From contig CBDAOY010000007.1 of NCBI GenBank assembly GCA_965198225.1, forward strand, positions 384,001 through 448,000: a stretch of DNA of 64,000 nt, given 5' to 3'. How positions within the stretch are numbered: the stretch's first letter is position 1; every line of letters begins with the position of its first letter. Below the pieces are notes generated by a model that was given only the letters and a program-made list of their open reading frames with translations, was not told where the DNA came from and did no database searches. The position numbers and the translations under genes are program-made. The stretch is from Terriglobia bacterium. GTDB lineage: Bacteria > Acidobacteriota > Terriglobia > 20CM-2-55-15. Shown piece after piece: positions 1 to 64,000 of this stretch.

Positions 1-91
1 AACGCTGGTAGCCCGAGTCAGCAGTAGCGCCAGGCACCGAAATCAGGCAGGATAACCGAACCACCAAACATTTCCTGGGAGGCTTAAAGAC

Positions 92-290
92 ATGGGAAAT
101 GTCATCGCCAAACTGCTTCGGGATTTCGAGAATGGACACATGAGTCGCCGCCAGCTCATCCAGAGCCTGGCACTGGCAGCGGCCGCAGCTTCAACCGCAA
201 GCGCCGCGAGCGGGCCTGCGGCACAGGCCAGCGGGTTCAAGGCCGTCAGCGTGGACCACATTTCCTACCAGGTCATCGACTACGCACACA
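92..290 (+). pseudogene. N-terminal fragment of a VOC/glyoxalase-family protein with Tat-like leader
   Basis: MGNVIAKLL..MSRRQLIQSLALAAAAA..GFKAVSVDHISYQVIDY resembles the start of secreted VOC proteins; the rest of the ORF looks non-protein-like. Confidence 0.5.
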
Positions 291-525
291 GGCGGAGCGA
301 AACCGCCTGGCTCACACCAACGCGGAAGCGGCATGTCGCCAAAGCCGGACAACCGACTGCCTGGCTATCGCCGCGGACTTTCCAGCTGCACTCGGGTGTT
401 TCCGACTATGAATGCTGCAAACCTGAGGGCCCCCGGCTGTTCAGCCCCGCAGCCGCAGATCTATTCTCAACTGTGGCGGAACGGGTGCTCGTCAACCGCC
501 GAACCAAATTGAATTCCAGGGAGTC

Positions 526-1632
526 ATGCGACTGGCATTGATCGTCTCGACCCTGGCCGCCGGTGGTACCGAGAGAGTGGTAGCCACGCTGGCAAACGCG
601 TGGGCCGAGAAGGGCTTGGAGATCAGTGTACTCACGTTGGCGGATGAGCAACCCATGCCCCACTACCCGTTGGACGACAGCGTGCGGCTAATCTTTCTCG
701 GGTTAAGTCGGAGCAGGTTCGGAGTGATGGCTCCCTGGCGGTTGGCAAGACGGTTGTGGAGGCTGCGCCGAATGGTGCGATGGTTGAACGTGGATGCAGT
801 GCTGGCTTTCGGGGACAAGACGAATGCCCTGGCAGTATTCGCAACCCGCGGTTTGACGGTGCCCGTCATCGTCTCAGAGCGTGTGGACCCCAAAGTTCAG
901 GTGGAGACCAATGGGCCGGTGTGGTCTGTTCTGATTAAGAAAGCATACCGTCTGGCCGACCGAGTCGTTTTGCAGACCGGGGGTGTTTCCGAATGGTTCC
1001 GCACACGGGGCATTGGGCACTACTCGATCATCCCAAATCCAGTGGTGGCTGTGCCGAGGACACCCCGGAAGAGACAAGGTCCCGGGATACAAATTGTCTC
1101 CATGGGACGCCTTGTTGAGCAGAAGGGCCACGATCTGTTGATTGAGGCGTGCTCACGGCTTTCTCCGGAGAGTGACAATTGGAGTCTGGTTATCTACGGC
1201 GAAGGTCCCCTGCGCGACCATCTAGCCGGGCGAGCTCAACACCTTGGCCTGGCTGACCGGGTACACTTCCCTGGTCGCGCCGACGCGAGGCTGACCGTCT
1301 TCGAAGAAGCCGATATTTTTGTCCTCCCCTCGCGATACGAGGGCTTTCCCAATGCCCTCTGTGAAGCCATGGCGGCTGGCCTGCCGGTAATCGCTGCCGA
1401 CTGTAACTTTGGGCCGAGCGAAATTGTGCGCGACGGCGTGGACGGAGTCCTGGTGCCGACTGGCAACCCGGAAGAGCTGGCCAAAGCGCTGCAGCGGTTA
1501 ATCGGCGACCCGGACGAGCGCCAACGTATCAGTCAGCGGGCGCCCGGAATCGTCGAGCGGTTCTCGCTGGAGACCGTGCTGGGGATGTGGGAGGCCCTGC
1601 TGAGGGAGTTGGCAGACACGAGGAGCGCATGA
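526..1632 (+). CDS. Glycosyltransferase family 4 (GT-B)
   Basis: GGTERV N-terminal motif, MGRLVEQKG, FVLPSRYEGFPNALCEAMAAGLPVI. Confidence 0.92.
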   Translation: MRLALIVSTLAAGGTERVVATLANAWAEKGLEISVLTLADEQPMPHYPLDDSVRLIFLGLSRSRFGVMAPWRLARRLWRLRRMVRWLNVDAVLAFGDKTNALAVFATRGLTVPVIVSERVDPKVQVETNGPVWSVLIKKAYRLADRVVLQTGGVSEWFRTRGIGHYSIIPNPVVAVPRTPRKRQGPGIQIVSMGRLVEQKGHDLLIEACSRLSPESDNWSLVIYGEGPLRDHLAGRAQHLGLADRVHFPGRADARLTVFEEADIFVLPSRYEGFPNALCEAMAAGLPVIAADCNFGPSEIVRDGVDGVLVPTGNPEELAKALQRLIGDPDERQRISQRAPGIVERFSLETVLGMWEALLRELADTRSA

Positions 1633-2483
1633 CGGCGCACGCGAAGGAAGTAGACGCCGCGACGCGGTTCGAGTTCGGAGCGAACTGGAACCGCTTCCTG
1701 TCCGTACTGGACGAGGAGCGCATCGAAGAAGCTGAGAACTCATTAAAAGACATGCTGGAGGTCGACTCCCTGGAAGGCAAAGCCTTACTTGATATCGGCT
1801 CCGGCAGCGGACTGTTCAGCCTCGCGGCGCGACGGTTGGGCGCCATTGTGCATTCGTTTGATTACGACCCTCAGTCCGTGGCCTGCACGGCCGAGCTGAA
1901 ACGCCGGTACTTTCCGGATCACAGCAAGTGGTCTGTCGAGGAAGGGTCGGTGCTCGACCGCGACTACCTGGCTTCGCTGGGACAACACGATGTCGTCTAC
2001 TCCTGGGGCGTGCTGCATCACACCGGCGATCTGTGGACTGCGCTGGACAACGTGGTTCCGCTCGTACGGACCGGCGGCAGACTATTCATCGCGATATATA
2101 ACGACCAAGGACCGTTCTCGCGCTTTTACGCCAGATTGAAGAAAACGTACGTGAACGCATCGCGACCGGGCAAAATAGCGATTGCCGGGGCTTATATGAC
2201 CTACCATGTCGTTCGAGGCCTGGTCGCCGATACGCTGGTTCGCCGGAGGAATCCAATCAAACGCTATTCCCGACACAACCGAGCACGCGGAATGTCGGCG
2301 TGGCACGATATCATCGATTGGATTGGTGGCTACCCCTTTGAAGTGGCCAAACCGGAACATATTTTCGATTTCTACCGGGAGCAAGGATTCACCTTGCGCC
2401 GCTTGAAGACTTGCGTGGGAGGGTCCGGCTGCAATGAGTTCGTTTTCGAAAAGACCGTCGAAGCCACATCAAGTCATCGGTAA
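1629..2483 (+). CDS. Class I SAM-dependent methyltransferase
   Basis: LLDIGSGSGLFS motif I, VYSWGVLHHTG; ATG at 1629 overlaps the GT4 stop (ATGA coupling). Confidence 0.88.
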   Translation: MTAHAKEVDAATRFEFGANWNRFLSVLDEERIEEAENSLKDMLEVDSLEGKALLDIGSGSGLFSLAARRLGAIVHSFDYDPQSVACTAELKRRYFPDHSKWSVEEGSVLDRDYLASLGQHDVVYSWGVLHHTGDLWTALDNVVPLVRTGGRLFIAIYNDQGPFSRFYARLKKTYVNASRPGKIAIAGAYMTYHVVRGLVADTLVRRRNPIKRYSRHNRARGMSAWHDIIDWIGGYPFEVAKPEHIFDFYREQGFTLRRLKTCVGGSGCNEFVFEKTVEATSSHR

Positions 2484-2489
2484 GACGCA

Positions 2490-2652
2490 CCGTACAAGGC
2501 ATCGCGGTCCGAAACGTCGACGAGGGCGCCTCCGCTGTCAAACGTGGGCAACTCGGGAAGGTCCCGCCGCGACTGCGCCCGTTTCCCGAGAGACAGCCTC
2601 AAAGCGGATTCGACCAGTTCCGACATCGTCTTGCCGGTCCGGGCCGCTTCTT
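2490..2652 (-). pseudogene. Truncated ribbon-helix-helix antitoxin (VapB/CopG-like)
   Basis: EAARTGKTMSELVESALRL..LPELPTFDSGGALVDVSDRDALY; own start missing, no toxin gene adjacent. Confidence 0.55.
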
Positions 2653-2945
2653 GGATCTCCGCGTAGATTCTCCCGCCCTCGATCAGAGCCGAGGCCGGCA
2701 CCGCGGCTTCGGTGACGAGCACTCCATTCTGCCGGAATGCGAAGATTGCCAGTCCCGCCGGTACGGAGTTTCCGTCTTGCGAGTCCAGACGACCATAACC
2801 GGTGTTTGCGGATTCCGCAGCTCCAGAGGTGATCCGGACAAATCCGCCATGATCCTGGACCGTGACTGGCGTCGTGCTTTGCGACCAGGAGGGAAGGCAA
2901 AGAACCAGCAGGACCAGCATAAGCAAAGCGCACCGCGGCAAGCGC
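2650..2945 (-). pseudogene. N-terminal fragment of a secreted protein fused in frame to the antitoxin remnant
   Basis: Signal peptide (LLMLVLLVLCLPSWSQ) then GLAIFAFRQNGVLVTEAAVPAS, ending abruptly at the antitoxin sequence. Confidence 0.45.
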
Positions 2946-3358
2946 ATTAACGCTGCCCGTCCTACGCGTGGTAACCCACTGTGGCTTTGTGCCTTAGTGA
3001 CGGGCGAGTGCCATATGCTGCGAGCCTCGCGGGCGCTCCTGCGCCGTGCTGTGAGAGATGCGTAAATGACATAGAAGGGGGGAGTGGGGGTCAATGCGGC
3101 GACCACACCGGGCCGCCTCTCGTTTCAAATGCGCAAAATCTGCCGCTTAACTGATATGATGTATAGATTGAGTTATTGTGTAACGACTCGAAGACCCTCC
3201 GACGATCTAACGTGCCATTCCTCGGCTTTCAAACCTGTTTTGAGAACACTGGGATCGTGCCGACATCTCGGTTCAAAATTACAGGACTACCATGCAGAAT
3301 GACCGATTCGAAGACCTCTCACTAAGCAAACCCATCCTTCGTGCCCTCGGAAAAGAAG

Positions 3359-4981
3359 AGTTGTGTGCGTCAAGTTCTGCAAAAAGTATTTCCGAAAAAG
3401 TCAGTTCTTGAGTGTTGATCGCCGTCGGGCCTGTGGGAATGTGGGAAAGCTGAACGTTCTTGGCGAAGCTTTTCCAAGCCTCAGAGGGAATCCGCGTCTT
3501 GTTGCGGATTTCCTCTGAGGCGTCATTTCCATCAGGCCTCTGCCTTTCTTTCTTTTTTGGTTCTCTTTCTTTCGCCCTTTGAAAGTTTTCCACAGAGATT
3601 CCTCGCTCCAGGATGCGCTGTAATCGACGATCGGCTTCCGAGCCGATCCTTGGGTCGGTCCGTTTTGACGCGTTCACGCGGCAGGCGTCTGACGGTGCCA
3701 GTCCTTCTTGTGTTCCTTCAACAGATCCATGTTCAAATAACGGATCGCTTCGATCCAGTTCTCGTGCATCTCGGTGGTCAGTGCCCGAATCAAACGCAGA
3801 CAGCTGGCCGCGTTGGGGAATATCCGCACCACACGCGTTCGCCGCTTGATCTCTTCGTTGAGCCGTTCCAGCATATTGGTGGATTTCATGTGCTTGTGAT
3901 GCTGAAGCGGCAGCGTGTAGAAGCTCAGCGTCTCGTCGATGTTGTCTTCGACCCAGTCGCAGAGTTTGGGATATTTCTGCCCCCACTTGCTCAACCACGC
4001 CGCGAGGTCCTGCCGCGCTTCCTGGAGGTTCCGCCGATCGTAGAGCCAACGCAGTTCCTGGAGGCAATCGTCATCGCCTTTGCGCGGCAGATAATCCAAT
4101 GCGTTTCGGAGAAAGTGCACGTAGCAGCGCTGCCAGATCGCTTCGGTCAGGACTTCCGCGATGGCTTTCTTCAACCCCGGATGATCGTCGGTCACCACGA
4201 ACTCCACCCCGCACAGGCCGCGTTGTTTTAAACTCAGCAGCAGTTGCCGCCAACTGGTCGTGCTTTCCCGTCCCGCCAGCTCCACCGCCAACACACCGCG
4301 CCGGCCGTCCCAGTTGATTCCGATCGCGACCAGCACCGCCCGGCTCCGGATGACCCCGTCTTCGCGCACCTTCTCGTAGCGCGCATCCAAAATTAGGTAC
4401 GGGTATTCTTCCTCCAATCGTCGCGTTGCAAACTTTTTCAGCTCCTTGTCCAGAGTCTGATTAATCCGGCTGATCGTGCTGGCCGAAAACGAATGTCCGC
4501 ATAGTTCTTCGGTGATGGCTTTCACCTTGCGCGTTGACACGCCCTGCACGTACATCTCGGCCAAGCTGGCCACCAAGGCTTTCTCGCTGCGTTGGTAGCG
4601 TTCAAACACCTCCGTACTGAACCGGCCGGCCCGGTCCTGCGGCACGCGCAACTCCAGCTTGCCCACCCGTGTGACCAGGTCCCGTCCGTAATAGCCACTC
4701 CGATATCCGGTGCGACCCCCTGTTCGTTCACTCTTGACCGCGCCCACGACCTGGTCCATCTCCGCCTCGAGAATCTCTTGAACCACCTCCTGTACGACGC
4801 TTTTCAGCAAATCCTTTTCCTCTCCTAACAGTTCTTTCCAATCCACTCCCTTTCGCTTAATCTGAGGTCGGGCCATCGGTTCATCTCCTTCGTTTCAAAG
4901 TTGATTCGTTACCAACTTTTCGGAGATACCCTGGCCCTTTCCTATTTCAGGACCTTTTTGCAGAAACTCTGAAACATAACC
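3359..4981 (-). mobile_element. IS256-family insertion sequence
   Basis: Imperfect terminal IRs sharing TTCTGCAAAAAG; 8-bp target duplication AAAAGAAG at 3351-3358 and 4982-4989. Confidence 0.93.
3674..4876 (-). CDS. IS256-family (Mutator-like) transposase
   Basis: GYRSGYY, RVPQDR, YLILDARYEKVR, WQRCYVHFLRN, STNMLERLNEEIKRRT. Confidence 0.95.
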   Translation of the reverse strand: MARPQIKRKGVDWKELLGEEKDLLKSVVQEVVQEILEAEMDQVVGAVKSERTGGRTGYRSGYYGRDLVTRVGKLELRVPQDRAGRFSTEVFERYQRSEKALVASLAEMYVQGVSTRKVKAITEELCGHSFSASTISRINQTLDKELKKFATRRLEEEYPYLILDARYEKVREDGVIRSRAVLVAIGINWDGRRGVLAVELAGRESTTSWRQLLLSLKQRGLCGVEFVVTDDHPGLKKAIAEVLTEAIWQRCYVHFLRNALDYLPRKGDDDCLQELRWLYDRRNLQEARQDLAAWLSKWGQKYPKLCDWVEDNIDETLSFYTLPLQHHKHMKSTNMLERLNEEIKRRTRVVRIFPNAASCLRLIRALTTEMHENWIEAIRYLNMDLLKEHKKDWHRQTPAA

Positions 4982-6472
4982 AAAAGAAGGATACGTTCGG
5001 CCGACTCCCATCCAGAAGGCCGCGATTCCCGCTCTGCTTGAAGGTCGCGACTTGCTCGCAAGTGCGCAGACCGGCACCGGCAAGACCGCGGCGTTCGCGG
5101 TGCCTATTCTCGAACTGCTGGCCGAAGAGCCGGACTCGACCGGCCTGCGCGCCGTTGTGCTGACACCCACGCGCGAGCTTGCGCTCCAGGTTGATGAAAG
5201 CTTTCGCTCATATGGCCGTTACCTCAAAATGCGGACCGCCGTTGTGCTCGGCGGTGTCGCCTACGGGCCGCAGATCCAGGCCCTGAAAAAGAACCCGGAT
5301 ATCCTCGTCGCGACACCCGGCCGTCTCCTCGACCTGATGGAGCAGGGCTATGTCTCGTTCGAGAAGGTCGAGATGTTCGTGCTCGATGAGGCGGACCGGA
5401 TGCTGGACATGGGTTTCATCTACGACGTGCGCCGCATCACCGACCGATTGCCGAGAGAACGGCAGACGATGTTCTTCTCGGCCACGCTCCCCCCGGAAGT
5501 CGCGTCGCTGGCGGCAGACATGTTGTGGGAGCCGGCTCGGGTGGCGGTCGCGCCTCCGGCCGCCGTGCCCGAGGAGATGATCCAGAGAGCACTCTTCGTG
5601 TCCCGGGGCGACAAGCTCGACCTGCTGACCGCGCTATTGGGATTACAGAAGATCGAGAGAGCCCTGGTTTTTACACGGACCAAGCACCGCGCCGATCGTG
5701 TTGTCAATCATCTCACGAGGAAGGGAATCAAGGCGGACGCCATCCATTCCAACAAGACCCAGAAGGCCCGTCAGCGAGCCCTTGCGGCGTTCGATACCGG
5801 CAAACTGCGGATTCTTGTGGCCACCGACATCGTGGCCCGCGGTATCGATGTTGAAGGCATCACGCACGTCATCAACTACGAGATGCCAAACAATGCGGAG
5901 GGTTACGTTCACCGGATCGGAAGAACGGCCCGGGCCGGGGCCAGAGGCATGGCGTTGTCGTTCTGCGACGTCGAAGAAGTGGCCCTGCTCAAGAACATCG
6001 AAAGCCTGACCGGTTATCCGATCGAGAAGGTTTCCCGCCATCGCTTCCATTCCAATGCGATTGCGACGCTTTACGGCGTTGACGATGAAGCGGCGGGGAA
6101 TGCCCGGAAACTTCCTTTCCGTTCCACACGCGGCCGCAGCTTCGGACCGCGGCGGAGGCGTCTGGGCCGATAGGATTTCGGCACGTATCGGTCCTCGCGG
6201 CGCGACCCCGCAAGCTCTGTTCTCCTCAGCGATTCTGTCTTCCGTGACAATCCCTTCCATTGTTTGAAGTGGCGATCAGTTCGACGGCGTCACGGATAAA
6301 TCTCTGCTATAGGAGGCGGAGTGGAAAGTGACGGGCGATGAGTTTGAAGTGGTTGCGCCTTCGAGCTCGGCTGGAGACCCTTAGAATCAAATCATACGTG
6401 ACGGCGGTTTCGGAAAGCGTCGCCGGCCAGGTCCGACCGAAGACGCCGCGATCGTGTGAGAATAGGGACTCG

Positions 6473-7525
6473 ATGGCTGGCACAGACACACCGACCCCAC
6501 CTGCCGGCGACACCGGCGCGGCTGGCCTGCGCACGGCCTGGGAGCGACGCACGCGCGTGTGGGCTCTTGTCTTTGCGGCGTTGACGCTGGTGGTATCGGC
6601 GCTCGTCGCCCTCGTGTGGACCGGCGCGCCGACAGCGACCACGCTGGTCGCGGCACTGGCCCCGGCGTTCGGGGTGTACGCGTGGCAGACGGGCAAAATC
6701 CGCCGCCGTCGGGCGATCCTGCGGAAACCCTTCCGACCGGAATGGGAAACGGTGCTGCAGCGGGACGTCGTCTTCTTTCGGGTGCTCGGCTCGGCCCAGA
6801 AGCAGCGGTTCCGTCGTGAACTCCAGGTGTTCCTGGGAGAGAAGCCGATCACCGGCATCAAGGTTCGCCTCGACACGACGACGCGTGTCCTGGCTGCCGC
6901 CAGCGCCATCATCCCGATCTTCGGCTTCCCCGACTGGGAGTGGGACCAGATCAGCGAGGTGCTGATCTATCCGACCCGGTTCGACGGCGAGTTCCAGTTC
7001 GGCGACAAGCAGGGTCACAACATCCTCGGGATGGTCGGGTCGGGCGGCCTGAACCGGTTGATGATCCTCTCCAAGCCGGATCTGATCGCCGGCTTCCGCA
7101 ATGCGACCGACAAGCGGAACGTGGGCATCCATGAGTTCGCGCACCTGGTCGACAAGAGCGATGGGGTGATCGACGGCGTACCCGGCGTGGGACTCGACCG
7201 GCAGGCCATCGGGCCCTGGATCGACCTGGTCCGCCGCAAGATGGCCGAAATCGAGGAAGGGACATCCGACATCAACCGCTACGCGCTGACCAACGAGGCC
7301 GAGTTCTTCGCCGTGATGTCGGAGTACTTCTTCGAGCGCCCCGGCGTGTTGCAACGCAAACACCCCCACCTCTACGCGGCGCTCGAAGGTGTCTTCAACC
7401 AGGACCTGCGATCTCGAGCGGCGGCGTTGCGGCGTGAGCTGAAACGCGGCCGGCCGAAGTTCGGCCGGAACTCGCCGTGCCCGTGCGGGAGCGGACTCAA
7501 GTTCAAGAAATGTTGTCTCCAGTAG
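6473..7525 (+). CDS. MtfA/M90-family zinc peptidase with N-terminal TM helices and C-terminal SEC-C motif
   Basis: [51 protein letters not shown]. Confidence 0.88.
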
Positions 7526-7722
7526 CAGGTTGATCAAGGAGACGGTTAAGCGCTCCCGTCACCAGATCGACTTTGTGAATCGGGGAGAGGCGGCGCAGCA
7601 GATCCACCTCTGTTTTGGGGATCACCGTACTCGATCGTGGAAATAGCGGCCATCCACGGCTCGGTGTTGGGCTAAGACTTCGTCTAGAAACCACGTATCT
7701 CCGAGTCGATCTCGTCGTCGCT

Positions 7723-7960
7723 TCAGCCGCCGCGCGTAGTCGGGGCCGAACCTCCCGCACCAGGCCGCACGGTTTCGTAGGACACGATGATGCCCCGCTC
7801 GGCAAGGAGATCCTCGATATCCCGGAAGCTCAGGCCGAATCTGTGATACAACCAGACGGCATGGCTGATGATTTCAGGCGGAAAGCGATGCCTCAGGTAG
7901 CGGGATCGACGAGTGTTCATCCCGGTATTGTGCCGCGTGGAGAGTTAACCTGACAAAGCC
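7723..7960 (-). pseudogene. IS6-family transposase 5' remnant with left IR
   Basis: YLRHRFPPEIISHAVWLYHRFGLSFRDIEDLLAERGIIVSYETVR; IR-like GGCTTTGTCAGGTTAACT starting at 7960. Confidence 0.85.
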
Positions 7961-8068
7961 CGCGTCGCTGAACCATCCCAACATCGGGCACAGCTACGGG
8001 CGCGGCAGCGGCGACACGCACCGAGCCGCCGACGAACCCACTGAACGCGATTGCACGAGGTCCGATCG

Positions 8069-10090
8069 ATGCCGCGATTTCCGCTGAAGACTCCGACACT
8101 GATTCCTGCGCTCTTTCTCTTCGCGCTGGCCGGCCCCGACGAGGGGGGCGTCCAGATCGTCGCACCGGCCGAGGCCGCGGTTGCACAGGAAGAGTTCTAC
8201 CTCGAGGAAGCGACGATCGCGGACATTCAGGGCGCGATCCGCGCCGGCGATCTGACGGCCGAGCAGCTCGTCGAGCTCTATCTCGCACGCATCAAGGCCT
8301 ATAACGGCACCTGCGTCAACCAGCCCGAAGGCATTCTCGGGGCGGTTACGACGATACCGGACGCCGGACAGATCAATGCGCTCGCGACGCTGAACCTCAG
8401 GCCCGCCACGCGCGTGCGCTGGGGATTCGACTCGCGAAAGGCCCGGAGCATGACGGACGCCGACGACGACGATCCGGCCATGCCGGACGCGCTCGAAACG
8501 GCACGCGCGCTCGACGCGCACTTCGCGGCGTCGGGCGAGTTCGTCGGTCCTCTACACGGTGTCGTCATGGCGATCAAGGACCAGTACGACACGTTCGACA
8601 TGCGCACGACGTCGGGCGCCGACGCCTTCTACGCCGACGATCGGCCGCCCGACGATGCGACGTTCGTGCGCCGGCTCCGTGAGGCCGGCGCGATCATGAT
8701 CGCCAAGTCGAATCTCGGGGAGTTCGCCTCGGCCATACCGCGCAGCGCTTTCGGCGGCACGTTCTGCAATCCCTACGATACGGAGCGCAGTCCCGGCGGC
8801 TCGAGCGCGGGATCGGGCTCGGCCGTGGGCGCAAACCTCGTGACCTGTGCCATTGCCGAGGAAACGGGCTCGTCGATCCGGAGCCCGGCCTACTCGAACA
8901 ACAGCGTCGGCATCGCGCCGACGCAGGAGCTCGTGAGCCGCGACGGCATGATCCAGCAGGGCATCAACACGCGCGTCGGCCCGATCTGTCGCACGGTCGA
9001 GGACGCCGCGCGCGTTCTCGACGTCATCGCGGGCTACGATCCGAAGGACGAGCTCACGGCGTTCAGCGTGGGGCGCCTGCCTGCGGACGGCTATGCGAGC
9101 CATGCAGAGCCGGGCCGGCTCGAGGGCCTGCGCATCGGCGTCGTCCGCGAATACATGGACAAGGAGGCCTTCACGAAGGAGGACGAGGAGACGATAGATC
9201 TCGTCAGCGCGGCCGCCGCCGAGCTCGGACGTCTCGGCGCGACGCTCGTCGACCCGGGTCCGGGCGGGGCGCTGTTCGATCAGTGCGTGCGCCGCTGGTA
9301 TCCGCAGCTGCACGACAAGCAGTTCACGGCCGAGTATCCCGACCGCTTTCCGTTCGAGGCCGACGGCACGCCTTACGGGAATCACATCGCGACGCTGATC
9401 GAGCTCGCGGCCGATCCCGATCTCATGCCCGAGGAGATCGATTTTCGCACGCTCGGCAATCCGCCGACGCCGGGGCAGGGCCGCTACTGGCTCGACCGTT
9501 ACCTGAGCGAGCGCGGCGACGCGAACATCCGCTCGACCGGTGACCTGCTCGAGAAGGCCAACTTCTACGACGATCCGAACTTTCCCGACCACCGGGCGCG
9601 GCACGAGCGCGCGCTCGAACAGCACGAGCTCGACATGGTCGCGCGCATGCAGAACCGGTTCGCCGTGCAGACGATGGTCATGGCCTGCATGGCCGAACTC
9701 GAGCTCGACGCGGTCGTCTACCCGACGAGCAACATTCCGCCCGTCAAGCTCGGCTCGCCGCGCGGGCCCGAGCTCAACGGCCGCGCCGGCGACGGCGTCT
9801 GGCGGTTCCTCGGCAGAAACGGCTTTCCCGTGATCACGGTGCCGACCGGGTTCACGACCGTGATGTACGATCGAATCCGTGTGCCGTCGACGTCTGAGTC
9901 TGCCTCGGGCGACGAGGATAGTGAGACCGAGATCGTTGGTCCCGTGCCGGCGCGTCTGCCCGTAGGCATGGACATCGTCGCGCGGCCTTTCGGCGAGCCG
10001 ACGATCCTGAGAATTGCGGCTGCCTACGAGGCCGCGACGCGGCATCGCGAGTCGCCCGCCGATTTCGGGCCGCTGTCGGGCGAGCCCTGA
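8069..10090 (+). CDS. Secreted amidase-signature family protein
   Basis: GPLHGVVMAIKD, SPGGSSAGSG, EETGSSIRSPA; signal peptide. Confidence 0.9.
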   Translation: MPRFPLKTPTLIPALFLFALAGPDEGGVQIVAPAEAAVAQEEFYLEEATIADIQGAIRAGDLTAEQLVELYLARIKAYNGTCVNQPEGILGAVTTIPDAGQINALATLNLRPATRVRWGFDSRKARSMTDADDDDPAMPDALETARALDAHFAASGEFVGPLHGVVMAIKDQYDTFDMRTTSGADAFYADDRPPDDATFVRRLREAGAIMIAKSNLGEFASAIPRSAFGGTFCNPYDTERSPGGSSAGSGSAVGANLVTCAIAEETGSSIRSPAYSNNSVGIAPTQELVSRDGMIQQGINTRVGPICRTVEDAARVLDVIAGYDPKDELTAFSVGRLPADGYASHAEPGRLEGLRIGVVREYMDKEAFTKEDEETIDLVSAAAAELGRLGATLVDPGPGGALFDQCVRRWYPQLHDKQFTAEYPDRFPFEADGTPYGNHIATLIELAADPDLMPEEIDFRTLGNPPTPGQGRYWLDRYLSERGDANIRSTGDLLEKANFYDDPNFPDHRARHERALEQHELDMVARMQNRFAVQTMVMACMAELELDAVVYPTSNIPPVKLGSPRGPELNGRAGDGVWRFLGRNGFPVITVPTGFTTVMYDRIRVPSTSESASGDEDSETEIVGPVPARLPVGMDIVARPFGEPTILRIAAAYEAATRHRESPADFGPLSGEP

Positions 10091-10316
10091 GCCCGACAGC
10101 GGCCCCGGCCGCCCGGACCCGTGCCGCCGCGAGACGAACCCCGACGTCGAACCTCACCGCTTGACCGCGTAGTGTGCAATTAATCAGCCGACGCTAATCC
10201 TTTGGCTGAGAGCGGGTTGTCCAAGCCCTCCTCCGCTGCATGAACTTCCCCGTAGTGTGCCAAAAAACGACCGAAGGCTTTGAATCATCCTAGCAAGAGG
10301 CAGATAGCCTCACGGG

Positions 10317-10503
10317 ATGCCCCATGCGCTGCACCTCCTTGTCTACACGGTCGCCGGCTGGCTAGCGCACCCCATGAAGACCTTCTTAGAGGCGCATTGG
10401 GAAGGTCTCGCAGCCGCCGATCTGTTTACGGTGGAGGTCGTCACGCTGGAAGGGTTGAAGCGGTGCCTCGTGCTCTTCGTGATCGAGTTGAAGACCCGAT
10501 ACA
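10317..10503 (+). pseudogene. Integrase-core (rve) transposase fragment
   Basis: FLEAHWEGLAAADLFTVEVVTLEGLKRCLVLFVIELKTR, cut off by the IS91-like end. Confidence 0.7.
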
Positions 10504-10504
10504 T

Positions 10505-10753
10505 TGGGGATAAGTAAAACAAGAGGGGTTCTGAGGGCAGGGGGTGGCGGGACGCACGGCGGAACTGTCGCCGTTGGGCTGTTGTTTTGGAGTTGCAGGG
10601 TGGCAGAAACGCCCGACACGCAGAATCGCACGGGCCGAAGCGCACGAAACCCGCGTCGGCTTTCGAGCCGTGTTCAGAACCAGTCCGGTGGAGTGGAATG
10701 CATGGAGGCGGCCGGGTGAACTGGTGGCGCACGCGAGGGTAGACCGAGGCAGT
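10505..10753 (-). mobile_element. IS91-like element 3'/ori end, copy 1
   Basis: ~248-bp near-identical direct repeat of 13885-14132; minus-strand terminus CCCCTCTTGTTTTACTTATCCCCA. Confidence 0.75.
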
Positions 10754-10759
10754 GTGAAT

Positions 10760-10882
10760 GTCGCCTGGTCTCTCGGAAGGACAACACCTACCAGTCTTTC
10801 ACCGACCTTCGCGCGTGGATCGGGCAGCATCTTAAGGTCAAAGACGCGATCCTCGACGGTGAGATTGTCTGTCTGGATGAGA
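10760..10882 (+). pseudogene. ATP-dependent DNA ligase (LigC/LigD-like) internal fragment
   Basis: Reads ..WIGQHLKVKDAILDGEIVCLDE, resembling ligase motif III (LDGEIV). Confidence 0.55.
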
Positions 10883-11125
10883 GCGAGTCCCCGCGTCTTC
10901 CCACCCCCTGGCACTCGGGACCCCGCTTGTTTTACTCATCCGCAAATGATCTGCGAGCGGCTAAAATGCCGGCGGGAACGGTGAATGGCCCGAAGATCCG
11001 GCGGATTCCTGTCACTTATCACAAGAACCCATTATATTGATGTGAAGCAATTGCTTGTTGTCACAATTCACGATTTGGTCCGGCACCGGGCACACCAATT
11101 TTCTTGTAACCGAAAGATAAACAAT

Positions 11126-11446
11126 ATGGACCTTTCCAGCCTGATCGTCGGCATCGCTATCGGAGTCGCGGTGGCATTGCTGATTGTGCTTGTCCTTCGG
11201 GACAAACAGCGTGAAAAACAAACCGCGACCGATACCAGCCAGGAAAACGCTTCCCTTGTCTCCGCCATTCACGAAAGCCAGGTCGCCACACACAAGGCGC
11301 TGGTACAACAACAGCGGCATTTTGCACAATGGATGAACGTCCATGCCGCGGCATCCGCCGCAAAACCCATCCCCAAAGCGAAGCCCCCCGCCCCCGAACC
11401 TGAAGCCGAATTCCCGATTTGCTGGGACATCATCCCCGAAGATTGA
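11126..11446 (+). CDS. Small single-pass membrane protein
   Basis: N-terminal TM helix, Pro/Ala-rich tail; 34 bp upstream of the next gene. Confidence 0.6.
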   Translation: MDLSSLIVGIAIGVAVALLIVLVLRDKQREKQTATDTSQENASLVSAIHESQVATHKALVQQQRHFAQWMNVHAAASAAKPIPKAKPPAPEPEAEFPICWDIIPED

Positions 11447-11480
11447 ACCCTAAATTGACCCAACACTACCCACACCAACC

Positions 11481-13607
11481 ATGGCCACTTCAACGATCAC
11501 CATTTCCGTAGCGGGATTTCCCCCCGGGGCGCCCATTTCCATCCCCATGGGGACCGACATCAACATCGCCATCAATTCCGCTCCCGATGAACTCGTGGCG
11601 ATCGGATTGCGCCTGAAACCGCCCGATGCGACTTTTCACCCTTCCTTCCGCACCGTCAGCCCCCCCAATGCCGACGGCTCGCAAGCGTACGGGCTGTCGC
11701 ATACCAGCTTTTATCCCGCCGGGGAAATAACTGTCCTCAACGCGAACACCTTTAACCTGCTCCCCGGCAACTACCAATTCGTGTCCCTCGTCTATGACCC
11801 TCACCACATCTCGGACGACGGTTCAGGCGCTGTGGAATTCATTTCCAGTAACAGCTTTGAGATTGTGGCCGGTTTCAGCGACGATTTGCTCCCGGCGGGT
11901 AGCCCTTTCGCAAATGTAGGGGCATGGATGGACGCGATTGCCAATGACATGACCGGCCCCGCCCCGAGAATCATGGCGCTCTATGGGGCTGCGGGTGATG
12001 CGCTCAATACCGTCCATACCGGCGATCTCGTGATCCTTGCAGTGAATACTACCGGCATGACGGAAGTGCTGAACAAAGTGGAATTTCACCTGGACATGGG
12101 TGGGGGCGCGGAGGAAATCATTCTTCTTGAAGTCTTTCCTTTTCCAGAATTCATCAATGACGGTGACTGGTTGTCCATCGCGGCGATTCCCGCACCGGGA
12201 TTGAACATGGGTACAAGGCTCAAGCTGTTTTATGTGCCAGGGCACCAGACCTATACGCAGCAACAGGGGCAACTCCGGCTTGCCCTTTCGTACCGAAATC
12301 CCGCGGACCAACTCCTCAGTGTACCTGTAACGCTCACGGACGATCCCGTCATTGTGCTGAACAACAACAGCCATATTGACGCCGCCGGCAATCCGGTTCC
12401 GCACCAGCGGAAGAAAATCACCGTTGCGACCATCGGCGCGGATTATCCGGAGGCGCATTACGACGCCTACGCGCAGGAGCTCAGCGATTTCTTCCAATTT
12501 GCCTGCCGCGACTATTTCGCCATTGAGGTCACCATTCACAACTACCGCCTCTCAGACTTCCCGATCGATTATGCGGGCTGGTGGAGTGGTTTGCCAAAAG
12601 TCCCCGAGGGCGCGGTACTGGATCCCATGAATCCGGATGACATGTTTTTCATCCAGCTCATTTATGCACATGAGCACAATATGGTGAACCAGCCCTCCCT
12701 TGAGTCGCTGCACCCGCTGCAAGCGGACGGGGAGGACATTACCCTTTACATGTTGATGCAATTTTCCGGCGGGGGAGGGGCGGCCCAAAACGCCTGCGAG
12801 ATTCAAACGCGTTTCACCGCCGGGCTCATGTCCCAGGATTATAAGGTGGACGGGAATTACCAGGCGCCCTCCGAGATGAACGATCCAGCGGCGATCTGGG
12901 ACACACCGGCGAAACGGGCGGTGGAAGTGAATATTTGCGCGCACGAGATCGGGCATGCGTTTTGGAAAAGGCCTGTCCGGAGAGACATCGGGCATGCAAA
13001 CGCTTATCATATGCACGAGGCGCAATACGGCGGCGGTCGATTTTACCGGTTCATTCGCTACCTGGATGCGGAGAATGCGGTCGACGCATACAATGCCCGC
13101 GTTGCAATTGGCTGGGGAAACACGCTCATGTCCTATTCCCGCAACCGGAACAACCTTGACCAGCGCCTCCTCTTGGACCAGCTCGGGCCGCTCATTCCGC
13201 TTTACGCACCTCCGGAGCTCAGTTTTCTCGTAAAAGCCGTGGGCGCTCCCGTCGGGACGGCCGGACCCACGATCACCATCAATGCCGGTGACTCCGTGGA
13301 GTTAGTGCTACAAGGCAGTTCTCCCAGCGGATTGCGCATGATGTGGTGGTTCGAACAAGGTGCACCCGCCGTCAGCACAATGTATACCTACGGGCATATC
13401 GACAGCTACCAGCGGATTTATGAAGCGCTGGAAATCGAATTGGTCACGTTTGATGATCCGGGTGTGTATGTTCTGCAGTCAAATTGCCGTGACATCCTCT
13501 ATTACATAGCGCACGGCGGGACGCAGTCGAATGCGGATACGCGGGGCAATCCTCACCAGGCTTCTGAAAACGTGGGCCTGCGCGCGGTGACAATAACGGT
13601 GAATTAG
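11481..13607 (+). CDS. Putative zincin-like metallopeptidase with Ig/PKD-like flanking domains
   Basis: 708-aa ORF; NICAHEIGHAF (HExxH), later NTLMSY (Met-turn-like); beta-rich termini. Confidence 0.65.
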   Translation: MATSTITISVAGFPPGAPISIPMGTDINIAINSAPDELVAIGLRLKPPDATFHPSFRTVSPPNADGSQAYGLSHTSFYPAGEITVLNANTFNLLPGNYQFVSLVYDPHHISDDGSGAVEFISSNSFEIVAGFSDDLLPAGSPFANVGAWMDAIANDMTGPAPRIMALYGAAGDALNTVHTGDLVILAVNTTGMTEVLNKVEFHLDMGGGAEEIILLEVFPFPEFINDGDWLSIAAIPAPGLNMGTRLKLFYVPGHQTYTQQQGQLRLALSYRNPADQLLSVPVTLTDDPVIVLNNNSHIDAAGNPVPHQRKKITVATIGADYPEAHYDAYAQELSDFFQFACRDYFAIEVTIHNYRLSDFPIDYAGWWSGLPKVPEGAVLDPMNPDDMFFIQLIYAHEHNMVNQPSLESLHPLQADGEDITLYMLMQFSGGGGAAQNACEIQTRFTAGLMSQDYKVDGNYQAPSEMNDPAAIWDTPAKRAVEVNICAHEIGHAFWKRPVRRDIGHANAYHMHEAQYGGGRFYRFIRYLDAENAVDAYNARVAIGWGNTLMSYSRNRNNLDQRLLLDQLGPLIPLYAPPELSFLVKAVGAPVGTAGPTITINAGDSVELVLQGSSPSGLRMMWWFEQGAPAVSTMYTYGHIDSYQRIYEALEIELVTFDDPGVYVLQSNCRDILYYIAHGGTQSNADTRGNPHQASENVGLRAVTITVN

Positions 13608-13868
13608 ATCCTGCGGGGATTAGAAAAAGGATGGGAGATTCCGCGAGACGCTGGTGCATGGTCGGCCGGGTGTAAAACCGTGGCAAAGTCGCTTCCTAAC
13701 GCATTTCTCCCGTTTTCGTCATCACAATAGGTTGGCGTGAACATGTCTTCAACGGGAAATCAACACCCGACGTCTGTCGGGCTGTTGACCGCCGCCCCTA
13801 TGCCGATCGAATCCCCTTATCGGCTCGGTCAGTTCCCGGCGCGAATCAAACGTGGCAGGGCCTGTACC

Positions 13869-14560
13869 TGGGGATAAGTAAAACTGGGATAAGTAAAACA
13901 AGAGGGGTTCGGAGGGCAGGGGGTGGCGGGACGCACGGCGGAACTGTCGCCGTTGGGCTGTTGTTTTGGAGTTGCAGGGTGGCAGAAACGCCCGACACGC
14001 AGAATCGCACGGGCCGAAGCGCACGAATCCCGCGTCGGCTTTCGAGCCGTGTTCAGAACCAGTCCGGTGGAGTGGAATGCATGGAGGCGGCCGGGTGAAC
14101 GGGTGGCGCACGCGGGGGTAGACCGAGGCAGTCCAGGATTTTCTGTGTCGCCTCGGGAGGATGAATTGTGGCGAGGACTCGCATGCGGCCGAAGCAGCTG
14201 GGACATTCCAGGACATCGAAGGCCCCAATGCGTTTCATCAATTCCGCCCAGGTATAGTTCCGCGGATGTGGAACGGTGCGGGGCCCCACCGCTACAGATC
14301 CCCCGGGCGCGACGGCTCTCGAGGGACGAGCTTCCGGAGCGCAGGCAGCGTCGGGCATCGGCAGAGGCTCTGCGGCAGTTTGGGTGGGCACGATCAAGTA
14401 TCTCCATTTGGCCGCTGGCGCCAGGATTCCGCTGTATCGAACTAGGTGGGTTCGTGGAGCGGGCACGAGCGCCGAAAGTTTTTCCAGCAACTCCAACCCC
14501 TCAAAAACGACATGCGTCGTCCCGTCGCGCTAGGGGCGTTTGAAGCGATAGAGCAGTCAG
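13869..14560 (-). mobile_element. IS91-family (Y2 rolling-circle) transposase C-terminal remnant plus ori end
   Basis: YRFKRP*RDGTTHVVFEGLELLEKLSALVPAPRTHLVRYSGILAP..WAELMKR..DVLECPSCFGRMR; in-frame stop; terminal 15-mer tandemly duplicated at 13869-13899. Confidence 0.85.
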
Positions 14561-14625
14561 CTACAACCTGTCTCGTAACTGGGCCAACGTCACTTACTAT
14601 GCCGATCTGACCGTTCCCAATTAGA

Positions 14626-17600
14626 TCAACAAAGCTCTCCGGAATCTTCCAAACCAAATCGCTGTAGTTCAAACTCGGTCAATCTTTTCTCGAAGAGGCG
14701 CGAACACGCCAGATCTATCAGCGGCTCATCGGCAACGGTCCAGACGCGTGCTTCGCTATCCCAAGAGGCCGTCACGACACGTGTCCCGTCCGGGTTGAAA
14801 ACGGCCGTGGTCACCCTCCCCTCATGGCCCCTCAGTACGACTGGTTCTCCGCCGCGCTCTGCCGCCCAGATTCGGGCGGTGCCATCGTCAGACGTGGTCA
14901 CCACCCGTGCCCCGTCCTGGCTGAAAACGGCTGTGTTTATCATCCGCTCATGGCCTATCAGCACGATTGGTTCGCCGCTGCCGTCTACCGCCCATATTCG
15001 TGCGGTGAAATCAGTGGAGCCGGTCACCACACGCGCTCCGTCGTGGCTGAAAGCGGCCGTGGTTACCCTCCCCTCATGGCCCCTCAGCACGACTAGTTCT
15101 CCACCGCGCTCTGCCGCCCAGATTCGGGCGGTGCCATCGTCAGAGGCGGTCACCACACGCGTTCCGTCCGGGCTGAAAGCGGCCGCGCCTACCCGATCGT
15201 CATGGATGAGGACGATTGGCTCGCTGCCACCGTCTGTTGCCCATATTCGCGCGGTGCCATCACCAGAGACGGTCACCACACGGCTCCCATCCGGGCTGAA
15301 AGCAGCCTCGTACACCCAATCCTCATGCCCGCTTAGGACGGTCGGTTCGTCGCTGCCGTCCGCTGCCCAGATTCGTGCCGTGCCATCTTGAGAAGCAGTC
15401 ACAACACGTGTCCCGTTTCGACTGAAGGCAGCTGTGTATACCAAAGCGCTATGGCCTCTCAGCACGATTGATTCGCCGCTGCCGTCTGCCGCCCAGACCC
15501 GTGCGGTACCATCCCAGGACGCGGTCACAACGCGTGTTCCGTCGGCGCTAAATGCGGCTGTGCGCACCTCCTCCTCGTGGTCCCTCAGTACGATGGGTTG
15601 GCCGCTGCCGTCTGCCGTCCAGATCCGTGCGGTGCCATCGCTAGAGGCGGTCACCACACGTGTTCCGTCTCGCGAGAATGAGGCTGTCTGTATGTTGTCC
15701 TCGTGGCCTCTCAAGACGGTTGGTTCTCCGCTGTCGCCCACCGCCCAGACCCGTGCAGTGCCATCTTTAGCGCCGGTCACCACCTGCGTTCCGTCCCGGC
15801 TGAAAACGGCTGTGTATACCAGAGTGTTATGGCCACCCAGGACGATGGGTTCACCGCTACCGTCTGCCGCCCAGACCCGTGCGGAAGAATCGTCGGAGGT
15901 CGTCACGACGCGTGTTCCATCGGGGCTGAAGACGGCTGTGCGGACAGTATTCTCATGACCTCTTAAGAGAATTGGATCGCTGTTGCCGTCTGCCGCCCAG
16001 ACCCGTGCGGTACCTTCATTGGAGACGGTTACGACACGCATTCCGTCCGGGCTGAAAGCGGCTGAATATACGCCGGCCTCATGGTCCAGAATCACGGGGT
16101 CCCTGCCGCCGTCAGCTGCCCAGACCCGCACGGTGCCATCACTAGAGGCGGTTACCACACGCGCTCCGTCAGGGCTGAAAGCGGCCGTGTTTACCCAATC
16201 CCTATGGCCCCACAGGACGATTGGTTCGCCGCTGCCGTTCGCCGCCCAGACCCGTGCGCTGCCATCCCAAGAGGCGGTCACCACGCGCGTTCCGTCGGCG
16301 CTAAACGCGGCTGTGCTCACCGTCTCCTCGTGGCCCCTCAGTACGACTGGTTCTCCGCCGCCCTCAGCCGCCCAGACGCGTGCGGTGTCATCCCAAGAGG
16401 CCGTCACCACGCGTGTTCCATCTGGGTTGAAAGCGGCGGTAAGAACCCGACCGTCATGTCCCCTCAGGACGACCGGTTCTCCGCCACCCTCTACCGCCCA
16501 GATTCGTGCGCTGCCGTCCAAAGAGGCGGTCACCACGCGCGTTCCGTCGGCGCTAAACGCGGCTGTGCGCACCTCCTCCTCGTGGCCCCTCAAGACGATT
16601 GGTTCACCGCGGCAGTCGGCCGCCCAGACCCGCGCGGCAGAATCAACGGAGACGGTAACGACGCGTGTTCCGTCGGGGCTGAAAGCGGCTGTGGTTACGT
16701 CACCGCCTTGGCCACGACATATTGCCCGCTCGTGGTTCGCTAGCGCACTGGCGTATAGAGCAGACCAAACTGATGGCAGAACACTGGAACCCCCCATCGG
16801 CGTCATTTCCAACGTTCGTGCAATTCTGAGAGCCGACAACGAAAGGCGTGTAGCTGTCGCACCGCGGCCGGCTTCGACCTCAGAGAAGGAAAGTGCAGTG
16901 AGTGCACCTACCCGGTTTACGCGTGCGGTTCTTTCGTTCGCTCGGGCTTCTCTTGCATTCTCTTGGGCCGCTCTATCGTTCGCTTCGGCCTCTTGGAGGT
17001 TTTGTTGGGCTAACTCCCGTTGGTGCAAAGCATAGCCACCCAATCCGGTGAGGACGACAATCAGCACGGCCGCCGTGCTCGCCCAGATCTGGCGCTGTCT
17101 GCGCTTGCGCGCTTCGTCGCGCTGTTCTATCTCGGCTCGCTCGCGATCATAGATCCGCGCAAGCAGGCTGTACCATGCATCTCGGAAGCGTCCGCGGTCG
17201 ATTTTTCCTTTGCGCTGGTCGAAGCCCCGATAATCAATCGCCAGCGGCGTCGCCACTTTCTCAAGGAGCGCTCGTGAAAACGCGGCTTCGTTAGGGGCTG
17301 ATTTGGCCTCGTTGTTGGGCAGCCCGGCAGCAAGCACCGGAATGACATCGTTCGTGCTACGCGCTGAGAGGAAGCGTCGGATCTCGTCGTCCACAAACTC
17401 ACTGCGCGCCGCCGCCGGCGTACAGATGACAATCAGTTTGCGCGCGGCATGCAGTGATTTCTCAATTGACTTGTGATAATCGCTTCCAACCAAATCTTCC
17501 TGGTCGCGGAAGACATCAATCCTCTTGGCCTCAAGCCCGATTCCAGACGGCGGCTTGAATCTTTCTAACCCACGCGCCAGCCGCTCGGCGAAACCTTTGT

Positions 17601-17685
17601 CTGAACGACTGTAGCTAACAAAGGCGTCGTAACGATTGTCCTCCGTTTGGCTCTGACCGGTTCCCGTCTCGGGCTTCGCTGGCAC
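14626..17685 (-). CDS. TIR - transmembrane - WD40 (16 repeats) protein
   Basis: YDAFVSYSRSD..SEFVDDEI TIR; TM AVLIVVLTGLGGYAL; 16 GH..AAFSPDG..ARVW repeats; GTG start at 17685 with AGGAGG RBS. Confidence 0.9.
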   Translation of the reverse strand: MPAKPETGTGQSQTEDNRYDAFVSYSRSDKGFAERLARGLERFKPPSGIGLEAKRIDVFRDQEDLVGSDYHKSIEKSLHAARKLIVICTPAAARSEFVDDEIRRFLSARSTNDVIPVLAAGLPNNEAKSAPNEAAFSRALLEKVATPLAIDYRGFDQRKGKIDRGRFRDAWYSLLARIYDRERAEIEQRDEARKRRQRQIWASTAAVLIVVLTGLGGYALHQRELAQQNLQEAEANDRAAQENAREARANERTARVNRVGALTALSFSEVEAGRGATATRLSLSALRIARTLEMTPMGGSSVLPSVWSALYASALANHERAICRGQGGDVTTAAFSPDGTRVVTVSVDSAARVWAADCRGEPIVLRGHEEEVRTAAFSADGTRVVTASLDGSARIWAVEGGGEPVVLRGHDGRVLTAAFNPDGTRVVTASWDDTARVWAAEGGGEPVVLRGHEETVSTAAFSADGTRVVTASWDGSARVWAANGSGEPIVLWGHRDWVNTAAFSPDGARVVTASSDGTVRVWAADGGRDPVILDHEAGVYSAAFSPDGMRVVTVSNEGTARVWAADGNSDPILLRGHENTVRTAVFSPDGTRVVTTSDDSSARVWAADGSGEPIVLGGHNTLVYTAVFSRDGTQVVTGAKDGTARVWAVGDSGEPTVLRGHEDNIQTASFSRDGTRVVTASSDGTARIWTADGSGQPIVLRDHEEEVRTAAFSADGTRVVTASWDGTARVWAADGSGESIVLRGHSALVYTAAFSRNGTRVVTASQDGTARIWAADGSDEPTVLSGHEDWVYEAAFSPDGSRVVTVSGDGTARIWATDGGSEPIVLIHDDRVGAAAFSPDGTRVVTASDDGTARIWAAERGGELVVLRGHEGRVTTAAFSHDGARVVTGSTDFTARIWAVDGSGEPIVLIGHERMINTAVFSQDGARVVTTSDDGTARIWAAERGGEPVVLRGHEGRVTTAVFNPDGTRVVTASWDSEARVWTVADEPLIDLACSRLFEKRLTEFELQRFGLEDSGELC

Positions 17686-17815
17686 GTCACGTTCCTCCTG
17701 AAAGGCTCGATTCCAACAGGTACTCTGGCAAATTACTCTAGGTGATTGGGCTTCAACTTCATAGGCTAAATGTGGGTGTGATGGGTACGACCTCGGTGGA
17801 CATTGACAATGTAGC

Positions 17816-17935
17816 TCATCCGAGCTTCTCACGAAGCGCTTCGTAGGGCGTCTTGCCCTGAAACGCTCCGTGTGGACGGTGGTAGTTGTAGAAGTTCTCC
17901 CATTCCGCGAGCTTCGCGGTGAGGTCGACGTCACG
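17816..17935 (-). pseudogene. IS481/IS3-like DDE transposase C-terminal remnant
   Basis: KLAEWENFYNYHRPHGAFQGKTPYEALREKL. Confidence 0.75.
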
Positions 17936-18391
17936 ACGCCTACCGGCCTCGCAATCCGGAAGAAAACTCGCTTTTTCCGTGCCGGCTGCCATCAACAACT
18001 CCGGCGTCAGAGCGACGATATGTCGCGCTTGTCTTTTGTTGGCCGACTTCCATCGGGTTGTTGGTACAGGCGTTCAAGTTCTGGCTCCTGGCCGAACACT
18101 GCAGACGCACAGAAGCACGGAGTGAAGCTGGACACCCGCGGGCGGTGGCAGTGGTATCGCACCCAGGCTCGCGAAGTTCAGCAAGCGCGATTTGCAGACG
18201 ATAGCGTCTGGGTGAACGCGCGACGTGGCTGGAATCGACTGCTGAAGAGATTGCGAACCGTCTTCGATCCGATAAACCGGCCTGCGACAGTCAGATCCAG
18301 AAGCCCGCGTTGCCCAAGACGACCATGGACAGCCGAAGCCACCCGCTGTACGCTACGCGGACGAAAGCTTCAGTATGGAATGGAGGGAATC

Positions 18392-19699
18392 GTGCGTCTC
18401 ACAGGACTGTTCGTCATCGCTGCGTGTCTCACGCTGTCGCCGGTCACGGAAGCCCAGGAGCGGTGGCCAGAGCCCGACCCGGAAATGCTCGAGCGGGCTC
18501 GGGCACTGCTGGCCGAGGTCCCGCTCATCGACGGGCACAACGACCTGCCCTCGTCACTCATCGAGATGGTCGACGGAAACCTGGATCGAGTCGATCTCTC
18601 CGTCCGCCAGCCGGAACTGCCGGCCGACATCCCGCGCCTGCGGGAAGGCATGGTTGGTGGCCAGTTCTGGTCGGTGTTTACTCCCTCCGAAGCTGAAGAC
18701 GCCGGGATGGCGCTCAAGAATGCGATCGACGAGTTCGATGTCGTTCACGAATTCGTGAGCCGTTATCCGGATTTCGAACTCGCATCGACGGCCGACGACA
18801 TCCTGCGCATTCACCGGGAAGGCAGGATCGCGTCAATGATCGGTGTCGAGGGCGGCCACATGATCGAGAACTCGCTGGGGGCGCTCCGGATGTTCCATCG
18901 GCTCGGCGCGCGGTATATGACCCTCAGTCATTTTGGTTCCAACGACTGGGCCGACGCCGCCACCGACCGACCTACCTACGACGGGCTGACCGAGTTCGGA
19001 GAAGAAGTCGTCCGGGAGCTGAACCGGGTCGGGATTTTCGTAGACCTGTCCCACGTCAGCGCGGAGACGATGAAGGATGCCTTACGGGTGAGCACGGCAC
19101 CCGTGATCTACTCGCACTCCGGCGCGAGGGCGATCAACGCGCATGTCCGGAACGTACCGGACGACGTCCTGCGGCTCGTGGCCGAGAACGGGGGCGTCGT
19201 GATGGTGGACTTCGTCGCCGGCTACGTCCCACCGACGCCGGAAGAGTGGCGCAACCTCAGCGGTCCCGAAGGAGAGCGTATCCACAGATCGGTGATTCGT
19301 TCCCCGGATGAACCCGCCTGGTCCACCCGAAGGAATGCCGAGGCGGAACGACTGCGGGTGGAACTGGACGACCAGGAAGAGATCGATCGAAGACTCGCCG
19401 CCTGGATAGAGCGCAATCCGGCGCCCCGCGGCAACGTCGGAGACGTCGCCGACCACATCGATCACATTCGAGAGGTCGCCGGCATCGACCACATCGGCAT
19501 CGGTTCGGACTTCTACGACAACGGAGAATCGTCGATGGCCCATGGACTCGAAGACGTCACGCGGTTCCCCGTCCTGATCGCCGAACTCCTGCGGCGGGAC
19601 TATACCGCGGAGGAAGTAAAGAAGATTGCGGGCCTCAACCTCATTCGCGCGATGCGCGAGATGGAGCAGGTTGCGGCGCGACTCCGGAGAGAACGATGA
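18392..19699 (+). CDS. Membrane dipeptidase (peptidase M19), secreted
   Basis: LIDGHNDLP, GVEGGH, DLSHVS, YSHSGA, HIGIGSDF; GGAGGG RBS before GTG. Confidence 0.92.
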   Translation: MRLTGLFVIAACLTLSPVTEAQERWPEPDPEMLERARALLAEVPLIDGHNDLPSSLIEMVDGNLDRVDLSVRQPELPADIPRLREGMVGGQFWSVFTPSEAEDAGMALKNAIDEFDVVHEFVSRYPDFELASTADDILRIHREGRIASMIGVEGGHMIENSLGALRMFHRLGARYMTLSHFGSNDWADAATDRPTYDGLTEFGEEVVRELNRVGIFVDLSHVSAETMKDALRVSTAPVIYSHSGARAINAHVRNVPDDVLRLVAENGGVVMVDFVAGYVPPTPEEWRNLSGPEGERIHRSVIRSPDEPAWSTRRNAEAERLRVELDDQEEIDRRLAAWIERNPAPRGNVGDVADHIDHIREVAGIDHIGIGSDFYDNGESSMAHGLEDVTRFPVLIAELLRRDYTAEEVKKIAGLNLIRAMREMEQVAARLRRER

Positions 19700-19708
19700 C
19701 CCAAGCGG

Positions 19709-19780
19709 GTGTAGGTGCGGTCTGTGACCGCACAATTTGTGGTTCGCGAGAATTTGTGCGCTCATAGAGCGCACCTACAC
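19709..19780. repeat. GTAG-family REP doublet (REPIN-like)
   Basis: GTGTAG-GTGCGGTC-TGT-GACCGCAC plus inverted GTGCGCTC-ATA-GAGCGCAC-CTACAC. Confidence 0.85.
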
Positions 19781-19946
19781 AGCTGACAGCTGCCTCCGGG
19801 AGGGGTGGAAGAAGATTGCCGTCGGGGGAGCAGTGAGGGTATCGTACGGTCCGAACTTCTTCGAGAGTCAATGAAACCGGGGCCTGTGCCCCATGCTATG
19901 CGAGCCGACCCGACAAAGTGGTCGGCAAATGAAGATCGAGGTTGAT

Positions 19947-20780
19947 ATGCGTCGAATATTTCTTTCTCTTGTCTTGTTGTTCGCCCTGGAATCGTCCGCG
20001 TTCGCGACATGGTCGGTGATCGCTGTCGACCGAAGCACAGGGCGAGTCGTGATCGCTTCCGCCACGTGCACAGGCAGAACCGACGACTTCCTGAAGGACC
20101 TGCAGGCCGTGGTCGTTCCCGGTATGGGGGTCGCCGCCTGCCAGGCGGGGGCGGACGGCACGCATCAAAACCAGACGTTGGTCTTTGAGGAGCTCCAGAA
20201 GGGGACCGATCCTCAGCAGATCATCGAGCTGTTGAGCCAGGATCCGGGATTCCAGCGTCGTCAGTTCGGAATCGTCGACCTAGAGGGCCGGATGGCCGGT
20301 CACTCCGGGCTGGGCAACGGTTTCGTCACCCAGAATGTCCAGGGCCAGGTACCCGGGACAGAGATTTTCTATTCGATCCAGGGCAACATCCTTCGGATGC
20401 ATGACGTGGTGCCGAACGGAGTGGAGGCGTTCATCAAGACTGATGGCGGAGTCACCGATCGCGTGATGGCGGCGATGGAAGCGGCGGACGCAGCCGGCGG
20501 CGATAGTCGGTGCACCTGCGAGGTCCCGGCTGTCGAACCCGGACAGGCCGGCATCGCATGCGAGGGACGGACCTCTCTGGTGGCCTACATCCTGGCCGCC
20601 GATCCCGGAGACAGCGACGGTCCCATCGATGCGATCAACTCTCACAACAACGGCGAGTATGCGATGTACGTGACCCTCTCCACTGGATCGATCCGACCCG
20701 ACGAAAACTTGAATCCCGTGAAGACCCTTCGCATGCGCTATGACGCATGGATTAAGGCACACCCGGAGTTCACGAGATAG
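19947..20780 (+). CDS. DUF1028-like (Ntn-hydrolase fold) secreted protein
   Basis: Signal peptide then TWSVIAVD; RQFGIVD, QGNIL, AGGDSRC. Confidence 0.8.
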   Translation: MRRIFLSLVLLFALESSAFATWSVIAVDRSTGRVVIASATCTGRTDDFLKDLQAVVVPGMGVAACQAGADGTHQNQTLVFEELQKGTDPQQIIELLSQDPGFQRRQFGIVDLEGRMAGHSGLGNGFVTQNVQGQVPGTEIFYSIQGNILRMHDVVPNGVEAFIKTDGGVTDRVMAAMEAADAAGGDSRCTCEVPAVEPGQAGIACEGRTSLVAYILAADPGDSDGPIDAINSHNNGEYAMYVTLSTGSIRPDENLNPVKTLRMRYDAWIKAHPEFTR

Positions 20781-20843
20781 GAAGTCCGGAGGAAGCCTGC
20801 CCGAGCGGCGTGAGTGCGAACAACTGTTTCAGAGGAGTAAGAC

Positions 20844-21530
20844 ATGCGATTGGTGCGATCGACGATTGTTTTGGCGGCGGTCTCCGCGATGGTTTTCGCA
20901 GTGGACACTGCGAGGGCAGAGGAACCGGCTGCCGAGGAACGTGAAGCGACCGTGAGTCAGCGCCGTGGGGGTCCACCCCAAGGCCGAGGCGGCCGCGGCC
21001 GGGGGCGCCGACGCGGAGTTGCGACGATGACGGTCTCGTTGACGGCGTGGACCGACGGTGGCAGGATCCCGCTCAAGTACACCCAGGTCGGGGGCGAAAC
21101 TTCACCCGGCGTCGCGTGGAGTAACGTTCCCGCGGGCACTGAGAGCTTCGTGCTGATATTCCACGATCTGGATGCGATGGGACGCACTCGGACCAATACA
21201 ATAATGCATTGGCTGCTGTGGAACATCCCCGCCACGACGACAAGCATCCCGCGGGATCTCCCCGAGGGCTTTGAGCTCGAGGACGGCACGCGCCAGATCA
21301 GCGACAGCGGTCCACGATACAGAGGGCCCGGAGCGATGGCGGGCGGGTCGGTTCATCACTACGTGATGGAACTCTATGCTCTGGACACCATGGTCGACGT
21401 CGAAGTCGTCGCTCGAGTTCCGCGAGGACCGAGTCCGGCAGACAACGCTCGCGCCGCAGTCTTTGAGGCGATGGAGGGACACATCCTCGGGAAGGGTGCC
21501 TACGTCGGACTGTTTCGCCGGCCTCAATAA
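20844..21530 (+). CDS. YbhB/YbcL (PEBP/Raf kinase inhibitor-like) protein
   Basis: SFVLIFHDLD, HWLLWNIP, YRGPG..HHYVMELYALD. Confidence 0.88.
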   Translation: MRLVRSTIVLAAVSAMVFAVDTARAEEPAAEEREATVSQRRGGPPQGRGGRGRGRRRGVATMTVSLTAWTDGGRIPLKYTQVGGETSPGVAWSNVPAGTESFVLIFHDLDAMGRTRTNTIMHWLLWNIPATTTSIPRDLPEGFELEDGTRQISDSGPRYRGPGAMAGGSVHHYVMELYALDTMVDVEVVARVPRGPSPADNARAAVFEAMEGHILGKGAYVGLFRRPQ

Positions 21531-21606
21531 CGCGAGTGCCGAACCCGATTGCAGGCGGACCGGCTGAATCCGGAGCGAGTCTCGCGTTTCAGCCAGGTCC
21601 GGGTCC

Positions 21607-21990
21607 TTAGAATCTTGAGATGATGTCGAAGAACGTTCCCGCCCTGGAGAATTCGTCCAGATCGCAGAGCCATTGGTAAGCGCCGGCCTTCAGGCCGATC
21701 TGGCCATCCCGGGGTAGAGGCGGGTCGAAGTCGAGTGTCTCTAACGAACCTGCCTCGATCTCAGGGACCGTTGCAGTGCCTTGCCACACCGCAGCACCAC
21801 TGTACGTGTCAAGTATTTGACAGCCCACTTCTTTGTTCTTGTCCTGGACGGCATCCCAATGCACCTGCAAATCCAGAGCCTCGCCTTCGTAGTAGGCCGG
21901 CCGGACTCCCCCCCGGTAGTCCGCCACTCTCACTTTGAATGGCGCACGACACGCCGGTAAGACCAGAAATGCCGCCACGGCAAGGATCAC
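21607..21990 (-). CDS. Hypothetical lipoprotein (start uncertain)
   Basis: Hydrophobic leader ending LVLPAC (lipobox-like). Confidence 0.5.
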   Translation of the reverse strand: MILAVAAFLVLPACRAPFKVRVADYRGGVRPAYYEGEALDLQVHWDAVQDKNKEVGCQILDTYSGAAVWQGTATVPEIEAGSLETLDFDPPLPRDGQIGLKAGAYQWLCDLDEFSRAGTFFDIISRF

Positions 21991-22315
21991 AAGTCGTTGA
22001 AAACCAATTGATCGATCCACTTGAAAAAACCTCCTGTCGACTGCATGGAACGCGGATATGCTTCGAGAGTCCAGGCCACGGTGAGCAGCTGACGCCCCGA
22101 TCGGCCAGTCCACTCTCCTGCCGGTTCTCGATGGCCCGGGGAGCTCGAGTCTCCGCTCCCCCTCGTGGACCTTGCACATTCATCGCCAAGACCTAACACG
22201 AACTTGGCGGGCCATTCGGACGAGGGTCATCTGTTATATCCTGCTCGTGCGCTCAGCCCGAAATACGGCTCCTCGGCAAATCTGGATCGAATCTGACGGG
22301 ATCCGCAACCACGAC

Positions 22316-25195
22316 ATGAGACGACATCCGGCGATCTTTCTCCTGCTAGTCCTTCTGTTCGCAGGCGCCTCCTCGTCGCCCTTCGGAGCCGGTTCGCGCC
22401 AGGCGCCAGACACTTCGCCCGAGGGGGCCTTGAGTGTCGGGGATCTACGGACCGAATACTCGACGAACCCCGTAGGAATCGACGTCCGTCGTCCACGATT
22501 GAGCTGGAAGCTCTATTCTTCGGATCGCGGCGTCATGCAGAGCGCCTACCGGTTGCAAGTAGCTGCCGACATCGACAGCCTGGGAACTACCGATCGGTTG
22601 GTCTGGGACAGCGATATTGTGGAGACGGATCAGTCCATCCATCAGGAATACTCGGGGCCCGCCGTCCGGTCGCGGCAACGCTATTACTGGCGGGTGAAGG
22701 TATGGGCCGGCGATCGCGAGTCCGAGTGGAGCGAGCCCGCCTTCTGGGAAATGGCGTTGCTGAACCAGGCGGACTGGGCGGCCGAGTGGATCACGAGTTC
22801 CGGACCTGACGACCCATCCGTGTCCGGTCCCTCCCCCTATTTCCGGCGGTCTTTTTCGTTAGGTGCGAGAATTCGCTCGGCCCGAATCTATGCCACCAGC
22901 CACGGGGTCTACGAGCTCCACCTCAACGGCAGCCGTGTCGGAGACCGTGTCCTGGCTCCCGGCTTCGCCAGCTACAACCGCCGGTTGCCGTACCAGACCT
23001 ATGATGTCACCGATCTCGTGAGCGTCGGGGACAACAGCATCGGCGCCGTGCTCGGCGACGGATGGTACCGCGGGTTTCTCGGCTTTCCGGGGGATCGCAA
23101 CGTCTTCGGGACGCGGCTCGGACTCCTGGTGCAGCTCGAAGTCGTTTATGACGACGGCACGCGTGAACGGGTTTCATCCGACGAACTATGGAGGGTCTCG
23201 ACCGGGCCGATTCTGGCTTCCGACATCTACAACGGCGAAAGCTACGACGCGAGAGCCGAGATGGACGGGTGGTCGGGCCCGGGATATGACGACTCCTCGT
23301 GGCTCCCGGCCGAAGCCTACAGCGCTGACCGTGGAACACTCGTCGCCGATCTCTCCCCCCCGGTGCGCCGAATTCAGGAGATAGCTCCCGTCGGGCTCCT
23401 CGCGGGCCCTTCCGGCGAAACCATCGTGGACATGGGACAGAACCTGGTGGGCTGGGTGCGACTCCGTGCCAAAGGAGAGAGGGGGACAACGATCCGGTTG
23501 ACCCACGCCGAAGCCCTGGATCCGGACGGTGGTTTGTACACCGACAACCTGCGGGCGGCTGCGCAAAGGGACACCTACATCCTGAGGGGAGACGTCGAGG
23601 AGTGGTTCGAACCCCATTTCACCTACCATGGATTCCGTTACGTTCGCGTCGACGGGTATCCGGGAGAACTCGGTCTCGACGACGTGACTGGCATCGTTGT
23701 CCACTCCGACCTGGACCAGACCGGCAGTTTCGAAACCTCCGACCCCGACATCAACCAGTTGCAACACAACGTCCTGTGGAGCCAGAAGGGGAATTTCCTG
23801 GCGATTCCCGCCGACTGCCCGCAGCGGGACGAAAGACTGGGCTGGACGGGAGACGCACAGCGGTTCGTTCCGACGGCGAGTTTCAACATGAATGTTGCCG
23901 GGTTCTTCACCGGGTGGCTGCGCGACCTTGCAGCGGATCAGTACGATGACGGCAGCGTCCCTTGGGTCATACCGGATGTCCTGACCTCACGTGGACCCGC
24001 GACGACGTCCGGGGTTCCGACGGCGGGGGTTGCGGGTTGGTCCGACGCCGCGATCATCGTTCCATGGGAGCTCTACTTGCGTTACGGCGACGTGAGGATA
24101 CTGGAAGAACAGTACCCGAGCATGCAGGCGTGGCTTTCCTACGCCGTTGTCCAGGCCGGCGACGACCTGGTGTGGAAGCCCGGTTTTCACTTCGGCGACT
24201 GGCTGGGGGAGACGGAAACGCCGGCCGATCTCATCGCCACCGCCTACCTGGCTCACTCGAGCCACCTCATGTCGCGCATCGCATCGGTCCTCGGTCTTGA
24301 AACAGACTCCGCGGAGTATGAATCGCTGTTCGCGCGTGTGAGAGACGCGTTTCGGGAAGAGTTCGTGGACGCGTTCGGTAGTCTCCGCCACGAGAGCCAG
24401 TCGGGCTATGCACTGGCACTACGGTTCGACCTGCTGCCGGATGAGGACCGGGGCCGCGCTATCGCGAGTCTTGTGCGCGACATCCGTCGGCGGAACACGC
24501 ACCTGAGTACGGGTTTGGTGGGGACTCCGCATCTGTGCCCTGTCCTGGCAGCCGGTGGACGCGCAGACGTTGCCTACGACCTGTTGTTCCAGACCACGGT
24601 TCCGTCCTGGCTGTTTCCGGTACGGTCGGGCGCCACCACCATGTGGGAGCAGTGGCGTGGGATCGAACAGGGCGTTTTCGCGGACGCCGAGATGAATTCG
24701 CTGAACCACTCTGCCGGCGGTGCCGTCGGGGAATGGATGTACTCGACGATCGCCGGCATCCACGCCGACGCCGCCGAGCCGGGCTTCAAACACGTGGTCG
24801 TGAACCCCATACCTGATTCGCGTCTGAGCTACGCGCGGGCGTCGCTGGAGACGGGATATGGCACCGTCAGTACCGGCTGGAGCAGGGAAGGGGATCGCAC
24901 GTTGCTGCTGGAGGTTGACATCCCGGCGAACAGCCGGGCGACCATCCGGCTCCCAGAGGCTGTTCCCGACAGCGTGAGCGAGAGCGGCAACCGCCTGGAT
25001 GAGGTCGCCGGCGTCGGCGCGGTTTACGAAACCGGTCGGGCGACGGTCATCGAGATCGGCTCCGGAGCCTACAGGTTCTCCTACGATATGCTGCTCGACG
25101 TGTCCGGGGAAACAGCGACCGTTCCGTCAAGGCTTACGCTTCTGTTCCTGGCGTTGGCGTTGATTGTTATGATGGCATACCACTGGAGAAGGTGA
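22316..25195 (+). CDS. Alpha-L-rhamnosidase (GH78)
   Basis: DMGQNLVG, HFTYHGFRYV, DCPQRDERLGWTGD, GATTMWE, NSLNH; signal peptide and C-terminal TM. Confidence 0.93.
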   Translation: MRRHPAIFLLLVLLFAGASSSPFGAGSRQAPDTSPEGALSVGDLRTEYSTNPVGIDVRRPRLSWKLYSSDRGVMQSAYRLQVAADIDSLGTTDRLVWDSDIVETDQSIHQEYSGPAVRSRQRYYWRVKVWAGDRESEWSEPAFWEMALLNQADWAAEWITSSGPDDPSVSGPSPYFRRSFSLGARIRSARIYATSHGVYELHLNGSRVGDRVLAPGFASYNRRLPYQTYDVTDLVSVGDNSIGAVLGDGWYRGFLGFPGDRNVFGTRLGLLVQLEVVYDDGTRERVSSDELWRVSTGPILASDIYNGESYDARAEMDGWSGPGYDDSSWLPAEAYSADRGTLVADLSPPVRRIQEIAPVGLLAGPSGETIVDMGQNLVGWVRLRAKGERGTTIRLTHAEALDPDGGLYTDNLRAAAQRDTYILRGDVEEWFEPHFTYHGFRYVRVDGYPGELGLDDVTGIVVHSDLDQTGSFETSDPDINQLQHNVLWSQKGNFLAIPADCPQRDERLGWTGDAQRFVPTASFNMNVAGFFTGWLRDLAADQYDDGSVPWVIPDVLTSRGPATTSGVPTAGVAGWSDAAIIVPWELYLRYGDVRILEEQYPSMQAWLSYAVVQAGDDLVWKPGFHFGDWLGETETPADLIATAYLAHSSHLMSRIASVLGLETDSAEYESLFARVRDAFREEFVDAFGSLRHESQSGYALALRFDLLPDEDRGRAIASLVRDIRRRNTHLSTGLVGTPHLCPVLAAGGRADVAYDLLFQTTVPSWLFPVRSGATTMWEQWRGIEQGVFADAEMNSLNHSAGGAVGEWMYSTIAGIHADAAEPGFKHVVVNPIPDSRLSYARASLETGYGTVSTGWSREGDRTLLLEVDIPANSRATIRLPEAVPDSVSESGNRLDEVAGVGAVYETGRATVIEIGSGAYRFSYDMLLDVSGETATVPSRLTLLFLALALIVMMAYHWRR

Positions 25196-25980
25196 TGGTC
25201 CCTAGAATAGGCTGGGCGATGGCGCTGTCGTTCCTCCTGACCTCCGCTGGAGCGCTGTCTCAAGACGCCACGAAGACGAACTATCGTTCAGGTTACCGCG
25301 GGGTCTGCCGCGCGAGCGTGCAATTCCCGGACGAATCCCCGTTTCGCTACCGGTGCCGCATTCCCAACCGCCGGGCGATTCAGATTCCCATCAACCCGGC
25401 GCATCTCGACGTGATCACGACGGTTTCGGTGTGTGCGCTAGGACGTCTCACGCGGCGTGACGACGATGCCCCGTGCGGCTTTTCTGGCGCGACCGCGCTC
25501 TGGAGCGCACGGCCGACGAGAAGCATCGAGATGTCGAACACCGGTCTTTCGTTTGGCGACCCTCCCGAAGAGCCCGACGAGGTGTACATCCTCGTGGAAG
25601 TAAATTGGGACGGCAGGTTTCCCGAGGAGGGGAACCTTTTCACGATCGGCTACGCAAGCCTGTCGCGCGCGATCCGGCAGATGAAGGTTCGCCTGGAAGG
25701 CACCCCCGCCGCGGCGACGCTGACGCCCGATGACACGACGATAAGGATCGGAGAGGCCGGTCACGTAAAGTTGTTGGCGGCGCGCAAATCGCGGAACGCG
25801 ATCTGGGTGCAGCAGGGCGAGGCCGTGCTGGTGGGAGGCGGCCGGAGTTATTCACTGAGACTCAACGTGGCCCGCACTGTTCCCGCGGGTGAATACGAAA
25901 TCCGCACCAACGGATACCTTCCCGAAGGAACGGGCCGCGGCTTCCTCGAGATCGAAGCAGAATACGAGACGGGGCCATAA
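25192..25980 (+). CDS. Hypothetical secreted protein
   Basis: Signal peptide; overlaps the GH78 stop. Confidence 0.6.
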   Translation: MMVPRIGWAMALSFLLTSAGALSQDATKTNYRSGYRGVCRASVQFPDESPFRYRCRIPNRRAIQIPINPAHLDVITTVSVCALGRLTRRDDDAPCGFSGATALWSARPTRSIEMSNTGLSFGDPPEEPDEVYILVEVNWDGRFPEEGNLFTIGYASLSRAIRQMKVRLEGTPAAATLTPDDTTIRIGEAGHVKLLAARKSRNAIWVQQGEAVLVGGGRSYSLRLNVARTVPAGEYEIRTNGYLPEGTGRGFLEIEAEYETGP

Positions 25981-26005
25981 GCCCCGAGGCGGATCTTCCG
26001 AGGAG

Positions 26006-26172
26006 GTGTAGGGGCGTTCTATGACCGCACATTCTTCGGGCCGAAACGATGTGCGCTCATAGAGCGCACCTACACCCAGACAAGAGATGTGCGCTCGGGC
26101 AACTGTAGGGGCGGTCTATGACCGCACATTCTTCGAACCGAAGCGATGTGCGCTCATAGAGCGCCCCTACAC
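26006..26172. repeat. Two tandem GTAG REP doublets
   Basis: 26006-26075 and 26104-26172, between convergent genes. Confidence 0.85.
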
Positions 26173-26190
26173 AGAAATCCTGGCTGGCAA

Positions 26191-26817
26191 TCAATGTCGC
26201 CGGCGAAGCCCCGGCCCGCGGCTCGACGTTTCCCGAGTGTAGATAAAGTCTCCGAACGCCGAATCGTCGTAGTTTGACGCGTTGGCCGCTACGTTGAGAA
26301 CGATGGTTCCGGTCGGATGTTGCGGGGCTATCCATCGAACACCCCAGCGCGTGGTACCGTCCGCCCCCACCAGGCTTCCGGCCTCGGTCTGCCGCGCGTA
26401 CTGAACAATCCGGTCTTCTGCCGTGACTACTTCAACCCGTTCGTCGATTGATTCCAGGGAACCCGCCTGCCGTCCGGCGTCCGGGCCGTCCTGAAATCGC
26501 ACCGCCGCCGCAAAGCCGCCCCGGGCGATTTCTGGACGGGCGAGGAGGATCTCGATCAGGTATTCGACGCCGGGGACATAGTCTTCAGGAATGCCTGCCA
26601 GAATCAAGGATCCGGCCGAATCGTTCAGGTCACTGTCGAAGTGGCAGGTGTGGCAGGTGTCGTCGCCGAAGCCGCCCGCGGTCGCAGGTGGCGGTCCGTC
26701 GACGTGCGCCATACCCGTACCTGTAGACAACAGGCCTATGCACAGAACCGCACCTCCGGCGGCCAGGGTGCGGAGGAAGGGACGAGCCGACCAACACTCC
26801 AAAAGCCACGTCGTCAA
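26191..26817 (-). CDS. Reeler/choice-of-anchor V-like secreted protein with CxxCH
   Basis: GGFGDDTCHTCH, WGVRWIAP, NVAANASNYDDSAFGDFIY. Confidence 0.7.
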   Translation of the reverse strand: MTTWLLECWSARPFLRTLAAGGAVLCIGLLSTGTGMAHVDGPPPATAGGFGDDTCHTCHFDSDLNDSAGSLILAGIPEDYVPGVEYLIEILLARPEIARGGFAAAVRFQDGPDAGRQAGSLESIDERVEVVTAEDRIVQYARQTEAGSLVGADGTTRWGVRWIAPQHPTGTIVLNVAANASNYDDSAFGDFIYTRETSSRGPGLRRRH

Positions 26818-26838
26818 ACGCCCGTCCCCACCCGGAAA

Positions 26839-27834
26839 CTAATGGTCCGTCAGAGGCAGGGGAATCAGAGCCCGGCCGACGGTGTTCGTATCGGTTCCGA
26901 ACCAGATTTCGCGCGTCGAGGGTTCGTACACCATATGACGCACAGTCCCGCCGCCGCTGTCGATCTCGGTCACGCTGAAGAATATCTCCCTTTCGGAATC
27001 GAACCCGACCAGGCGGTTTGTCCCGGGGTTCGTCTCGAAAAACCAGAGACGATCGTTGTCATCGGAAGTCATTGCATAGGGACGGGATCCCATTCCGCCG
27101 GGTGTCAGCCACTCCTTGACTTCTCCGGTAGTCGGATCGAGGCGTCCGAGGTGGCCCCGCGCGTAGTCCACGTACCAGACCGCATCGTCCGACGTCAGGG
27201 CCATGCGCCGCGGTCGGCTGTCGGCGTTCGGAAGCTCGTGTTCGGTGAGTTCCAGCGTCTTCGGATCGATCGACGCGATCTTGTTCGTTCCGAATTCCAC
27301 CACCCACGGGACGCCTTTGGAGTTGACCACGATACCGTAGGGTCGAGCCCTGGGCGTCGGAACCTTGATCAGGCTGACCTCTTCCAGGCTGGGCGTCAGC
27401 CGCCCCACGAAATTGCCCCCTTGAACGGTGAACCACATGCTGCCCGTTTGATCGAAGTGCATCGTGTGCGGATCGCGCGCATCCGGGTTCGGCATGGGAA
27501 ACTTCTTGATCTCGCCTGTCTTCGGATCGAGCCGGCCGATGTGGGCGGCTCGATTGCCCGTGTACCAGGCGTAGCCCTCGGGGCCCGTGACGACGCTGTG
27601 GGGCCCGGCTCCTTCTTCCAGGTCGTACCGCTTGAAGTCTCCGGTCTCGGGGTCGAGAAGCCCGACGTAGTCTGCTCTCTGGCCCACGAACCAGATCTGG
27701 TTCCCGTTTCCATAGTACGGATCCCGCGGCCGGGTGTTCTCCCAGGGGACCTCCCACTCGGTGACTTGAACCTGGGTCTGCGGTGCCTGGGCAAACCACG
27801 ATAGAAGCAAAAGTAGAGTTGCGTGGTATACCAT
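26839..27834 (-). CDS. Vgb (virginiamycin B lyase)-like beta-propeller, secreted
   Basis: Repeats GPH/DPH/RPY..WF/WY..IGRLDP. Confidence 0.85.
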   Translation of the reverse strand: MVYHATLLLLLSWFAQAPQTQVQVTEWEVPWENTRPRDPYYGNGNQIWFVGQRADYVGLLDPETGDFKRYDLEEGAGPHSVVTGPEGYAWYTGNRAAHIGRLDPKTGEIKKFPMPNPDARDPHTMHFDQTGSMWFTVQGGNFVGRLTPSLEEVSLIKVPTPRARPYGIVVNSKGVPWVVEFGTNKIASIDPKTLELTEHELPNADSRPRRMALTSDDAVWYVDYARGHLGRLDPTTGEVKEWLTPGGMGSRPYAMTSDDNDRLWFFETNPGTNRLVGFDSEREIFFSVTEIDSGGGTVRHMVYEPSTREIWFGTDTNTVGRALIPLPLTDH

Positions 27835-27930
27835 TCGTGAGTTCCTCCTGAAGATGAAGCTTCAGAACATCATACTGATTTTGGCCCGGACTGGAACTGG
27901 AATCGACACCAAAGGAACAGGAGCGTCGAG

Positions 27931-28389
27931 TTGAACGGAACCGTGACCCACATTTTCACGACACCGGTTGCCGCCGGCAGCCTTGAATCGCGTACCGAGG
28001 TACAGGCAGTGCCGGGACTGGGCTTGGAAGGCGATCGCTACTACAACCGTTGCGGCACCTTTTCGGAGGACGCCTCGGGCCACGATCGGGAACTGACACT
28101 GATTCAGATCGAACATATCGAGGGCCTGAAAGACAGTTTGGGAATCGAATTGGCTCCTTCCGAAGCGCGCCGGAACATCGTTACGCGCGGTCAAAACCTG
28201 AACGACCTGGTCGGGTCCGAGTTCATCGTGGGTGAAGTGAAGCTGCGTGGAATCCGGCTCTGCGAGCCCTGCGCCCACATGGAGGAACTTGCCGGGAAGC
28301 AAGTCCTGAACGGACTGGTCCACAAGGGCGGTTTGCGCGCGCAAATCATCGAGGGCGGTCTGATCAAAGTCGGCGATCCGGTTGTGTAG
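27931..28389 (+). CDS. MOSC-domain protein
   Basis: GLEGDRY, ARRNIVTRG, LCEPCAH, GGLRAQIIEGG. Confidence 0.9.
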   Translation: MNGTVTHIFTTPVAAGSLESRTEVQAVPGLGLEGDRYYNRCGTFSEDASGHDRELTLIQIEHIEGLKDSLGIELAPSEARRNIVTRGQNLNDLVGSEFIVGEVKLRGIRLCEPCAHMEELAGKQVLNGLVHKGGLRAQIIEGGLIKVGDPVV

Positions 28390-28534
28390 GTGCGGTCTAT
28401 GACCATTCTTGTGCAAGATAGCTTTTCGAGAGCGGGGTTTTGGAGACGCCAATGTCCAAAGGGAGGTGTAGGTGCGGTCTATGACCGCACACTCTTCGAC
28501 CGGGACGATGTGCGGCCATAGACCGCACCTACAC
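28384..28534. repeat. Partial REP (overlapping MOSC stop) plus REP doublet 28466-28534
   Basis: GTGTAGGTGCGGTCTATGACC motif. Confidence 0.8.
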
Positions 28535-28868
28535 CCGATCTTCGAGGCAATGAAACCCATAAGGCGTCTTCCTATCAAAGGGTCGCAAGGCCGGTTTTCT
28601 TTGACACTGCCAGCAGAGGGCGATAGATTCCCTCCAAATTCCTGAAACCGCATTCGTGAAGGCGGACAGGAAGGAGGGCACTGGGTGAGGTTCCTGCCGG
28701 GTCTCGTGGCGTTGATACCCCCCTTCTGCCGCCTCTCGATCGATCCCGAAACATATCCACTTGCTCGACGCCGCCGGACGGTTGTCCGGCAAAAGTGCGT
28801 CGCGCAGGCGACGATCATCTGAAGCCGTTGGGGGAGCGCAACGGACCAGGCGAGTAAAGGAGCCAGCT

Positions 28869-29633
28869 ATGACTGCCGTGACATTGATACGAAGACTCTT
28901 CAAGGGGAATGAAGGTGTGGCCACCTCGTTGATCGAGGCTGCAGCCACCGTGGCGCTGGGGGCGATGCTGGCGACTGTGGCTCTGGCAGGCGGGCTTGAC
29001 GCCGTCGATGATTCCAAGATCCAGGGCGCCGTCTCGGACGCGAACGTCATCGCGCAGGGTGTCGTCAAGTTCTACCAGGACACTTCCATCTTTCCGCTCT
29101 TCAAGGACGGCAACGCCGTCGGTCCTCGCGATGATTACTTCAACAACCTGGTCTCGGAGAATGGAACTTATCCGACGGATCCGACCGGGACCTGGGACAT
29201 CCCCGCCAGTCCCGACACCTACAATTCCAACTCCGAGCGGTTCGGGCATGAAGTCAGCTCGACCGACGACACGATTGAAGGGCATATGATTCGGAATCGG
29301 CTGGGCTGGACCAGCACGGACGGGGGGTTGACCTTCTTGGGAACGGCGACCTACCCCGAGCGAGGGACTGTTCCGGGCGATCCCCGCCGCGGTTGGTCGG
29401 GGCCCTACGTGGTGATGATGTCGAAAGCCGACCCGTGGGGCGGAAAGTACCTCATCAACGTTCGAAAGCTGCACGTAAAGCACTTCGTCGACATCGGAAG
29501 TACCGGCGTGCTGCCGAACGTCGCCGTGATAGTGGTTTCAGCCGGTCCGAACCGGACCCTGGAGACTCCCGCGGACCAGACAGGGAAAGATTTCCTCGCG
29601 CTCGGCGACGACGTCGTGTTCCGGATCAAGTAG
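28869..29633 (+). CDS. Pilin/pseudopilin-like (GspG-like) protein
   Basis: Basic leader, G..SLIE and hydrophobic helix; C-terminal DPWG and SAGPN motifs. Confidence 0.7.
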   Translation: MTAVTLIRRLFKGNEGVATSLIEAAATVALGAMLATVALAGGLDAVDDSKIQGAVSDANVIAQGVVKFYQDTSIFPLFKDGNAVGPRDDYFNNLVSENGTYPTDPTGTWDIPASPDTYNSNSERFGHEVSSTDDTIEGHMIRNRLGWTSTDGGLTFLGTATYPERGTVPGDPRRGWSGPYVVMMSKADPWGGKYLINVRKLHVKHFVDIGSTGVLPNVAVIVVSAGPNRTLETPADQTGKDFLALGDDVVFRIK

Positions 29634-29657
29634 TTCTATCGAATCAACGGGGGACCC

Positions 29658-30863
29658 GTGGGAAAGATCGAACAACGGTGGCGTTACGGTGTCAGCCGGC
29701 GCGAGGCTCTTCTCAGTCTTGCTGGAATGCTGGCCGGCTCGCCGCTCCTGGGAGCCCAACACGACCCGCGTCCGCTGAGGGACCACAAACGGGTGCCGGG
29801 CCTCGCCGAGATGCTGACAGCCTTCGATTTCGAGCCCATCTGTTTCGCGAACATGCCCTTGAGGCAGTACGACTACATGGCCCACGGGACCGATTCGGAG
29901 TTCACGCTGCGGCGGAACCGAGAAGCGTTCGATTGGGTCGACCTGATCGATGGGGAGGGTGCGTCGGCCGACTCCGTCGACACCTCCACCGAGTTGCTGG
30001 GGCTCCGGATGGACTATCCAATCATGGTTGCGCCCAGCGCCCGGCAGGGCGATCTGCACCCGGACGGCGAGGCCGGCATGTACGTCGGGGCGACGGCCGC
30101 CGGTACACCGATGATCGTTGCCAACGGTCCATCTGTTCCGCTTGAGGAAATCGCAGCGAGTGCGGACGGACCGCGGTGGTCTCAGCTTTACGGTACCTCG
30201 AACCTGGAGGGTAACCGGCAGCGGATCGAGCGTTTTCAGGCCGCGGGAGCTCAGGGCGTCGTGGTCACGATCGATCAGCAGGCCACCCGCTTCGAACGCG
30301 ACCTGCACGACCGGCATCTTGGAGGCAACCCGTCGGCATTCAGCGGCGGGGCGATCACGGAACCACCGACGGAGGGGGCAGCCCGCTACGGTATCAGCGA
30401 TCGCAGGCTGTGGTACTCCTGGGAGTTTCTCGACTACGTCCGGCCGCTCATCGACGGCCCCATGCTGATCAAAGGCATCCTGCGAGCCGACGACGCGGAA
30501 ACCTGCGTCGAGCGGGGATACGACGGCATCATTGTCTCGAATCACGGCGGCCGGTCGATGGACTATGAGCCCTCGACGCTGGAAGTCCTGCCGGAAATCG
30601 TGGACGCGGTGGCCGGTCGGATCCCCGTCCTCATCGACAGCGGCTTCCGGCGAGGCAGCGACATCGTCAAGGCCATCGCGCTGGGCGCGAGCGCGGTCTG
30701 TCTGGGCCGTGCGGCGCGCTGGGGTCTGGGAGCCTTCGGTCCTTCGGGTGTTGAACGCCTTCTGGAGATCCTGCAGGCCGAGTTTCGCGTAGCAATGGCA
30801 AGGACGGGACGCGCCTCGCTGGCGGCTCTGGACAGAACGGTTGTGAGGACGGATTTCCCCTGA
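29658..30863 (+). CDS. FMN-dependent alpha-hydroxy acid dehydrogenase/oxidase
   Basis: LIKGIL, IIVSNHGGR, DSGFRRGSDIVKAIALGA. Confidence 0.9.
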   Translation: MGKIEQRWRYGVSRREALLSLAGMLAGSPLLGAQHDPRPLRDHKRVPGLAEMLTAFDFEPICFANMPLRQYDYMAHGTDSEFTLRRNREAFDWVDLIDGEGASADSVDTSTELLGLRMDYPIMVAPSARQGDLHPDGEAGMYVGATAAGTPMIVANGPSVPLEEIAASADGPRWSQLYGTSNLEGNRQRIERFQAAGAQGVVVTIDQQATRFERDLHDRHLGGNPSAFSGGAITEPPTEGAARYGISDRRLWYSWEFLDYVRPLIDGPMLIKGILRADDAETCVERGYDGIIVSNHGGRSMDYEPSTLEVLPEIVDAVAGRIPVLIDSGFRRGSDIVKAIALGASAVCLGRAARWGLGAFGPSGVERLLEILQAEFRVAMARTGRASLAALDRTVVRTDFP

Positions 30864-30870
30864 GGACAGG

Positions 30871-31890
30871 ATGATCAAACCGACACACTCCAGGCGTGAA
30901 GTCTTCGGAAACTTCGCGGCGCTCTTCGCGGGCGCTGCGTCCGCCCGCGCTCAGGGTTCGTCACCGAACCTTCCGCCGCGCGAAGAACTGGTCAACACCT
31001 TCGAGTTCGAGGATGTCGCAAAGCTCAGACTCTCGGAGGAGGCGTATGCGACGATCGCCGGCAGCGACCGCGCCGCCTTCGACCGGATGACGTTCCGGCC
31101 CCGTCGGATGATCCCGACAGTCGACATGGACCTGTCGAGCGAGCTGTTCGGGGACCGTCACTTCACGCCGATTCTCGTGGGTCCGGTTGACGAACAGCGG
31201 CAGTACCATCCGGACGGCGAGCTGGAGGCGGTGCGCGGGGCTGCAGCGGGCCGAGCCGGGGTTGTCGTCAGCAGCCGGTCCAGCGCACCGATCGCCGAGA
31301 TTGCAGCCGAAGCCCGGACACCGCTCTGGTACTCGGTTCCGGCCGATTCAGACGCACTGGAACAAGCCCGGCGCGGCGTTCGGGCGGGGTGCCGTATCGT
31401 CTGCATCGACCTCGGTCGATCGGACCGAACACCAGGAACGTCGGTGGATTGGGGGATCCTGGATCAGACACGGCGGGGCTTGGACGTTCCCGTCGTTCTC
31501 AAAGGCGTGATGAAGCCCGGGGATGCGGAGAACGCCGTCGAGCGGGGCTTCGACGGGATTGTGGTCTCCAGCCACGGGGCAGTAGCCGACGCCGTCGGCG
31601 CTCCGATTTCCGTCCTCCCGTCCATCGTCGACGCCGTAGGAGGGCGTGCCACGATCCTCATCGATGGCAGCTTCCGGCGCGGTTCCGACATCCTGAAGGC
31701 GATGATCCTGGGAGCCCGGGGCGTAATGGTAGCCCGGCCGGTCATGTGGGGGCTGGCCGCGTACGGTGCCGACGGGGTTCAGAGCGTTCTCGAACTGCTC
31801 CAGAGCGCCTTTGCTCGCAACATGGGTTCGATCGGAGCGCCGGATCTGGCGAGCCTTGATCGAAGCATGGTGAGAATCGACACGCGGTAG
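30871..31890 (+). CDS. Degenerate paralogue of alpha-hydroxy acid dehydrogenase
   Basis: VLKGV, DGSFRRGSDILKAMILGA, but VSSHGAV in place of SNHGGR. Confidence 0.8.
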   Translation: MIKPTHSRREVFGNFAALFAGAASARAQGSSPNLPPREELVNTFEFEDVAKLRLSEEAYATIAGSDRAAFDRMTFRPRRMIPTVDMDLSSELFGDRHFTPILVGPVDEQRQYHPDGELEAVRGAAAGRAGVVVSSRSSAPIAEIAAEARTPLWYSVPADSDALEQARRGVRAGCRIVCIDLGRSDRTPGTSVDWGILDQTRRGLDVPVVLKGVMKPGDAENAVERGFDGIVVSSHGAVADAVGAPISVLPSIVDAVGGRATILIDGSFRRGSDILKAMILGARGVMVARPVMWGLAAYGADGVQSVLELLQSAFARNMGSIGAPDLASLDRSMVRIDTR

Positions 31891-32003
31891 CAGACAGCTA
31901 TCAGCGCACAGCTTTCAGCGTGCCGCTCCGAGAGCAACTTCCGGAACGCGACGACAGTCGCCTCCGATTGAGCTGATAGCTGAACGCTGATCGCTGACAG
32001 CTA
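31891..32003. repeat. Inverted heptamer-based repeats between convergent genes
   Basis: CAGCTATCAGC..GCTTTCAGC mirrored by GCTGATAGCTGAACGCTGATCGCTGACAGC. Confidence 0.55.
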
Positions 32004-34088
32004 GTCTCCTCCGCCCGACGACGACTTGCCGGCCTGACCTTCAAGGTACCTGCTCCACCACGCCAGCTCGTTGATCATCCTGTGAACGTTGTTCCAGTGA
32101 CCACGGATTCCGTGAGCCTGACCGGCGTACCGGATCATCTTCGCAGGCACTCCCTGTCGCTTCAGCGCGAAATACATCTGCTCGCCTTCCGGATAGGGAA
32201 CGCGCTGGTCCACCTCGCCGTGAACGAAGAGCGTCGGCGTTTTCACGTTGCCGGCGTGGGTCAGCGGCGATTGCTTGATCAACCGTTCCAGCGCCTCTTC
32301 TTCCCACGGCGTCCCGAAGAATTCGGTCTCCTTCGTGCGGTAGATGTCGGCGGTACCGTAGTCGCTGACCCAGTTCGTGATGCCGGCGCCGGAAATGGCC
32401 GCCGCGAAGTGGTCGGGGTACTGCGTGATCACCCAGTTGGTCATGAACCCGCCGTAAGAGTGGCCGGTGTGGCCGACGCGACCGGTGTCGATCGGGTATC
32501 GTTCCAGGACGTAATCGACGCCGGACACGACATCCTGCCCGTCCTTGTTGCCCCATTCGCCCCACGTCGCCCACTTGAATGCCTCACCGTATCCGGTCGA
32601 GCTCCTGAAATTCGTGTCCAGGACGAAGTAGCCGTTCGCCGCGAAAAACTGCTTCTTGAAGTTGAACCTGTAGCCCACGGCGGAGTGAGGACCCCCGTGA
32701 CTGAAGACAATGAGGGGGTAGGGCCCCGTCGCACGGTCGTAGCCGGAAGGGAAGGTCAGCCAGCCCTCGATCGATGTCCCGTCGTAGCTCGGCCATTCCA
32801 GCCGTTCCGTCCGGCTGAAGGCGACCTCCTCCAGGATGTTGTCGTGAACGGCGCTGAGCCGGCGTTCGTTCCCTCCGTCCAGGTCCGCAGCATAGATTTC
32901 GGGAGGGGACTCATGAAGGCCGACGGTATAGACGATCGTGCGGAAATTCTCGTCGATTGACACCCCGCCGAGACGACGCTCGCCGCGGGTCACCTGCTCC
33001 ACGTCCCCGTCGGGAACTGACACTCGGAACACGTGGGTCTGCCCGCCGATTCCGGCCGTGAAGTACATAAACCGACCTTCCGGCGCCCATCGCGCAGGGC
33101 CCGGTTGGAGATCCCAGTTCGCGGTGAGGTTGATCGGGGCTCCGCCTTCGACGGGCCGAACGAACAGGTCGCGGGGGCCGCCATGATCGAGCTTGTCCCG
33201 GATGACCAGGTCCGTCCCGTAGCTGCGGGCGTATGAAATGAATCGACCGTCGGGGGAGAAGGCAACGCTGTTGTGAACGTAGAGGTCGTCGGTGAGCTGG
33301 GTGACCGTTCCCTCCGTCGACACCGTGTAGAGATCCGCCCGTCCGTAGCTGAGCTCGTTCCGCCAGTCCGAGTCCGCGGTAAAAGCCAGGAGGTCGCCCC
33401 TCGGATGCCAGCTCACGTTGGCGGGACGCAGGTCTTCGCTGAGCAGGACTCTTGCTTCACCGCCCTCAACAGGCTGGATGGCGATTTCGGTGGCCGCGCG
33501 AGCGGTTGGGTCTGGTGAAGGGAATTCCGCTCCATCCCGCTGGAAGTCCTTCCAGTCGAAGATGGCCCCTTCGAACCGCTCCTGGTGGCGGCGCTCGAAA
33601 TCAGTGGCATATGTCGGCTCCAATATCGGCCGCGGCTTGTCTCTGAGGGTTGCGAACCACTTTCCGTCCGGGCTCAGGACCGATCGTTCGTGCGGTCCGG
33701 CTGTTCTGGCGGGCAGAGCCGTGGGATCTGCCGGATCCAGAGTCCACCACCCGCCGTCGGCCGCGTACCGGAGCAGGTTGTCAGCGATCCATCGGGCTCC
33801 TGAAATGTCCTTTCCGTAGTGGACGACTCGTCGCGGCTGTGCCGACGCATCGGCGGGCACGATGCGTGTCTCGACCCGGGTGCTATTGTCCTCCTCGATT
33901 CTAGTGGACACCGTAAAAGCCACCCAATCACCGTCTGGTGAGATCTGAGGGTTCCCGACCGACTGGATTCGATAGAAGTCCTCGATGGCCAGCGGCCTGC
34001 TCTGGGCGGCTGCGAAGCCAACTGCGAGGGTCGAAACAAGAATCAGCGCGAGAAAAACGTGAAGCTGGAAAGACCTTGAGCGTGCCAT
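32001..34088 (-). CDS. S9-family peptidase (acylaminoacyl/dipeptidyl peptidase)
   Basis: HGGP, GHSYGG, HGEVDQRV, GQAHG; N-terminal propeller; signal peptide. Confidence 0.92.
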   Translation of the reverse strand: MARSRSFQLHVFLALILVSTLAVGFAAAQSRPLAIEDFYRIQSVGNPQISPDGDWVAFTVSTRIEEDNSTRVETRIVPADASAQPRRVVHYGKDISGARWIADNLLRYAADGGWWTLDPADPTALPARTAGPHERSVLSPDGKWFATLRDKPRPILEPTYATDFERRHQERFEGAIFDWKDFQRDGAEFPSPDPTARAATEIAIQPVEGGEARVLLSEDLRPANVSWHPRGDLLAFTADSDWRNELSYGRADLYTVSTEGTVTQLTDDLYVHNSVAFSPDGRFISYARSYGTDLVIRDKLDHGGPRDLFVRPVEGGAPINLTANWDLQPGPARWAPEGRFMYFTAGIGGQTHVFRVSVPDGDVEQVTRGERRLGGVSIDENFRTIVYTVGLHESPPEIYAADLDGGNERRLSAVHDNILEEVAFSRTERLEWPSYDGTSIEGWLTFPSGYDRATGPYPLIVFSHGGPHSAVGYRFNFKKQFFAANGYFVLDTNFRSSTGYGEAFKWATWGEWGNKDGQDVVSGVDYVLERYPIDTGRVGHTGHSYGGFMTNWVITQYPDHFAAAISGAGITNWVSDYGTADIYRTKETEFFGTPWEEEALERLIKQSPLTHAGNVKTPTLFVHGEVDQRVPYPEGEQMYFALKRQGVPAKMIRYAGQAHGIRGHWNNVHRMINELAWWSRYLEGQAGKSSSGGGD

Positions 34089-34140
34089 CAGGACCTCCAC
34101 TTACGAAAAGTTTTGTCGAACCCTACTCATGATGCCCTGT

Positions 34141-35019
34141 TCACGGGCACGGATCTTCGCCTTCGACCGGGGCGACGCCGGAGGGCAGGAAGCGACACGG
34201 GTCGGCCGACTCGAGCGAGACGCGCGTTCCGGTTCGGATGAGGCTCGTGGCGCTCGGACCCTGGAAGAAGCTGTATCCCTCGCGGGTTCCCATCCATGCC
34301 AGCGGACCGCCCAGTTTACGGCCGGCCCCGAGGGTTTCGTCCTTGATCTTCGTCACGAGCGCCTCGTAGTCCGGGTCGCCCTGCCGTCGTCCGGTAAAAC
34401 TGCCGAGGTCGGAGCTTGCCGCGAAGACGACATCGACACCGGGGACGCCGGCGATCTCTTCGGCGATCTCCACACCGGCCGGCGATTCGATCATGGCAAC
34501 GATCATGATGTTGTCGTTCGCCGCCCTGCGGTAGTCGTTGCCCCAGATCGCACGGTATTGCCCACCGCCCTGGCTCCTTTTGCCGATGGGCGGGTATTTG
34601 GCGAAGGTGACTGCATTCTGCACTTTCTCGACGCTGTCGACCATCGGGATGATGATTCCGAGGGCTCCGATGTCGGTAGCCTTCTGGATGTCTCCTTCTG
34701 TTGCGTCGGGTACCCGGATGAATGGGATCGCCGGGGTGTCCTTGCAGGCCCAGATCATGCGTGCTGCATCGGTGTAGGTCAATGGGCTGTGTTGCATTTC
34801 GATCCAGAGGAAATCGAACCCGGCGCCAGCCATCGCGCAATAGATATCCGGGTCGGCCGTGGAGACCGTTCCCCCGACAACCTGTTTGCCCTCGGCCAGT
34901 TTCTGCTTCACCGTATTGAACATTCGCACCTGACCGGTCTGTTGCCCCTGAGCTTCGAACGCGGCGGTGGCGGTCAAGCCGACAGCCCACAGTAGCGCGA
35001 ACAATGTTACGTGCTTCAT
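34141..35019 (-). CDS. HpcH/HpaI aldolase family protein with signal peptide
   Basis: GFDFLWIEMQH, KYPPIGKRS, VAMIES, SSDL. Confidence 0.85.
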   Translation of the reverse strand: MKHVTLFALLWAVGLTATAAFEAQGQQTGQVRMFNTVKQKLAEGKQVVGGTVSTADPDIYCAMAGAGFDFLWIEMQHSPLTYTDAARMIWACKDTPAIPFIRVPDATEGDIQKATDIGALGIIIPMVDSVEKVQNAVTFAKYPPIGKRSQGGGQYRAIWGNDYRRAANDNIMIVAMIESPAGVEIAEEIAGVPGVDVVFAASSDLGSFTGRRQGDPDYEALVTKIKDETLGAGRKLGGPLAWMGTREGYSFFQGPSATSLIRTGTRVSLESADPCRFLPSGVAPVEGEDPCP

Positions 35020-35134
35020 CGGTACAACCTCTCTGTTGGAAGGATAATTGCGTCGAGAATCGTACCATTGTGGGGCGTTGGGCGGAAGGAACTGCGTGCG
35101 TCGATACGCTCTGCGAGCGCACAGACCGGGAGGC

Positions 35135-35167
35135 GTGTAGGTGCGGTCTCATAGAGCGCACCTACAC
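35135..35167. repeat. Collapsed GTAG REP doublet
   Basis: GTGTAGGTGCGGTCTCATAGAGCGCACCTACAC. Confidence 0.7.
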
Positions 35168-35241
35168 CCGATCCCAATCGCTTTGTGTCGGCCACTACAA
35201 TTGGGGTGCGGGAACAAACGATCTGGCGGGAGGTAGACTGA

Positions 35242-35577
35242 ATGTGGATCATGGTCGCGGGACCTTACAAATCGGGAGCCCGGAGTCGGGAAGAAGCAGA
35301 CGCCAATCTGAGGACGCTGAACGATGCCGCCTACGCGCTGTTTTTGAAAGGACACGTTCCGGTCATAGGCGTCAACATGGCCCTGCCGGTCATCGAGGCG
35401 GCCGGCATGGATCGCTACGAGGAGATCATGATGCCGATTTCGCTGTCGCTGGCCGAACGTTGTGACGCGATTCTGAGAGTCGGTGGCCACTCGCGCGGCG
35501 CTGATGAAGAAGTCGCCGTGTTGGCGGGGAAAGGTCGGCCGGTTTTCCGGCGAGTGGAAGAAGTCCCTCAGGCATGA
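35242..35577 (+). CDS. DUF4406-like small protein
   Basis: IMVAGPY, GHVPVIG, CDAILRVGGHSRGADEE. Confidence 0.75.
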   Translation: MWIMVAGPYKSGARSREEADANLRTLNDAAYALFLKGHVPVIGVNMALPVIEAAGMDRYEEIMMPISLSLAERCDAILRVGGHSRGADEEVAVLAGKGRPVFRRVEEVPQA

Positions 35578-35616
35578 CAACTGACTACCGACTGAGCCCG
35601 GAACTGACTACTGACT

Positions 35617-36268
35617 ACTGACTACTTCCCCCCATCGCTTACTCTATTCTCATATGGCCGCGGATCACTTCAGTTCAGAGATCAAATCCGGAGCGCTCCT
35701 CATACTTCTTGCCCTGGCTCTTCCAACGGACCTGCCTGGTGCCAACACGCAGACCGTGGGGCCCGCAGCGTCGCCAGGGCCGGGGGTCCCGGAATGTCCG
35801 CGGCTTTCTCTTTTCATGGCTCAGGACGACTGGCTCGAACGGCTTGTCAATCCGATCTACACCACCACCGAAGAGGTGGATCAGGCGGTCCGGGAACGCG
35901 GGCGCATGCTGGAGTGTCTCGATTCGGTCGGACCGGGAGGTCCTAAATCTGTCGGACACTACTGACTACCGACAACTGACAACTGACTACTGACGAACTG
36001 ACTACTTCCCCCCATCGCTTACTCTATTCTCATATGGCCGCGGATCACTTCAGTTCAGAGATCAAATCCGGAGCGCTCCTCATACTTCTTGCCCTGGCTC
36101 TTCCAACGGACCTGCCTGGTGCCAACACGCAGACCGTGGGGCCCGCAGCGTCGCCAGGGCCGGGGGTCCCGGAATGTCCGCGGCTTTCTCTTTTCATGGC
36201 TCAGGACGACTGGCTCGAACGGCTTGTCAATCCGATCTACACCACCACCGAAGAGGTGGATCAGGCGG
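35617..36268 (+). repeat. 272-bp direct duplication (35617-35888 = 35997-36268), each copy preceded by (CTGACTA)n heptamers
   Basis: Sequence identical at offset 380. Confidence 0.9.
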
Positions 36269-37394
36269 CCGGGCGTTTTTGTCCGATCAGCTACGCATGG
36301 TGCGCTACCATCTGGCCCTGTTCCTGTCGTTCGCCGACGCCGGAACGGGTTCTCCAGAGCTTGTCGATCTCTCCACGACCCCGGACCCGGCGGTGCGACG
36401 ACTGAGGGAAGACCTTGGCCTGCTTCCGCCCTCGGGTGTCATTCTGATTCGATACTTCATCGATCCCGAGCAAGTGCCCGACCCCATTCGCGACGCTTTC
36501 GAAAACCCACAGACTCAGGCGGTCACGCTGTGGTGCCGCTACGTTGCCGTTTTGACGTCCACCCGGAGAGACCTCAGCCAAACCCCGACCGCAACCGATG
36601 GCCTGCAATCGACCTTCTCCCACGAACTCGTGCATGCGTTCCTCAACGCCAGACTCGGCTCCGGGATCATCGAGAGCGGATTCCCATCGTGGTTTCACGA
36701 GGGCATGGCCATTCATTTCAGTGGCAGCGGGCGTGGACACGTGACGCTGGACCCCTCCACGGGTGGCTTCACACGAACCGAGCCGACCGCGCAATACGAG
36801 CGATACCAGAGGACCTTTCTCTACCTGGAATCGAGCCTGGGCCATTCCGGTTTCAATCAGGCTTTGCATCTCGCAGTTGAAAACGCCGATCCCTCGTTGT
36901 TGATAGCCGCCGCTGACGAATCTTCATACGACGAGCTTGTCGCGACGGCCGAGCTGTGGTGGCGGTGGTGGCCCCTTCCAGTCGCGCTGGTTCGAGGGTG
37001 GGCACTCTGGTGGCTGGCGGGGTTGATCGTGATGTCGATCGGAGCGGGATGGTCGTTGTGGAGGCGATGGCAGCCCGCTGTTCCCCGATCGGCCCTCGAA
37101 GTCGAACTGAACTCGGATCTGCTGGCTGCGATCCAGAGCGGGGATGCGGGAACCGTTCGATACCTTATCCGCTCCGGAGCGCATGCCAACGCGCAGGATG
37201 GTGACGGGAGGTCTGCCCTCATGTGGGCGGTTTGGATGGACCAGTTTCAGGCGGTGGAGGCTCTGGTCAATGCCGGGGCGAAGGCCACGCGTGAGATCCG
37301 GGGCGTCGCGGAGTTGCGGGGCTGTTCTCCGGACATCGTCCGTGTGCTTGCCGATGGGGTCGCCAGGGACGGGGAGGAGTGGAGCGATGATTGA
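36034..37394 (+). pseudogene. Frameshifted secreted HExxH peptidase - TM - ankyrin protein
   Basis: Signal-peptide frame switches near 36268 into a frame with FSHELVHAF, PSWFHEGMA, TM segments and an ankyrin repeat (GRSALMWAV). Confidence 0.65.
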
Positions 37395-37471
37395 CCCCGC
37401 CGGTCCCTTCCAGTTACATTTGCGCGCAAGATGACGTTCCATCAAGGTCGCGGCAAGATCGAGTGCCCACG

Positions 37472-38785
37472 ATGACCACCACCGAACCCACCGTCACGAC
37501 CCGGGCATCTGCAGGCGACCCGTCTCTGATCTCGACCGGCAGCTGGGTTATCTACGACCTTGCCAATACGATTTTCTCTTTCAACATCGTGTCGTTCTAT
37601 TTCGTGCTGTGGGTGACGAACGTTATGGGGGGAACGGATGCCGACTACGGCTACGCAAACTCCATCTCGATGGCCGTTGTTTTCTTCCTGTCCCCTGTGC
37701 TGGGCGCCCTGACCGATCAGGCTCCGAAACGAATGCCTTTCCTCGTCATCTCCACCGTGATCTGCGTGGCCCTGACGTTTCTACTCGGTTCCGGTGGATT
37801 GACGTTTTCGCTCGTGTTTTTCGCCTGCGCCAACGTCGCCTACCTGGCCGGCCTCCAGTTCTACGACGCTCTGTTGCCCGAGGTCAGCACCGAGGCGACT
37901 CGGGGCCGGGTCAGCGGTGTGGGCGTCGGCGTGGGCTACCTGGGTTCGTTCATCGGGCTCGCAGTCGGAGCGATGATTCTGGGCCTGGAAATCGACTCTC
38001 TGCCGGTGGCGGAGCAGGCGGTTCGCTACCGCACGGTTTTCCTTCTGACGGGATTCCTGTTTCTGACGTTTGCGATCCCCTGCTTTTTGTTCGTACAGGA
38101 GCGAGGACGTCCGGGGCGCCGGTTCTCCAGCTCTTCGGTGGGCGCGGCATTCCACCAGGTTGCGACGACGTTCCGACACTCCCGGCGGTATCCCGGCCTG
38201 CTGCGCTTCCTTATCGGCCGGATGTTCTACACCGACGCCGTCAACACCGTCATCATCTTCATGGGCGTGTACGTCGTCAACGAGGTAGGTTTCGGGACAG
38301 TGATGGCTCAGGTGGTGCTCCTGGTTGCTATCCTCTTCGCCGTCGTCGGTGGTCTCGTTTGGGGACGAATCGTCGATCGAATCGGCCCGAAACGCTCGCT
38401 GACGATCGTGCTGCGACTGTGGATGGTCGTGTTCAGCTGGACCGCCCTGGTCGGGTTCCTGCCCGTGCCGAGCTGGACGTTCTGGCCCGTGCCGGTCCTG
38501 GCGGGTATCGCGCTGGGCGGGACCTGGACGGCCGATCGTCCCTATATGCTGCGTCTGACGCCACCCGCGCGAGTCGGCGAGTTTTACGGCCTCTACGGGA
38601 TGGTCGGCCGTTTTGCGGCGATTCTCGGACCCGCTCTCTGGGGCCTGATCGTCAACACACTGGGTTTGGGGCGACCGGTCGCGGTGACGACATTGTTGGT
38701 CGCCATCCTGATCAGCTACTTCATCCTCCGTCCCGTTTCCGACGAACGTAGAGACTGGCCCGCGGAAGAACGAATCCCGGCCTGA
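37472..38785 (+). CDS. MFS transporter (UMF1/Atg22-like)
   Basis: SWVIYDLAN, FYDALLPEV, GEFYGLY; ~12 TM. Confidence 0.88.
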   Translation: MTTTEPTVTTRASAGDPSLISTGSWVIYDLANTIFSFNIVSFYFVLWVTNVMGGTDADYGYANSISMAVVFFLSPVLGALTDQAPKRMPFLVISTVICVALTFLLGSGGLTFSLVFFACANVAYLAGLQFYDALLPEVSTEATRGRVSGVGVGVGYLGSFIGLAVGAMILGLEIDSLPVAEQAVRYRTVFLLTGFLFLTFAIPCFLFVQERGRPGRRFSSSSVGAAFHQVATTFRHSRRYPGLLRFLIGRMFYTDAVNTVIIFMGVYVVNEVGFGTVMAQVVLLVAILFAVVGGLVWGRIVDRIGPKRSLTIVLRLWMVVFSWTALVGFLPVPSWTFWPVPVLAGIALGGTWTADRPYMLRLTPPARVGEFYGLYGMVGRFAAILGPALWGLIVNTLGLGRPVAVTTLLVAILISYFILRPVSDERRDWPAEERIPA

Positions 38786-38859
38786 GTTTCCGTCCTTTTG
38801 CCCGAATTTCATGGGACGGTCCGGGGCGAGCCTGCTATCGTCGAATCGATGTTGTATCG

Positions 38860-39177
38860 AGTCAGGCTGCCCGAGCCTTCTATTACCTCGGCTCCGCGCT
38901 ATACAAGCTCGACCATTTGGAATACGCCGAAACGAGCCTCGAGTGGTCGCTCGGCCATGACGAAGTGATCCCGGACGCGCGACTGATGCTGGTCAACATC
39001 TACATGAAGCAGCGCCGGTACCGCGAAGCCGCCGATCAACTGACAGTCTACCTGGTAGAGTTTCCGGACAGTCCTCAACGGAAGGGTGTCGAAAAGATGC
39101 TGGACGACATCCGCAAGGTCCTGCAGCAGTCGCCCGGACAATCGCAGTCCTGTGTCTTCTGCAGTCGGGAAGAATAA
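38860..39177 (+). pseudogene. C-terminal fragment of a TPR protein
   Basis: YYLGSALYKL..DARLMLVNIYMKQRRYREAADQLTVYLVEFPDSP; no proper start. Confidence 0.5.
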
Positions 39178-39191
39178 TCCGTCGGAAGGGC

Positions 39192-39685
39192 AAAAAAAAT
39201 GGAAAGGGGCCAACTGTCCGCTTGCTCTCGCCACTAGTTGCTCGAGCACGGGACTGATTCTCCGGCGAGCCCTCGATCGCAGGGCTGATCATGATTCGAT
39301 CGTGAGTTGCCCCACTTTCTCTTCGCGGTCCGATCAACTCCCTTCAGGCTTTGCGAGTTGCCCCGCGCCGCCGTCCGGAGGCTGATTCAAGCTCCGTTCG
39401 GTCCACGAGTTGCCCCGCTTCCCTCCCTTTGCTTGACCTTCAAACTCTGACTGAGACGCGAGTTGCCCCGCTCCTCGTCCAGGGTTTGAGTCAGACTCTG
39501 CTCGGTCTGCGAGTTGCCCCGCATTCCGCTCAGGGTCTGATTCAGACTCTTCTCGATTTGCGAGTTGCCCCGCTCCTCGTTCAGGATCTGAGTCGGTCTC
39601 TGGTCGGCCTGCGAGTTGCCCCGCATTCCGTTCAGAAACCGTGCCGGGTCGTCAATCTCTAACGATCAGCTAACCCCTTACCGAG
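39192..39685 (-). ncRNA. Candidate multi-arm structured ncRNA, copy A (7 GNRA-capped arms)
   Basis: GCGGG-GCAA-CTCGC hairpin at 39302, 39353, 39405, 39458, 39509, 39560, 39611 (period 51-53); closing helix 39667-39677 with 39206-39216; U-tract; paralogue at 43078-43373. Confidence 0.78.
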
Positions 39686-39689
39686 CAGT

Positions 39690-39718
39690 AGAATCTACCT
39701 TTCTCGGAATCCTGTCAA
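39690..39718 (-). promoter_or_regulatory. sigma70-like promoter of ncRNA copy A
   Basis: TTGACA at 39713-39718; TAGATT (15-nt spacer) or GATTCT (17-nt spacer); conserved in copy B. Confidence 0.6.
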
Positions 39719-39929
39719 TATAGAAAATTTTGCGCGCCATTGCTCATGTATAGTACTGAATACAAGTAGTTTAACGTGTATGCGAATATCTTGCGTCGAT
39801 CACAGAACGGCGCGGTGGGAAATGTTGCAATTTTCGCTATTTGAGGTGCGCGAAGTGCGCCCTGCGCTCGGTTATGGTCAGACCTCCTCGCCTAACGCCT
39901 CACCTGTCTTTTGGGCTGCCTGTTCGGGG

Positions 39930-40060
39930 TTCCACGAACTATGCAGGCGTCCCAAAGGGTCGCGATGGCGGGACACAAGACCCGGTCCGTTTTGACGGGT
40001 ACAACATCGTCAACGAGGACGACATTCCGGAGGCCGGACAAGCCGTCGCAGCCTCCTTCA
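39930..40060 (+). pseudogene. Tyrosine recombinase (integrase) C-terminal remnant
   Basis: Frameshifted AGVP..VAM..GHKTRSV/FDGYNIVNEDDI (box II His and catalytic Tyr region). Confidence 0.65.
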
Positions 40061-40142
40061 CCGATCCATGGGCACAGTTCCCGCACAGATCGCAGAAATC
40101 CATGAGGAAAGGAAAATAGCCGAGATGCAAAGTATTTGAGAC

Positions 40143-40198
40143 TGGATGCCGAAAGGGGGTTTCGAACCCCAAGTCCCTGGCGGACAATAGATCCTGAA
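40143..40198 (-). pseudogene. Degenerate 3' half of tRNA-Leu(CAG), att-site-like
   Basis: TTCAGGA anticodon loop, long variable arm, GGGG-TTCGAAA-CCCC T-arm, ends CGGCATCCA; 5' half absent. Confidence 0.65.
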
Positions 40199-40355
40199 GG
40201 CGTCCTGTGAAAGGGTTGGTTTGTTGATGAAAGCTTAGTCTTTCAACTCATCCACGGATTCTTAGCCAATGGAAAACGTGAAAAGTTGTGTCAAGTTAAT
40301 TGTGGAGCGGGCAAGAAGCCGGCGGCCCGCGAAGTAACCACCGGCCTCGTTAACC

Positions 40356-42851
40356 TTAGGGTCGGGCCGGGCAGTCATCGGTTGGGAAATACTGCAGGCA
40401 TTCCTGGGCTGTTAAGTCGCGAAATATGCGCGCGCGCGCGCGTTCGAGCAAACTCTCGATTTCGCGTGCCCATATCTTGGCCGTCCCATCCTGGCTCGCG
40501 GTGGCGACTCGCGTCCCGTCCCCGCTGAACGCCACCCCATACACATCGCCGCCGTGGCCGCTCAGGGTCCGCAACTCCTGCCCCGTTGCCGCATCCCATA
40601 TCTTGGCCGTCCCATCGACGCTCGCGGTGGCGACTCGCGTTCCGCCCCCGCTGAACGCCACGCCATACACATCGGTGCCGTGGCCGCTCAGGGTAAGCAA
40701 CTCTTTCCCGGTTGCCGCATCCCATATCTTGGCCGTCCCATCGGCGCTCGCGGTGCTCACCCGCGTCCCGTCCCCGTTGAACGCAACCCCAATCAAAATG
40801 GTGTCGTGGCCGCTCAGGGTAAGCAAGTCCTCCCCGGTTGCTGTATCCCATATCTTGGCAGTCCCATCCTCGCTCGTGGTGGCCACTCGTGTCCCATTCC
40901 CGCTAAACGCCACCGCATACAGATAGGGCTCGTGGCCGCTCAGGGTAAGCAAGTCCTCCCCGGTTGTCGCATCCCATATCTTGGCCGTCCCATCCTGGCT
41001 CGCGGTGGCGACTCGCGTCCCGTCCCCGCTGAACGCCACGCCATACACACCGGCGTCGTGGCCTCTCAGGGTAAGCAACTCTTCCCCGGTTGTCGCATCC
41101 CATATCTTGGCCGTCCCATCCTGGCTCGCGGTGGCGACTCGCGTCCCGTCCCCGCTGAACGCCACGCCATACACACCGGCGTCGTGGCCTCTCAGGGTCC
41201 GCGACTCCTCCCCGGTCGTCGCATCCCATATCTTGGCCGTCCCATCGGCGCCCGCCGTGCCCACCCGCGCCCCGTCCCCGCTGAACGCCACGCCATACAC
41301 ACCGGCGTCGTGGCCGCTCAGGGTCCGCAATTCCTCCCCGGTTGCCGCATCCCAAATCTTGACCGTGCCATCGGCGCTCGTCGTGCCCACCCGCGTCCCG
41401 TCCCCGTTGAACGCCACGCCATACACATCGCCGCCGTGCCCGCTCAGGGTAAGCAACTCCTGCCCGGTTGCCGCATCCCATGTCTTAGCCGTCCCATCGA
41501 CGCTCCCGGTGGTCAGTCGCGTCCCGTCCCCGCTGAACGCCACCCCATACAAAGAGTCTTCGTGGCCGCTCAGGGTCCGCAACTCTTCCCCGGTTGCCGC
41601 ATCCCATATCTTGGCCGTCCGATCGACGCTCGCGGTGGCGACTCGCGTCCCGTCCCCGCTGAACGCCACCCCATACAGATAGTCTTCGTGGCCGCTCAGG
41701 GTAAGCAACTCCTGCCCGGTTGCCGCATCCCAAATCTTGGCCGTCCCATCGACACTCGCGGTGGCGACTCGCGTTCCGCCCCCGCTGAACGCCACGCCAT
41801 ACACATCGGCGTCGTGGCCGCTCAGGGTCCGCAACTCCTGCCCGGTTGCCGCATCCCAAATCTTGGCCGTCCCATCGGCGCTCGCGGTGGCGACTCGCGT
41901 CCCGTCCCCGCTGAACGCCACCCCATACACATCGGCGTCGTGGCCGCTCAGGGTCCGTTCGACAAAAGATGTCGCGACGGCCCGGTAGAGCACGCCTTCT
42001 GCGACCGGAAGTGTATCCCCGCCGAAATTGTGAGTGGCCTGTACCGCATGCACTCCCAAAATGACGCTAAGTTCCGGATCTTGGGACAGGCTGCCTTCCG
42101 CGTAGGCGGCTAGTTCCCGCGCCCGGCCTTCTCGTCCGTTTTCTTCAGCGATGAAGGTCTGTTGAACGGCGTAGGACACGGCAAGAACGGCGAGAACGAG
42201 TGCCGCCATCGCCACTGATAAATAGGCCTTGAGTCGCGAGCGCATCCTCCTCTCTTTTTGCAAATCTTGTTCTAAGTCTTGCCTGGAGGTAACATTCTCG
42301 CTCTCGCGGATTCCACCGATGATGCGCTCGCGAATGTTAGTCCGGATGTCGTCGCGCTCCTGCGAAGACAGGAGTTCCCACTTCCCGGGCTGAACAGGCA
42401 GGCGCTGCGCGTTTGGCCAGCGTGCTTGCACAACGTCGGGTGTCCATCGGGCGCCCTCTCCCGTTGAATCGATAAGAATTGGTGCGACGTGACGGTTGGC
42501 CAACCACCAGTCCAGTTCCTTGTGGACCCAATCGTCCACGCCTCGATTCGGGAAAGCGCCCGGCGAGCACACAAGAAGCATCGCCCGCGCCCGCTGTAGC
42601 GCCGGCTCGTGAACGCGAGTCCAGTCGTCGACAGCGGGAGCCGATTGATCGTAGTAGAGCTCAAGCTCGGGCGGCGCGTCGTATCCATCGGGGATAAAGG
42701 GGAGGGGTTGCCTGTGAAGAGTCTCGTAAAGCCACTCTGCGGCTCCACCTCCGTCGACTTGGCGATAGCAGATGAAGATGTCCCAGGTTGCAGGGGGGCG
42801 TGCGGGTTCACTCCCTTCAGCGCTGGGGTTATTAGTGTGGTCTGCCGACAT
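40356..42851 (-). CDS. TIR - transmembrane - WD40 (12 near-identical repeats) protein
   Basis: WDIFICYRQVD..DWVHKELDWW TIR; TM helix; 12 x 126-bp repeats LSGH..VYGVAFSGDGTRVATAS.DGTAKIWD. Confidence 0.9.
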   Translation of the reverse strand: MSADHTNNPSAEGSEPARPPATWDIFICYRQVDGGGAAEWLYETLHRQPLPFIPDGYDAPPELELYYDQSAPAVDDWTRVHEPALQRARAMLLVCSPGAFPNRGVDDWVHKELDWWLANRHVAPILIDSTGEGARWTPDVVQARWPNAQRLPVQPGKWELLSSQERDDIRTNIRERIIGGIRESENVTSRQDLEQDLQKERRMRSRLKAYLSVAMAALVLAVLAVSYAVQQTFIAEENGREGRARELAAYAEGSLSQDPELSVILGVHAVQATHNFGGDTLPVAEGVLYRAVATSFVERTLSGHDADVYGVAFSGDGTRVATASADGTAKIWDAATGQELRTLSGHDADVYGVAFSGGGTRVATASVDGTAKIWDAATGQELLTLSGHEDYLYGVAFSGDGTRVATASVDRTAKIWDAATGEELRTLSGHEDSLYGVAFSGDGTRLTTGSVDGTAKTWDAATGQELLTLSGHGGDVYGVAFNGDGTRVGTTSADGTVKIWDAATGEELRTLSGHDAGVYGVAFSGDGARVGTAGADGTAKIWDATTGEESRTLRGHDAGVYGVAFSGDGTRVATASQDGTAKIWDATTGEELLTLRGHDAGVYGVAFSGDGTRVATASQDGTAKIWDATTGEDLLTLSGHEPYLYAVAFSGNGTRVATTSEDGTAKIWDTATGEDLLTLSGHDTILIGVAFNGDGTRVSTASADGTAKIWDAATGKELLTLSGHGTDVYGVAFSGGGTRVATASVDGTAKIWDAATGQELRTLSGHGGDVYGVAFSGDGTRVATASQDGTAKIWAREIESLLERARARIFRDLTAQECLQYFPTDDCPARP

Positions 42852-43077
42852 CGATAAGTGTCAGCTTGGGAAACGAACCCCTAACTGTCAATCAATTACT
42901 AGGAGTCAAATCGAGTGTGGTTGCTCTAGAGGGACTTCGAATCTCCACAGGATCGCTCCCGACTAGATCCTTAATCTGGTTGTTCCATCAAGGTGGAAGC
43001 GCGTTCCGTGGCGGCTGGCCAAGGTTGAAGGCGGGTGAGGGAAGAACGGCCAAGCCTGAGTACCGGGAGCTGAGGGC

Positions 43078-43373
43078 AAAAAAAAAGGAGGGGTCAGCCG
43101 TCGCCGCTCTCGCCACTAGTATGCGTGAGCCCGGAATCGACTCTCCGGCCAGGCCCCCGATCGTCAGAGCCTGTGTCAGACCCTCATCGGTTTTGCGAGT
43201 TGCCCCGCATCCCCTCTTCGGGCCTGCTTCAAACTCCGTCCGGCTTGCGAGTCGCCCCATAAGCCGTCCAGGGCTTGAATCGGCTCCTGATCGCTCTGCG
43301 AGTTACCCCGCAAATCCGTTCAGAAGCCATGCCGGGTCATCAATCTGGTTGCGATCAGCTAACCCCAACCGCG
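43078..43373 (-). ncRNA. Candidate multi-arm structured ncRNA, copy B (3 arms)
   Basis: Hairpins at 43195, 43247, 43298 with GCAA/GCGA/GUAA loops; closing helix 43356-43366 with 43090-43100; U9 tract. Confidence 0.78.
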
Positions 43374-43377
43374 CAGT

Positions 43378-43406
43378 AGAATCTACCTTTCTCGGTAGGG
43401 TGTCAA
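43378..43406 (-). promoter_or_regulatory. sigma70-like promoter of ncRNA copy B
   Basis: TTGACA at 43401-43406 followed by CCGAGAAAGGTAGATTCTACTGC, identical to copy A. Confidence 0.6.
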
Positions 43407-43633
43407 TACAGAAAAATTTGCGCTGTTAATATTGATAAAAGTACTGATACTAAATGTGTTAACAGGTGCATGCATTCGCTGCGTCCGGGCTCGTGTCCAC
43501 GACCGTAACAAATTGCAATTTGCCGTTCGAATGCTTCCAAACCGCGTTTTCGGAGGGCCCGAACGCGGGTGTTTCCTGAGATAATGATGGCCAGATGGCG
43601 CAGTTGTTCGGAAACGCTGCGGAGGAGGTCCCT

Positions 43634-44678
43634 GTGCGTATAGGCATTCCAACCGAGATAAAACCGAAAGAAGGTCGAGTTGCGTTGATTCCACCCGCTG
43701 CGGCCGAGCTTGTGCAAGACGGGCATGAAGTGTTGTTGCAGTCGGACGCCGGGGTTGGGACCGGCTACTCTGATCAGGACTACATCGATGTGGGGGTGCG
43801 CATCGTAGCGGACGCGCAGGAAGTTTACGGTGAGGCCCAGATGGTCCTGAAGGTGAAAGAGCCGATCGAGCCGGAGTTCGAACTCCTGAGAGAAGATCAC
43901 CTGTTGTTCTGCTTCCTCCACCTGGCTGCTCTTCCCGAATTGACGCGCGTCCTTCAGAACAAGGGTTTGACGGCGGTGGCCTGGGAGACCGTCGAGGAGC
44001 GGGGGAGACTGCCGATCCTGGCGCCCATGAGTGAGATTGCCGGCCGTCTCGCTGCTTCATCGCCACCACGGAGGACGCGGGCTGATGCTGGGAGGCCTTC
44101 CCTCGTCGGATCGCGGTCACGTGGTGGTGCTGGGAGCGGGCAGCGTCGGCATCAACTCCGCCGAAGTCGCGGCCGCTCTGGGAGCTCGAGTGACGGTGCT
44201 TGCGCGAAGCCGGGAAAGCCACGCCCGCGCAAACGCTCTGGGCCCGAACGTCACCGGCTTGCCTGCTTATAGAGACATGGTTGCGGAGGCTGTCGCGGAT
44301 GCAGACCTGCTGGTGGGTGCGGTGCTGATCCCGGGAGCCCGGGCGCCGAAATCAGTGGATGCCGCGATGGTGCGCAGCATGAAGCCCGGCAGCGTGATCG
44401 TCGACGTGTCCGTCGACCAGGGCGGTTGTGTGGAAACCATTCGCCCGACCACGTATGAAGACCCGACCTACGTCGTCGATGAAGTGGTTCATTTTGGAGT
44501 CACCAACATGCCGGGAGCCGTTCCGCGCACCAGTTCCCAAGCGCTCTCGAGCGCGCTCGTTCCCTACACGTTACGGCTGGCTGGGGAGGGAGGCCTGTCC
44601 GATCCAGCACTGCGTGCAGGGATCAACGTTCAAGCCGGAACAATCGTCCATCCGGCAGTCGCCGAAGCCATGGTTTGA
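43634..44678 (+). pseudogene. ald: Alanine dehydrogenase with frameshift near 44050
   Basis: IGIPTEIK..EGRVAL..LAPMSEIAGRL, then a second frame with GRGLMLGG..GAGSVG..DVSVDQGGC..NMPGAVP. Confidence 0.88.
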
Positions 44679-44694
44679 AGGAGGAGTCTTTTTG

Positions 44695-46050
44695 ATGTCG
44701 AATGCTGCCAAAGCTGAAGTCGAAAAGTTCATGACGGGGTTGATTCGACGAAATCCCGGAGAGACGGAGTTTCATCAGGCTGTTCGAGAGGTTGCCGAAA
44801 GCATGGCGCCCTTCATGATGGAACATCCCGAATACACACGAGCCCGGATCGCCGAGAGGATGACCGAGCCCGACCGCATCATCATGTTTCGTGTGACCTG
44901 GCAGGACGATGCCGGGAGCGTTCGGGCAAACCGGGCCTGGCGGGTTCAGTTCAACAACGCAATCGGTCCATACAAGGGAGGAATGCGATTCCATCCGACG
45001 GTGACACAGAGCGTGCTGAAGTTTCTGGGGTTCGAGCAGGTATTCAAGAACAGTCTCACGGGGCTTCCGATGGGGGCGGCGAAGGGTGGCTCGAACTTCA
45101 ACCCGAAAGGGAAGAGCGAAAGCGAGGTGATGCGGTTCTGCCAGTCGCTGATGACCGAACTGCACCGATACATCGGTGAGGACATTGATGTGCCGGCCGG
45201 TGACATCGGCGTGGGAGCCCGCGAGATCAGCTTCCTGTTTGGACAGTACAAGCGGCTCGAGAACCGGTTTGCAGGGATCCTGACGGGAAAGGGACTTGCT
45301 TTTGGCGGAAGTGCGATTCGTCGCGAATCGACCGGCTACGGGTGCGTCTACTTTATGCAGAACATGCTCGAGACACGAGGGAGTGGCCTCGAAGGGAAGA
45401 CCTGTACTGTTTCCGGATCGGGGAATGTCGCCCTCTATGCGCTCGAGAAACTCATTCACTTCGAGGCCAGGCCGGTTACCGCATCGGATTCGGAGGGATT
45501 CATCCATGACCCCGACGGGATCGACGAAGAGAAACTGGAATGGTTGAAAGATCTGAAGGAAGCGCGCAGGGGGCGTATCCGGGAATACGCCGAGCATTTC
45601 GACGGCTCGACATTCTATGAGGGCCAACGCCCCTGGGGCGTCAAGGTCGACCTGGCTTTCCCCTGCGCGACACAGAACGAACTGGAAATCCAAGACGCCA
45701 AGGAACTCCTTGGAAACGGCATGATCGGCGTCGCTGAAGGAGCCAACATGCCGTGTACTCCTGAAGCCATCCACGCCTTCCTGCGGGCACGGACGCTGGT
45801 CGGACCCGGAAAGGCAGCCAATGCCGGCGGCGTTGCCGTCTCCGGCCTGGAACAAAGCCAGAACGCCCTGCGTATCTCGTGGTCCCGCGAGGAAGTCGAC
45901 ACCCGCCTTCAACAGATCATGCGGGACATCCACGCCAGATGCGTGCGCTACGGTTACGAGAAAGACGGCTACATCAACTACGTCAACGGTGCGAACATTG
46001 CCGGTTTCGTGAAGGTCGCCGATGCCATGTTGGCCTATGGCGTCGTGTAG
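44695..46050 (+). CDS. gdhA: NADP-specific glutamate dehydrogenase
   Basis: EFHQAV, GPYKGGMRFHP, DVPAGDIGVG, GSGNVA, PGKAANAGGVAVS. Confidence 0.95.
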   Translation: MSNAAKAEVEKFMTGLIRRNPGETEFHQAVREVAESMAPFMMEHPEYTRARIAERMTEPDRIIMFRVTWQDDAGSVRANRAWRVQFNNAIGPYKGGMRFHPTVTQSVLKFLGFEQVFKNSLTGLPMGAAKGGSNFNPKGKSESEVMRFCQSLMTELHRYIGEDIDVPAGDIGVGAREISFLFGQYKRLENRFAGILTGKGLAFGGSAIRRESTGYGCVYFMQNMLETRGSGLEGKTCTVSGSGNVALYALEKLIHFEARPVTASDSEGFIHDPDGIDEEKLEWLKDLKEARRGRIREYAEHFDGSTFYEGQRPWGVKVDLAFPCATQNELEIQDAKELLGNGMIGVAEGANMPCTPEAIHAFLRARTLVGPGKAANAGGVAVSGLEQSQNALRISWSREEVDTRLQQIMRDIHARCVRYGYEKDGYINYVNGANIAGFVKVADAMLAYGVV

Positions 46051-46207
46051 GTGCGGTCATACAAGCTGTGAACGAATGCCATCTGTTTGAGAATCGGGTG
46101 GCGGGGCTTTTCATGAAGAACCTGCGATCCTCAAGTGTAGGTGCGCTCTATGAGCGCACAAATGCCCGCGGGACCACAAGTTGTGCGGTCATAGACCGCA
46201 CCTACAC
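46045..46207. repeat. Partial REP at the gdhA stop plus REP doublet 46135-46207
   Basis: GTGTAG-hairpin motifs. Confidence 0.82.
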
Positions 46208-46327
46208 TCGACCGACGTTTCGAATACTCCTCAATCAAGCAAGTTGATGGAACCTCCGTCCATCAATTCATCCTGCGTTTCAACGTATTGCTCGCTACTT
46301 CTGTAACTTAGCGGCTTTCCCTCATTC

Positions 46328-46343
46328 TGGAACTCCACATGCA
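46328..46343 (+). promoter_or_regulatory. Possible sigma54 (-24/-12) promoter
   Basis: TGGAAC-N5-ATGCA ~45 bp upstream of ATG 46388. Confidence 0.3.
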
Positions 46344-46387
46344 ACATGGTTTTGCACTCCACAAGTGTGTACCAGCGAGGTGACGAC

Positions 46388-47041
46388 ATGGTTGGATCCG
46401 AGCGAGAGCAGGAGAGTCTTCGGCTCGACCCTCTTTTTGCGAGTAAACAGAAGGCGGAAGACCCCGAAGGAAGTCGGGAAGAGATCCTGGCCCAGCTACG
46501 GCGGATGAAGGGGGAGAAATCAGGGCTCGAGGAGGAGTTCGAAGCCGCGACGCATCGCTGGCACGGCGAAAAACGGAGATTGCAGACGGCAGTCGAGATC
46601 CTGCGTGGGAGCGTCGAGGGCTTGCGAGGCCATGAGACGGAAGTGGAGCAGCTTCGGCGGCGCTTTGAAGAAACCCAGCGCTACAACCGTCAGCTCGAGC
46701 TGAAGTGTGAGGAACAGGCAGCCAAGTTCGAATCCGAGGAAAAACGATTCCGTTCTCACATCGAGGATCTGGAAGGTCAGCTCGTCGAACTGCTCGACAG
46801 GTCCGGAAACCACCACCGCGCCGCGCAGGCCATGGAAGAAAGGGCCGAACGCGAACTGGATGCCAAGAAACGTCTGCTGGAGGTGGAGTCCGAGCGACGA
46901 AGACGCTCGAGTGAAATAGAATGGCAGAAGGAACGCCGCAGCCTGGAGCTGGAGATCGAGAAGCTCCAGGGAGAGCTCGCGGTGCTGTCTACGCCTAAAG
47001 TCTCTTCACTGTTCCGCAACTTCCTCTCTCTCCGAAAGTAG
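46388..47041 (+). CDS. Coiled-coil hypothetical protein
   Basis: E/R/K-rich heptad pattern; GAGGTG RBS. Confidence 0.7.
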   Translation: MVGSEREQESLRLDPLFASKQKAEDPEGSREEILAQLRRMKGEKSGLEEEFEAATHRWHGEKRRLQTAVEILRGSVEGLRGHETEVEQLRRRFEETQRYNRQLELKCEEQAAKFESEEKRFRSHIEDLEGQLVELLDRSGNHHRAAQAMEERAERELDAKKRLLEVESERRRRSSEIEWQKERRSLELEIEKLQGELAVLSTPKVSSLFRNFLSLRK

Positions 47042-47132
47042 CCACCCGTCCCAGGGAATAAATCGGACATCAACTGGAATATGTTGAGTAAGGCCGGCGA
47101 GCGCGCGCTGCCGGCAGACGGGAGAGACAAGA

Positions 47133-47678
47133 ATGAGGCGAGTCGCTTGGGTTGTGACATTTTGTATTTTGATCGCCGGTTGCGGAACCATGGAGAGCGA
47201 GATCCCATCGGCTGTTCGAGGTGAGTTCGGGCTCCCACCGGCACCGGAGTTTGATCTGGCGGCCTTCTCCGGCGGGACAATAGCTTCGGAGGAACTTCGC
47301 GTCAGAGTCGTGATTGCCGATTTCTGGGCAACCTGGTGCACCTATTGCATCGCCGAAGTGCCCGAATACAACGCGATACACCGCGAGCAGAATCCCGAAG
47401 AGGTGGTCGTGCTCGGGATTGCCGTCGAGTCGGGATCCTTCGAAGACGTGGCGCCCCGCATCAAGGAATTCGGGATGGAATACGCGGTGGTGATGGGGAA
47501 CCTCGATGTGCTGCAAGGCTTCGGAGGGACCACGGGCTATCCGGTCACGTGGGTGGTTACACCGGACTGGAAGATCTACAAGAAGTATTTCGGCGCCCTG
47601 CCGAACAAGAGGGAACTGCTGGAGAGGGACATTCGCGACCTGCTTGCCCGAGCTGCCCCGACCGCGACGTCCGAGTAA
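47133..47678 (+). CDS. TlpA-family thiol:disulfide oxidoreductase (lipoprotein)
   Basis: Lipobox IAGC; DFWATWCTYC; GYP. Confidence 0.88.
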   Translation: MRRVAWVVTFCILIAGCGTMESEIPSAVRGEFGLPPAPEFDLAAFSGGTIASEELRVRVVIADFWATWCTYCIAEVPEYNAIHREQNPEEVVVLGIAVESGSFEDVAPRIKEFGMEYAVVMGNLDVLQGFGGTTGYPVTWVVTPDWKIYKKYFGALPNKRELLERDIRDLLARAAPTATSE

Positions 47679-47784
47679 GGTTTGACACCCTCGGAATGAA
47701 ACAGCATTGGCTCGGGCGTCACTCCTAGAATCCGACGCCGTTCGGCCGAACGCTGGTACCGATAGCCCTGTTACAGGTAACTAG

Positions 47785-49105
47785 CAGGCTGCTGAAAAAC
47801 TTCGTTCGTTAAGAGAACGAGGGCTTCGATTGGGAATCTCAGAGCAATGAACGCCGAGGTGAATGACGAAAGTGAGAAATCGGTCATCCGATGGAGACGG
47901 ATTGAGGGGCCAGGCGATCCAGAGTGGCCTGTGTTGATCCATTCAGCAGGTCTCCATTGTGAGATTCCGTATGCGAACCATGTTGTAGGCGGCCGCGGCG
48001 AAAGTGAACATCCAGCCCACTCGATCCGCCCCGCGATGGCGCGTCTTGCGCATCGTGCCAACGGTCTTCATCCAGCCAAAGATTTCTTCGACGCGCTTGC
48101 GCTTCCGTTGACTGACCCGGTAGCTGTCGTGTCGCACGGTGCGCCGGTCGATCGCAGTGAACTGTCGTTTCTGAGCGACATGAGGTGTCACCTTCAACGC
48201 GCGTGCCTGAGAGACAAACGACCGGGTGTCGTAGCCCTTGTCCGCACCCAGAGTTGCGCGTCCCGCTCCCGATACGCCGGCAACCATCCTCAAAGCGGCT
48301 TCGCGTTCCGCTGTCCCGGTCGCGGCGGTGACTTCGGCATCGACCACCAGTCCGTGCCGGTTGTCCATGAGCACATGTCCCATGTAATTGAGTTTCGCTT
48401 CAGTCCCAAGCGACTTGCGAAACATCCGGGCACCCGGGTCCGTCGTCGATTGATGCGTCTGATTCGTCCGCTGTTCCCCGTGAAAATGGACATCGGGGTT
48501 CCGCGGCCCACGCCGGTTCTTTCGCCGCACCTTCCCTTTCTTTCGGAAGCTCTTCTGTCCGGCCCACGCTTCAATCAGCGTTCCGTCCACGCTGAAATGT
48601 TCATCCGAAAGCAGACGGCTCGCGCGTGCCTTCTCCACCACAGCCCGGAAGAACAACTCGGCGACTTCTCCGGCCAACAATCGGTCACGGTTCTTGGTAA
48701 ACACCGTCGGTACCCATACCTCGTCGTCCAGGCTCAGGCCAACGAACCAGCGAAACAGCAGGTTATAGTTCAGCTGCTCCATCAACATCCGTTCACTGCG
48801 GACCGTATACAGCACCTGCAACAGCAACGCGCGCAGCAACTGCTCGGGCGGAATCGACGGTCGCCCGACACCGGAGTACATCGAATCGAATACGCCCGAA
48901 AGCTCCTCCAGAACCTCATCGACCATTTCCTTCATCGGTCTCAACGGGTGGTCTTCCGGTACCCGGCGTTCTGGCGATATGTAACTAAACATCGACTCCT
49001 GATGGCTCTCCACTCCTCGCATTCGGTGCCTCCTGGGCTCGTTTCGCCCAGATTCCCCCGAATCGATGTCAGCGTTGGTCCATCTCGGAGTTTTTCAGCA
49101 GCCTG
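47785..49105 (-). mobile_element. IS5-family insertion sequence
   Basis: Perfect 17-bp IRs CAGGCTGCTGAAAAACT; CTAG duplication at 47781-47784 and 49106-49109. Confidence 0.95.
47943..49022 (-). CDS. IS5-family transposase
   Basis: GRPSIPPEQLLRALLLQ, SVDGTLIEAWA, GADKGYD, RKRVEEIFGW. Confidence 0.95.
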   Translation of the reverse strand: MRGVESHQESMFSYISPERRVPEDHPLRPMKEMVDEVLEELSGVFDSMYSGVGRPSIPPEQLLRALLLQVLYTVRSERMLMEQLNYNLLFRWFVGLSLDDEVWVPTVFTKNRDRLLAGEVAELFFRAVVEKARASRLLSDEHFSVDGTLIEAWAGQKSFRKKGKVRRKNRRGPRNPDVHFHGEQRTNQTHQSTTDPGARMFRKSLGTEAKLNYMGHVLMDNRHGLVVDAEVTAATGTAEREAALRMVAGVSGAGRATLGADKGYDTRSFVSQARALKVTPHVAQKRQFTAIDRRTVRHDSYRVSQRKRKRVEEIFGWMKTVGTMRKTRHRGADRVGWMFTFAAAAYNMVRIRNLTMETC

Positions 49106-49256
49106 CTAGAGACAGAACCTGCCCCAGCCGCCAGCTTTCGCCCTCGAGGAGAAACCGGAACGGCTTTCGCCACAGTTCCCTTATAATGCCTATTTTGGCC
49201 ACGGGCTGGTGTTACCGCGTTTTCGCGTGCGCGAGCTTGCGCAGAGTCAATCTATT

Positions 49257-49326
49257 GTGTAGGTGCGCTCTATGAGCGCACAGCAGTTGCTTTCGCGACC
49301 GTGTGCGGTCATAGACCGCACCTACA
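49257..49326. repeat. GTAG REP doublet
   Basis: Same two hairpin variants in inverted orientation. Confidence 0.85.
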
Positions 49327-49415
49327 AGTTCTCGACAACTCTCGCGTTCTAGGGGGAGTAACGAGTGCTTGTGAGAAATGCGGACTAGGGGCTCTCGATA
49401 CAGGCAGGGAACTAC

Positions 49416-50411
49416 GTGAAAGAAGTAGTCGAGCTCGACGACAAACAAATCGAACAGTTCCAGACTGAATTCCAACGAGTCAATTCCGAGATTTCCAAGG
49501 TTATCGTCGGATACGGCGAGGTCATCGACGACCTCCTGATCACCGTGCTTGCACGAGGCCACGCCATCCTCGAGGGCGTTCCCGGCGTCGGGAAGACTCG
49601 ACTCGTACAGACTCTGAGCGACGTTCTCCACCTGAAGTCCTCACGAATCCAATTCACGCCCGATCTGATGCCCGCCGACATCGTGGGAACGAATGTCGTC
49701 CAGGAGAGCGATACCGGCCACAAGGTCCTCGAATTTCAACCCGGGCCGGTGTTCGCCAATATCGTGCTTGCCGACGAGATCAACAGGGCCACGCCAAAGA
49801 CGCAGTCTGCGCTGCTGGAGGCCATGCAGGAGAAGACGGTCACTGTAGGGAATCAGACCTACCGGCTCGAACCTCCTTTCATCGTTCTCGCCACGCTCAA
49901 CCCCCTCGAACTGGAAGCCACCTACCCGCTGCCGGAAGCCCAGGTCGATCGATTCTTCATGAAGCTGAGGATGGATTTCCCGGATATGGACAGCATCCAC
50001 GAGATTCTGGATCGAACGACCCAATCCGAATCGCCTGCGGTCAAAAGAGTCTGGGACGCCGAGAAGATACTGGACCTGCGCCAGACCGCTCTGGGACTAC
50101 AGATTTCTGACACGGTACAGGACTACGCCATCCGCATCGTGATGGCGACCCAGCCGACGACCGAATACGCCCACGACCTGACGAAGCGTTACTTGCGCTA
50201 TGGCGCCAGTCCCAGGGGATCGCAGGCGCTGGTGATCGGCGCGAAGGTCTGCGCCCTGCTAAAAGGCCGCCGTGAGGTAGCCCCGGAAGATATCCGTTCC
50301 GTGGTGCTGCCCGCGCTCCGCCACCGTGTCATCTTGAACTTCGAGGGTGAAGCCGAGCGGATCGATCCCGACAAAGTACTGCAGGCGATCATCGACGGCA
50401 CTGCGGAGTAG
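49416..50411 (+). CDS. MoxR-family AAA+ ATPase
   Basis: LEGVPGVGKT, RIQFTPDLMPAD, LADEINRATPKTQSALLEAM, GASPRG. Confidence 0.95.
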   Translation: MKEVVELDDKQIEQFQTEFQRVNSEISKVIVGYGEVIDDLLITVLARGHAILEGVPGVGKTRLVQTLSDVLHLKSSRIQFTPDLMPADIVGTNVVQESDTGHKVLEFQPGPVFANIVLADEINRATPKTQSALLEAMQEKTVTVGNQTYRLEPPFIVLATLNPLELEATYPLPEAQVDRFFMKLRMDFPDMDSIHEILDRTTQSESPAVKRVWDAEKILDLRQTALGLQISDTVQDYAIRIVMATQPTTEYAHDLTKRYLRYGASPRGSQALVIGAKVCALLKGRREVAPEDIRSVVLPALRHRVILNFEGEAERIDPDKVLQAIIDGTAE

Positions 50412-50455
50412 CGTCTTCGGCTCCGTCCTGCGGAGCAGCCTCTTCGGCCCGTGTC

Positions 50456-51307
50456 CTACGGGCTCAGCATCTCATCGACGAAATTCTTTGCTTCCGTCGT
50501 GCTGTAGCCGTATTTCGTCTTCACGAGAGCCAGGGCGCCGATTTCGTCGCCCCGTTCCAGCAGGTCCAGGATTCGATCTTCCAACTCCTTGCCTTCGAGC
50601 TCTTCCCAGGCTGCATTCCGGATCTTCCAGTCCGGCTCGACGGGGAGTCTCTTTCCGAGGATCTTCAGCGCCTTCTTGATTCGGGGGCTGACACCGCCCC
50701 ACTGGATCCGGAGGATGTCGTCCTCGACCAGCCGCACCGGATAGTGGTGGTGCTTGGTCCTGGAGAAACCCACCTTTGGCGCCTCGCGGGCCCGTTCGGT
50801 TCGGAGAGAATCACCCAGTGCATCGAGATCTCCCCCGCTGAGTTTCACGTCGAGGTAGGACCACGATTCGACGCGATCACCGTCACCGGATGAGGACGGG
50901 TTCGAGAGTTTTTCCCTGGCTCGGCGAATCCAGCTGATTTCCGTGAATGGAACGACAACGGTGACCGCGTCGTCATCCGGGAAGTGATCGTTCAGGTGCG
51001 AACGGAACTTGATAACCAGACGATCGATGCTGGACCGCACCAGCCAGTTAGACTGCTTGAGGCTGGCCCGAAAGTAGAAGTAGCCCAAGAGAGCCAGGAA
51101 ACCGAGGACCGCTCCGATCCAGTAGAGCAGGGTCGGCGGCAAGTGCACGTCGTCGGAGTCGTAGCCGCCGGCTCGAGCGAACCAGATCAGAGCGACAGAC
51201 AACAGCAGGCACGTTGCGAAAAAGAGAAACTTGCCGAGGACCGACTGACGGAAGACGGTTTCTTTGCCGTATGCCCGAGGAATCTCATCGATGGTGTAGA
51301 GCTGCAT
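50456..51307 (-). CDS. Membrane protein with C-terminal L7/L12-CTD-like helix pair
   Basis: Two TM helices; GDEIGALALVKTKYGYSTTEAKNFVD. Confidence 0.6.
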   Translation of the reverse strand: MQLYTIDEIPRAYGKETVFRQSVLGKFLFFATCLLLSVALIWFARAGGYDSDDVHLPPTLLYWIGAVLGFLALLGYFYFRASLKQSNWLVRSSIDRLVIKFRSHLNDHFPDDDAVTVVVPFTEISWIRRAREKLSNPSSSGDGDRVESWSYLDVKLSGGDLDALGDSLRTERAREAPKVGFSRTKHHHYPVRLVEDDILRIQWGGVSPRIKKALKILGKRLPVEPDWKIRNAAWEELEGKELEDRILDLLERGDEIGALALVKTKYGYSTTEAKNFVDEMLSP

Positions 51308-51491
51308 GGGATGGAGCGGGGCGTCAGGCGTGCGCTCAGCTGTCAGCGTTCAGCCTTCCGGTCATTGAATGACTTTAATGTAGGGCCGTACCGCTTTCAC
51401 ACTGAAACCCGGTTTGGAGCACTGTTACAGGCCACTAGTTCGTGGCGAATTCCTGCCACTCCCTTCATACCGGAAATACCTGCGCGCATCT

Positions 51492-51507
51492 TGGAACTCC
51501 CGTTGCA
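51492..51507 (+). promoter_or_regulatory. Possible sigma54 promoter
   Basis: TGGAAC-TCCCG-TTGCA, close to the TGGCAC-N5-TTGC consensus. Confidence 0.45.
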
Positions 51508-51531
51508 TACATCCAGGTCAGGAGGTGAAAG

Positions 51532-51756
51532 ATGGCGCAAATAGGAACTTCACAGATCAGGACACGGACGTTTCTCGACGTCCCTACCGCCGCGCGCTTG
51601 GCAGGCTTCTCCATCCGCCATTTCCGCAGAATCATTGAGGAAGACGAGATTCCGATCATGCAGATCGGCCGGAAATTCTTCATTGTGGCCGCGAATTTTG
51701 AGGAATGGCGCGAGACTCACGGCCAACGGCGGGAACGAACCTGTCTACAAAATTGA
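51532..51756 (+). CDS. Excisionase-like helix-turn-helix DNA-binding protein
   Basis: FLDVPTAARLAGFSIRHFRRIIEEDEIPIMQIGRKFFI; AGGAGG RBS. Confidence 0.75.
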   Translation: MAQIGTSQIRTRTFLDVPTAARLAGFSIRHFRRIIEEDEIPIMQIGRKFFIVAANFEEWRETHGQRRERTCLQN

Positions 51757-51914
51757 TGGATATAACGGCCTGTTGTCTACGAAGTTGACGGACAATAGCC
51801 TAGCGGCGCCTGAATAGCGCGTCGAACCCTAGATCGGATTCTGCGGTTTGAAGACCTCCGAGATTTTCCGATCCCGAAGAGTACCTCTCACAAACAACCC
51901 TTTACACACGCTAC

Positions 51915-51942
51915 GGCGGCCCACAAGGGCCGCCCTTTTTTT
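51915..51942 (+). terminator. Rho-independent terminator
   Basis: GGCGGCCC-ACAA-GGGCCGCC followed by T7. Confidence 0.75.
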
Positions 51943-51980
51943 CTTGAAGCGAAACTCTAGGATCGGGTGTCGATCCTCAA

Positions 51981-52161
51981 GTGTAGGTGCGCTCTATGAG
52001 CGCACAAATGCCCGCGGAACCACAAGTTGTGCGGTCATAGACCGCACCTACACGTGAAAAGCACCGCCAGCCGATTTTCCGTTCCCATAATTCGTTCACA
52101 GCTTGTATGAGCGCACATCGTTTCGGCTCGAAGAATGTGCGGTCATAGACCGCACCTACAC
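51981..52161. repeat. REP doublet 51981-52053 plus partial doublet 52106-52161
   Basis: First doublet is nearly identical to 46135-46207, including spacer and left flank. Confidence 0.85.
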
Positions 52162-52413
52162 ACCTATCCGATCAGAACCGCTGCGTGAACACCACCTTCG
52201 AGACGGCGCTGCGGTCGTTCGTAAAGATCCCCGCCGGGTCGTTCACCCAAAGGCGGCAGCTCCCCCAGCAGGCCGCACGGGTGTAGGGACCACCCTTTAC
52301 ATACGGCCCGGTCACGGTCACCGCAGACTGGACCTGCTCTGGAACCTTCCGCCTGGACTTCACGTATACTTAGGCTGCCGCGGGCTGCTGTCTCCGCGGC
52401 CGGTTATGTTCCT

Positions 52414-54549
52414 ATGAAGAGAAGGTTTATGGCCGTCCTTATCGGTGTCTTGATTGTCGCGTCGTCCTGTATCAGAGAAAGAGGGCCAGCTGCGGATGAC
52501 GGAAGGTTAAAACCTCCCCAGGCGCGAAGGGTGGTGAAGGTCGATACGTTCCACGGTGATACGAGGGAGGACCCTTACTATTGGCTCCGTGAACGATCCG
52601 ATCCTGAGGTCGAGGCCTACCTGGCAGCCGAGAACGCCTACACCGAAGCCGTCATGGCGCCTACCGCTCCGCTTCAGAAGGCCATCTTTGAAGAGATCAT
52701 CGAGCGGATCAAGGAAACCGACCTCAGCGTTCCATACCGCCGGGGCGACTACTGGTACTACTCGCGGACCGAGGAGGGCAAGCAGTATCCCATCCACTGT
52801 CGGAAGCGCGGCAGCCTGGATAGCGCGGAAGAAGTCCTGCTCGACGTCAACGAACTGTCGGAAGGCGAGGAGTTCCTGCAGCTGTGGACCTCTGAAGTCA
52901 GCGACGACGCAAACCGCCTGGCTTACACGACCGACGTGACCGGTTTCAGGGAATACACGCTCTACGTGAAGGATCTTCCGCGCGGCGAACTCCTGCCGGT
53001 TCGCATCGGCAATGTGACCGAGGCCGTGTGGGCCGCCGACGAGCGGACCCTCTTCTACGTCGTCGAGGATGAAGCCAAGAGGCCCTACCGGGTGTACCGA
53101 CACCGCATCGGTGACGCGCACGATGGTTCGGCCGATGACGTGGTTTACGAGGAATCGGACGAGCTGTTCCGGGCTTCGGTCGGGCGATCGCTCGATGGCC
53201 GCTACGTTTTCATTATGTCAACCAGTTCCACCACGACGGAAGTCCGCTATCTCCCGGCCGATCGTCCCAAAAACGATCCGCGCGTCGTTCTGCCGCGAGA
53301 GGAAGGCCACGAGTACCACGTCCTGCACCGCGAGGGTCTCTTCTACATCCGGACCAACAAGGATGACCCGACATTCCGGATCGTGACCGTTGGGGCCGAC
53401 GATCCGGGGCCGAACAACTGGATCGATTTGCTTGCTCACGACGCCGAGGTCACCCTGGAAGGGTTGGAGGTATTCTCCGGGCACGCGGTGGTCCTGGAGC
53501 GCGAGGCAGGGGTGCCTCATCTGCGGATCGTCGATCTCGAGACCGGCGAGCAGCACCGGGTCGAATTTCCCGATCCGGCCTATTCGGTTTTCCCGACCGC
53601 TAACGAGGAGTTCAACACGACGAAGCTCCGCTTCCGATACCAGTCCCTGGTCAAGCCCGCGTCGGTTTTCGAATACGGAATGGACGACAGGGACCGGACG
53701 CTGTTAAAGGAAACGGAAGTGCTCGCTGGTTTCGCTTCCGAGGATTACGCTTCGGAGCGGATCTATGCGAGGGCTGCAGACGGCATCGACATTCCCATAT
53801 CGCTGGTTTACCGGAAAGGGGTACGAACGGACGAGTCGACTCCGTTGCTGCTGTATGGCTACGGTGCCTACGGCATCCCGCTCTCGCTGTCTTTTTCTTC
53901 CGTGCGTGTCAGTCTGCTCGATCGTGGAGTCATCTATGCGATGGCCCATGTCCGTGGGGGAGGGGATCTGGGCAAAGAGTGGCACGATGCCGGCAAGCTG
54001 ATGTCGAAGCGCAACACCTTTACCGACTTTATAGCGGCGGCCGAGCATCTGATCTCACAGGGGTATACGTCGAGCGAGCGGCTGGCGATTACCGGAGGAA
54101 GCGCTGGTGGATTGCTGACGGCGGCGGTTGCCAACATGCGACCGGATCTGTACAAGGCGGTCGTGTCCGACGTTCCGTTCGTCGATGTGCTCAACACGAT
54201 GCTGGATCCGTCACTCCCGTTCACCGTCGGCGAGTACCTGGAGTGGGGCAACCCCAACGTCAAAGAGGAATACGACTACATCAAGTCCTATTGTCCCTAC
54301 ACGAACATCGCTGCACGGCACTATCCGACGATGCTGGTCAAGACATCGGTCAACGACAGCCAGGTCATGTACTGGGAATCCGCCAAGTATGTCGCCAAAC
54401 TGCGGTCATTGAAGACAGACGAGAACCTGCTCCTGCTGAAGGTCAACATGACGGGCGCGCACGGCGGTTCATCGGGCCGCTACGACATCTATCGCGAGCT
54501 GGCGTTTGACTATGCGTTTATCCTTGACCAGCTGGGTATATCGGAATGA
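52414..54549 (+). CDS. ptrB: Oligopeptidase B (S9A)
   Basis: DPYYWLR, YGYGAYG, GGSAGG, DSQVMYWE, HGGSSGRY. Confidence 0.92.
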   Translation: MKRRFMAVLIGVLIVASSCIRERGPAADDGRLKPPQARRVVKVDTFHGDTREDPYYWLRERSDPEVEAYLAAENAYTEAVMAPTAPLQKAIFEEIIERIKETDLSVPYRRGDYWYYSRTEEGKQYPIHCRKRGSLDSAEEVLLDVNELSEGEEFLQLWTSEVSDDANRLAYTTDVTGFREYTLYVKDLPRGELLPVRIGNVTEAVWAADERTLFYVVEDEAKRPYRVYRHRIGDAHDGSADDVVYEESDELFRASVGRSLDGRYVFIMSTSSTTTEVRYLPADRPKNDPRVVLPREEGHEYHVLHREGLFYIRTNKDDPTFRIVTVGADDPGPNNWIDLLAHDAEVTLEGLEVFSGHAVVLEREAGVPHLRIVDLETGEQHRVEFPDPAYSVFPTANEEFNTTKLRFRYQSLVKPASVFEYGMDDRDRTLLKETEVLAGFASEDYASERIYARAADGIDIPISLVYRKGVRTDESTPLLLYGYGAYGIPLSLSFSSVRVSLLDRGVIYAMAHVRGGGDLGKEWHDAGKLMSKRNTFTDFIAAAEHLISQGYTSSERLAITGGSAGGLLTAAVANMRPDLYKAVVSDVPFVDVLNTMLDPSLPFTVGEYLEWGNPNVKEEYDYIKSYCPYTNIAARHYPTMLVKTSVNDSQVMYWESAKYVAKLRSLKTDENLLLLKVNMTGAHGGSSGRYDIYRELAFDYAFILDQLGISE

Positions 54550-55793
54550 TCGGTCAGACGGTTTCTCACTACAAGATTCTGGATCCGCTCGGAAGGGGCG
54601 GCATGGGTGTGGTGTATCGTGCCGAGGACACCCGGTTGGGGCGGCAGGTCGCGCTCAAGTTTCTGCCTGAGGAGTATGCGGAAAACAAGCAGGCGCTCGA
54701 ACGCTTTCAGAGGGAAGCTCGGGCGGCGGCCGCCCTGAACCACCCGCACATCTGCACGGTCTATGACATCGGCGAATGGGAACTTCGGCCCTACATTGCG
54801 CTCGAGCTGCTCGAGGGGCAGGCGTTGAACGAGCGCATTTCGGCCGGCCCGATCGAAGTCGATGAATCCATCGAGATGGCCACGCAGGTGACCGACGCTC
54901 TGGGGGCCGCACACGCGGCCGGCATCGTCCATCGGGATATCAAGCCGGGAAACATATTCATCACCAAGGGTGGACAACTGAAGGTCCTCGACTTCGGTCT
55001 TGCCAAGCTGACGCCGACGGAAGCTAAGAGCGCAAGTTCAGCCACCACCGTCGACGACCATCTGACCCGCCCTGGCTCCACCGTTGGAACTGTTGCCTAC
55101 ATGTCGCCTGAACAGGCGCGCGGGAAAGATGTCGATCACCGGACCGACCTGTTCTCGACCGGCGTCGTGATCTACGAAATGCTGACCGGGCAACAAGCCT
55201 TTCCGGGAGAAACCTCGGCCGTGGTGTTTGAGGGGATCCTGACCAAGGAACCTGTCGCCCCGACCCGAATCAATGCGGCCCTGCCGCCCGAACTGGATCG
55301 GATCATCAGCAAGGCGGTGGAGAAGGATCCGGACATGCGCTACCAGGGCGCGAATGACCTGCGCTCCGACCTGAAGCGGCTCCGGCGGGACAGCATGATG
55401 AGCCTGTCGGCGGCAAAGACGGCCGTCGTAGTCGGGAACGTTCCGATGCGGGCTCCGGCCCCGCCTCCGGTTCCCAACGCCGTCGTGGACGTCACGATCT
55501 CCGACGCTCACACGGGAGGACAACGTCCGGGACTGGCTTTCTTCCTGGGTCTCATGCCGGGCGTCGGTGCCCTCTACAATGCGCAGTTCCCCAAGGCGGG
55601 GATCTACCTGTTCACGTTTGCAGTCCTGTCCGGCCTTTCTGGCGCGGCGAGCGGGTTCTTCGGGACGGTTTTCGGCCTGCTCACTTTCGGTTTCTACGCT
55701 TTCATGCCGTTCGAGGCCTACCACACCGCGAAACAGCGCAAGATGCTTCGGCAGAGAGAAGAGGATTCACGGGCTGGAATGGGAAGCCAGTGA
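54546..55793 (+). CDS. Hanks-type Ser/Thr protein kinase with C-terminal TM helices
   Basis: LGRGGMG, VALK, HRDIKPGN, DFG, YMSPEQ. Confidence 0.95.
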   Translation: MIGQTVSHYKILDPLGRGGMGVVYRAEDTRLGRQVALKFLPEEYAENKQALERFQREARAAAALNHPHICTVYDIGEWELRPYIALELLEGQALNERISAGPIEVDESIEMATQVTDALGAAHAAGIVHRDIKPGNIFITKGGQLKVLDFGLAKLTPTEAKSASSATTVDDHLTRPGSTVGTVAYMSPEQARGKDVDHRTDLFSTGVVIYEMLTGQQAFPGETSAVVFEGILTKEPVAPTRINAALPPELDRIISKAVEKDPDMRYQGANDLRSDLKRLRRDSMMSLSAAKTAVVVGNVPMRAPAPPPVPNAVVDVTISDAHTGGQRPGLAFFLGLMPGVGALYNAQFPKAGIYLFTFAVLSGLSGAASGFFGTVFGLLTFGFYAFMPFEAYHTAKQRKMLRQREEDSRAGMGSQ

Positions 55794-55854
55794 GGATAAG
55801 TCGAGGTGGTCGCGGTCGGCTGGACTCTTCTGCCGAAGCCCGCCCCCAAAGGAA

Positions 55855-55923
55855 GTGTAGGTGCGGTCTATGACCGCACATTCTTCGAACCGAAACATGT
55901 GCGCTCATAGAGCGCACCTACAC
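55855..55923. repeat. GTAG REP doublet
   Basis: GTGTAG...CTACAC bracketing two hairpins. Confidence 0.85.
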
Positions 55924-56019
55924 CTATCATTGAACCCCGGCTTTACATCAACAGAGCGCAGACTGTAGCATCCCGGCAGATCGCCGGTTCATCGAGAGCC
56001 TGCCAGGTGGAGGAAAGTT

Positions 56020-58239
56020 TTGTTGGTGCGACTCGCAGCTGTTTGTCCAGCCCTCTGCATTCTCGCGGTTCAGGTCGCGTTTCCTCAATCGCAGCCAAGG
56101 GCCGACCCTCCGCAGATCAGCATCAACTATGAAACGGCCAGGTTCGAGCGAATAGCAACAGCGGTCCCGACCGAACAGCAAATCACGATCGACGGAGTGT
56201 TGGACGAGCCTGCCTGGGAGCTGGCGGAACCGGCGGCGAATTTCATCCAGTGGGAACCGATGCCGGGGGCTCTGGAGAGCGAGCCGACCGAGGCCCGGTT
56301 TCTCTATGATTCCGAAAACCTTTACATCGGGGTCTACTGCTACGATTCCGAACCCGACCGCATCATCGTCACTGAGCTGCAGGAGGACTTTAGCGGATCC
56401 GCCGCCGATGGCTTCGGTGTCGTTTTGGACACGCTCAACGACGATCGAACCGGTTTCATGTTCTCCACAAACCCGGCCGGTGCGAAGCGCGACCGCCAGA
56501 TCGCCAACGACGGCGGAGTGATCAACAACGATTGGGACGGAGTATGGGACGTCGGGGTGACCCGTACCGACAAGGGCTGGATCGCCGAATACATCATCCC
56601 CTTCAAGACCCTTCGTTTTTCGAGCTCTGAGACTCAGGTATGGGGCCTGAACATGTTTCGGAGGATCCGAAGAAAGAACGAGAACAACTACTGGTCGCCT
56701 CTGCCGCGGCGATATCGGGCGATTCGAGTATCGATGGCCGGGATCCTTACTGGTCTGGAGGGCATCCGGCAGGGCCGGAACATCAAGGTAAAACCGTTCA
56801 CGATCGGAGGCGTCCGTCAGGTCCGATCCGACGGCGAACTGAGGTCAGATTCCGACTTCGACGGCGGCGTGGACATCAAGTATGGTGTGACGTCGCGGCT
56901 GACGCTCGACCTGACGTTTCGGACGGACTTCTCTCAGGTCGAAGTCGATGAACAGCAAGTCAACCTCACCCGGTTCGGCCTGTTCTTTCCGGAAAAGCGC
57001 GAGTTCTTCCTTGAAAACTCGGGCATCTTCGCGTTCGGCCAACCGGTGGGCTTCGGTCGGCGCGGAAGAGGGGCGAGCAACCTCATCCCGTTCTTCAGCC
57101 GTCGAATCGGGCTCTCATCCGACGGGACGCCTGTGCCCATCGTCGGTGGGGCGAGGCTGTCGGGCTCGATCGGAAGCTATGACCTCGGCCTTCTCACCAT
57201 GAAGACCGAGGGCCTCGATTCCAGGCCGGCCGACACCTTCGCAGTAGGACGCCTCAAGAAAAACGTCATGCGGAACTCATGGGTGGGAGCCCTGTTCACC
57301 AACCGCGACTCGGCCGAGGCCGGAGACTACAACCGGGTGTACGGGCTCGATACGCAGTTCCGGTTTTTCGACCGGCTCAACGTCGCCGCCTATCTGTTAC
57401 GGAGTGAGACCCCGGGGAAAGAAGGAAAGGACCAGGCGCGACAGGTCGAAGCCGCGTGGACGGACAACGATCTGTCCTTCGGCGCTCTACACCACGAAGT
57501 AGGGGAGAACTTCAATCCCGAAGTCGGTTTCATTCGAAGACGGAATACCGAGAAGACATCGGCGAACTTTTCCTGGCGACCGAGAACGACTTCGAGCCGT
57601 CTCGTGCGCAACCTCAGCTTTACCAGCGGCGTCAACTATTTCGCCGGCGGTGCCGGCACGATTGAGACTCGCGAACAGAGTGCCGGGTTCGGCGTGTCCT
57701 TCGAAAACGGCGCTTCGTTCAACGTCGGTGCGAACCGAACGTTCGACCGTCTCGTCGAACCTTTCCAGATTCGCTCGGACATCGCGATACCGGAAGGCGA
57801 CTACGGCTATGACGACTTCTTCGTCTCCTACAACACCGACCCCAGCCGTGCGGTCGCCGGCAACATACGTTACACCGGCGGGGAATTCTGGGACGGCCGA
57901 CGTAACAGCTTCAGCGGATCACTGGCGCTGAAGCCTGACTATCACCTCAACATCGATCTCAGCTACACGCGCAACCGTATTCGACTCGCCGGCGGATCGT
58001 TCACCACGAATCTTCTGGGAACCCGGGTTCTCTATGCCGTCAGTAGCAAAATGTTTTTCAATGCCTTCCTGCAGTACAACACCGATTCGGACCAGTTGAG
58101 CACGAACATCCGCTTCAATATCATTCACCATCCATTGAGCGATCTCTTCGTCGTGTACACGGACCGGCGGGATACTCTCTCGAACCGGATCATCGATCGG
58201 GCGTTCGTGGTCAAGTTCACGCAGCTGTTTAATTTCTGA
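56020..58239 (+). CDS. CBM9-like domain plus DUF5916 outer-membrane beta-barrel protein
   Basis: IDGVLDEPAW, WIAEYIIPFKTLRF, DFSQVEVD..LFFPEKREFFLE, C-terminal Phe. Confidence 0.85.
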   Translation: MLVRLAAVCPALCILAVQVAFPQSQPRADPPQISINYETARFERIATAVPTEQQITIDGVLDEPAWELAEPAANFIQWEPMPGALESEPTEARFLYDSENLYIGVYCYDSEPDRIIVTELQEDFSGSAADGFGVVLDTLNDDRTGFMFSTNPAGAKRDRQIANDGGVINNDWDGVWDVGVTRTDKGWIAEYIIPFKTLRFSSSETQVWGLNMFRRIRRKNENNYWSPLPRRYRAIRVSMAGILTGLEGIRQGRNIKVKPFTIGGVRQVRSDGELRSDSDFDGGVDIKYGVTSRLTLDLTFRTDFSQVEVDEQQVNLTRFGLFFPEKREFFLENSGIFAFGQPVGFGRRGRGASNLIPFFSRRIGLSSDGTPVPIVGGARLSGSIGSYDLGLLTMKTEGLDSRPADTFAVGRLKKNVMRNSWVGALFTNRDSAEAGDYNRVYGLDTQFRFFDRLNVAAYLLRSETPGKEGKDQARQVEAAWTDNDLSFGALHHEVGENFNPEVGFIRRRNTEKTSANFSWRPRTTSSRLVRNLSFTSGVNYFAGGAGTIETREQSAGFGVSFENGASFNVGANRTFDRLVEPFQIRSDIAIPEGDYGYDDFFVSYNTDPSRAVAGNIRYTGGEFWDGRRNSFSGSLALKPDYHLNIDLSYTRNRIRLAGGSFTTNLLGTRVLYAVSSKMFFNAFLQYNTDSDQLSTNIRFNIIHHPLSDLFVVYTDRRDTLSNRIIDRAFVVKFTQLFNF

Positions 58240-58282
58240 GGAGACGGGGATGCTCGGTGCCGGAGACAGGCGAAACTCTGGG

Positions 58283-58496
58283 GTGTAGGTGCGCTCTATG
58301 AGCGCACACCGTTCCGGCTTGAGGGAGGCGTGGGGGGACCGGACCAGCTGTCTTTCTCCACACAGCCGCGCACTGCGATCGGTGCTTGAACGCTCAAGTT
58401 TTAGACCGTCGACAAGAGGGGGACGGCCAAACTGGGCCATCGACGCATGGGTTAATGAATGGTTCCTAATGAATGGGTCATAGACCGCACCTACAC
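58283..58496. repeat. Split REP pair (58283-58307 and 58477-58496)
   Basis: Two inverted REP halves separated by ~170 bp. Confidence 0.7.
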
Positions 58497-58530
58497 CTCC
58501 GTTTGGACAATGATCGTGCAACACCGGCGT

Positions 58531-59793
58531 CTACCGGCCGGCCAAACTGAGGGTCAAGAGCAGCATCTGTTTGATTCCATCGTACATGGGTTCAATCAGA
58601 ACGGCCTCACTCTCCTGATGGCCCCTCTCTCCCCGGGCCGCTCCGATCGATATCGAGGGTATCCCCATCTCCATAGCCACATTGGCGTCCGTGGAGCCCC
58701 GAAGAGTAAGTTCCGCCTCTATTCCCAACGCATCCAAAACGTCGACGCCAGTTTGAACAATCGTCGAATCAAGAGCCCCCGAAATCTGGGCGGCCGGGAG
58801 GATCAGCGGTCTTTCCACACTTAAACGCACCCCTTCCATCTCCGCGGCATTTTCGGCTGCCCTTCGAATCTTGGATTCCATTTCCTGGAGCTTCTCCGGG
58901 TCAGCCGAACGAACGTCCACCGTGAAGAAGGATTCCTCGGAGATGGCATTGAAAACCTTGCCACCGCCCAGCAAACCGACGTTGTATACCGTTCCCATTT
59001 CGTTTCCAGGTGGTTGTAGCGGAATCGTATAGATCTGGGAGATCGCGCTGGCGATGGCCTTGGCCGGATTCGGTTTCCCGGCGCTGCGATTGGTGTGCGA
59101 ACCCTCCGAGGTGAAGATGAACTTGTACCAGTTGATGCCGAGGGCCCCGTAACTCATCGCTCCTAGAGCGCCGTCGACCGCAACAAACATATCCAGACGA
59201 TCTTTCCAATCCTCCAGGAACTTTCGGGCGCCGAACAGGCCCAATTCTTCTTCGACGGTAAAGACCGCCAGAAAATCGCCCTTCGTCTGGATTCCGGCCT
59301 CTTTGAGTGCACGGACCGCCCAGAGGAGCCCGATACAGCCCGATGTGTCGTCGCCGACACCGGGGGCATACAGTCTCTCCTCCTCGCGCCGCACCTCGAT
59401 GGGCGTGTCCATATTGAAAACCGTATCCATATGCGCCGCCAGGGCGACAGTAGGCCCACCGCCCGAACCCTTGAGTGTCGCGATCAAGTTTCCTCTCTCG
59501 TCGATCGAGATCTCATCCACTCCGATCGCCTCCAACTGATCACGAAGATAGGCCGCTCGCCGCTCCTCCATCGTTGAAGGCGCGGGGATTTCCGTCAGAG
59601 TGATCCACTCCTGGACGATGGCTTCTCGGTTGCTCTCGATGTAGCTGAACGCCGATCGAATGGCTGGGTCGGAGAGCAACTCCCGGTCGAACAGCGAGCT
59701 CGCCTGCTGGCCCGCTCCGGGAACTGGAAACGTCGTCGCCAAAACAACAAAGGCTGCGAACAGAAGTCTGGGTCTGGTCTGTTGGGCGTTCAT
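58531..59793 (-). CDS. M20/M28-family metallopeptidase, secreted
   Basis: AAHMDTV, GVGDD, VEEELG, GSTDAN, HQESE. Confidence 0.9.
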   Translation of the reverse strand: MNAQQTRPRLLFAAFVVLATTFPVPGAGQQASSLFDRELLSDPAIRSAFSYIESNREAIVQEWITLTEIPAPSTMEERRAAYLRDQLEAIGVDEISIDERGNLIATLKGSGGGPTVALAAHMDTVFNMDTPIEVRREEERLYAPGVGDDTSGCIGLLWAVRALKEAGIQTKGDFLAVFTVEEELGLFGARKFLEDWKDRLDMFVAVDGALGAMSYGALGINWYKFIFTSEGSHTNRSAGKPNPAKAIASAISQIYTIPLQPPGNEMGTVYNVGLLGGGKVFNAISEESFFTVDVRSADPEKLQEMESKIRRAAENAAEMEGVRLSVERPLILPAAQISGALDSTIVQTGVDVLDALGIEAELTLRGSTDANVAMEMGIPSISIGAARGERGHQESEAVLIEPMYDGIKQMLLLTLSLAGR

Positions 59794-60161
59794 GCTTGTC
59801 CCCTTCGTTTGATCGTTCCGGATGTGGTTCGGCAACAGTAATGCTCGATCGAGTTGCGTCACCGGACGATTATCTCGGTTTTCTCCGTCAGGCAACAAGA
59901 AAATGGGAATTCCGGAACCGATTATCATCCCCGGAAGCCCGATTCGCCGGCCCGCTTACCATCCTTTACACTGCTTTGCCTGGCCTTAACCATCGCCCTT
60001 TCCAGCGGCGGTTAACTAGGAAAGTGCGCACAAGTTCCAGCGACGTTCGGGAAGCACGGCATGTGACACCGGTTCGACCTATACTATTTCGTCTCGACTT
60101 GAAGAATGGCAATCGATGCTAAGCGTGCGGCGTGTTCGCGCGCATATGGAGAGATCAGATT

Positions 60162-60785
60162 ATGAGGAAGCAAGCTGGCAGGTGGCTTGCGATGGCCGCC
60201 GTAGTGGTCGTGTCTTTCGGGATGGCGGCATGCGCCGACGAACAGGGTGAGAATACTGATGGGGCGAGTGGTTCCGGCGTCGCGCTCGAGGCCGAAGGTG
60301 AGCGGGCGGGTCCCGAGGCCGATGGCGAGCAAGCCGGGTCCGAAGGCGAAGGTGAGCACGGTGGGTCTGAAGGCGAAGGTGAGCACGGTGGGTCCGAAGG
60401 CGAAGGTGAGCACGGTGGGTCCGAAGGCGAAGGTGGTCCGAATTCTTCGGGCGAAGGTGAGCATGGCGAAGGGGAGGAGGGAGAAGAGTCGGGCGAGTAT
60501 ATCGGGCGGGAGGATACCTGGGACGCGACACGGAGAGGGGCGAGGCTCGTTTTGTCCCTCGATCCCGCGTCAAACGCCTTCGTAGGCACAGTCGAAAACA
60601 CGACCGGACAGACGCTCTGTGCCGTTCGAGTCGAGATCCACCTGTCTACGGGCATCGAGCTGGGCCCAACGGAGCGAACGGATCTTCCCTCCGGCGAAAC
60701 GACAGTCGTGGAGTTGTCGACCGAAGGAGAGGCTTTCGACACCTGGACAGCCCACCCCGAGGTCTCGTCCTGTGCCGGCGGGTAA
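60162..60785 (+). CDS. Lipoprotein with Glu/Gly/His-rich tandem repeats
   Basis: Lipobox MAAC; 27-bp repeats encoding GSEGEGEHG; small C-terminal beta domain. Confidence 0.75.
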   Translation: MRKQAGRWLAMAAVVVVSFGMAACADEQGENTDGASGSGVALEAEGERAGPEADGEQAGSEGEGEHGGSEGEGEHGGSEGEGEHGGSEGEGGPNSSGEGEHGEGEEGEESGEYIGREDTWDATRRGARLVLSLDPASNAFVGTVENTTGQTLCAVRVEIHLSTGIELGPTERTDLPSGETTVVELSTEGEAFDTWTAHPEVSSCAGG

Positions 60786-60836
60786 AGGCGGGATCGCTCT
60801 AGACGGTCCGTTCGATCGTCCATGTCGAGGAGCGAG

Positions 60837-61352
60837 TCACACCACCGAGTATTCCAGCGCAACCGTGCCCGTCTTCTCGTAAATCGTGTGCGTGGTCAGC
60901 TTGAGCCTAGCCTCCGAAGCCGGGCTGGGCAGAAGTGGCAAACCATCACCGAGTAGCACGGGGATGATCGCCACCTCGACCGAATCCACCAGCCCGAGCT
61001 GCAGTAGGCTGCCAAACAATGAGCCGCAGCCAAAGAGCCAGATGTCCTTACCCGGTGTCGCCTTGACCGCAGCCAACGTCTCTGCCGGGTTGTCCGACAC
61101 AGTCATACCTGGACAGTCTTCCTGGCGCAACGTGCGCGAGAAGACGTAGGCCTGCACCCCGGGCATTCCACCACCACCGCCCTGCTGGCGCGTCGCCTCG
61201 TAGGTTTTCCGGCCCAGGAGCACCGTGTCGAAAGCGCTCATGAGCGCCCCGAAGTCGATGTCTGGATCCACGATGATCCAGTCGCTTTCTCCCTTGGGTC
61301 CTGCGATGTACCCGTCGAGGCTCATGGCCACCGAGAATCGTACGCGTCTCAT
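60837..61352 (-). CDS. Dihydrofolate reductase-like (RibD_C) protein
   Basis: AMSLDGYIA, LGRKTY, IIPVLLGDG. Confidence 0.9.
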   Translation of the reverse strand: MRRVRFSVAMSLDGYIAGPKGESDWIIVDPDIDFGALMSAFDTVLLGRKTYEATRQQGGGGGMPGVQAYVFSRTLRQEDCPGMTVSDNPAETLAAVKATPGKDIWLFGCGSLFGSLLQLGLVDSVEVAIIPVLLGDGLPLLPSPASEARLKLTTHTIYEKTGTVALEYSVV

Positions 61353-61397
61353 AGCCCCCTCCCGTGACTTCACTCTCCCGATCATCCACAACGGGCA

Positions 61398-62459
61398 TTA
61401 GTCACCGCGGAGATACTCCTTGCGGAGCTTGGCGACGACGGTGAAGTGCGGGTCCACCACGTTGGCAATCTCATATTCCATGACGTGTCCGAGCAACAGT
61501 CCGGAGGCTCGCTCGTCGAACCCGTAGTCGGCAATGAGCCAGCTTTGGAGCTCGGTCGTGGCGTGCTGCAGTGCCTGCAGGAGCGGCCGCGCGCTGCCAA
61601 GCACCATGATGTAGTCTTCGTTTTCCAGACGCGGCCAGTTGATCGTCTTGCCCTTGACCAGGTCCACCGAAAACTCGACGTCCATCGACACCTCCAGCGC
61701 GTTCCCGGCTACTTCGCCGTGACCCTGCCGAGCGTGACCGTCGCCGACGAAGAGCAGCGCTCCGGGCTCATAGACCGGGAGCATCAAAGTCACGCCCTCG
61801 ACCAGCCCGAAATAGTCCATGTTCCCGCCGAACTCGCCCGGGGTTGCGGTGAAGACCGCTTCCTTGTTCGGCGGCGCCACTGCGACACAGCCGAGCATCG
61901 GCACCAGAGGGACTTCGATAACGGACGGTTGCAGGTCCGGGGTTGTCGTCCGCGCGACCCCCTCGGCCAGATCAAGCTCCCAGACCTCGCAACGCGGTGA
62001 ATCCAGGTCCACGCATGGCTGTACCTCGGGGACTCTGCCCCCCTGCGAACGCAGGTAGAAAGGGTCGGCCGCGTACGGGGCCAGCACCTGAGCGGACCAG
62101 GCGGTCGTTCGGTTTGGCTCGATCTTTTCGATTTGCACCACCAACATGTCCCCGGGCTCCGCGCCCTCGACGTAGAAAGGTCCGGTCTGCGGGTTCCACC
62201 TCCCGGCGACTTCGGTCTCGTTCTCATCGAAGCCACGCGCGTCGATCGTCTTCGTGATCACCCTGTCGCCCGGAGCGATACGTAGTACCGGTTCATGTGC
62301 GAAGGAGAACGTGTTGAAGTAGTGATCCGCCTGAAAACGATGTGTCTGACCACTCGCCTGCTGCGGTGCCGGCGCGGCAGGTTCGGCAGCCGGCAGGAGT
62401 CCTGCCAGCAAAACGAGTAACAGCGTTGTATACACGACCTGAGCTGCTGTTCGGTTCAT
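61398..62459 (-). CDS. Acetamidase/formamidase family protein, secreted
   Basis: TGPFYVEGAEPGD, FGGNMD, GDGHARQGHGE. Confidence 0.9.
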   Translation of the reverse strand: MNRTAAQVVYTTLLLVLLAGLLPAAEPAAPAPQQASGQTHRFQADHYFNTFSFAHEPVLRIAPGDRVITKTIDARGFDENETEVAGRWNPQTGPFYVEGAEPGDMLVVQIEKIEPNRTTAWSAQVLAPYAADPFYLRSQGGRVPEVQPCVDLDSPRCEVWELDLAEGVARTTTPDLQPSVIEVPLVPMLGCVAVAPPNKEAVFTATPGEFGGNMDYFGLVEGVTLMLPVYEPGALLFVGDGHARQGHGEVAGNALEVSMDVEFSVDLVKGKTINWPRLENEDYIMVLGSARPLLQALQHATTELQSWLIADYGFDERASGLLLGHVMEYEIANVVDPHFTVVAKLRKEYLRGD

Positions 62460-62545
62460 TTGCTCCTCCCGAAGGTTGTATTGATGAGTACGGAAGCAAG
62501 CCTATATTGCTTCAACGTGTCGCGTATTGACAGCCTTCTGTGCGA

Positions 62546-62671
62546 GTGTAGGTGCGCTCTATGAGCGCACCTCCGTTTCGGATCGAAGAAATGTGCGGTC
62601 ACAGACCGCACCTACACCTCCTTCACGTTGTTTCGGATCGAAGAATGTGCGGTCATAGACCGCACCTACAC
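62546..62671. repeat. REP doublet 62546-62617 plus extra half 62646-62671
   Basis: Same REP motifs. Confidence 0.82.
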
Positions 62672-62769
62672 CTTTTGGTACGGACTTCTCTTTGACCCCA
62701 GGCTCCGCCTTTTATAGACTCCTGCAAACGATCCTTGGATAAACGAGTAACTTCCAGCGAGAGGAAGCC

Positions 62770-64000
62770 ATGGTCCTTCGCCTTGCCCTGTTCGCGGCCC
62801 TGCTCGGGGTAGCGCAAGCTCCCGAGCCGATCCCCAACGAGTCCCTGTTTCGAGCCATCCAGCGCGCGGACAGCGCCGAAGTGGATCGGCTGCTCCAGAG
62901 CGGCGTCAGTCCCAATGCGGTGAACGCGGGCGGCGATCCCGCGCTCATGGTGGCCACGTTGTTCGCCGACGTCGAATCTATGGAAGTACTCCTCCGGTAC
63001 GGCGCCGATCCCAGACAGGCGAACGGAGTCGGTTCGACGCCGCTGATGTGGGCCATTCCCAACCTGGATAAGGTCCGGCTCCTGATCGACCACGGCGCCG
63101 ATGTCAACGCGCGGACCTCGACGCTGGAACGAACCCCCTTCCTGATCGCCTCCAGCTACCCGGGTTCGGCAGAAGTGCTGGGCCTGCTCGTCGCTCATGG
63201 TGCCGACATCCGTGCCACCGATGCGGGCGGAGCGGATGCCCTGCGCTTGGCGATTCGATCGGCCGACGCCGAGGTGGTCCGGTTTCTCGTCGAGAGCGGG
63301 ATCGACCCGAATCAAGGTACCGTGTCCCTAAACCGTCCCCACTTGCCGACCGTCGATTACCTGATGTCGGCTGGCCTGAAGGTCGGCGAGAACTCGTTGA
63401 TCGGCGCAACGAACTGGCAGGATCCCGCGCTGATCGCGAGCTGGGTCGAGATGGGAGCCGACGTCAACGCCAGAAGCGCGAATTACGGGAGGACCCCGTT
63501 GATGGTCGCGGCCGCTTCGGAACTCGCCGGTCCGGCAACCTTGAAGCTACTCCTCGACCTGGGCGCCGACCCGAACGCCGAGAGTACCGAAGGCGAACGG
63601 CCGTTGGACTGGGCGGTCTACAGGGACGCCCAGGGGAAGATCGAGGTTCTGGAACAGTACGGTGCGAGGCGGGGCGACGGTCCGCGCGCACGGACGTTTG
63701 ATGCCCCGGACGGCATCGATGATCCACGTGTTTCTTTGAGGCGGAGTGTGTCGCTGCTGCTGGCGTCATCACCGCCGATGTTCGACAACGTCGGATGCGT
63801 CACCTGCCACAACAACACGCTGCCGGGGCTCGCGGCAGCAACCGCGCGGCGGAAAGACATCGACGTAGACGAGCGGCTGGTTCGGGAAAACCTGGATGAC
63901 ATCCTGGCTGTCTACGGACCCGGCGCCGACGACATGATGCAGGGCCGGCAGGCGATCGGCGGGATCGGGCTGACCATCGGCTATGTCGCGATGGCACTGG
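62770..64000 (+). CDS. Secreted ankyrin-repeat protein with CxxCH (runs off the window end)
   Basis: Translated by hand: MVLRLALFAALLG..GSTPLMWA..RTPFLIA..GRTPLMVAA..GCVTCHNN; not in the ORF track because it has no stop in the window. Confidence 0.8.
   Translation, partial: MVLRLALFAALLGVAQAPEPIPNESLFRAIQRADSAEVDRLLQSGVSPNAVNAGGDPALMVATLFADVESMEVLLRYGADPRQANGVGSTPLMWAIPNLDKVRLLIDHGADVNARTSTLERTPFLIASSYPGSAEVLGLLVAHGADIRATDAGGADALRLAIRSADAEVVRFLVESGIDPNQGTVSLNRPHLPTVDYLMSAGLKVGENSLIGATNWQDPALIASWVEMGADVNARSANYGRTPLMVAAASELAGPATLKLLLDLGADPNAESTEGERPLDWAVYRDAQGKIEVLEQYGARRGDGPRARTFDAPDGIDDPRVSLRRSVSLLLASSPPMFDNVGCVTCHNNTLPGLAAATARRKDIDVDERLVRENLDDILAVYGPGADDMMQGRQAIGGIGLTIGYVAMAL

What the first reader, a model, noticed from the sequence alone, without database searches (positions are those of the whole stretch)
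39190..43410. Two paralogous multi-arm ncRNA genes with variable numbers of GNRA-capped arms: candidate new structured RNA family
Seen (minus strand, both loci): TTGACA promoter; 5' GGGGUUAGCUG pairing with the 3' end (CAGUUGGCCCC in A, CGGCUGACCCC in B, 11 bp kept despite substitutions); second helix GAUUGA..CCGGC / GCCGG..UC(A/G)(G/A)U; a run of ~51-nt arms; a small hairpin with a CGAUCG loop; a conserved ACUAGUGGCGAGAGC module; a U-tract. Copy A (~490 nt) has 7 arms and copy B (~295 nt) has 3. Inference: an independently transcribed scaffold whose valency changes by arm duplication. It could be a multivalent protein decoy (CsrB-like logic), a repeat antitoxin (type III TA-like logic) or a GNRA-mediated self-assembling RNA. 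I do not recognise it as tmRNA, RNase P, SRP, 6S or CRISPR.
Basis: partly seen in the sequence, partly recalled or inferred. Interest (0 to 1): 0.92.

Follow-up and report, generated by a model that had tools for sequence, protein, structure and literature searches.

The report
Multi-arm small RNAs with kissing loops
Two abundantly transcribed non-coding RNA genes in an acidobacterial genome are arm-expanded members (3 and 7 hairpin arms instead of 1) of an undescribed structured small-RNA family whose hairpin loops carry co-varying self-complementary hexamers, the signature of RNAs that stick to copies of themselves.

Summary
Copy A (window 39192-39677, minus strand) has six good ~51-nt GNRA-capped arms plus a degenerate seventh. 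Copy B (43078-43366, minus) has three. Both share the promoter, closing helix P1, a CGAUCG-loop hairpin, an ACUAGU-loop hairpin and a U-tract.

Rfam 15 has no match. With two covariance models I found a family of ~177-190-nt, one-arm RNAs in 12 of 34 genomes of one family of class Terriglobia (Acidobacteriota), and in 0 of 130 genomes of other families of that class. On 22 homologues, 32 of 51 base pairs show compensatory change.

Three metatranscriptome runs of one study hold contigs over A and B only (word depth up to ~10,900), with nothing over the flanks and almost nothing over the gene between them. Only this genome has multi-arm copies. It also holds a canonical copy and a ~95-nt mini copy.

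New here: the loop after the arm is a 6-nt palindrome in 25 of 25 members (CGAUCG, AGAUCU or CGGCCG). The 3' hairpin loop is palindromic in 22 of 25.

Best reading: a new self-associating (kissing-loop) small RNA whose arm number changes by tandem duplication. Its cellular role is unknown. A link to the intervening TIR-WD40 gene is not supported.

The parts
39192..39677 (-). RNA gene copy A, from the first G of P1 to the end of the U-tract (486 nt). The transcription start is probably a few nt upstream of 39677.
   Evidence: Sequence; fold z -6.47; RNA-library contigs cover 39206-39674.
39690..39735 (-). Promoter of A: upstream A/T-rich block 39735-39719, -35 TTGACA 39718-39713, 17-nt spacer, -10 GATTCT 39695-39690.
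   Evidence: The block and its spacing are shared by 22 of 24 family copies. The consensus scan did not call it.
39667..39677 (-). P1 5' strand of A (GGGGUUAGCUG).
39206..39216 (-). P1 3' strand of A (CAGUUGGCCCC).
39286..39643 (-). Arm array of A. A1 39592-39643, A2 39541-39592, A3 39490-39541, A4 39439-39490, A5 39386-39437, A6 39334-39386, and the degenerate A7 about 39286-39334.
   Evidence: R1 scores: six arms at E 1.5e-16 to 1.2e-10, A7 at E 0.19. Arm identities.
39269..39285 (-). Hairpin L1 of A, with the palindrome CGAUCG (39279-39274) in its loop.
39224..39247 (-). 3' hairpin L2 of A, with the palindrome ACUAGU (39238-39233) in its loop.
43078..43366 (-). RNA gene copy B, from the first G of P1 to the end of the U-tract (289 nt).
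   Evidence: fold z -7.83; RNA-library contigs 43088-43360, 43097-43360 and 43086-43364.
43378..43423 (-). Promoter of B: upstream block, -35 TTGACA 43406-43401, 17-nt spacer, -10 GATTCT 43383-43378.
43176..43330 (-). Arm array of B. B1 43279-43330, B2 43228-43279, B3 43176-43228.
   Evidence: R1 E-values 2.3e-12, 2.9e-12 and 1e-8.
43152..43171 (-). Hairpin L1 of B, with the palindrome CGAUCG (43163-43158) in its loop.
43106..43130 (-). 3' hairpin L2 of B, with the palindrome ACUAGU (43120-43115) in its loop.
43090..43100 (-). P1 3' strand of B (CGGCUGACCCC).
40356..42851 (-). 831-aa ORF between B and A: a weak N-terminal TIR_2 match followed by about 12 WD40 repeats. This is context only. I do not count it as part of the RNA system.
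   Evidence: Pfam. No ortholog was found in 3 same-genus genomes with this query: G001 gave only a partial 34% WD40 match, G002 and G003 gave none. RNA contigs are almost absent over it.

Best explanation
A and B are two independently transcribed, highly abundant, trans-acting structured small RNAs. They belong to an undescribed family restricted, as far as I searched, to one family of the class Terriglobia (Acidobacteriota).

ARCHITECTURE OF A CANONICAL MEMBER (177-190 nt). A closing helix P1 is followed directly by a U-tract. Inside it lies a junction carrying one long arm that usually ends in a GNRA tetraloop. Next comes a hairpin L1 whose ~9-nt loop displays a self-complementary hexamer. 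A 3' hairpin L2 has a loop that usually displays a second self-complementary hexamer.

MECHANISM I THINK MOST LIKELY. Copies of the RNA bind each other through symmetric loop-loop (kissing) pairing at L1 and probably at L2. This gives dimers or longer assemblies. The arm apex (GNRA, or a third palindrome in three members) makes further RNA-RNA contacts.

WHAT HAPPENED IN THIS GENOME. The arm was multiplied by tandem duplication inside the junction, to 3 in B and 7 in A. This raises the number of docking modules per molecule. A and B share both loop codes (CGAUCG and ACUAGU), so they could co-assemble. The third paralogue shares only the first code.

SHOWN HERE: the gene anatomy, the family, the secondary structure, the arm duplication, the presence of both RNAs in RNA libraries without their flanks, and the palindrome covariation.

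INFERRED: the self-association, the role of the arms, and any cellular function (scaffold, sponge or storage particle).
For: REAL GENES.
- The promoter block is conserved in 22 of 24 copies.
- P1 plus a U-tract is present in A and B.

STRUCTURE.
- On 22 homologues, 92.8% of 1088 cells are paired and 32 of 51 pairs show changes on both sides. 0 of 500 shuffles reach this, and slid controls give 32-47% paired.
- For the arms, 81.5% of cells are paired and 6 of 18 pairs are compensatory.

DISTRIBUTION.
- 12 of 34 genomes of the family have a match, in 4 of 11 genera, with 1-3 copies each.
- 0 of 130 genomes of 12 other families of the class have one.
- All 22 full-length hits are 177-190 nt, which is one arm.
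- No other tandem arm hits were found in the 34 genomes.

EXPRESSION.
- Runs X10, X12 and X13 (RNA libraries, one study) have contigs only at 39206-39674 and 43086-43364.
- Word depth per bin over 39222-39704 is 383-10,896; the 3'-most bin (39061-39221) has depth only in X10 (183). Over B it is 48-252.
- There is no cover elsewhere, except depth 1.6 at 42510-42693 in X10.
- DNA run X1 covers every bin at 10-35.

KISSING LOOPS.
- L1 holds a palindromic hexamer in 25 of 25 members: CGAUCG 10, AGAUCU 13, CGGCCG 2.
- On the alignment, 66 of 66 cells are self-complementary, and two of the three mirror pairs covary (A-U 13 / C-G 9; A-U 21 / G-C 1).
- L2 is palindromic in 22 of 25: CCAUGG 19, CCGCGG 1, ACUAGU 2.
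- Adjacent mirror positions cannot pair within one loop. The same argument was used, and then borne out by cryo-EM, for OLE L9.3 and GOLLD L21a (PMC12286853, passages read).
- Three members replace the GNRA apex by a CCUAGG loop. This points to RNA-RNA contact at the apex rather than sequence-specific protein contact.
- B's three arms carry three different GNRA loops.
Against: - No experiment or 3D model shows oligomers. Kissing complexes cannot be predicted with the tools at hand.
- 3 of 25 L2 loops are not palindromic (CCACGG, CCAGGG, CCAUUGG).
- By my own reading of the alignment printed, not counted by a script, the base after the L2 hexamer often makes a GGA triplet. Conservation of CCAUGG could therefore have another cause.
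- The L1 variants follow phylogeny, so they represent few independent events: two covarying positions.
- The alignment used for the counts was fitted to the model, which leans towards the structure.
- The ~95-nt mini paralogue has an arm but no kissing hairpins. The arm may therefore be the functional unit, which would fit a protein-binding role equally well.
- The apical stem sequence is unusually conserved among the window's arms (GCGGGGCAACUCGC in 6 of the 10 arms counted). That would also fit a protein site.
- The expression evidence is contigs from one study. It gives no strand, no ends and no true level. Some of those contigs run on into unrelated sequence (table 7).
Confidence: 0.5

Rival explanations
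1. Multivalent protein sponge or scaffold. Each arm (conserved apical stem-loop plus purine-rich 2x2 internal loops) binds one copy of an RNA-binding protein. A canonical RNA titrates one copy, B three and A six or seven. The palindromic loops are secondary, or they bind a dimeric protein.
For: - The apical 14 nt are nearly invariant among the window's arms, while the basal stems drift with compensation.
- The mini paralogue keeps just P1 plus one arm under the same promoter.
- A is very abundant in RNA libraries.
- The genome encodes two CsrA homologues.
Against: - GGA is not enriched: 14 against 13.7 expected in A, 7 against 7.4 in B, and 1-6 against about 3-5 in 22 homologues.
- Across the family the apex varies in sequence: GCAA, GUAA, GCGA, a non-GNRA loop in four members, and a CCUAGG loop in three.
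- No protein gene is a conserved neighbour.
- This reading does not explain why mirror positions of the L1 loop covary.
Confidence: 0.3
2. RNA partner (antitoxin or regulator, type III toxin-antitoxin-like) of the TIR-WD40 gene that A and B flank.
For: - B lies 240 nt upstream and A about 640 nt downstream of the 831-aa TIR_2/WD40 ORF, on the same strand.
- The gene sits in a variable region with no orthologue found in three same-genus genomes.
Against: - None of the 18 homologue loci examined has a TIR or WD40 neighbour. Neighbours differ between loci: MacB/FtsX permeases, creatininase, a symporter, thiolase, a CBS protein.
- The repeats are arms of one closed fold. They are not head-to-tail units released by a nuclease.
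- PADLOC gives no defence-system assignment.
- The TIR match is weak (30.3 bits against a cut-off of 28).
- No ToxN-family hit was found in the genome, but that search rang in no control genome either, so it carries no weight.
Confidence: 0.04
3. Cis-acting leader (riboswitch or attenuator) of the downstream gene.
For: B ends with a U-tract 240 nt upstream of an ORF on the same strand.
Against: - A is followed by a convergent gene.
- Homologues have unrelated downstream genes in either orientation.
- RNA contigs stop at the U-tract and there is no cover beyond it.
Confidence: 0.03
4. Not an RNA at all: a DNA repeat, a MITE or a repetitive peptide gene.
For: - ORFs of 79 aa (39387-39626) and 90 aa (42988-43260) lie on the minus strand inside A and B.
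- The 51-nt period is a multiple of 3.
Against: - By my own reading of the sequence, the two ORFs read the arm apex in different frames. They have no Pfam match.
- Compensatory and G.U changes are strand-specific.
- There are only 3-4 copies per genome, each with its own conserved promoter.
- The genome's real MITE has 138 termini.
Confidence: 0.01

Closest known systems
OLE, ROOL, GOLLD and ARRPOF: bacterial non-coding RNAs that form RNA-only homo-oligomers
   Same: - Strongly structured RNAs of unknown function, transcribed as separate genes.
- Symmetric kissing loops whose palindromic cores covary. GNRA/A-minor contacts serve as the second kind of glue (PMC12286853, passages read; table in PMC12990946, passages read).
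   Different: - No sequence or model match: Rfam 15 gave no hit at gathering score or at E up to 10.
- Much smaller: 177-190 nt canonical, against 255-833 nt in the table read.
- Found in Acidobacteriota.
- Several paralogues per genome.
- A module whose copy number varies (1, 3, 7). I did not see this described for those RNAs in the passages I read.
- Oligomerisation is not shown here.
Retroviral dimerisation-initiation hairpin (HIV-1 DIS)
   Same: By my own recall (no call), the DIS is a 9-nt hairpin loop with a 6-nt palindrome, two flanking bases 5' and one 3'. L1 of the same-genus members has exactly this layout: A-A-CGAUCG-A.
   Different: It sits in a cellular bacterial RNA. There is a second, different palindromic loop in the same molecule. 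No packaging context exists.
CsrB/RsmZ-type protein sponges
   Same: An abundant small RNA built of repeated hairpins, with repeat number varying between paralogues. The genome has CsrA homologues.
   Different: GGA is not enriched. The loops are GNRA or palindromes. The arms are long (about 51 nt) and radiate from one closed junction.
Type III antitoxin RNAs (ToxI and relatives)
   Same: Tandem repeats in a non-coding transcript next to a possible effector gene.
   Different: From recall, ToxI-type repeats are about 34-40 nt and are cut into single units by the adjacent nuclease toxin. Here no such toxin is adjacent, homologues have a single arm and unrelated neighbours, and the repeats are parts of one fold.
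Unnamed ~0.8-kb multi-arm RNAs of other Terriglobia and soil metagenomes
   Same: - Tandem ~49-50-nt arms capped by GNRA on a G/C apical stem, with an own promoter and terminator.
- Same bacterial class.
- Not in Rfam.
   Different: - Different 5' and 3' domains.
- No match to core model R2, apart from short apex matches.
- No match to arm model R1, apart from 1 weak hit in 80 loci.
- The arms have an asymmetric internal loop.
- 10 or more arms as the norm.

Membership tests
Any Rfam 15 family | A covariance-model score at or above the family's gathering score. | tested here: not met
   - 0 matches in the whole window.
- At E up to 10 over 39100-43500, only a 13.9-bit snoRNA chance hit on the other strand.
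- In 7 homologue loci at E up to 1, only two miRNA chance hits.
6S RNA | A match to RF00013, and being the genome's 6S gene. | tested here: not met
   No hit in the window. The genome's 6S lies elsewhere, at C6:230181-230371 (64.4 bits, above the cut-off).
Bacterial small SRP RNA | A match to RF00169. | tested here: not met
   No hit in the window. The SRP RNA is at C8:355310-355407 (78.9 bits).
CsrB/RsmZ-like sponge | Many GGA motifs, enriched and exposed in loops. | tested here: not met
   GGA counts are 14 against 13.7 (A) and 7 against 7.4 (B) in shuffles. About half are unpaired in the MFE fold.
CsrB/RsmZ-like sponge | A CsrA protein is present. | tested here: met
   Two CsrA matches above the cut-off in the genome.
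Type III toxin-antitoxin (ToxIN-like) | An adjacent endoribonuclease toxin gene downstream of the repeat array. | tested here: not met
   The downstream ORF is TIR_2/WD40. The genome-wide ToxN search found nothing, but its controls rang nowhere, so it is uninformative.
Type III toxin-antitoxin (ToxIN-like) | Repeats are processed into unit-length RNAs. | not testable with these tools
   Only contigs were available, not raw reads.
Self-associating (kissing-loop) non-coding RNAs, as a functional kind and not a homology family | A hairpin loop with a self-complementary core whose mirror positions covary. | tested here: met
   L1 is palindromic in 25 of 25 members, with two covarying mirror pairs. 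L2 is palindromic in 22 of 25.
Self-associating (kissing-loop) non-coding RNAs, as a functional kind and not a homology family | A dimer or oligomer is observed. | not testable with these tools
   This needs native gels, mass photometry or cryo-EM.
MITE / dispersed DNA repeat | Many dispersed copies with terminal inverted repeats and target duplications. | tested here: not met
   - Only the two window copies by BLASTN.
- R2 adds the C6 copy and the promoter scan adds a mini copy: 4 related genes in all.
- Each copy has its own promoter.
- An unrelated real MITE has 138 termini.

The most novel reading that the evidence does not exclude
This is a natural, modular RNA building block. Two orthogonal symmetric kissing loops (L1 and L2) let protomers polymerise into chains, rings or networks without protein. 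The number of GNRA-capped arms per protomer (1, 3 or 7, plus an arm-only mini form without kissing hairpins) sets branching and valency. The cell would then tune an RNA-only supramolecular assembly or condensate through paralogue choice and arm copy number. The private ACUAGU code of A and B would keep their assembly partly separate from that of the third paralogue.
Probability: 0.2. Interest if true: 0.92.

Novelty: new variant of a known kind. Interest (0 to 1): 0.74.

Why it matters
Natural RNAs that assemble with themselves were, until the 2025 cryo-EM work, almost unknown outside viruses. The known bacterial examples are large (255-833 nt in the table read).

This family would be a small and tractable case. 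It offers two distinct palindromic loop codes, several paralogues per genome, and a natural series of valencies: a mini form, then 1, 3 and 7 arms. That makes two questions directly testable with short transcripts: how RNA quaternary structure evolves, and what such assemblies are for.

The family also adds a strongly supported, abundantly expressed non-coding RNA to Acidobacteriota. My five literature searches found no paper describing it. The runs that show expression are labelled as sponge metagenomes.

The larger ~0.8-kb multi-arm RNAs seen in passing suggest that arrays of GNRA-capped arms recur as a design in this class.

Tried and rejected
KNOWN RNA FAMILIES. Rfam gave nothing, at gathering score or by E-value. 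6S and SRP were rejected because both genes lie elsewhere in the genome.

BLASTN FOR HOMOLOGUES.
- Copy B found nothing in 39 relatives. Homologues appeared only with the covariance models.
- The 'order' search repeated the same 34 genomes as the 'family' search and added nothing.
- BLASTN of the mini paralogue found nothing in 33 relatives. BLASTN also missed A and B, so this says little.

ARM-MODEL HITS IN G019, G015, G041 AND G023. On reading these were unrelated palindromic repeat elements or coding sequence. I dropped them. L022 and L034 were kept as true homologues.

GENOME_CONTIGS PATTERN SCAN. It gave 19 stretches. 7 had an R2 match and 12 (other phyla) had none. I treated those 12 as chance matches, of which I expected about 8.

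METAGENOME SCAN. None is a member of this family. I therefore cannot say whether other multi-arm members exist in metagenomes.

VIRAL CONTIGS. The core pattern gave 0 hits. The three-apex pattern gave 10 hits, which are coding or other repeats.

CONSERVED NEIGHBOUR GENES. No gene cluster is shared across the loci apart from local synteny within a genus. The MacB/FtsX permeases next to the b and c copies belong to a large paralogous group and I give them no weight.

PROMOTER/TERMINATOR SCAN. It called neither the promoters nor any terminator.

PARTS WITHOUT RNA COVER. These are contig data of one study. I use them only together with the DNA run that covers the same places.

MINOR VARIANTS IN THE RUNS.
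- A low-depth DNA joint 40170 to 43079 (depth 2.6, side 25 nt).
- A 45-nt skip at 39286-39332 in one RNA contig.
Both are too weak to claim a cassette-free variant or an arm-number variant.

- I did not use the look-up of encoding contigs, which was stated to be closed.
- I did not ask for supplementary files. The supplementary tables of PMC12286853 list intermolecular motifs that I could not compare.
- I ran no protein structure or complex prediction, because none would bear on the question.

LITERATURE. Five searches found no paper on this family or on the larger arrays. A sixth search found only the cryo-EM and review papers used here as precedent. The library lacks most subscription journals.

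Full report
1. WHAT IS THERE

Read on the minus strand, the region holds two paralogous units. Copy B (43078-43366) lies upstream of an 831-aa ORF (40356-42851). Copy A (39192-39677) lies about 640 nt downstream of it.

The two copies align from about 130 nt upstream of a TTGACA box through the 5' core and the first arms, and again at the 3' end. Each unit has these parts:
- a -35 TTGACA, a 17-nt spacer and GATTCT;
- an 11-bp helix P1 between the 5' GGGGUUAGCUG and the 3' end. The three 3'-strand differences between A and B are all G.U/Watson-Crick switches;
- inner helices that close a junction;
- a run of arms;
- a hairpin with CGAUCG in its loop;
- a hairpin with ACUAGU in its loop;
- a U-tract directly after P1.

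Arm apices recur every 51-53 nt, seven times in A and three times in B. Minimum-free-energy folds give exactly this multi-arm picture, with z-scores of -6.47 and -7.83.

The reverse strand folds much worse. About 12-16% of the pairs are G.U, which fixes the strand.

A model of the arm (R1) scores nine arms at E of 1e-8 or better. The seventh arm of A scores only E 0.19. That arm keeps the apical hairpin but has lost the basal stem.

The generic promoter/terminator scan called none of these signals.

2. THE ARMS ARE HAIRPINS KEPT BY SELECTION

In the nine-arm alignment, 81.5% of cells pair and six of 18 pairs show double changes. Slid controls give 27-46% paired.

The apical stem with its G.U pair and a GNRA loop (GCAA 8, GUAA 1, GCGA 1) is nearly invariant. 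The basal stem drifts with compensation.

Arm identities show that A1 matches B1 (81%) and that A2/A3/A4 form a young cluster (77-83%). B2 is closest to A6 (75%). A few-armed ancestor that expanded internally in A fits these numbers. This history is my inference.

3. IT IS NOT A KNOWN RNA

Rfam 15 gives no match at gathering score in the window. Nothing credible appears at E up to 10. The genome has its 6S and SRP RNAs elsewhere.

4. HOMOLOGUES

BLASTN found only the two copies in the genome and nothing in 39 relatives.

The arm model then found single arms in all three same-genus genomes and in another genus. Reading those loci showed a ~185-nt RNA with the same promoter block, P1, one arm, the CGAUCG-type hairpin, a 3' hairpin and a U-tract.

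A full-length model (R2, built from nine sequences) gave these results:
- It finds the RNA in 12 of 34 genomes of the taxonomic family, in 4 of 11 genera, with 1-3 copies per genome.
- It finds none in 130 genomes of 12 other families of the class.
- All 22 full-length hits are 177-190 nt long, so each has one arm.
- The own genome has a third, canonical copy on contig C6 (102 bits).

Records with titles show that the clade belongs to Terriglobia (Acidobacteriota). One same-genus record is labelled Solibacteraceae.

On the 22-sequence alignment, 92.8% of 1088 cells pair and 32 of 51 pairs have double changes. 0 of 500 shuffles reach this, and slid controls give 32-47%. The alignment is fitted to the model, which favours the structure. 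The margin is nevertheless large.

5. EXPRESSION

The search for sequencing runs listed DNA runs of three studies that hold 81-90% of the stretch's sampled words. It also listed four RNA libraries of one study (labelled sponge metagenome) that hold 14-18%. That share is about what A plus B make of the 4.3 kb.

I laid three of the four RNA runs on the stretch:
- They have contigs only over 39206-39674 and 43086-43364.
- Word depth per bin over 39222-39704 is 383-10,896. The 3'-most bin (39061-39221) has depth only in X10 (183). Over B it is 48-252.
- They have nothing over the flanks, the spacer or the ORF, except depth 1.6 at 42510-42693 in one run.
- The DNA run covers every bin at 10-35.
- The three B contigs (43088-43360, 43097-43360, 43086-43364) match the predicted RNA almost end to end.

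Contigs cannot give strand, exact ends or true levels. Some of them continue into unrelated sequence, and all three runs come from one study. Even so, DNA contamination cannot explain cover that is thousands deep and confined to the two genes.

One DNA contig spans all of A (38900-39683), so the seven-arm form is not an artefact of the window's assembly.

6. THE NEW OBSERVATION: PALINDROMIC LOOPS

In every one of 25 members (22 homologues, one truncated hit, A and B) the loop of the hairpin after the arm contains a self-complementary hexamer. It is CGAUCG in 10, AGAUCU in 13 and CGGCCG in 2.

On the alignment the three mirror pairs are complementary in 66 of 66 cells. Two of the pairs covary: A-U 13 / C-G 9, and A-U 21 / G-C 1. 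In the same-genus members the loop has nine bases: two, then the hexamer, then one.

The loop of the 3' hairpin holds CCAUGG in 19 members and CCGCGG in the C6 copy. In A and B it holds ACUAGU. Three members are not palindromic there.

Three members replace the GNRA apex of the arm by a loop with CCUAGG.

Mirror positions of one small loop cannot pair with each other within a chain. Their covariation therefore points to pairing between two copies of the loop. This argument was made for OLE L9.3 and GOLLD L21a and matched the cryo-EM structures (PMC12286853, passages read). A review lists kissing loops and palindromic pairing as the commonest contacts in natural RNA oligomers (PMC12990946, passages read).

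Caveats:
- The variants follow phylogeny, so independent events are few.
- The second palindrome could be conserved for another reason. By my own reading of the alignment, a GGA triplet often follows it.
- No oligomer has been seen.

7. CONTEXT AND THE TIR-WD40 GENE

The ORF between B and A has a weak TIR_2 match (30.3 bits) and about 12 WD40 repeats with a 126-nt period. PADLOC assigns it to no defence system.

Of the genes around it:
- The glutamate dehydrogenase beyond B has 82%-identical orthologues in same-genus genomes.
- The transporter beyond A has no close orthologue there (best match 29-30%).
- With the TIR-WD40 protein as query, G001 gave only a partial 34% match and G002 and G003 gave none.
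A and B therefore sit in a variable region.

Homologue loci have varied neighbours and no TIR or WD40 gene. The locus that carries the 'a' copy in same-genus genomes has no RNA in this genome. A small inverted-repeat element sits there instead.

I conclude that the adjacency is an accident of duplication and insertion, not a functional pair.

8. FURTHER PARALOGUES AND THE PROMOTER

The block upstream of -35 is conserved in 22 of 24 copies. Scanning the genome for it, with up to 3 mismatches, gives five sites. One is the C6 copy.

Another, 55 kb outside the window, drives a ~95-nt rod made of P1 and one GNRA-capped arm of the window's type. It has no kissing hairpins (fold z -6.94).

This genome therefore holds forms with an arm only, with 1 arm, with 3 arms and with 7 arms.

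9. EXPLANATION AND RIVALS

The reading I think most likely (0.5) is a self-associating small RNA whose arm number was raised by tandem duplication. The arms serve as extra RNA-RNA docking modules.

The main rival (0.3) is a protein sponge or scaffold with one site per arm.
- In its favour: the conserved apex sequence and the mini form fit it.
- Against it: GGA is not enriched, the apex varies across the family, no partner gene is conserved, and it does not explain the loop covariation.
- The two readings do not exclude each other.

Antitoxin-like, leader, DNA-repeat and coding readings are each unlikely, for the reasons given under the rivals.

10. NOVELTY

The family is absent from Rfam 15. 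Five literature searches found nothing on it.

As a kind, structured bacterial RNAs with symmetric kissing loops are known. The small size, the two loop codes, the several paralogues and the natural valency series are new features. I rate it a new variant of a known kind, with interest 0.74. The evidence that it is real and expressed is strong. The function is open, and the taxonomic range is narrow.

Noticed in passing
L117:485-1270 (+); L223 about 1065-1860 (+) = G031:C7; L066 whole contig; 45 of the 80 metagenome loci L065-L144: - A different, larger (~0.8 kb or more) non-coding RNA built of 10 or more tandem ~49-50-nt GNRA-capped arms. It has its own conserved 5' domain, promoter and terminator.
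- It was found because the three-apex pattern hit at least 120 metagenome stretches, where far fewer than one was expected.
- It is present in 2 of 4 genomes of one genus of another Terriglobia family.
- It is not in Rfam and does not match R1 or R2.
- It looks undescribed and deserves its own study.
   Followed up: partly
G000 C6:895859-896048 (+) = L044:1501-1690: A third, canonical one-arm member of the family in the same genome (R2 102 bits). Its loops hold CGAUCG and CCGCGG, and its arm apex is not GNRA.
   Followed up: partly
G000 C7:503171-503265 (-) = L244:272-366, 55 kb outside the window: A ~95-nt mini paralogue under the same promoter block: P1 plus one GNRA-capped arm of the window's type, without the two kissing hairpins. 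A flagellin-like ORF lies downstream (my own reading of the sequence; no search). Fold z is -6.94. BLASTN found no hit in 33 relatives.
   Followed up: partly
window about 47755; G000 C8:838800-839000; loose end at window 43609 in DNA run X1: A MITE-like element family. Its 23-nt terminal inverted repeats usually lie about 240 bp apart, and there are 138 termini in the genome. One pair fills the locus where same-genus genomes carry the 'a' RNA copy. A DNA contig of run X1 diverges from the window at 43609 into a similar terminus (table 7).
   Followed up: partly
window 40469-41954: The WD40 part of the 831-aa ORF is a 126-nt tandem repeat of 11.8 copies with 87% matches. The blades are therefore unusually alike at the DNA level. 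DNA-run contigs break up here (table 8).
   Followed up: no
window 40170 / 43079: One low-depth DNA contig (depth 2.6, 25 nt on the shorter side) joins 40170 to 43079. That would remove the TIR-WD40 gene together with the spacers on both sides of it, from just after B's U-tract (table 5). It is too weak to claim a variant.
   Followed up: no
window 39282-39332: Variants inside the degenerate seventh arm of A (tables 4 and 5). 7-nt insertions at 39282-39289 appear in RNA and DNA contigs, with different letters in different runs. One RNA contig skips 39286-39332 (45 nt).
   Followed up: no
L014, L016, L017 (downstream of the 'a' copies in same-genus genomes): A conserved small ORF, about 60 aa by my own reading of the sequence. 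It begins MDPKIEGLEL and ends in a Gly/His-rich tail. It lies about 150 nt downstream of the RNA on the same strand. Its function is unknown.
   Followed up: no
G000 C7:523521 (+) and C9:946874 (+): Two further sites resemble the family's promoter block with up to 3 mismatches, but no recognisable family RNA lies downstream.
   Followed up: no
window 39387-39626 (-) and 42988-43260 (-): Open frames of 79 and 90 aa run through the arm arrays, because three of the arm periods in A are 51 nt (17 codons). By my own reading, they use different frames relative to the arm apex. They have no Pfam match. I treat them as by-products.
   Followed up: yes

What the first reader, a model, noticed from the sequence alone, without database searches (positions are those of the whole stretch)
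39302..39660. Compensatory changes define each repeat as one long irregular hairpin and fix the strand
Basal stems covary arm by arm: CGGUUUCU/AGAGACCG, UCAGAUCCU/AGAGUCUGA, UCAGACCCU/AGAGUCUGA, UCAAACCCU/AGAGUUUGA, UCAAGC/GCUUGA, and UGGCUUCU/AGGAGCCG in copy B. The cap GCGGG/CUCGC becomes GUGGG/CUCAC in arm 7, and loops vary only within GNRA (GCAA, GUAA, GCGA). The two 9-nt middle segments keep a covarying core (CGG/CCG to CGA/UCG) flanked by purine-purine mismatches, typical of protein-binding internal loops. G-U pairs work only on the minus strand. Arms 1-4 alternate CGGAAU/CGAGGA, suggesting duplication of a 102-nt two-arm unit.
Basis: seen in the sequence. Interest (0 to 1): 0.8.

Follow-up and report, generated by a model that had tools for sequence, protein, structure and literature searches.

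The report
Small RNA with amplified hairpin arms
The repeats are seven tandem copies of one hairpin inside a small non-coding RNA gene that belongs to a previously undescribed RNA family of one group of Acidobacteria, where relatives carry the hairpin only once.

Summary
Window 39283-39643 carries seven ~51-nt units on the minus strand. Each folds as a long irregular hairpin capped by GCGGGGCAACUCGC. Three more units lie at 43177-43329. On the 10 arms, 82% of cells pair (25-41% when slid) and 12 of 19 pairs change on both sides.

The arrays are the middle of two paralogous sRNA genes, about 490 nt and 295 nt. Each has its own TTGACA-N17-GATTCT promoter, a 5'/3' closing stem and a U-run. A covariance model shows they are expanded members of a ~200-nt sRNA family with one arm. 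The family was found in 12 of 34 genomes of the same family (record titles: Terriglobia, Solibacteraceae, Acidobacteria). It was found in 0 of 130 genomes of other families of the class, and it has no Rfam match. The same genome also holds a canonical one-arm copy and a ~100-nt mini copy.

Contigs from four runs filed or guessed as RNA (three studies) cover 39206-39682. One strain variant in them carries two compensatory pair changes.

Function is inferred, not shown. The likeliest reading is a multivalent display of a sequence-specific hairpin for an unknown partner. A bolder reading is open: two other loops hold self-complementary hexamers that stay palindromic across the family, which suggests RNA-RNA self-association.

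The parts
39192..39684 (-). sRNA gene 'copy A', about 490 nt. It has a 5' leader, seven arms, hairpin 2, hairpin 3, the 3' strand of the closing stem and a U-run.
   Evidence: The start is predicted 6-8 nt after the -10 hexamer and the end at the U-run. MFE is -229.7 kcal/mol, z = -5.95. Contigs of four runs filed or guessed as RNA cover 39206-39682.
39690..39733 (-). Promoter of copy A: upstream motif GCAAAATTTTC (39733-39723), -35 TTGACA (39718-39713), 17-nt spacer, -10 GATTCT (39695-39690).
   Evidence: It is shared with copy B and, as GCAAATCTTTCGCGTTGAC-N17/18-nATTAT or GATTCT, with every one-arm relative inspected. The generic sigma-70 scan did not call it because GATTCT is too far from TATAAT.
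39667..39677 (-). 5' strand of the closing stem, GGGGUUAGCUG.
   Evidence: It pairs with 39216-39206 in the MFE. The same strand in copy B pairs with a 3' strand that differs at three positions, each giving U-G/U-A, G-U/G-C or U-A/U-G. All are compatible on the minus strand only.
39593..39642 (-). Arm A1 (cap 39624-39611).
   Evidence: 8.95 expected basal pairs.
39542..39591 (-). Arm A2 (cap 39573-39560).
   Evidence: 7.72.
39491..39540 (-). Arm A3 (cap 39522-39509).
   Evidence: 8.81.
39440..39489 (-). Arm A4 (cap 39471-39458).
   Evidence: 8.28.
39387..39436 (-). Arm A5 (cap 39418-39405, ends ...CUCGU).
   Evidence: 6.08.
39334..39386 (-). Arm A6 (cap 39366-39353).
   Evidence: 5.87. A strain variant keeps pairs 39379/39340 and 39372/39347 through changes on both sides.
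39284..39333 (-). Arm A7, degenerate (cap GUGGGGCAACUCAC, 39315-39302).
   Evidence: The cap forms (4.70 of 5 pairs) but the basal stem does not (0.31).
39268..39286 (-). Hairpin 2 of copy A. Its loop UGCGAUCGA holds the palindrome CGAUCG (39279-39274).
   Evidence: It is homologous to hairpin 2 of the family (GAACCC-AACGAUCGA-GGGUUU). Mean unpaired probability is 0.94.
39222..39248 (-). Hairpin 3 of copy A. Its loop holds the palindrome ACUAGU (39238-39233).
   Evidence: ACUAGUGGCGAGAGC is shared with copy B (the MAFFT alignment did not place these 3' tails in register). Unpaired probability is 0.99.
39192..39216 (-). 3' strand of the closing stem, CAGUUGGCCCC (39216-39206), then UUUCCA and U8 (39199-39192).
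   Evidence: The generic terminator scan found none because the stem is long-range.
43078..43372 (-). sRNA gene 'copy B', about 295 nt. It has the same leader, three arms, hairpin 2 (CGAUCG 43163-43158), hairpin 3 (ACUAGU 43120-43115), a closing stem and a U-run (43086-43078).
   Evidence: MFE is -155.5 kcal/mol, z = -7.27..
43378..43421 (-). Promoter of copy B: GCAAATTTTTC, -35 TTGACA (43406-43401), 17-nt spacer, -10 GATTCT (43383-43378).
43280..43329 (-). Arm B1 (cap GCGGGGUAACUCGC, 43311-43298).
   Evidence: 8.38.
43229..43278 (-). Arm B2 (cap AUGGGGCGACUCGC, 43260-43247).
   Evidence: 8.96.
43177..43226 (-). Arm B3 (cap 43208-43195).
   Evidence: 7.69.

Best explanation
SHOWN. The repeats are not a free-standing array. 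They are the amplified 'arm' domain of two paralogous stand-alone sRNA genes on the minus strand: copy A (about 39684-39192, seven arms) and copy B (about 43372-43078, three arms). Both belong to a structured ~200-nt sRNA family that is absent from Rfam and was found only in one acidobacterial family. The family fold is a 5'/3' closing stem followed by a U-run, inner helices, a three-way junction carrying one arm, a second hairpin and a third hairpin. In this genome the arm was multiplied in tandem from 1 to 3 and to 7, probably partly as a 102-nt two-arm unit. Each new arm has kept its hairpin through compensatory changes. The 14-nt cap stayed almost invariant: 90% identity among arms against 41-52% for the rest of the arm.

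INFERRED. That conservation pattern means the stems are needed only as stems, whereas the cap with its GNRA loop and the adjoining purine-purine internal loop is read by sequence. The most likely working is therefore a multivalent platform. One transcript presents 3 or 7 copies of the same recognition hairpin to a partner that the one-arm relatives bind once, and so titrates or scaffolds it. The partner is unknown, and a protein is the more likely kind. The closing stem keeps the whole RNA compact and, with the U-run, probably ends transcription and protects the ends.
For: Gene anatomy: copies A and B align outside the arms. The promoter and 5' leader align directly, and the shared 3' tail is seen by reading both. 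The closing stem shows changes compatible with the minus strand only.

Family: arm model R1 finds single arms in 3 of 3 same-genus genomes and in two genomes of a second genus (G047, G005); a 27.6-bit G019 hit, which scores on both strands, I take for spurious. These lie in ~200-nt genes with the same promoter motif and a U-run. Full model R2 matches 12 of 34 genomes of the family (genera g1 3/3 plus own, g10 2/2, g3 4/5, g4 2/5, seven other genera 0/18). It matches 0 of 130 genomes in 12 other families of the class. On 23 members, 93.2% of cells pair and 43 of 59 pairs change on both sides, against 27-46% paired when slid (that alignment is fitted to the model).

No Rfam match at gathering score in the window. 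Searches to E = 10 on 39000-40300 and to E = 1 on four relatives' loci gave only chance-level rows.

Arms. Differential conservation.

The own genome also has a canonical one-arm copy (C6:895846-896064, 121 bits) and a ~100-nt mini copy made of closing stem plus one arm (C7:503164-503324).

RNA libraries: contigs of 4 runs from 3 studies (3 runs filed as RNA, X8 only guessed RNA) lie on 39206-39682. Single-contig word depths reach 5848 (X10) and 3100 (X12). Contigs of two studies begin at 39206/39209 and one ends at 39682, without loose ends. Those places are 7-10 nt from the U-run and at the predicted start. This is a weak hint only.

Strain variant (X10 record 1): of 15 listed differences, 2 pairs are changed on both sides and kept, 3 single changes keep pairing, 2 break it, and 6 lie in unpaired positions, including loop GCAA to GCGA.
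Against: No partner is identified and nothing shows binding or titration.

The arm is the least conserved domain of the family. Of 23 one-arm members, 15 have a GNRA loop (GCAA 13, GUAA 2), 2 have UUGC(C), 2 have CGUAU, 3 have a short arm ending in AACCUAGG, and 1 is aberrant. So the cap is not essential to the family as a whole, and amplification of a tolerant domain could be neutral.

No neighbouring gene is conserved with the RNA.

The multi-arm form was found in this genome only among the 34 genomes searched.

The RNA evidence is from assembled contigs, which show neither strand, ends nor level. No DNA run was laid beside them.

The intrinsic-terminator scan found nothing, so termination by the long-range stem is inferred.
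Confidence: 0.55

Rival explanations
1. Reiterated base-pairing modules, as in NrsZ. The transcript is cut between arms into ~51-nt hairpins, and each pairs through its cap or loop with the same target RNA. More arms then mean more regulator per transcript.
For: NrsZ of Pseudomonas is made as one transcript with three similar stem-loops that carry an identical loop motif. It is processed into short modules, and one module suffices for regulation (PMC4253122: abstract and passages). Here the cap is near-identical in all arms. Hfq is encoded in the genome. The canonical copy in the same genome, and the third copy of G003, carry the loop UUGC(C), the reverse complement of GCAA, on otherwise similar stems. 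Those hairpins are antisense to the arms.
Against: GNRA tetraloops on a 5-6-bp G+C stem are closed and poor seeds. The 14-nt cap has no complementary copy anywhere else in the genome: 0 forward matches of the degenerate pattern. Contigs cannot show processing, and the short contigs in X10 break at repeat boundaries, as assembly would produce. The linkers between arms are only 1-3 nt.
Confidence: 0.15
2. RNA-only self-assembly. Hairpins 2 and 3 carry self-complementary loops that pair between molecules by kissing. The GNRA-capped arms add contacts or spacing, and more arms change the valency or geometry of the assembly.
For: The hairpin-2 loop holds a 6-nt palindrome in 23 of 23 one-arm members, in three versions: CGAUCG 8, AGAUCU 13, CGGCCG 2. 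It also does in both window copies. The hairpin-3 loop holds CCAUGG in 19 of 23, CCGCGG in the own canonical copy, and ACUAGU in both window copies.

The central two positions changed together three times (AU to GC twice, AU to UA once). That cannot be explained by pairing within a 4-9-nt loop.

In genus g1 the hairpin-2 loop is AA-CGAUCG-A: a 6-nt palindrome flanked by purines, as described for the HIV-1 dimerisation site (PMC7357161, passages). The loops are predicted unpaired, 0.82-0.99. Self-interacting kissing loops hold GOLLD cages together (PMC12286853, passages). RNAs under 200 nt can form cages and filaments (bioRxiv 10.64898/2026.07.01.735769, abstract).
Against: The outer positions of each hexamer can be read as an ordinary closing pair of a tetraloop, so only three double changes need an intermolecular reading. 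Three members break the hairpin-3 palindrome: L043 CCACGG, L051 CCAGGG and L049. In L049 hairpin 2 is a perfect hairpin down to a GAUC loop, so palindromy may partly be hairpin symmetry. The ~100-nt mini copy lacks both hairpins. No experiment or cofolding that handles kissing was possible here. This idea concerns hairpins 2 and 3 more than the repeats themselves.
Confidence: 0.15
3. A CsrA sponge. The arms display GGA motifs that titrate a CsrA homologue.
For: Nine of 10 arms (all but A7) have GGA at the same place, 5' of the cap (ACGGAAU, CGAGGAG, ACGGAUU and so on). The genome encodes two CsrA homologues. One sits next to FliW and one is an orphan of 70 aa. The sites are multiple and about 51 nt apart.
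Against: The GGA lies in the paired core or internal loop, not in an apical loop. By my reading of the alignment, it is missing from about a third of the one-arm relatives (for example GCAGAAUG, CUGAAUG, GCGGUAUG). The best-conserved element, the cap, has no GGA. CsrA occurs in 32 of 34 genomes of the family but the RNA in only 12. No Rfam Csr or Rsm model matches.
Confidence: 0.08
4. Neutral or selfish expansion. Tandem duplication happened in the family's most tolerant domain, and the extra arms do nothing beyond not harming the RNA.
For: The arm is the variable domain of the family. The multi-arm form was found in one genome of 34. Arm 7 is decaying. One RNA-library contig has an extra two-arm unit, so copy number may still be changing (table 5).
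Against: Two separate genes both carry expanded arrays. Nine of 10 arms keep a full hairpin despite 40-50% divergence of their stems. Twelve of 19 pairs show changes on both sides. The cap is held at 90% identity. A strain variant again changes pairs on both sides. Gene conversion could hold the cap but would not produce compensatory stem changes.
Confidence: 0.1
5. Something other than an sRNA: a protein with 17-residue repeats, a CRISPR array, a type III antitoxin array, or dispersed REP/MITE palindromes.
For: The period of 51 is a multiple of 3, and ORFs of 103 aa (plus strand) and 79 aa (minus strand) run through the array.
Against: The ORFs have no Pfam family above threshold. Spacings of 52 and 53 nt break the period. 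The variation is compensatory in RNA pairs. The variable parts pair with each other, so they are not spacers. Downstream on the same strand there is no toxin-sized gene: copy A meets a convergent TPR fragment and copy B is followed by an 831-aa WD40 gene. There are only two loci in the genome, each with a promoter and a U-run.
Confidence: 0.02

Closest known systems
NrsZ of Pseudomonas aeruginosa (PMC4253122)
   Same: A stand-alone sRNA gene whose transcript carries several similar stem-loop modules with the same conserved apical sequence. The reiterated module is the functional unit.
   Different: There is no sequence or Rfam relationship. The NrsZ modules expose an 8-12-nt loop that base-pairs with a target, and they are separated by spacer hairpins. 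Here the loop is a closed GNRA tetraloop, the arms abut each other, the whole array is enclosed by a 5'/3' stem, and processing is not shown.
CsrB / RsmY / RsmZ protein-sponge RNAs
   Same: A highly structured sRNA with many reiterated hairpins, whose number differs between relatives, presenting the same short motif. The proposed working (titration by multivalency) is the same.
   Different: The motif here is a 14-nt cap plus a purine-rich internal loop, not GGA in an apical loop. It does not track CsrA across genomes. No Rfam match.
GOLLD, ROOL and OLE RNAs, and the HIV-1 dimerisation initiation site
   Same: Conserved self-complementary loops. In genus g1 the hairpin-2 loop has a 6-nt palindrome flanked by purines, as in the HIV-1 site (PMC7357161). 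Self-interacting kissing loops are quaternary bridges in GOLLD (PMC12286853).
   Different: This RNA is much smaller than GOLLD, ROOL or OLE. There is no homology. Self-association is untested here, and the repeats in question are not themselves the palindromic loops.
6S RNA
   Same: About 200 nt, with a 5'/3' closing stem, and sometimes several paralogues per genome.
   Different: A true 6S gene is found elsewhere in this genome (C6:230181-230371, 64.4 bits, above the cut-off). The fold here is a multi-branch junction, not one long helix with a central bubble.
ToxI-type type III antitoxin arrays
   Same: Tandem short structured RNA repeats under one promoter.
   Different: There is no endoribonuclease toxin gene downstream. 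Relatives have a single unit. Here the repeat units differ and covary, whereas ToxI units are, as I recall, near-identical.

Membership tests
   Copies A and B carry it with one extra base before TTGACA. Relatives. Own canonical copy.
   Helix 1 of the family has 95.2% of cells paired, and 10 of 11 pairs change on both sides.
   R1, built from the 10 arms, finds the relatives' arms at 33-49 bits. R2 matches the window copies at 40-41 bits over the whole model.
   A: UGCGAUCGA. B: GACGAUCGG.
   It is replaced in both window copies by a different hairpin with an ACUAGU loop. I therefore file A and B as a divergent, expanded subfamily.
CsrB/Rsm sponge RNAs | Many GGA motifs exposed in apical loops or single strands. 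| tested here: not met
   GGA is present in 9 of 10 arms at that position, but in the paired core or internal loop. The apical loops are GNRA.
CsrB/Rsm sponge RNAs | Occurs together with CsrA. | tested here: inconclusive
   CsrA is in 32 of 34 genomes and the RNA in 12 of 34.
6S RNA | Match to RF00013; a single long helix with a central bubble. | tested here: not met
   No match in the window. The real 6S is elsewhere.
Bacterial Y RNA | A Ro (TROVE) protein is encoded in the genome. | tested here: not met
   No PF05731 match in the own genome, which is 97% complete.
CRISPR array | Identical repeats separated by unrelated spacers. | tested here: not met
   The variable parts pair with each other within each unit.
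Type III toxin-antitoxin (ToxIN-like) | A toxin gene directly downstream on the same strand. | tested here: not met
NrsZ | Processing into single stem-loop modules. | not testable with these tools
   Only assembled contigs were available.
Self-assembling RNAs (kissing-loop homo-oligomers) | Loop self-complementarity kept through double changes. | tested here: inconclusive
   Three central double changes keep it and three members break it.

The most novel reading that the evidence does not exclude
The family is a self-associating RNA. Two DIS-like self-complementary loops let molecules join loop-to-loop into dimers, chains or closed assemblies. These are CGAUCG, AGAUCU or CGGCCG in hairpin 2, and CCAUGG, CCGCGG or ACUAGU in hairpin 3. 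Paralogues differ in these 'codes', so they would sort into separate assemblies. In this bacterium, whose RNA turns up in runs labelled sponge metagenome, two paralogues have in addition multiplied a GNRA-capped strut 3- and 7-fold. That would turn the unit into a multivalent scaffold, or into a sponge for the sister RNA whose loop UUGC is the exact complement of GCAA.
Probability: 0.15. Interest if true: 0.85.

Novelty: new variant of a known kind. Interest (0 to 1): 0.62.

Why it matters
No regulatory RNA of Acidobacteria turned up in my two literature searches aimed at this (listings only). This family is missing from Rfam 15.

The family gives a clean natural series of one, three and seven copies of the same structured module, plus a minimal 100-nt form, inside one genome and its relatives. 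Such a series is rare material for asking what reiteration of an RNA module buys a cell. Contigs matching the RNA occur in libraries filed as RNA from several studies.

If the self-complementary loops mediate association, this would be a small and tractable natural example of RNA quaternary structure with paralogue-specific pairing codes.

For annotation, the practical points are these. The ORFs over 39351-39662 (+) and 39387-39626 (-) should not be called genes. Models R1 and R2 describe a family that could be added to RNA databases.

Tried and rejected
BLAST of copy B against 39 relatives found nothing outside the own genome. Only the covariance models found the relatives.

The generic promoter and terminator scan called neither the promoter nor the terminator of either gene. 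I rely on conservation instead.

Conserved gene neighbourhood: none. The flanks are an MFS transporter, a TPR fragment, a WD40 protein and dehydrogenase genes in the window. In G002 and G003 they are MacB-like permeases, a dicarboxylate symporter, a creatininase-like gene and DUF4177. Synteny between this genome and G002/G003 around the RNA genes is weak.

Pattern scan of genome contigs: 34 stretches, of which 9 are true by R2, all from genomes already found. The other 25 are chance.

Promoter-motif scan of metagenome contigs: 18 stretches. Three are true, one of them cut, and two are near-identical to G001 copies. No new multi-arm form appeared.

The promoter motif elsewhere in the genome marks only the canonical copy and the mini copy. 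Other near-matches lie beside a REP-like element and look coincidental.

Own-versus-neighbour counting of basal-strand complementarity was not discriminating, because the arms are alike and G-U is allowed (own 7.9, other 6.5 of 10). The ensemble calculation was.

Cover in RNA-library contigs: no contig of the four runs lay on 38700-39203 or on 39708-40350. No DNA run was laid, because the single call was used. Two contigs run on into unlike sequence at 39206 (X12) and 39674 (X10). Depth figures are per contig and cannot rank genes.

CsrA co-occurrence gave no signal.

ORFs across the repeats: one Pfam row, below threshold (Stonustoxin_helical, E = 0.019, 15.5 bits against a cut-off of 27), which I take for chance.

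The tRNA-like fragment at 40130-40215 has no second copy in the genome, and ARAGORN calls no tRNA in the window.

Supplements of papers were not consulted.

Not in print, as far as searched: (listings) returned nothing on this RNA.
Full report
WHAT IS THERE

On the minus strand of window 39283-39643 lie seven units of 51-53 nt. Each is built around the 14-nt cap GCGGGGCAACUCGC. A second locus at 43177-43329 has three more units. The cap pattern is far above chance: 9 matches against 1.27 expected, and 0 of 100 shuffles reach 9. In the whole 6.4-Mb genome it occurs only in these two loci, always on the minus strand.

Each unit folds on its own into a long irregular hairpin. From the base upwards it has:
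- a basal stem of 6-10 pairs;
- a small internal loop;
- a 3-bp core (CGG/CCG or CGA/UCG);
- a purine-purine internal loop;
- a 5-6-bp cap stem with an invariant G-U;
- a GNRA loop.

It pairs 82.0% of 189 cells, against 73.6% in column shuffles (0 of 500 reach it) and 24.9-41.3% when the 3' partners are slid. Twelve of 19 pairs change on both sides. RNAalifold finds the same basal stem and cap on its own.

In the partition function of the full-length RNAs, the own-arm basal stems of A1-A6 and B1-B3 are expected to form 5.9-9.0 pairs. The alternative, pairing of a 3' strand with the next arm, is about 0 for A1-A4 and B1-B3 and at most 0.38 for A5 and A6. Arm A7 keeps its cap only.

The minus strand folds much better than shuffles (z = -5.95 for A, -7.27 for B). 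The plus strand does not fold nearly as well (z = -2.45). The observation and the structural reading are therefore confirmed.

THE REPEATS SIT INSIDE GENES

The two loci align well beyond the arms (the 3' tail is seen). They share:
- an upstream motif GCAAA(A/T)TTTTC;
- a -35 TTGACA, 17 nt, and GATTCT;
- a leader GGGGUUAGCUGAUCG...AGAUUGA(C/U)GACCCGGCA;
- after the arms, a hairpin with the loop (U/G)(G/A)CGAUCG(A/G);
- a hairpin with ACUAGUGGCGAGAGC;
- the strand ...GGCCCC or ...GACCCC, followed by eight or nine U.

In both MFE folds the leader GGGGUUAGCUG pairs with that 3' strand. The three differences between A and B in the 3' strand give U-G/U-A, G-U/G-C and U-A/U-G. The arrays are thus enclosed by a 5'/3' closing stem in two stand-alone sRNA genes of about 490 nt and about 295 nt.

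A WIDER FAMILY

BLAST found no relative. A covariance model of the arms (R1) found single arms in all three other genomes of the genus and in a second genus. Around each single arm lies a ~200-nt gene with the following parts:
- the promoter motif GCAAATCTTTCGCGTTGACA-N17-(C/G)ATTAT;
- a closing stem and inner helices;
- a three-way junction with one arm;
- hairpin 2 (GAACCC-AACGAUCGA-GGGUUU);
- hairpin 3 with a CCAUGG loop;
- a U-run.

A model of this RNA (R2) gave these results:
- It matches 12 of the 34 genomes held for the family, in four of eleven genera.
- It matches none of 130 genomes sampled from twelve other families of the class.
- On 23 members, 93.2% of cells pair and 43 of 59 pairs change on both sides, against 27-46% paired when slid. 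That alignment is fitted to the model, which favours it.

Rfam 15 has no match at gathering score in the window. Looser searches of 39000-40300 and of four relatives' loci gave only chance-level rows. Titles of the public records that carry the RNA read Terriglobia, Solibacteraceae or Acidobacteria.

The genome of the window holds two more members outside the window. One is a canonical one-arm copy at C6:895846-896064. The other is a ~100-nt form at C7:503164-503324, consisting of the closing stem and a single GGAA-capped arm.

So the arm was multiplied from one to three and to seven in this lineage. The first arms of A and B are 76% alike. A1/A3 and A2/A4 are each 79% alike, as are A2/A3. Copies 102 nt apart are more alike than copies 51 nt apart.

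WHAT THE CONSERVATION SAYS

Among the ten arms the cap is 90% identical, and the other four segments are 41-52% identical. The stems drifted but stayed paired, while the cap stayed the same. That is the signature of a module whose stem is scaffold and whose tip is read by sequence.

Across the whole family, however, the arm is the most variable domain. Of 23 members, 15 have GNRA loops, 2 have UUGC(C), 2 have CGUAU, 3 have a short arm ending in AACCUAGG, and 1 is aberrant. So the cap matters within the genus rather than for the family.

RNA EVIDENCE

The stretch is held by public runs, several of them filed as metatranscriptomes. I laid the contigs of four runs from three studies; three are filed as RNA and X8 is only guessed to be RNA. 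They lie on 39206-39682. Contigs of two studies begin at 39206 and 39209 without loose ends, and one ends at 39682. These places are 7-10 nt from the U-run and at the start predicted from the -10 hexamer.

Single contigs have word depths up to 5848. Contigs cannot show strand, ends or level, and no DNA run was laid beside them. I count this as presence in RNA libraries plus a weak hint on the boundaries.

One contig is a diverged strain variant. Of its 15 listed differences:
- two pairs of arm A6 change on both sides and stay paired (U-G to A-U, G-C to A-U);
- three single changes keep a pair;
- two break one;
- six are unpaired, one of which turns GCAA into GCGA.

Another contig carries an extra unit of about 102-103 nt (table 5).

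WHAT IT IS NOT

- Not 6S RNA. A true 6S gene is elsewhere in the genome.
- Not a Y RNA. No Ro protein is encoded.
- Not CRISPR. The variable parts pair with each other.
- Not a type III antitoxin. No toxin gene lies downstream.
- Not coding. The repeat ORFs have no family, and the period is broken by spacings of 52 and 53 nt.
- Not tied to any neighbouring gene.

HOW IT MOST LIKELY WORKS

Shown: the gene anatomy, the fold, the family, the amplification, the differential conservation, and presence in libraries filed as RNA.

Inferred: the arms act as reiterated recognition hairpins, so that one RNA binds several copies of a partner that the one-arm relatives bind once. That makes it a sponge or scaffold. 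The partner is unknown.

CsrA is a weak candidate. GGA stands at the same place in nine of ten arms, and two CsrA genes exist. But the motif is not in apical loops, it is not conserved in the relatives, and CsrA is in 32 of 34 genomes against 12 for the RNA.

A base-pairing, NrsZ-like reading remains possible. It has one point in its favour: the canonical copy of the same genome has the loop UUGC(C), the complement of GCAA, on a similar stem.

Neutral expansion cannot be excluded, but it fits poorly with the compensatory changes in two separate genes.

AN UNEXPECTED SIDE RESULT

Hairpin 2 carries a 6-nt palindrome in its loop in all 23 one-arm members and in both window copies, in three versions: CGAUCG, AGAUCU and CGGCCG. 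Hairpin 3 carries CCAUGG in 19 of 23 members, CCGCGG in the own canonical copy, and ACUAGU in both window copies.

The outer positions could be an ordinary closing pair. The two central positions, however, changed together three times, which pairing within a 4-9-nt loop cannot explain. Three members break the hairpin-3 palindrome.

In genus g1 the hairpin-2 loop, two purines, the palindrome and one purine, has the layout described for the HIV-1 dimerisation site. Self-interacting kissing loops bridge GOLLD cages. The loops are predicted unpaired. I rate loop-mediated self-association at about 15%. It is the most novel reading the data allow.

VERDICT

The object is two expanded paralogues of a new, lineage-restricted, structured sRNA family. 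The kind (an sRNA with reiterated stem-loop modules) is known. The family, its 1/3/7 series and its palindromic loops are new as far as Rfam 15 and my literature searches show.

Noticed in passing
G000:C6:895846-896064 (+), locus L038 1501-1719; outside the window: A canonical one-arm copy of the same sRNA family in the same genome. Its arm loop is UUGC(C), the reverse complement of the GCAA of the window arms, as in the third copy of G003 (L051). Its hairpin-3 palindrome is CCGCGG instead of CCAUGG.
   Followed up: partly
G000:C7:503164-503324 (-), locus L122; about 55 kb beyond the window end: A ~100-nt mini member of the family. It has the same promoter motif (GCACATCTTTCGTGTTGACA), a closing stem GGGGUCGAU/AUCGGCCCC, one arm GAACGGAGUA-CGGG[GGAA]CCCG and a U-run. 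Hairpins 2 and 3 are absent. z = -4.73. BLAST did not find it in 23 relatives.
   Followed up: partly
window 40130-40215 (-): A tRNA-like 3' fragment with a T-arm GGGGUUCGAAACCCC followed by an acceptor-like strand, lying between copy A's promoter and the WD40 gene. ARAGORN calls no tRNA and the fragment is unique in the genome. It may be a relic of an integration site.
   Followed up: partly
window 40356-42851 (-) and 14626-17934 (-): Two large ORFs (831 aa and 1102 aa) with 126-bp tandem repeats. The 831-aa ORF is a WD40 beta-propeller protein with 12 WD40 stretches, and it lies exactly between the two sRNA genes. The 1102-aa ORF was not scanned.
   Followed up: partly
window 38917-39177 (+): A short ORF (86 aa) with a weak TPR match (22.9 bits, below the cut-off of 25) that converges on the 3' end of copy A. 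It looks like the C-terminal remnant of a longer TPR gene.
   Followed up: no
G000:C7:818361(-), C7:667591(-), C7:523521(+), C6:1046529(+), C5:46681(+); outside the window: A dispersed REP-like element (hairpin GUGCGCUC-AUA-GAGCGCAC followed by CUACAC). It often lies just after a sequence resembling the sRNA promoter motif (GCACATCTTTCGAGCTTGA...).
   Followed up: no
window 39473-39575, in run X17 (table 5): One RNA-library contig goes back 103 nt, which means it carries an extra two-arm unit. Either arm number varies between strains or this is a repeat-assembly artefact. Seven-base insertions near 39282-39289 occur in contigs of all four runs.
   Followed up: no
window 60293-60435: A 27-nt tandem repeat (5.3 copies, 87% matches), probably a 9-residue repeat in a coding region. 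Not examined.
   Followed up: no
G000:C2:30887-31012 (-), locus L099 1417-1629: An orphan second CsrA homologue of 70 aa, away from the fliW-csrA pair at C9:545629-546310. Most genomes of the family have two CsrA genes.
   Followed up: partly
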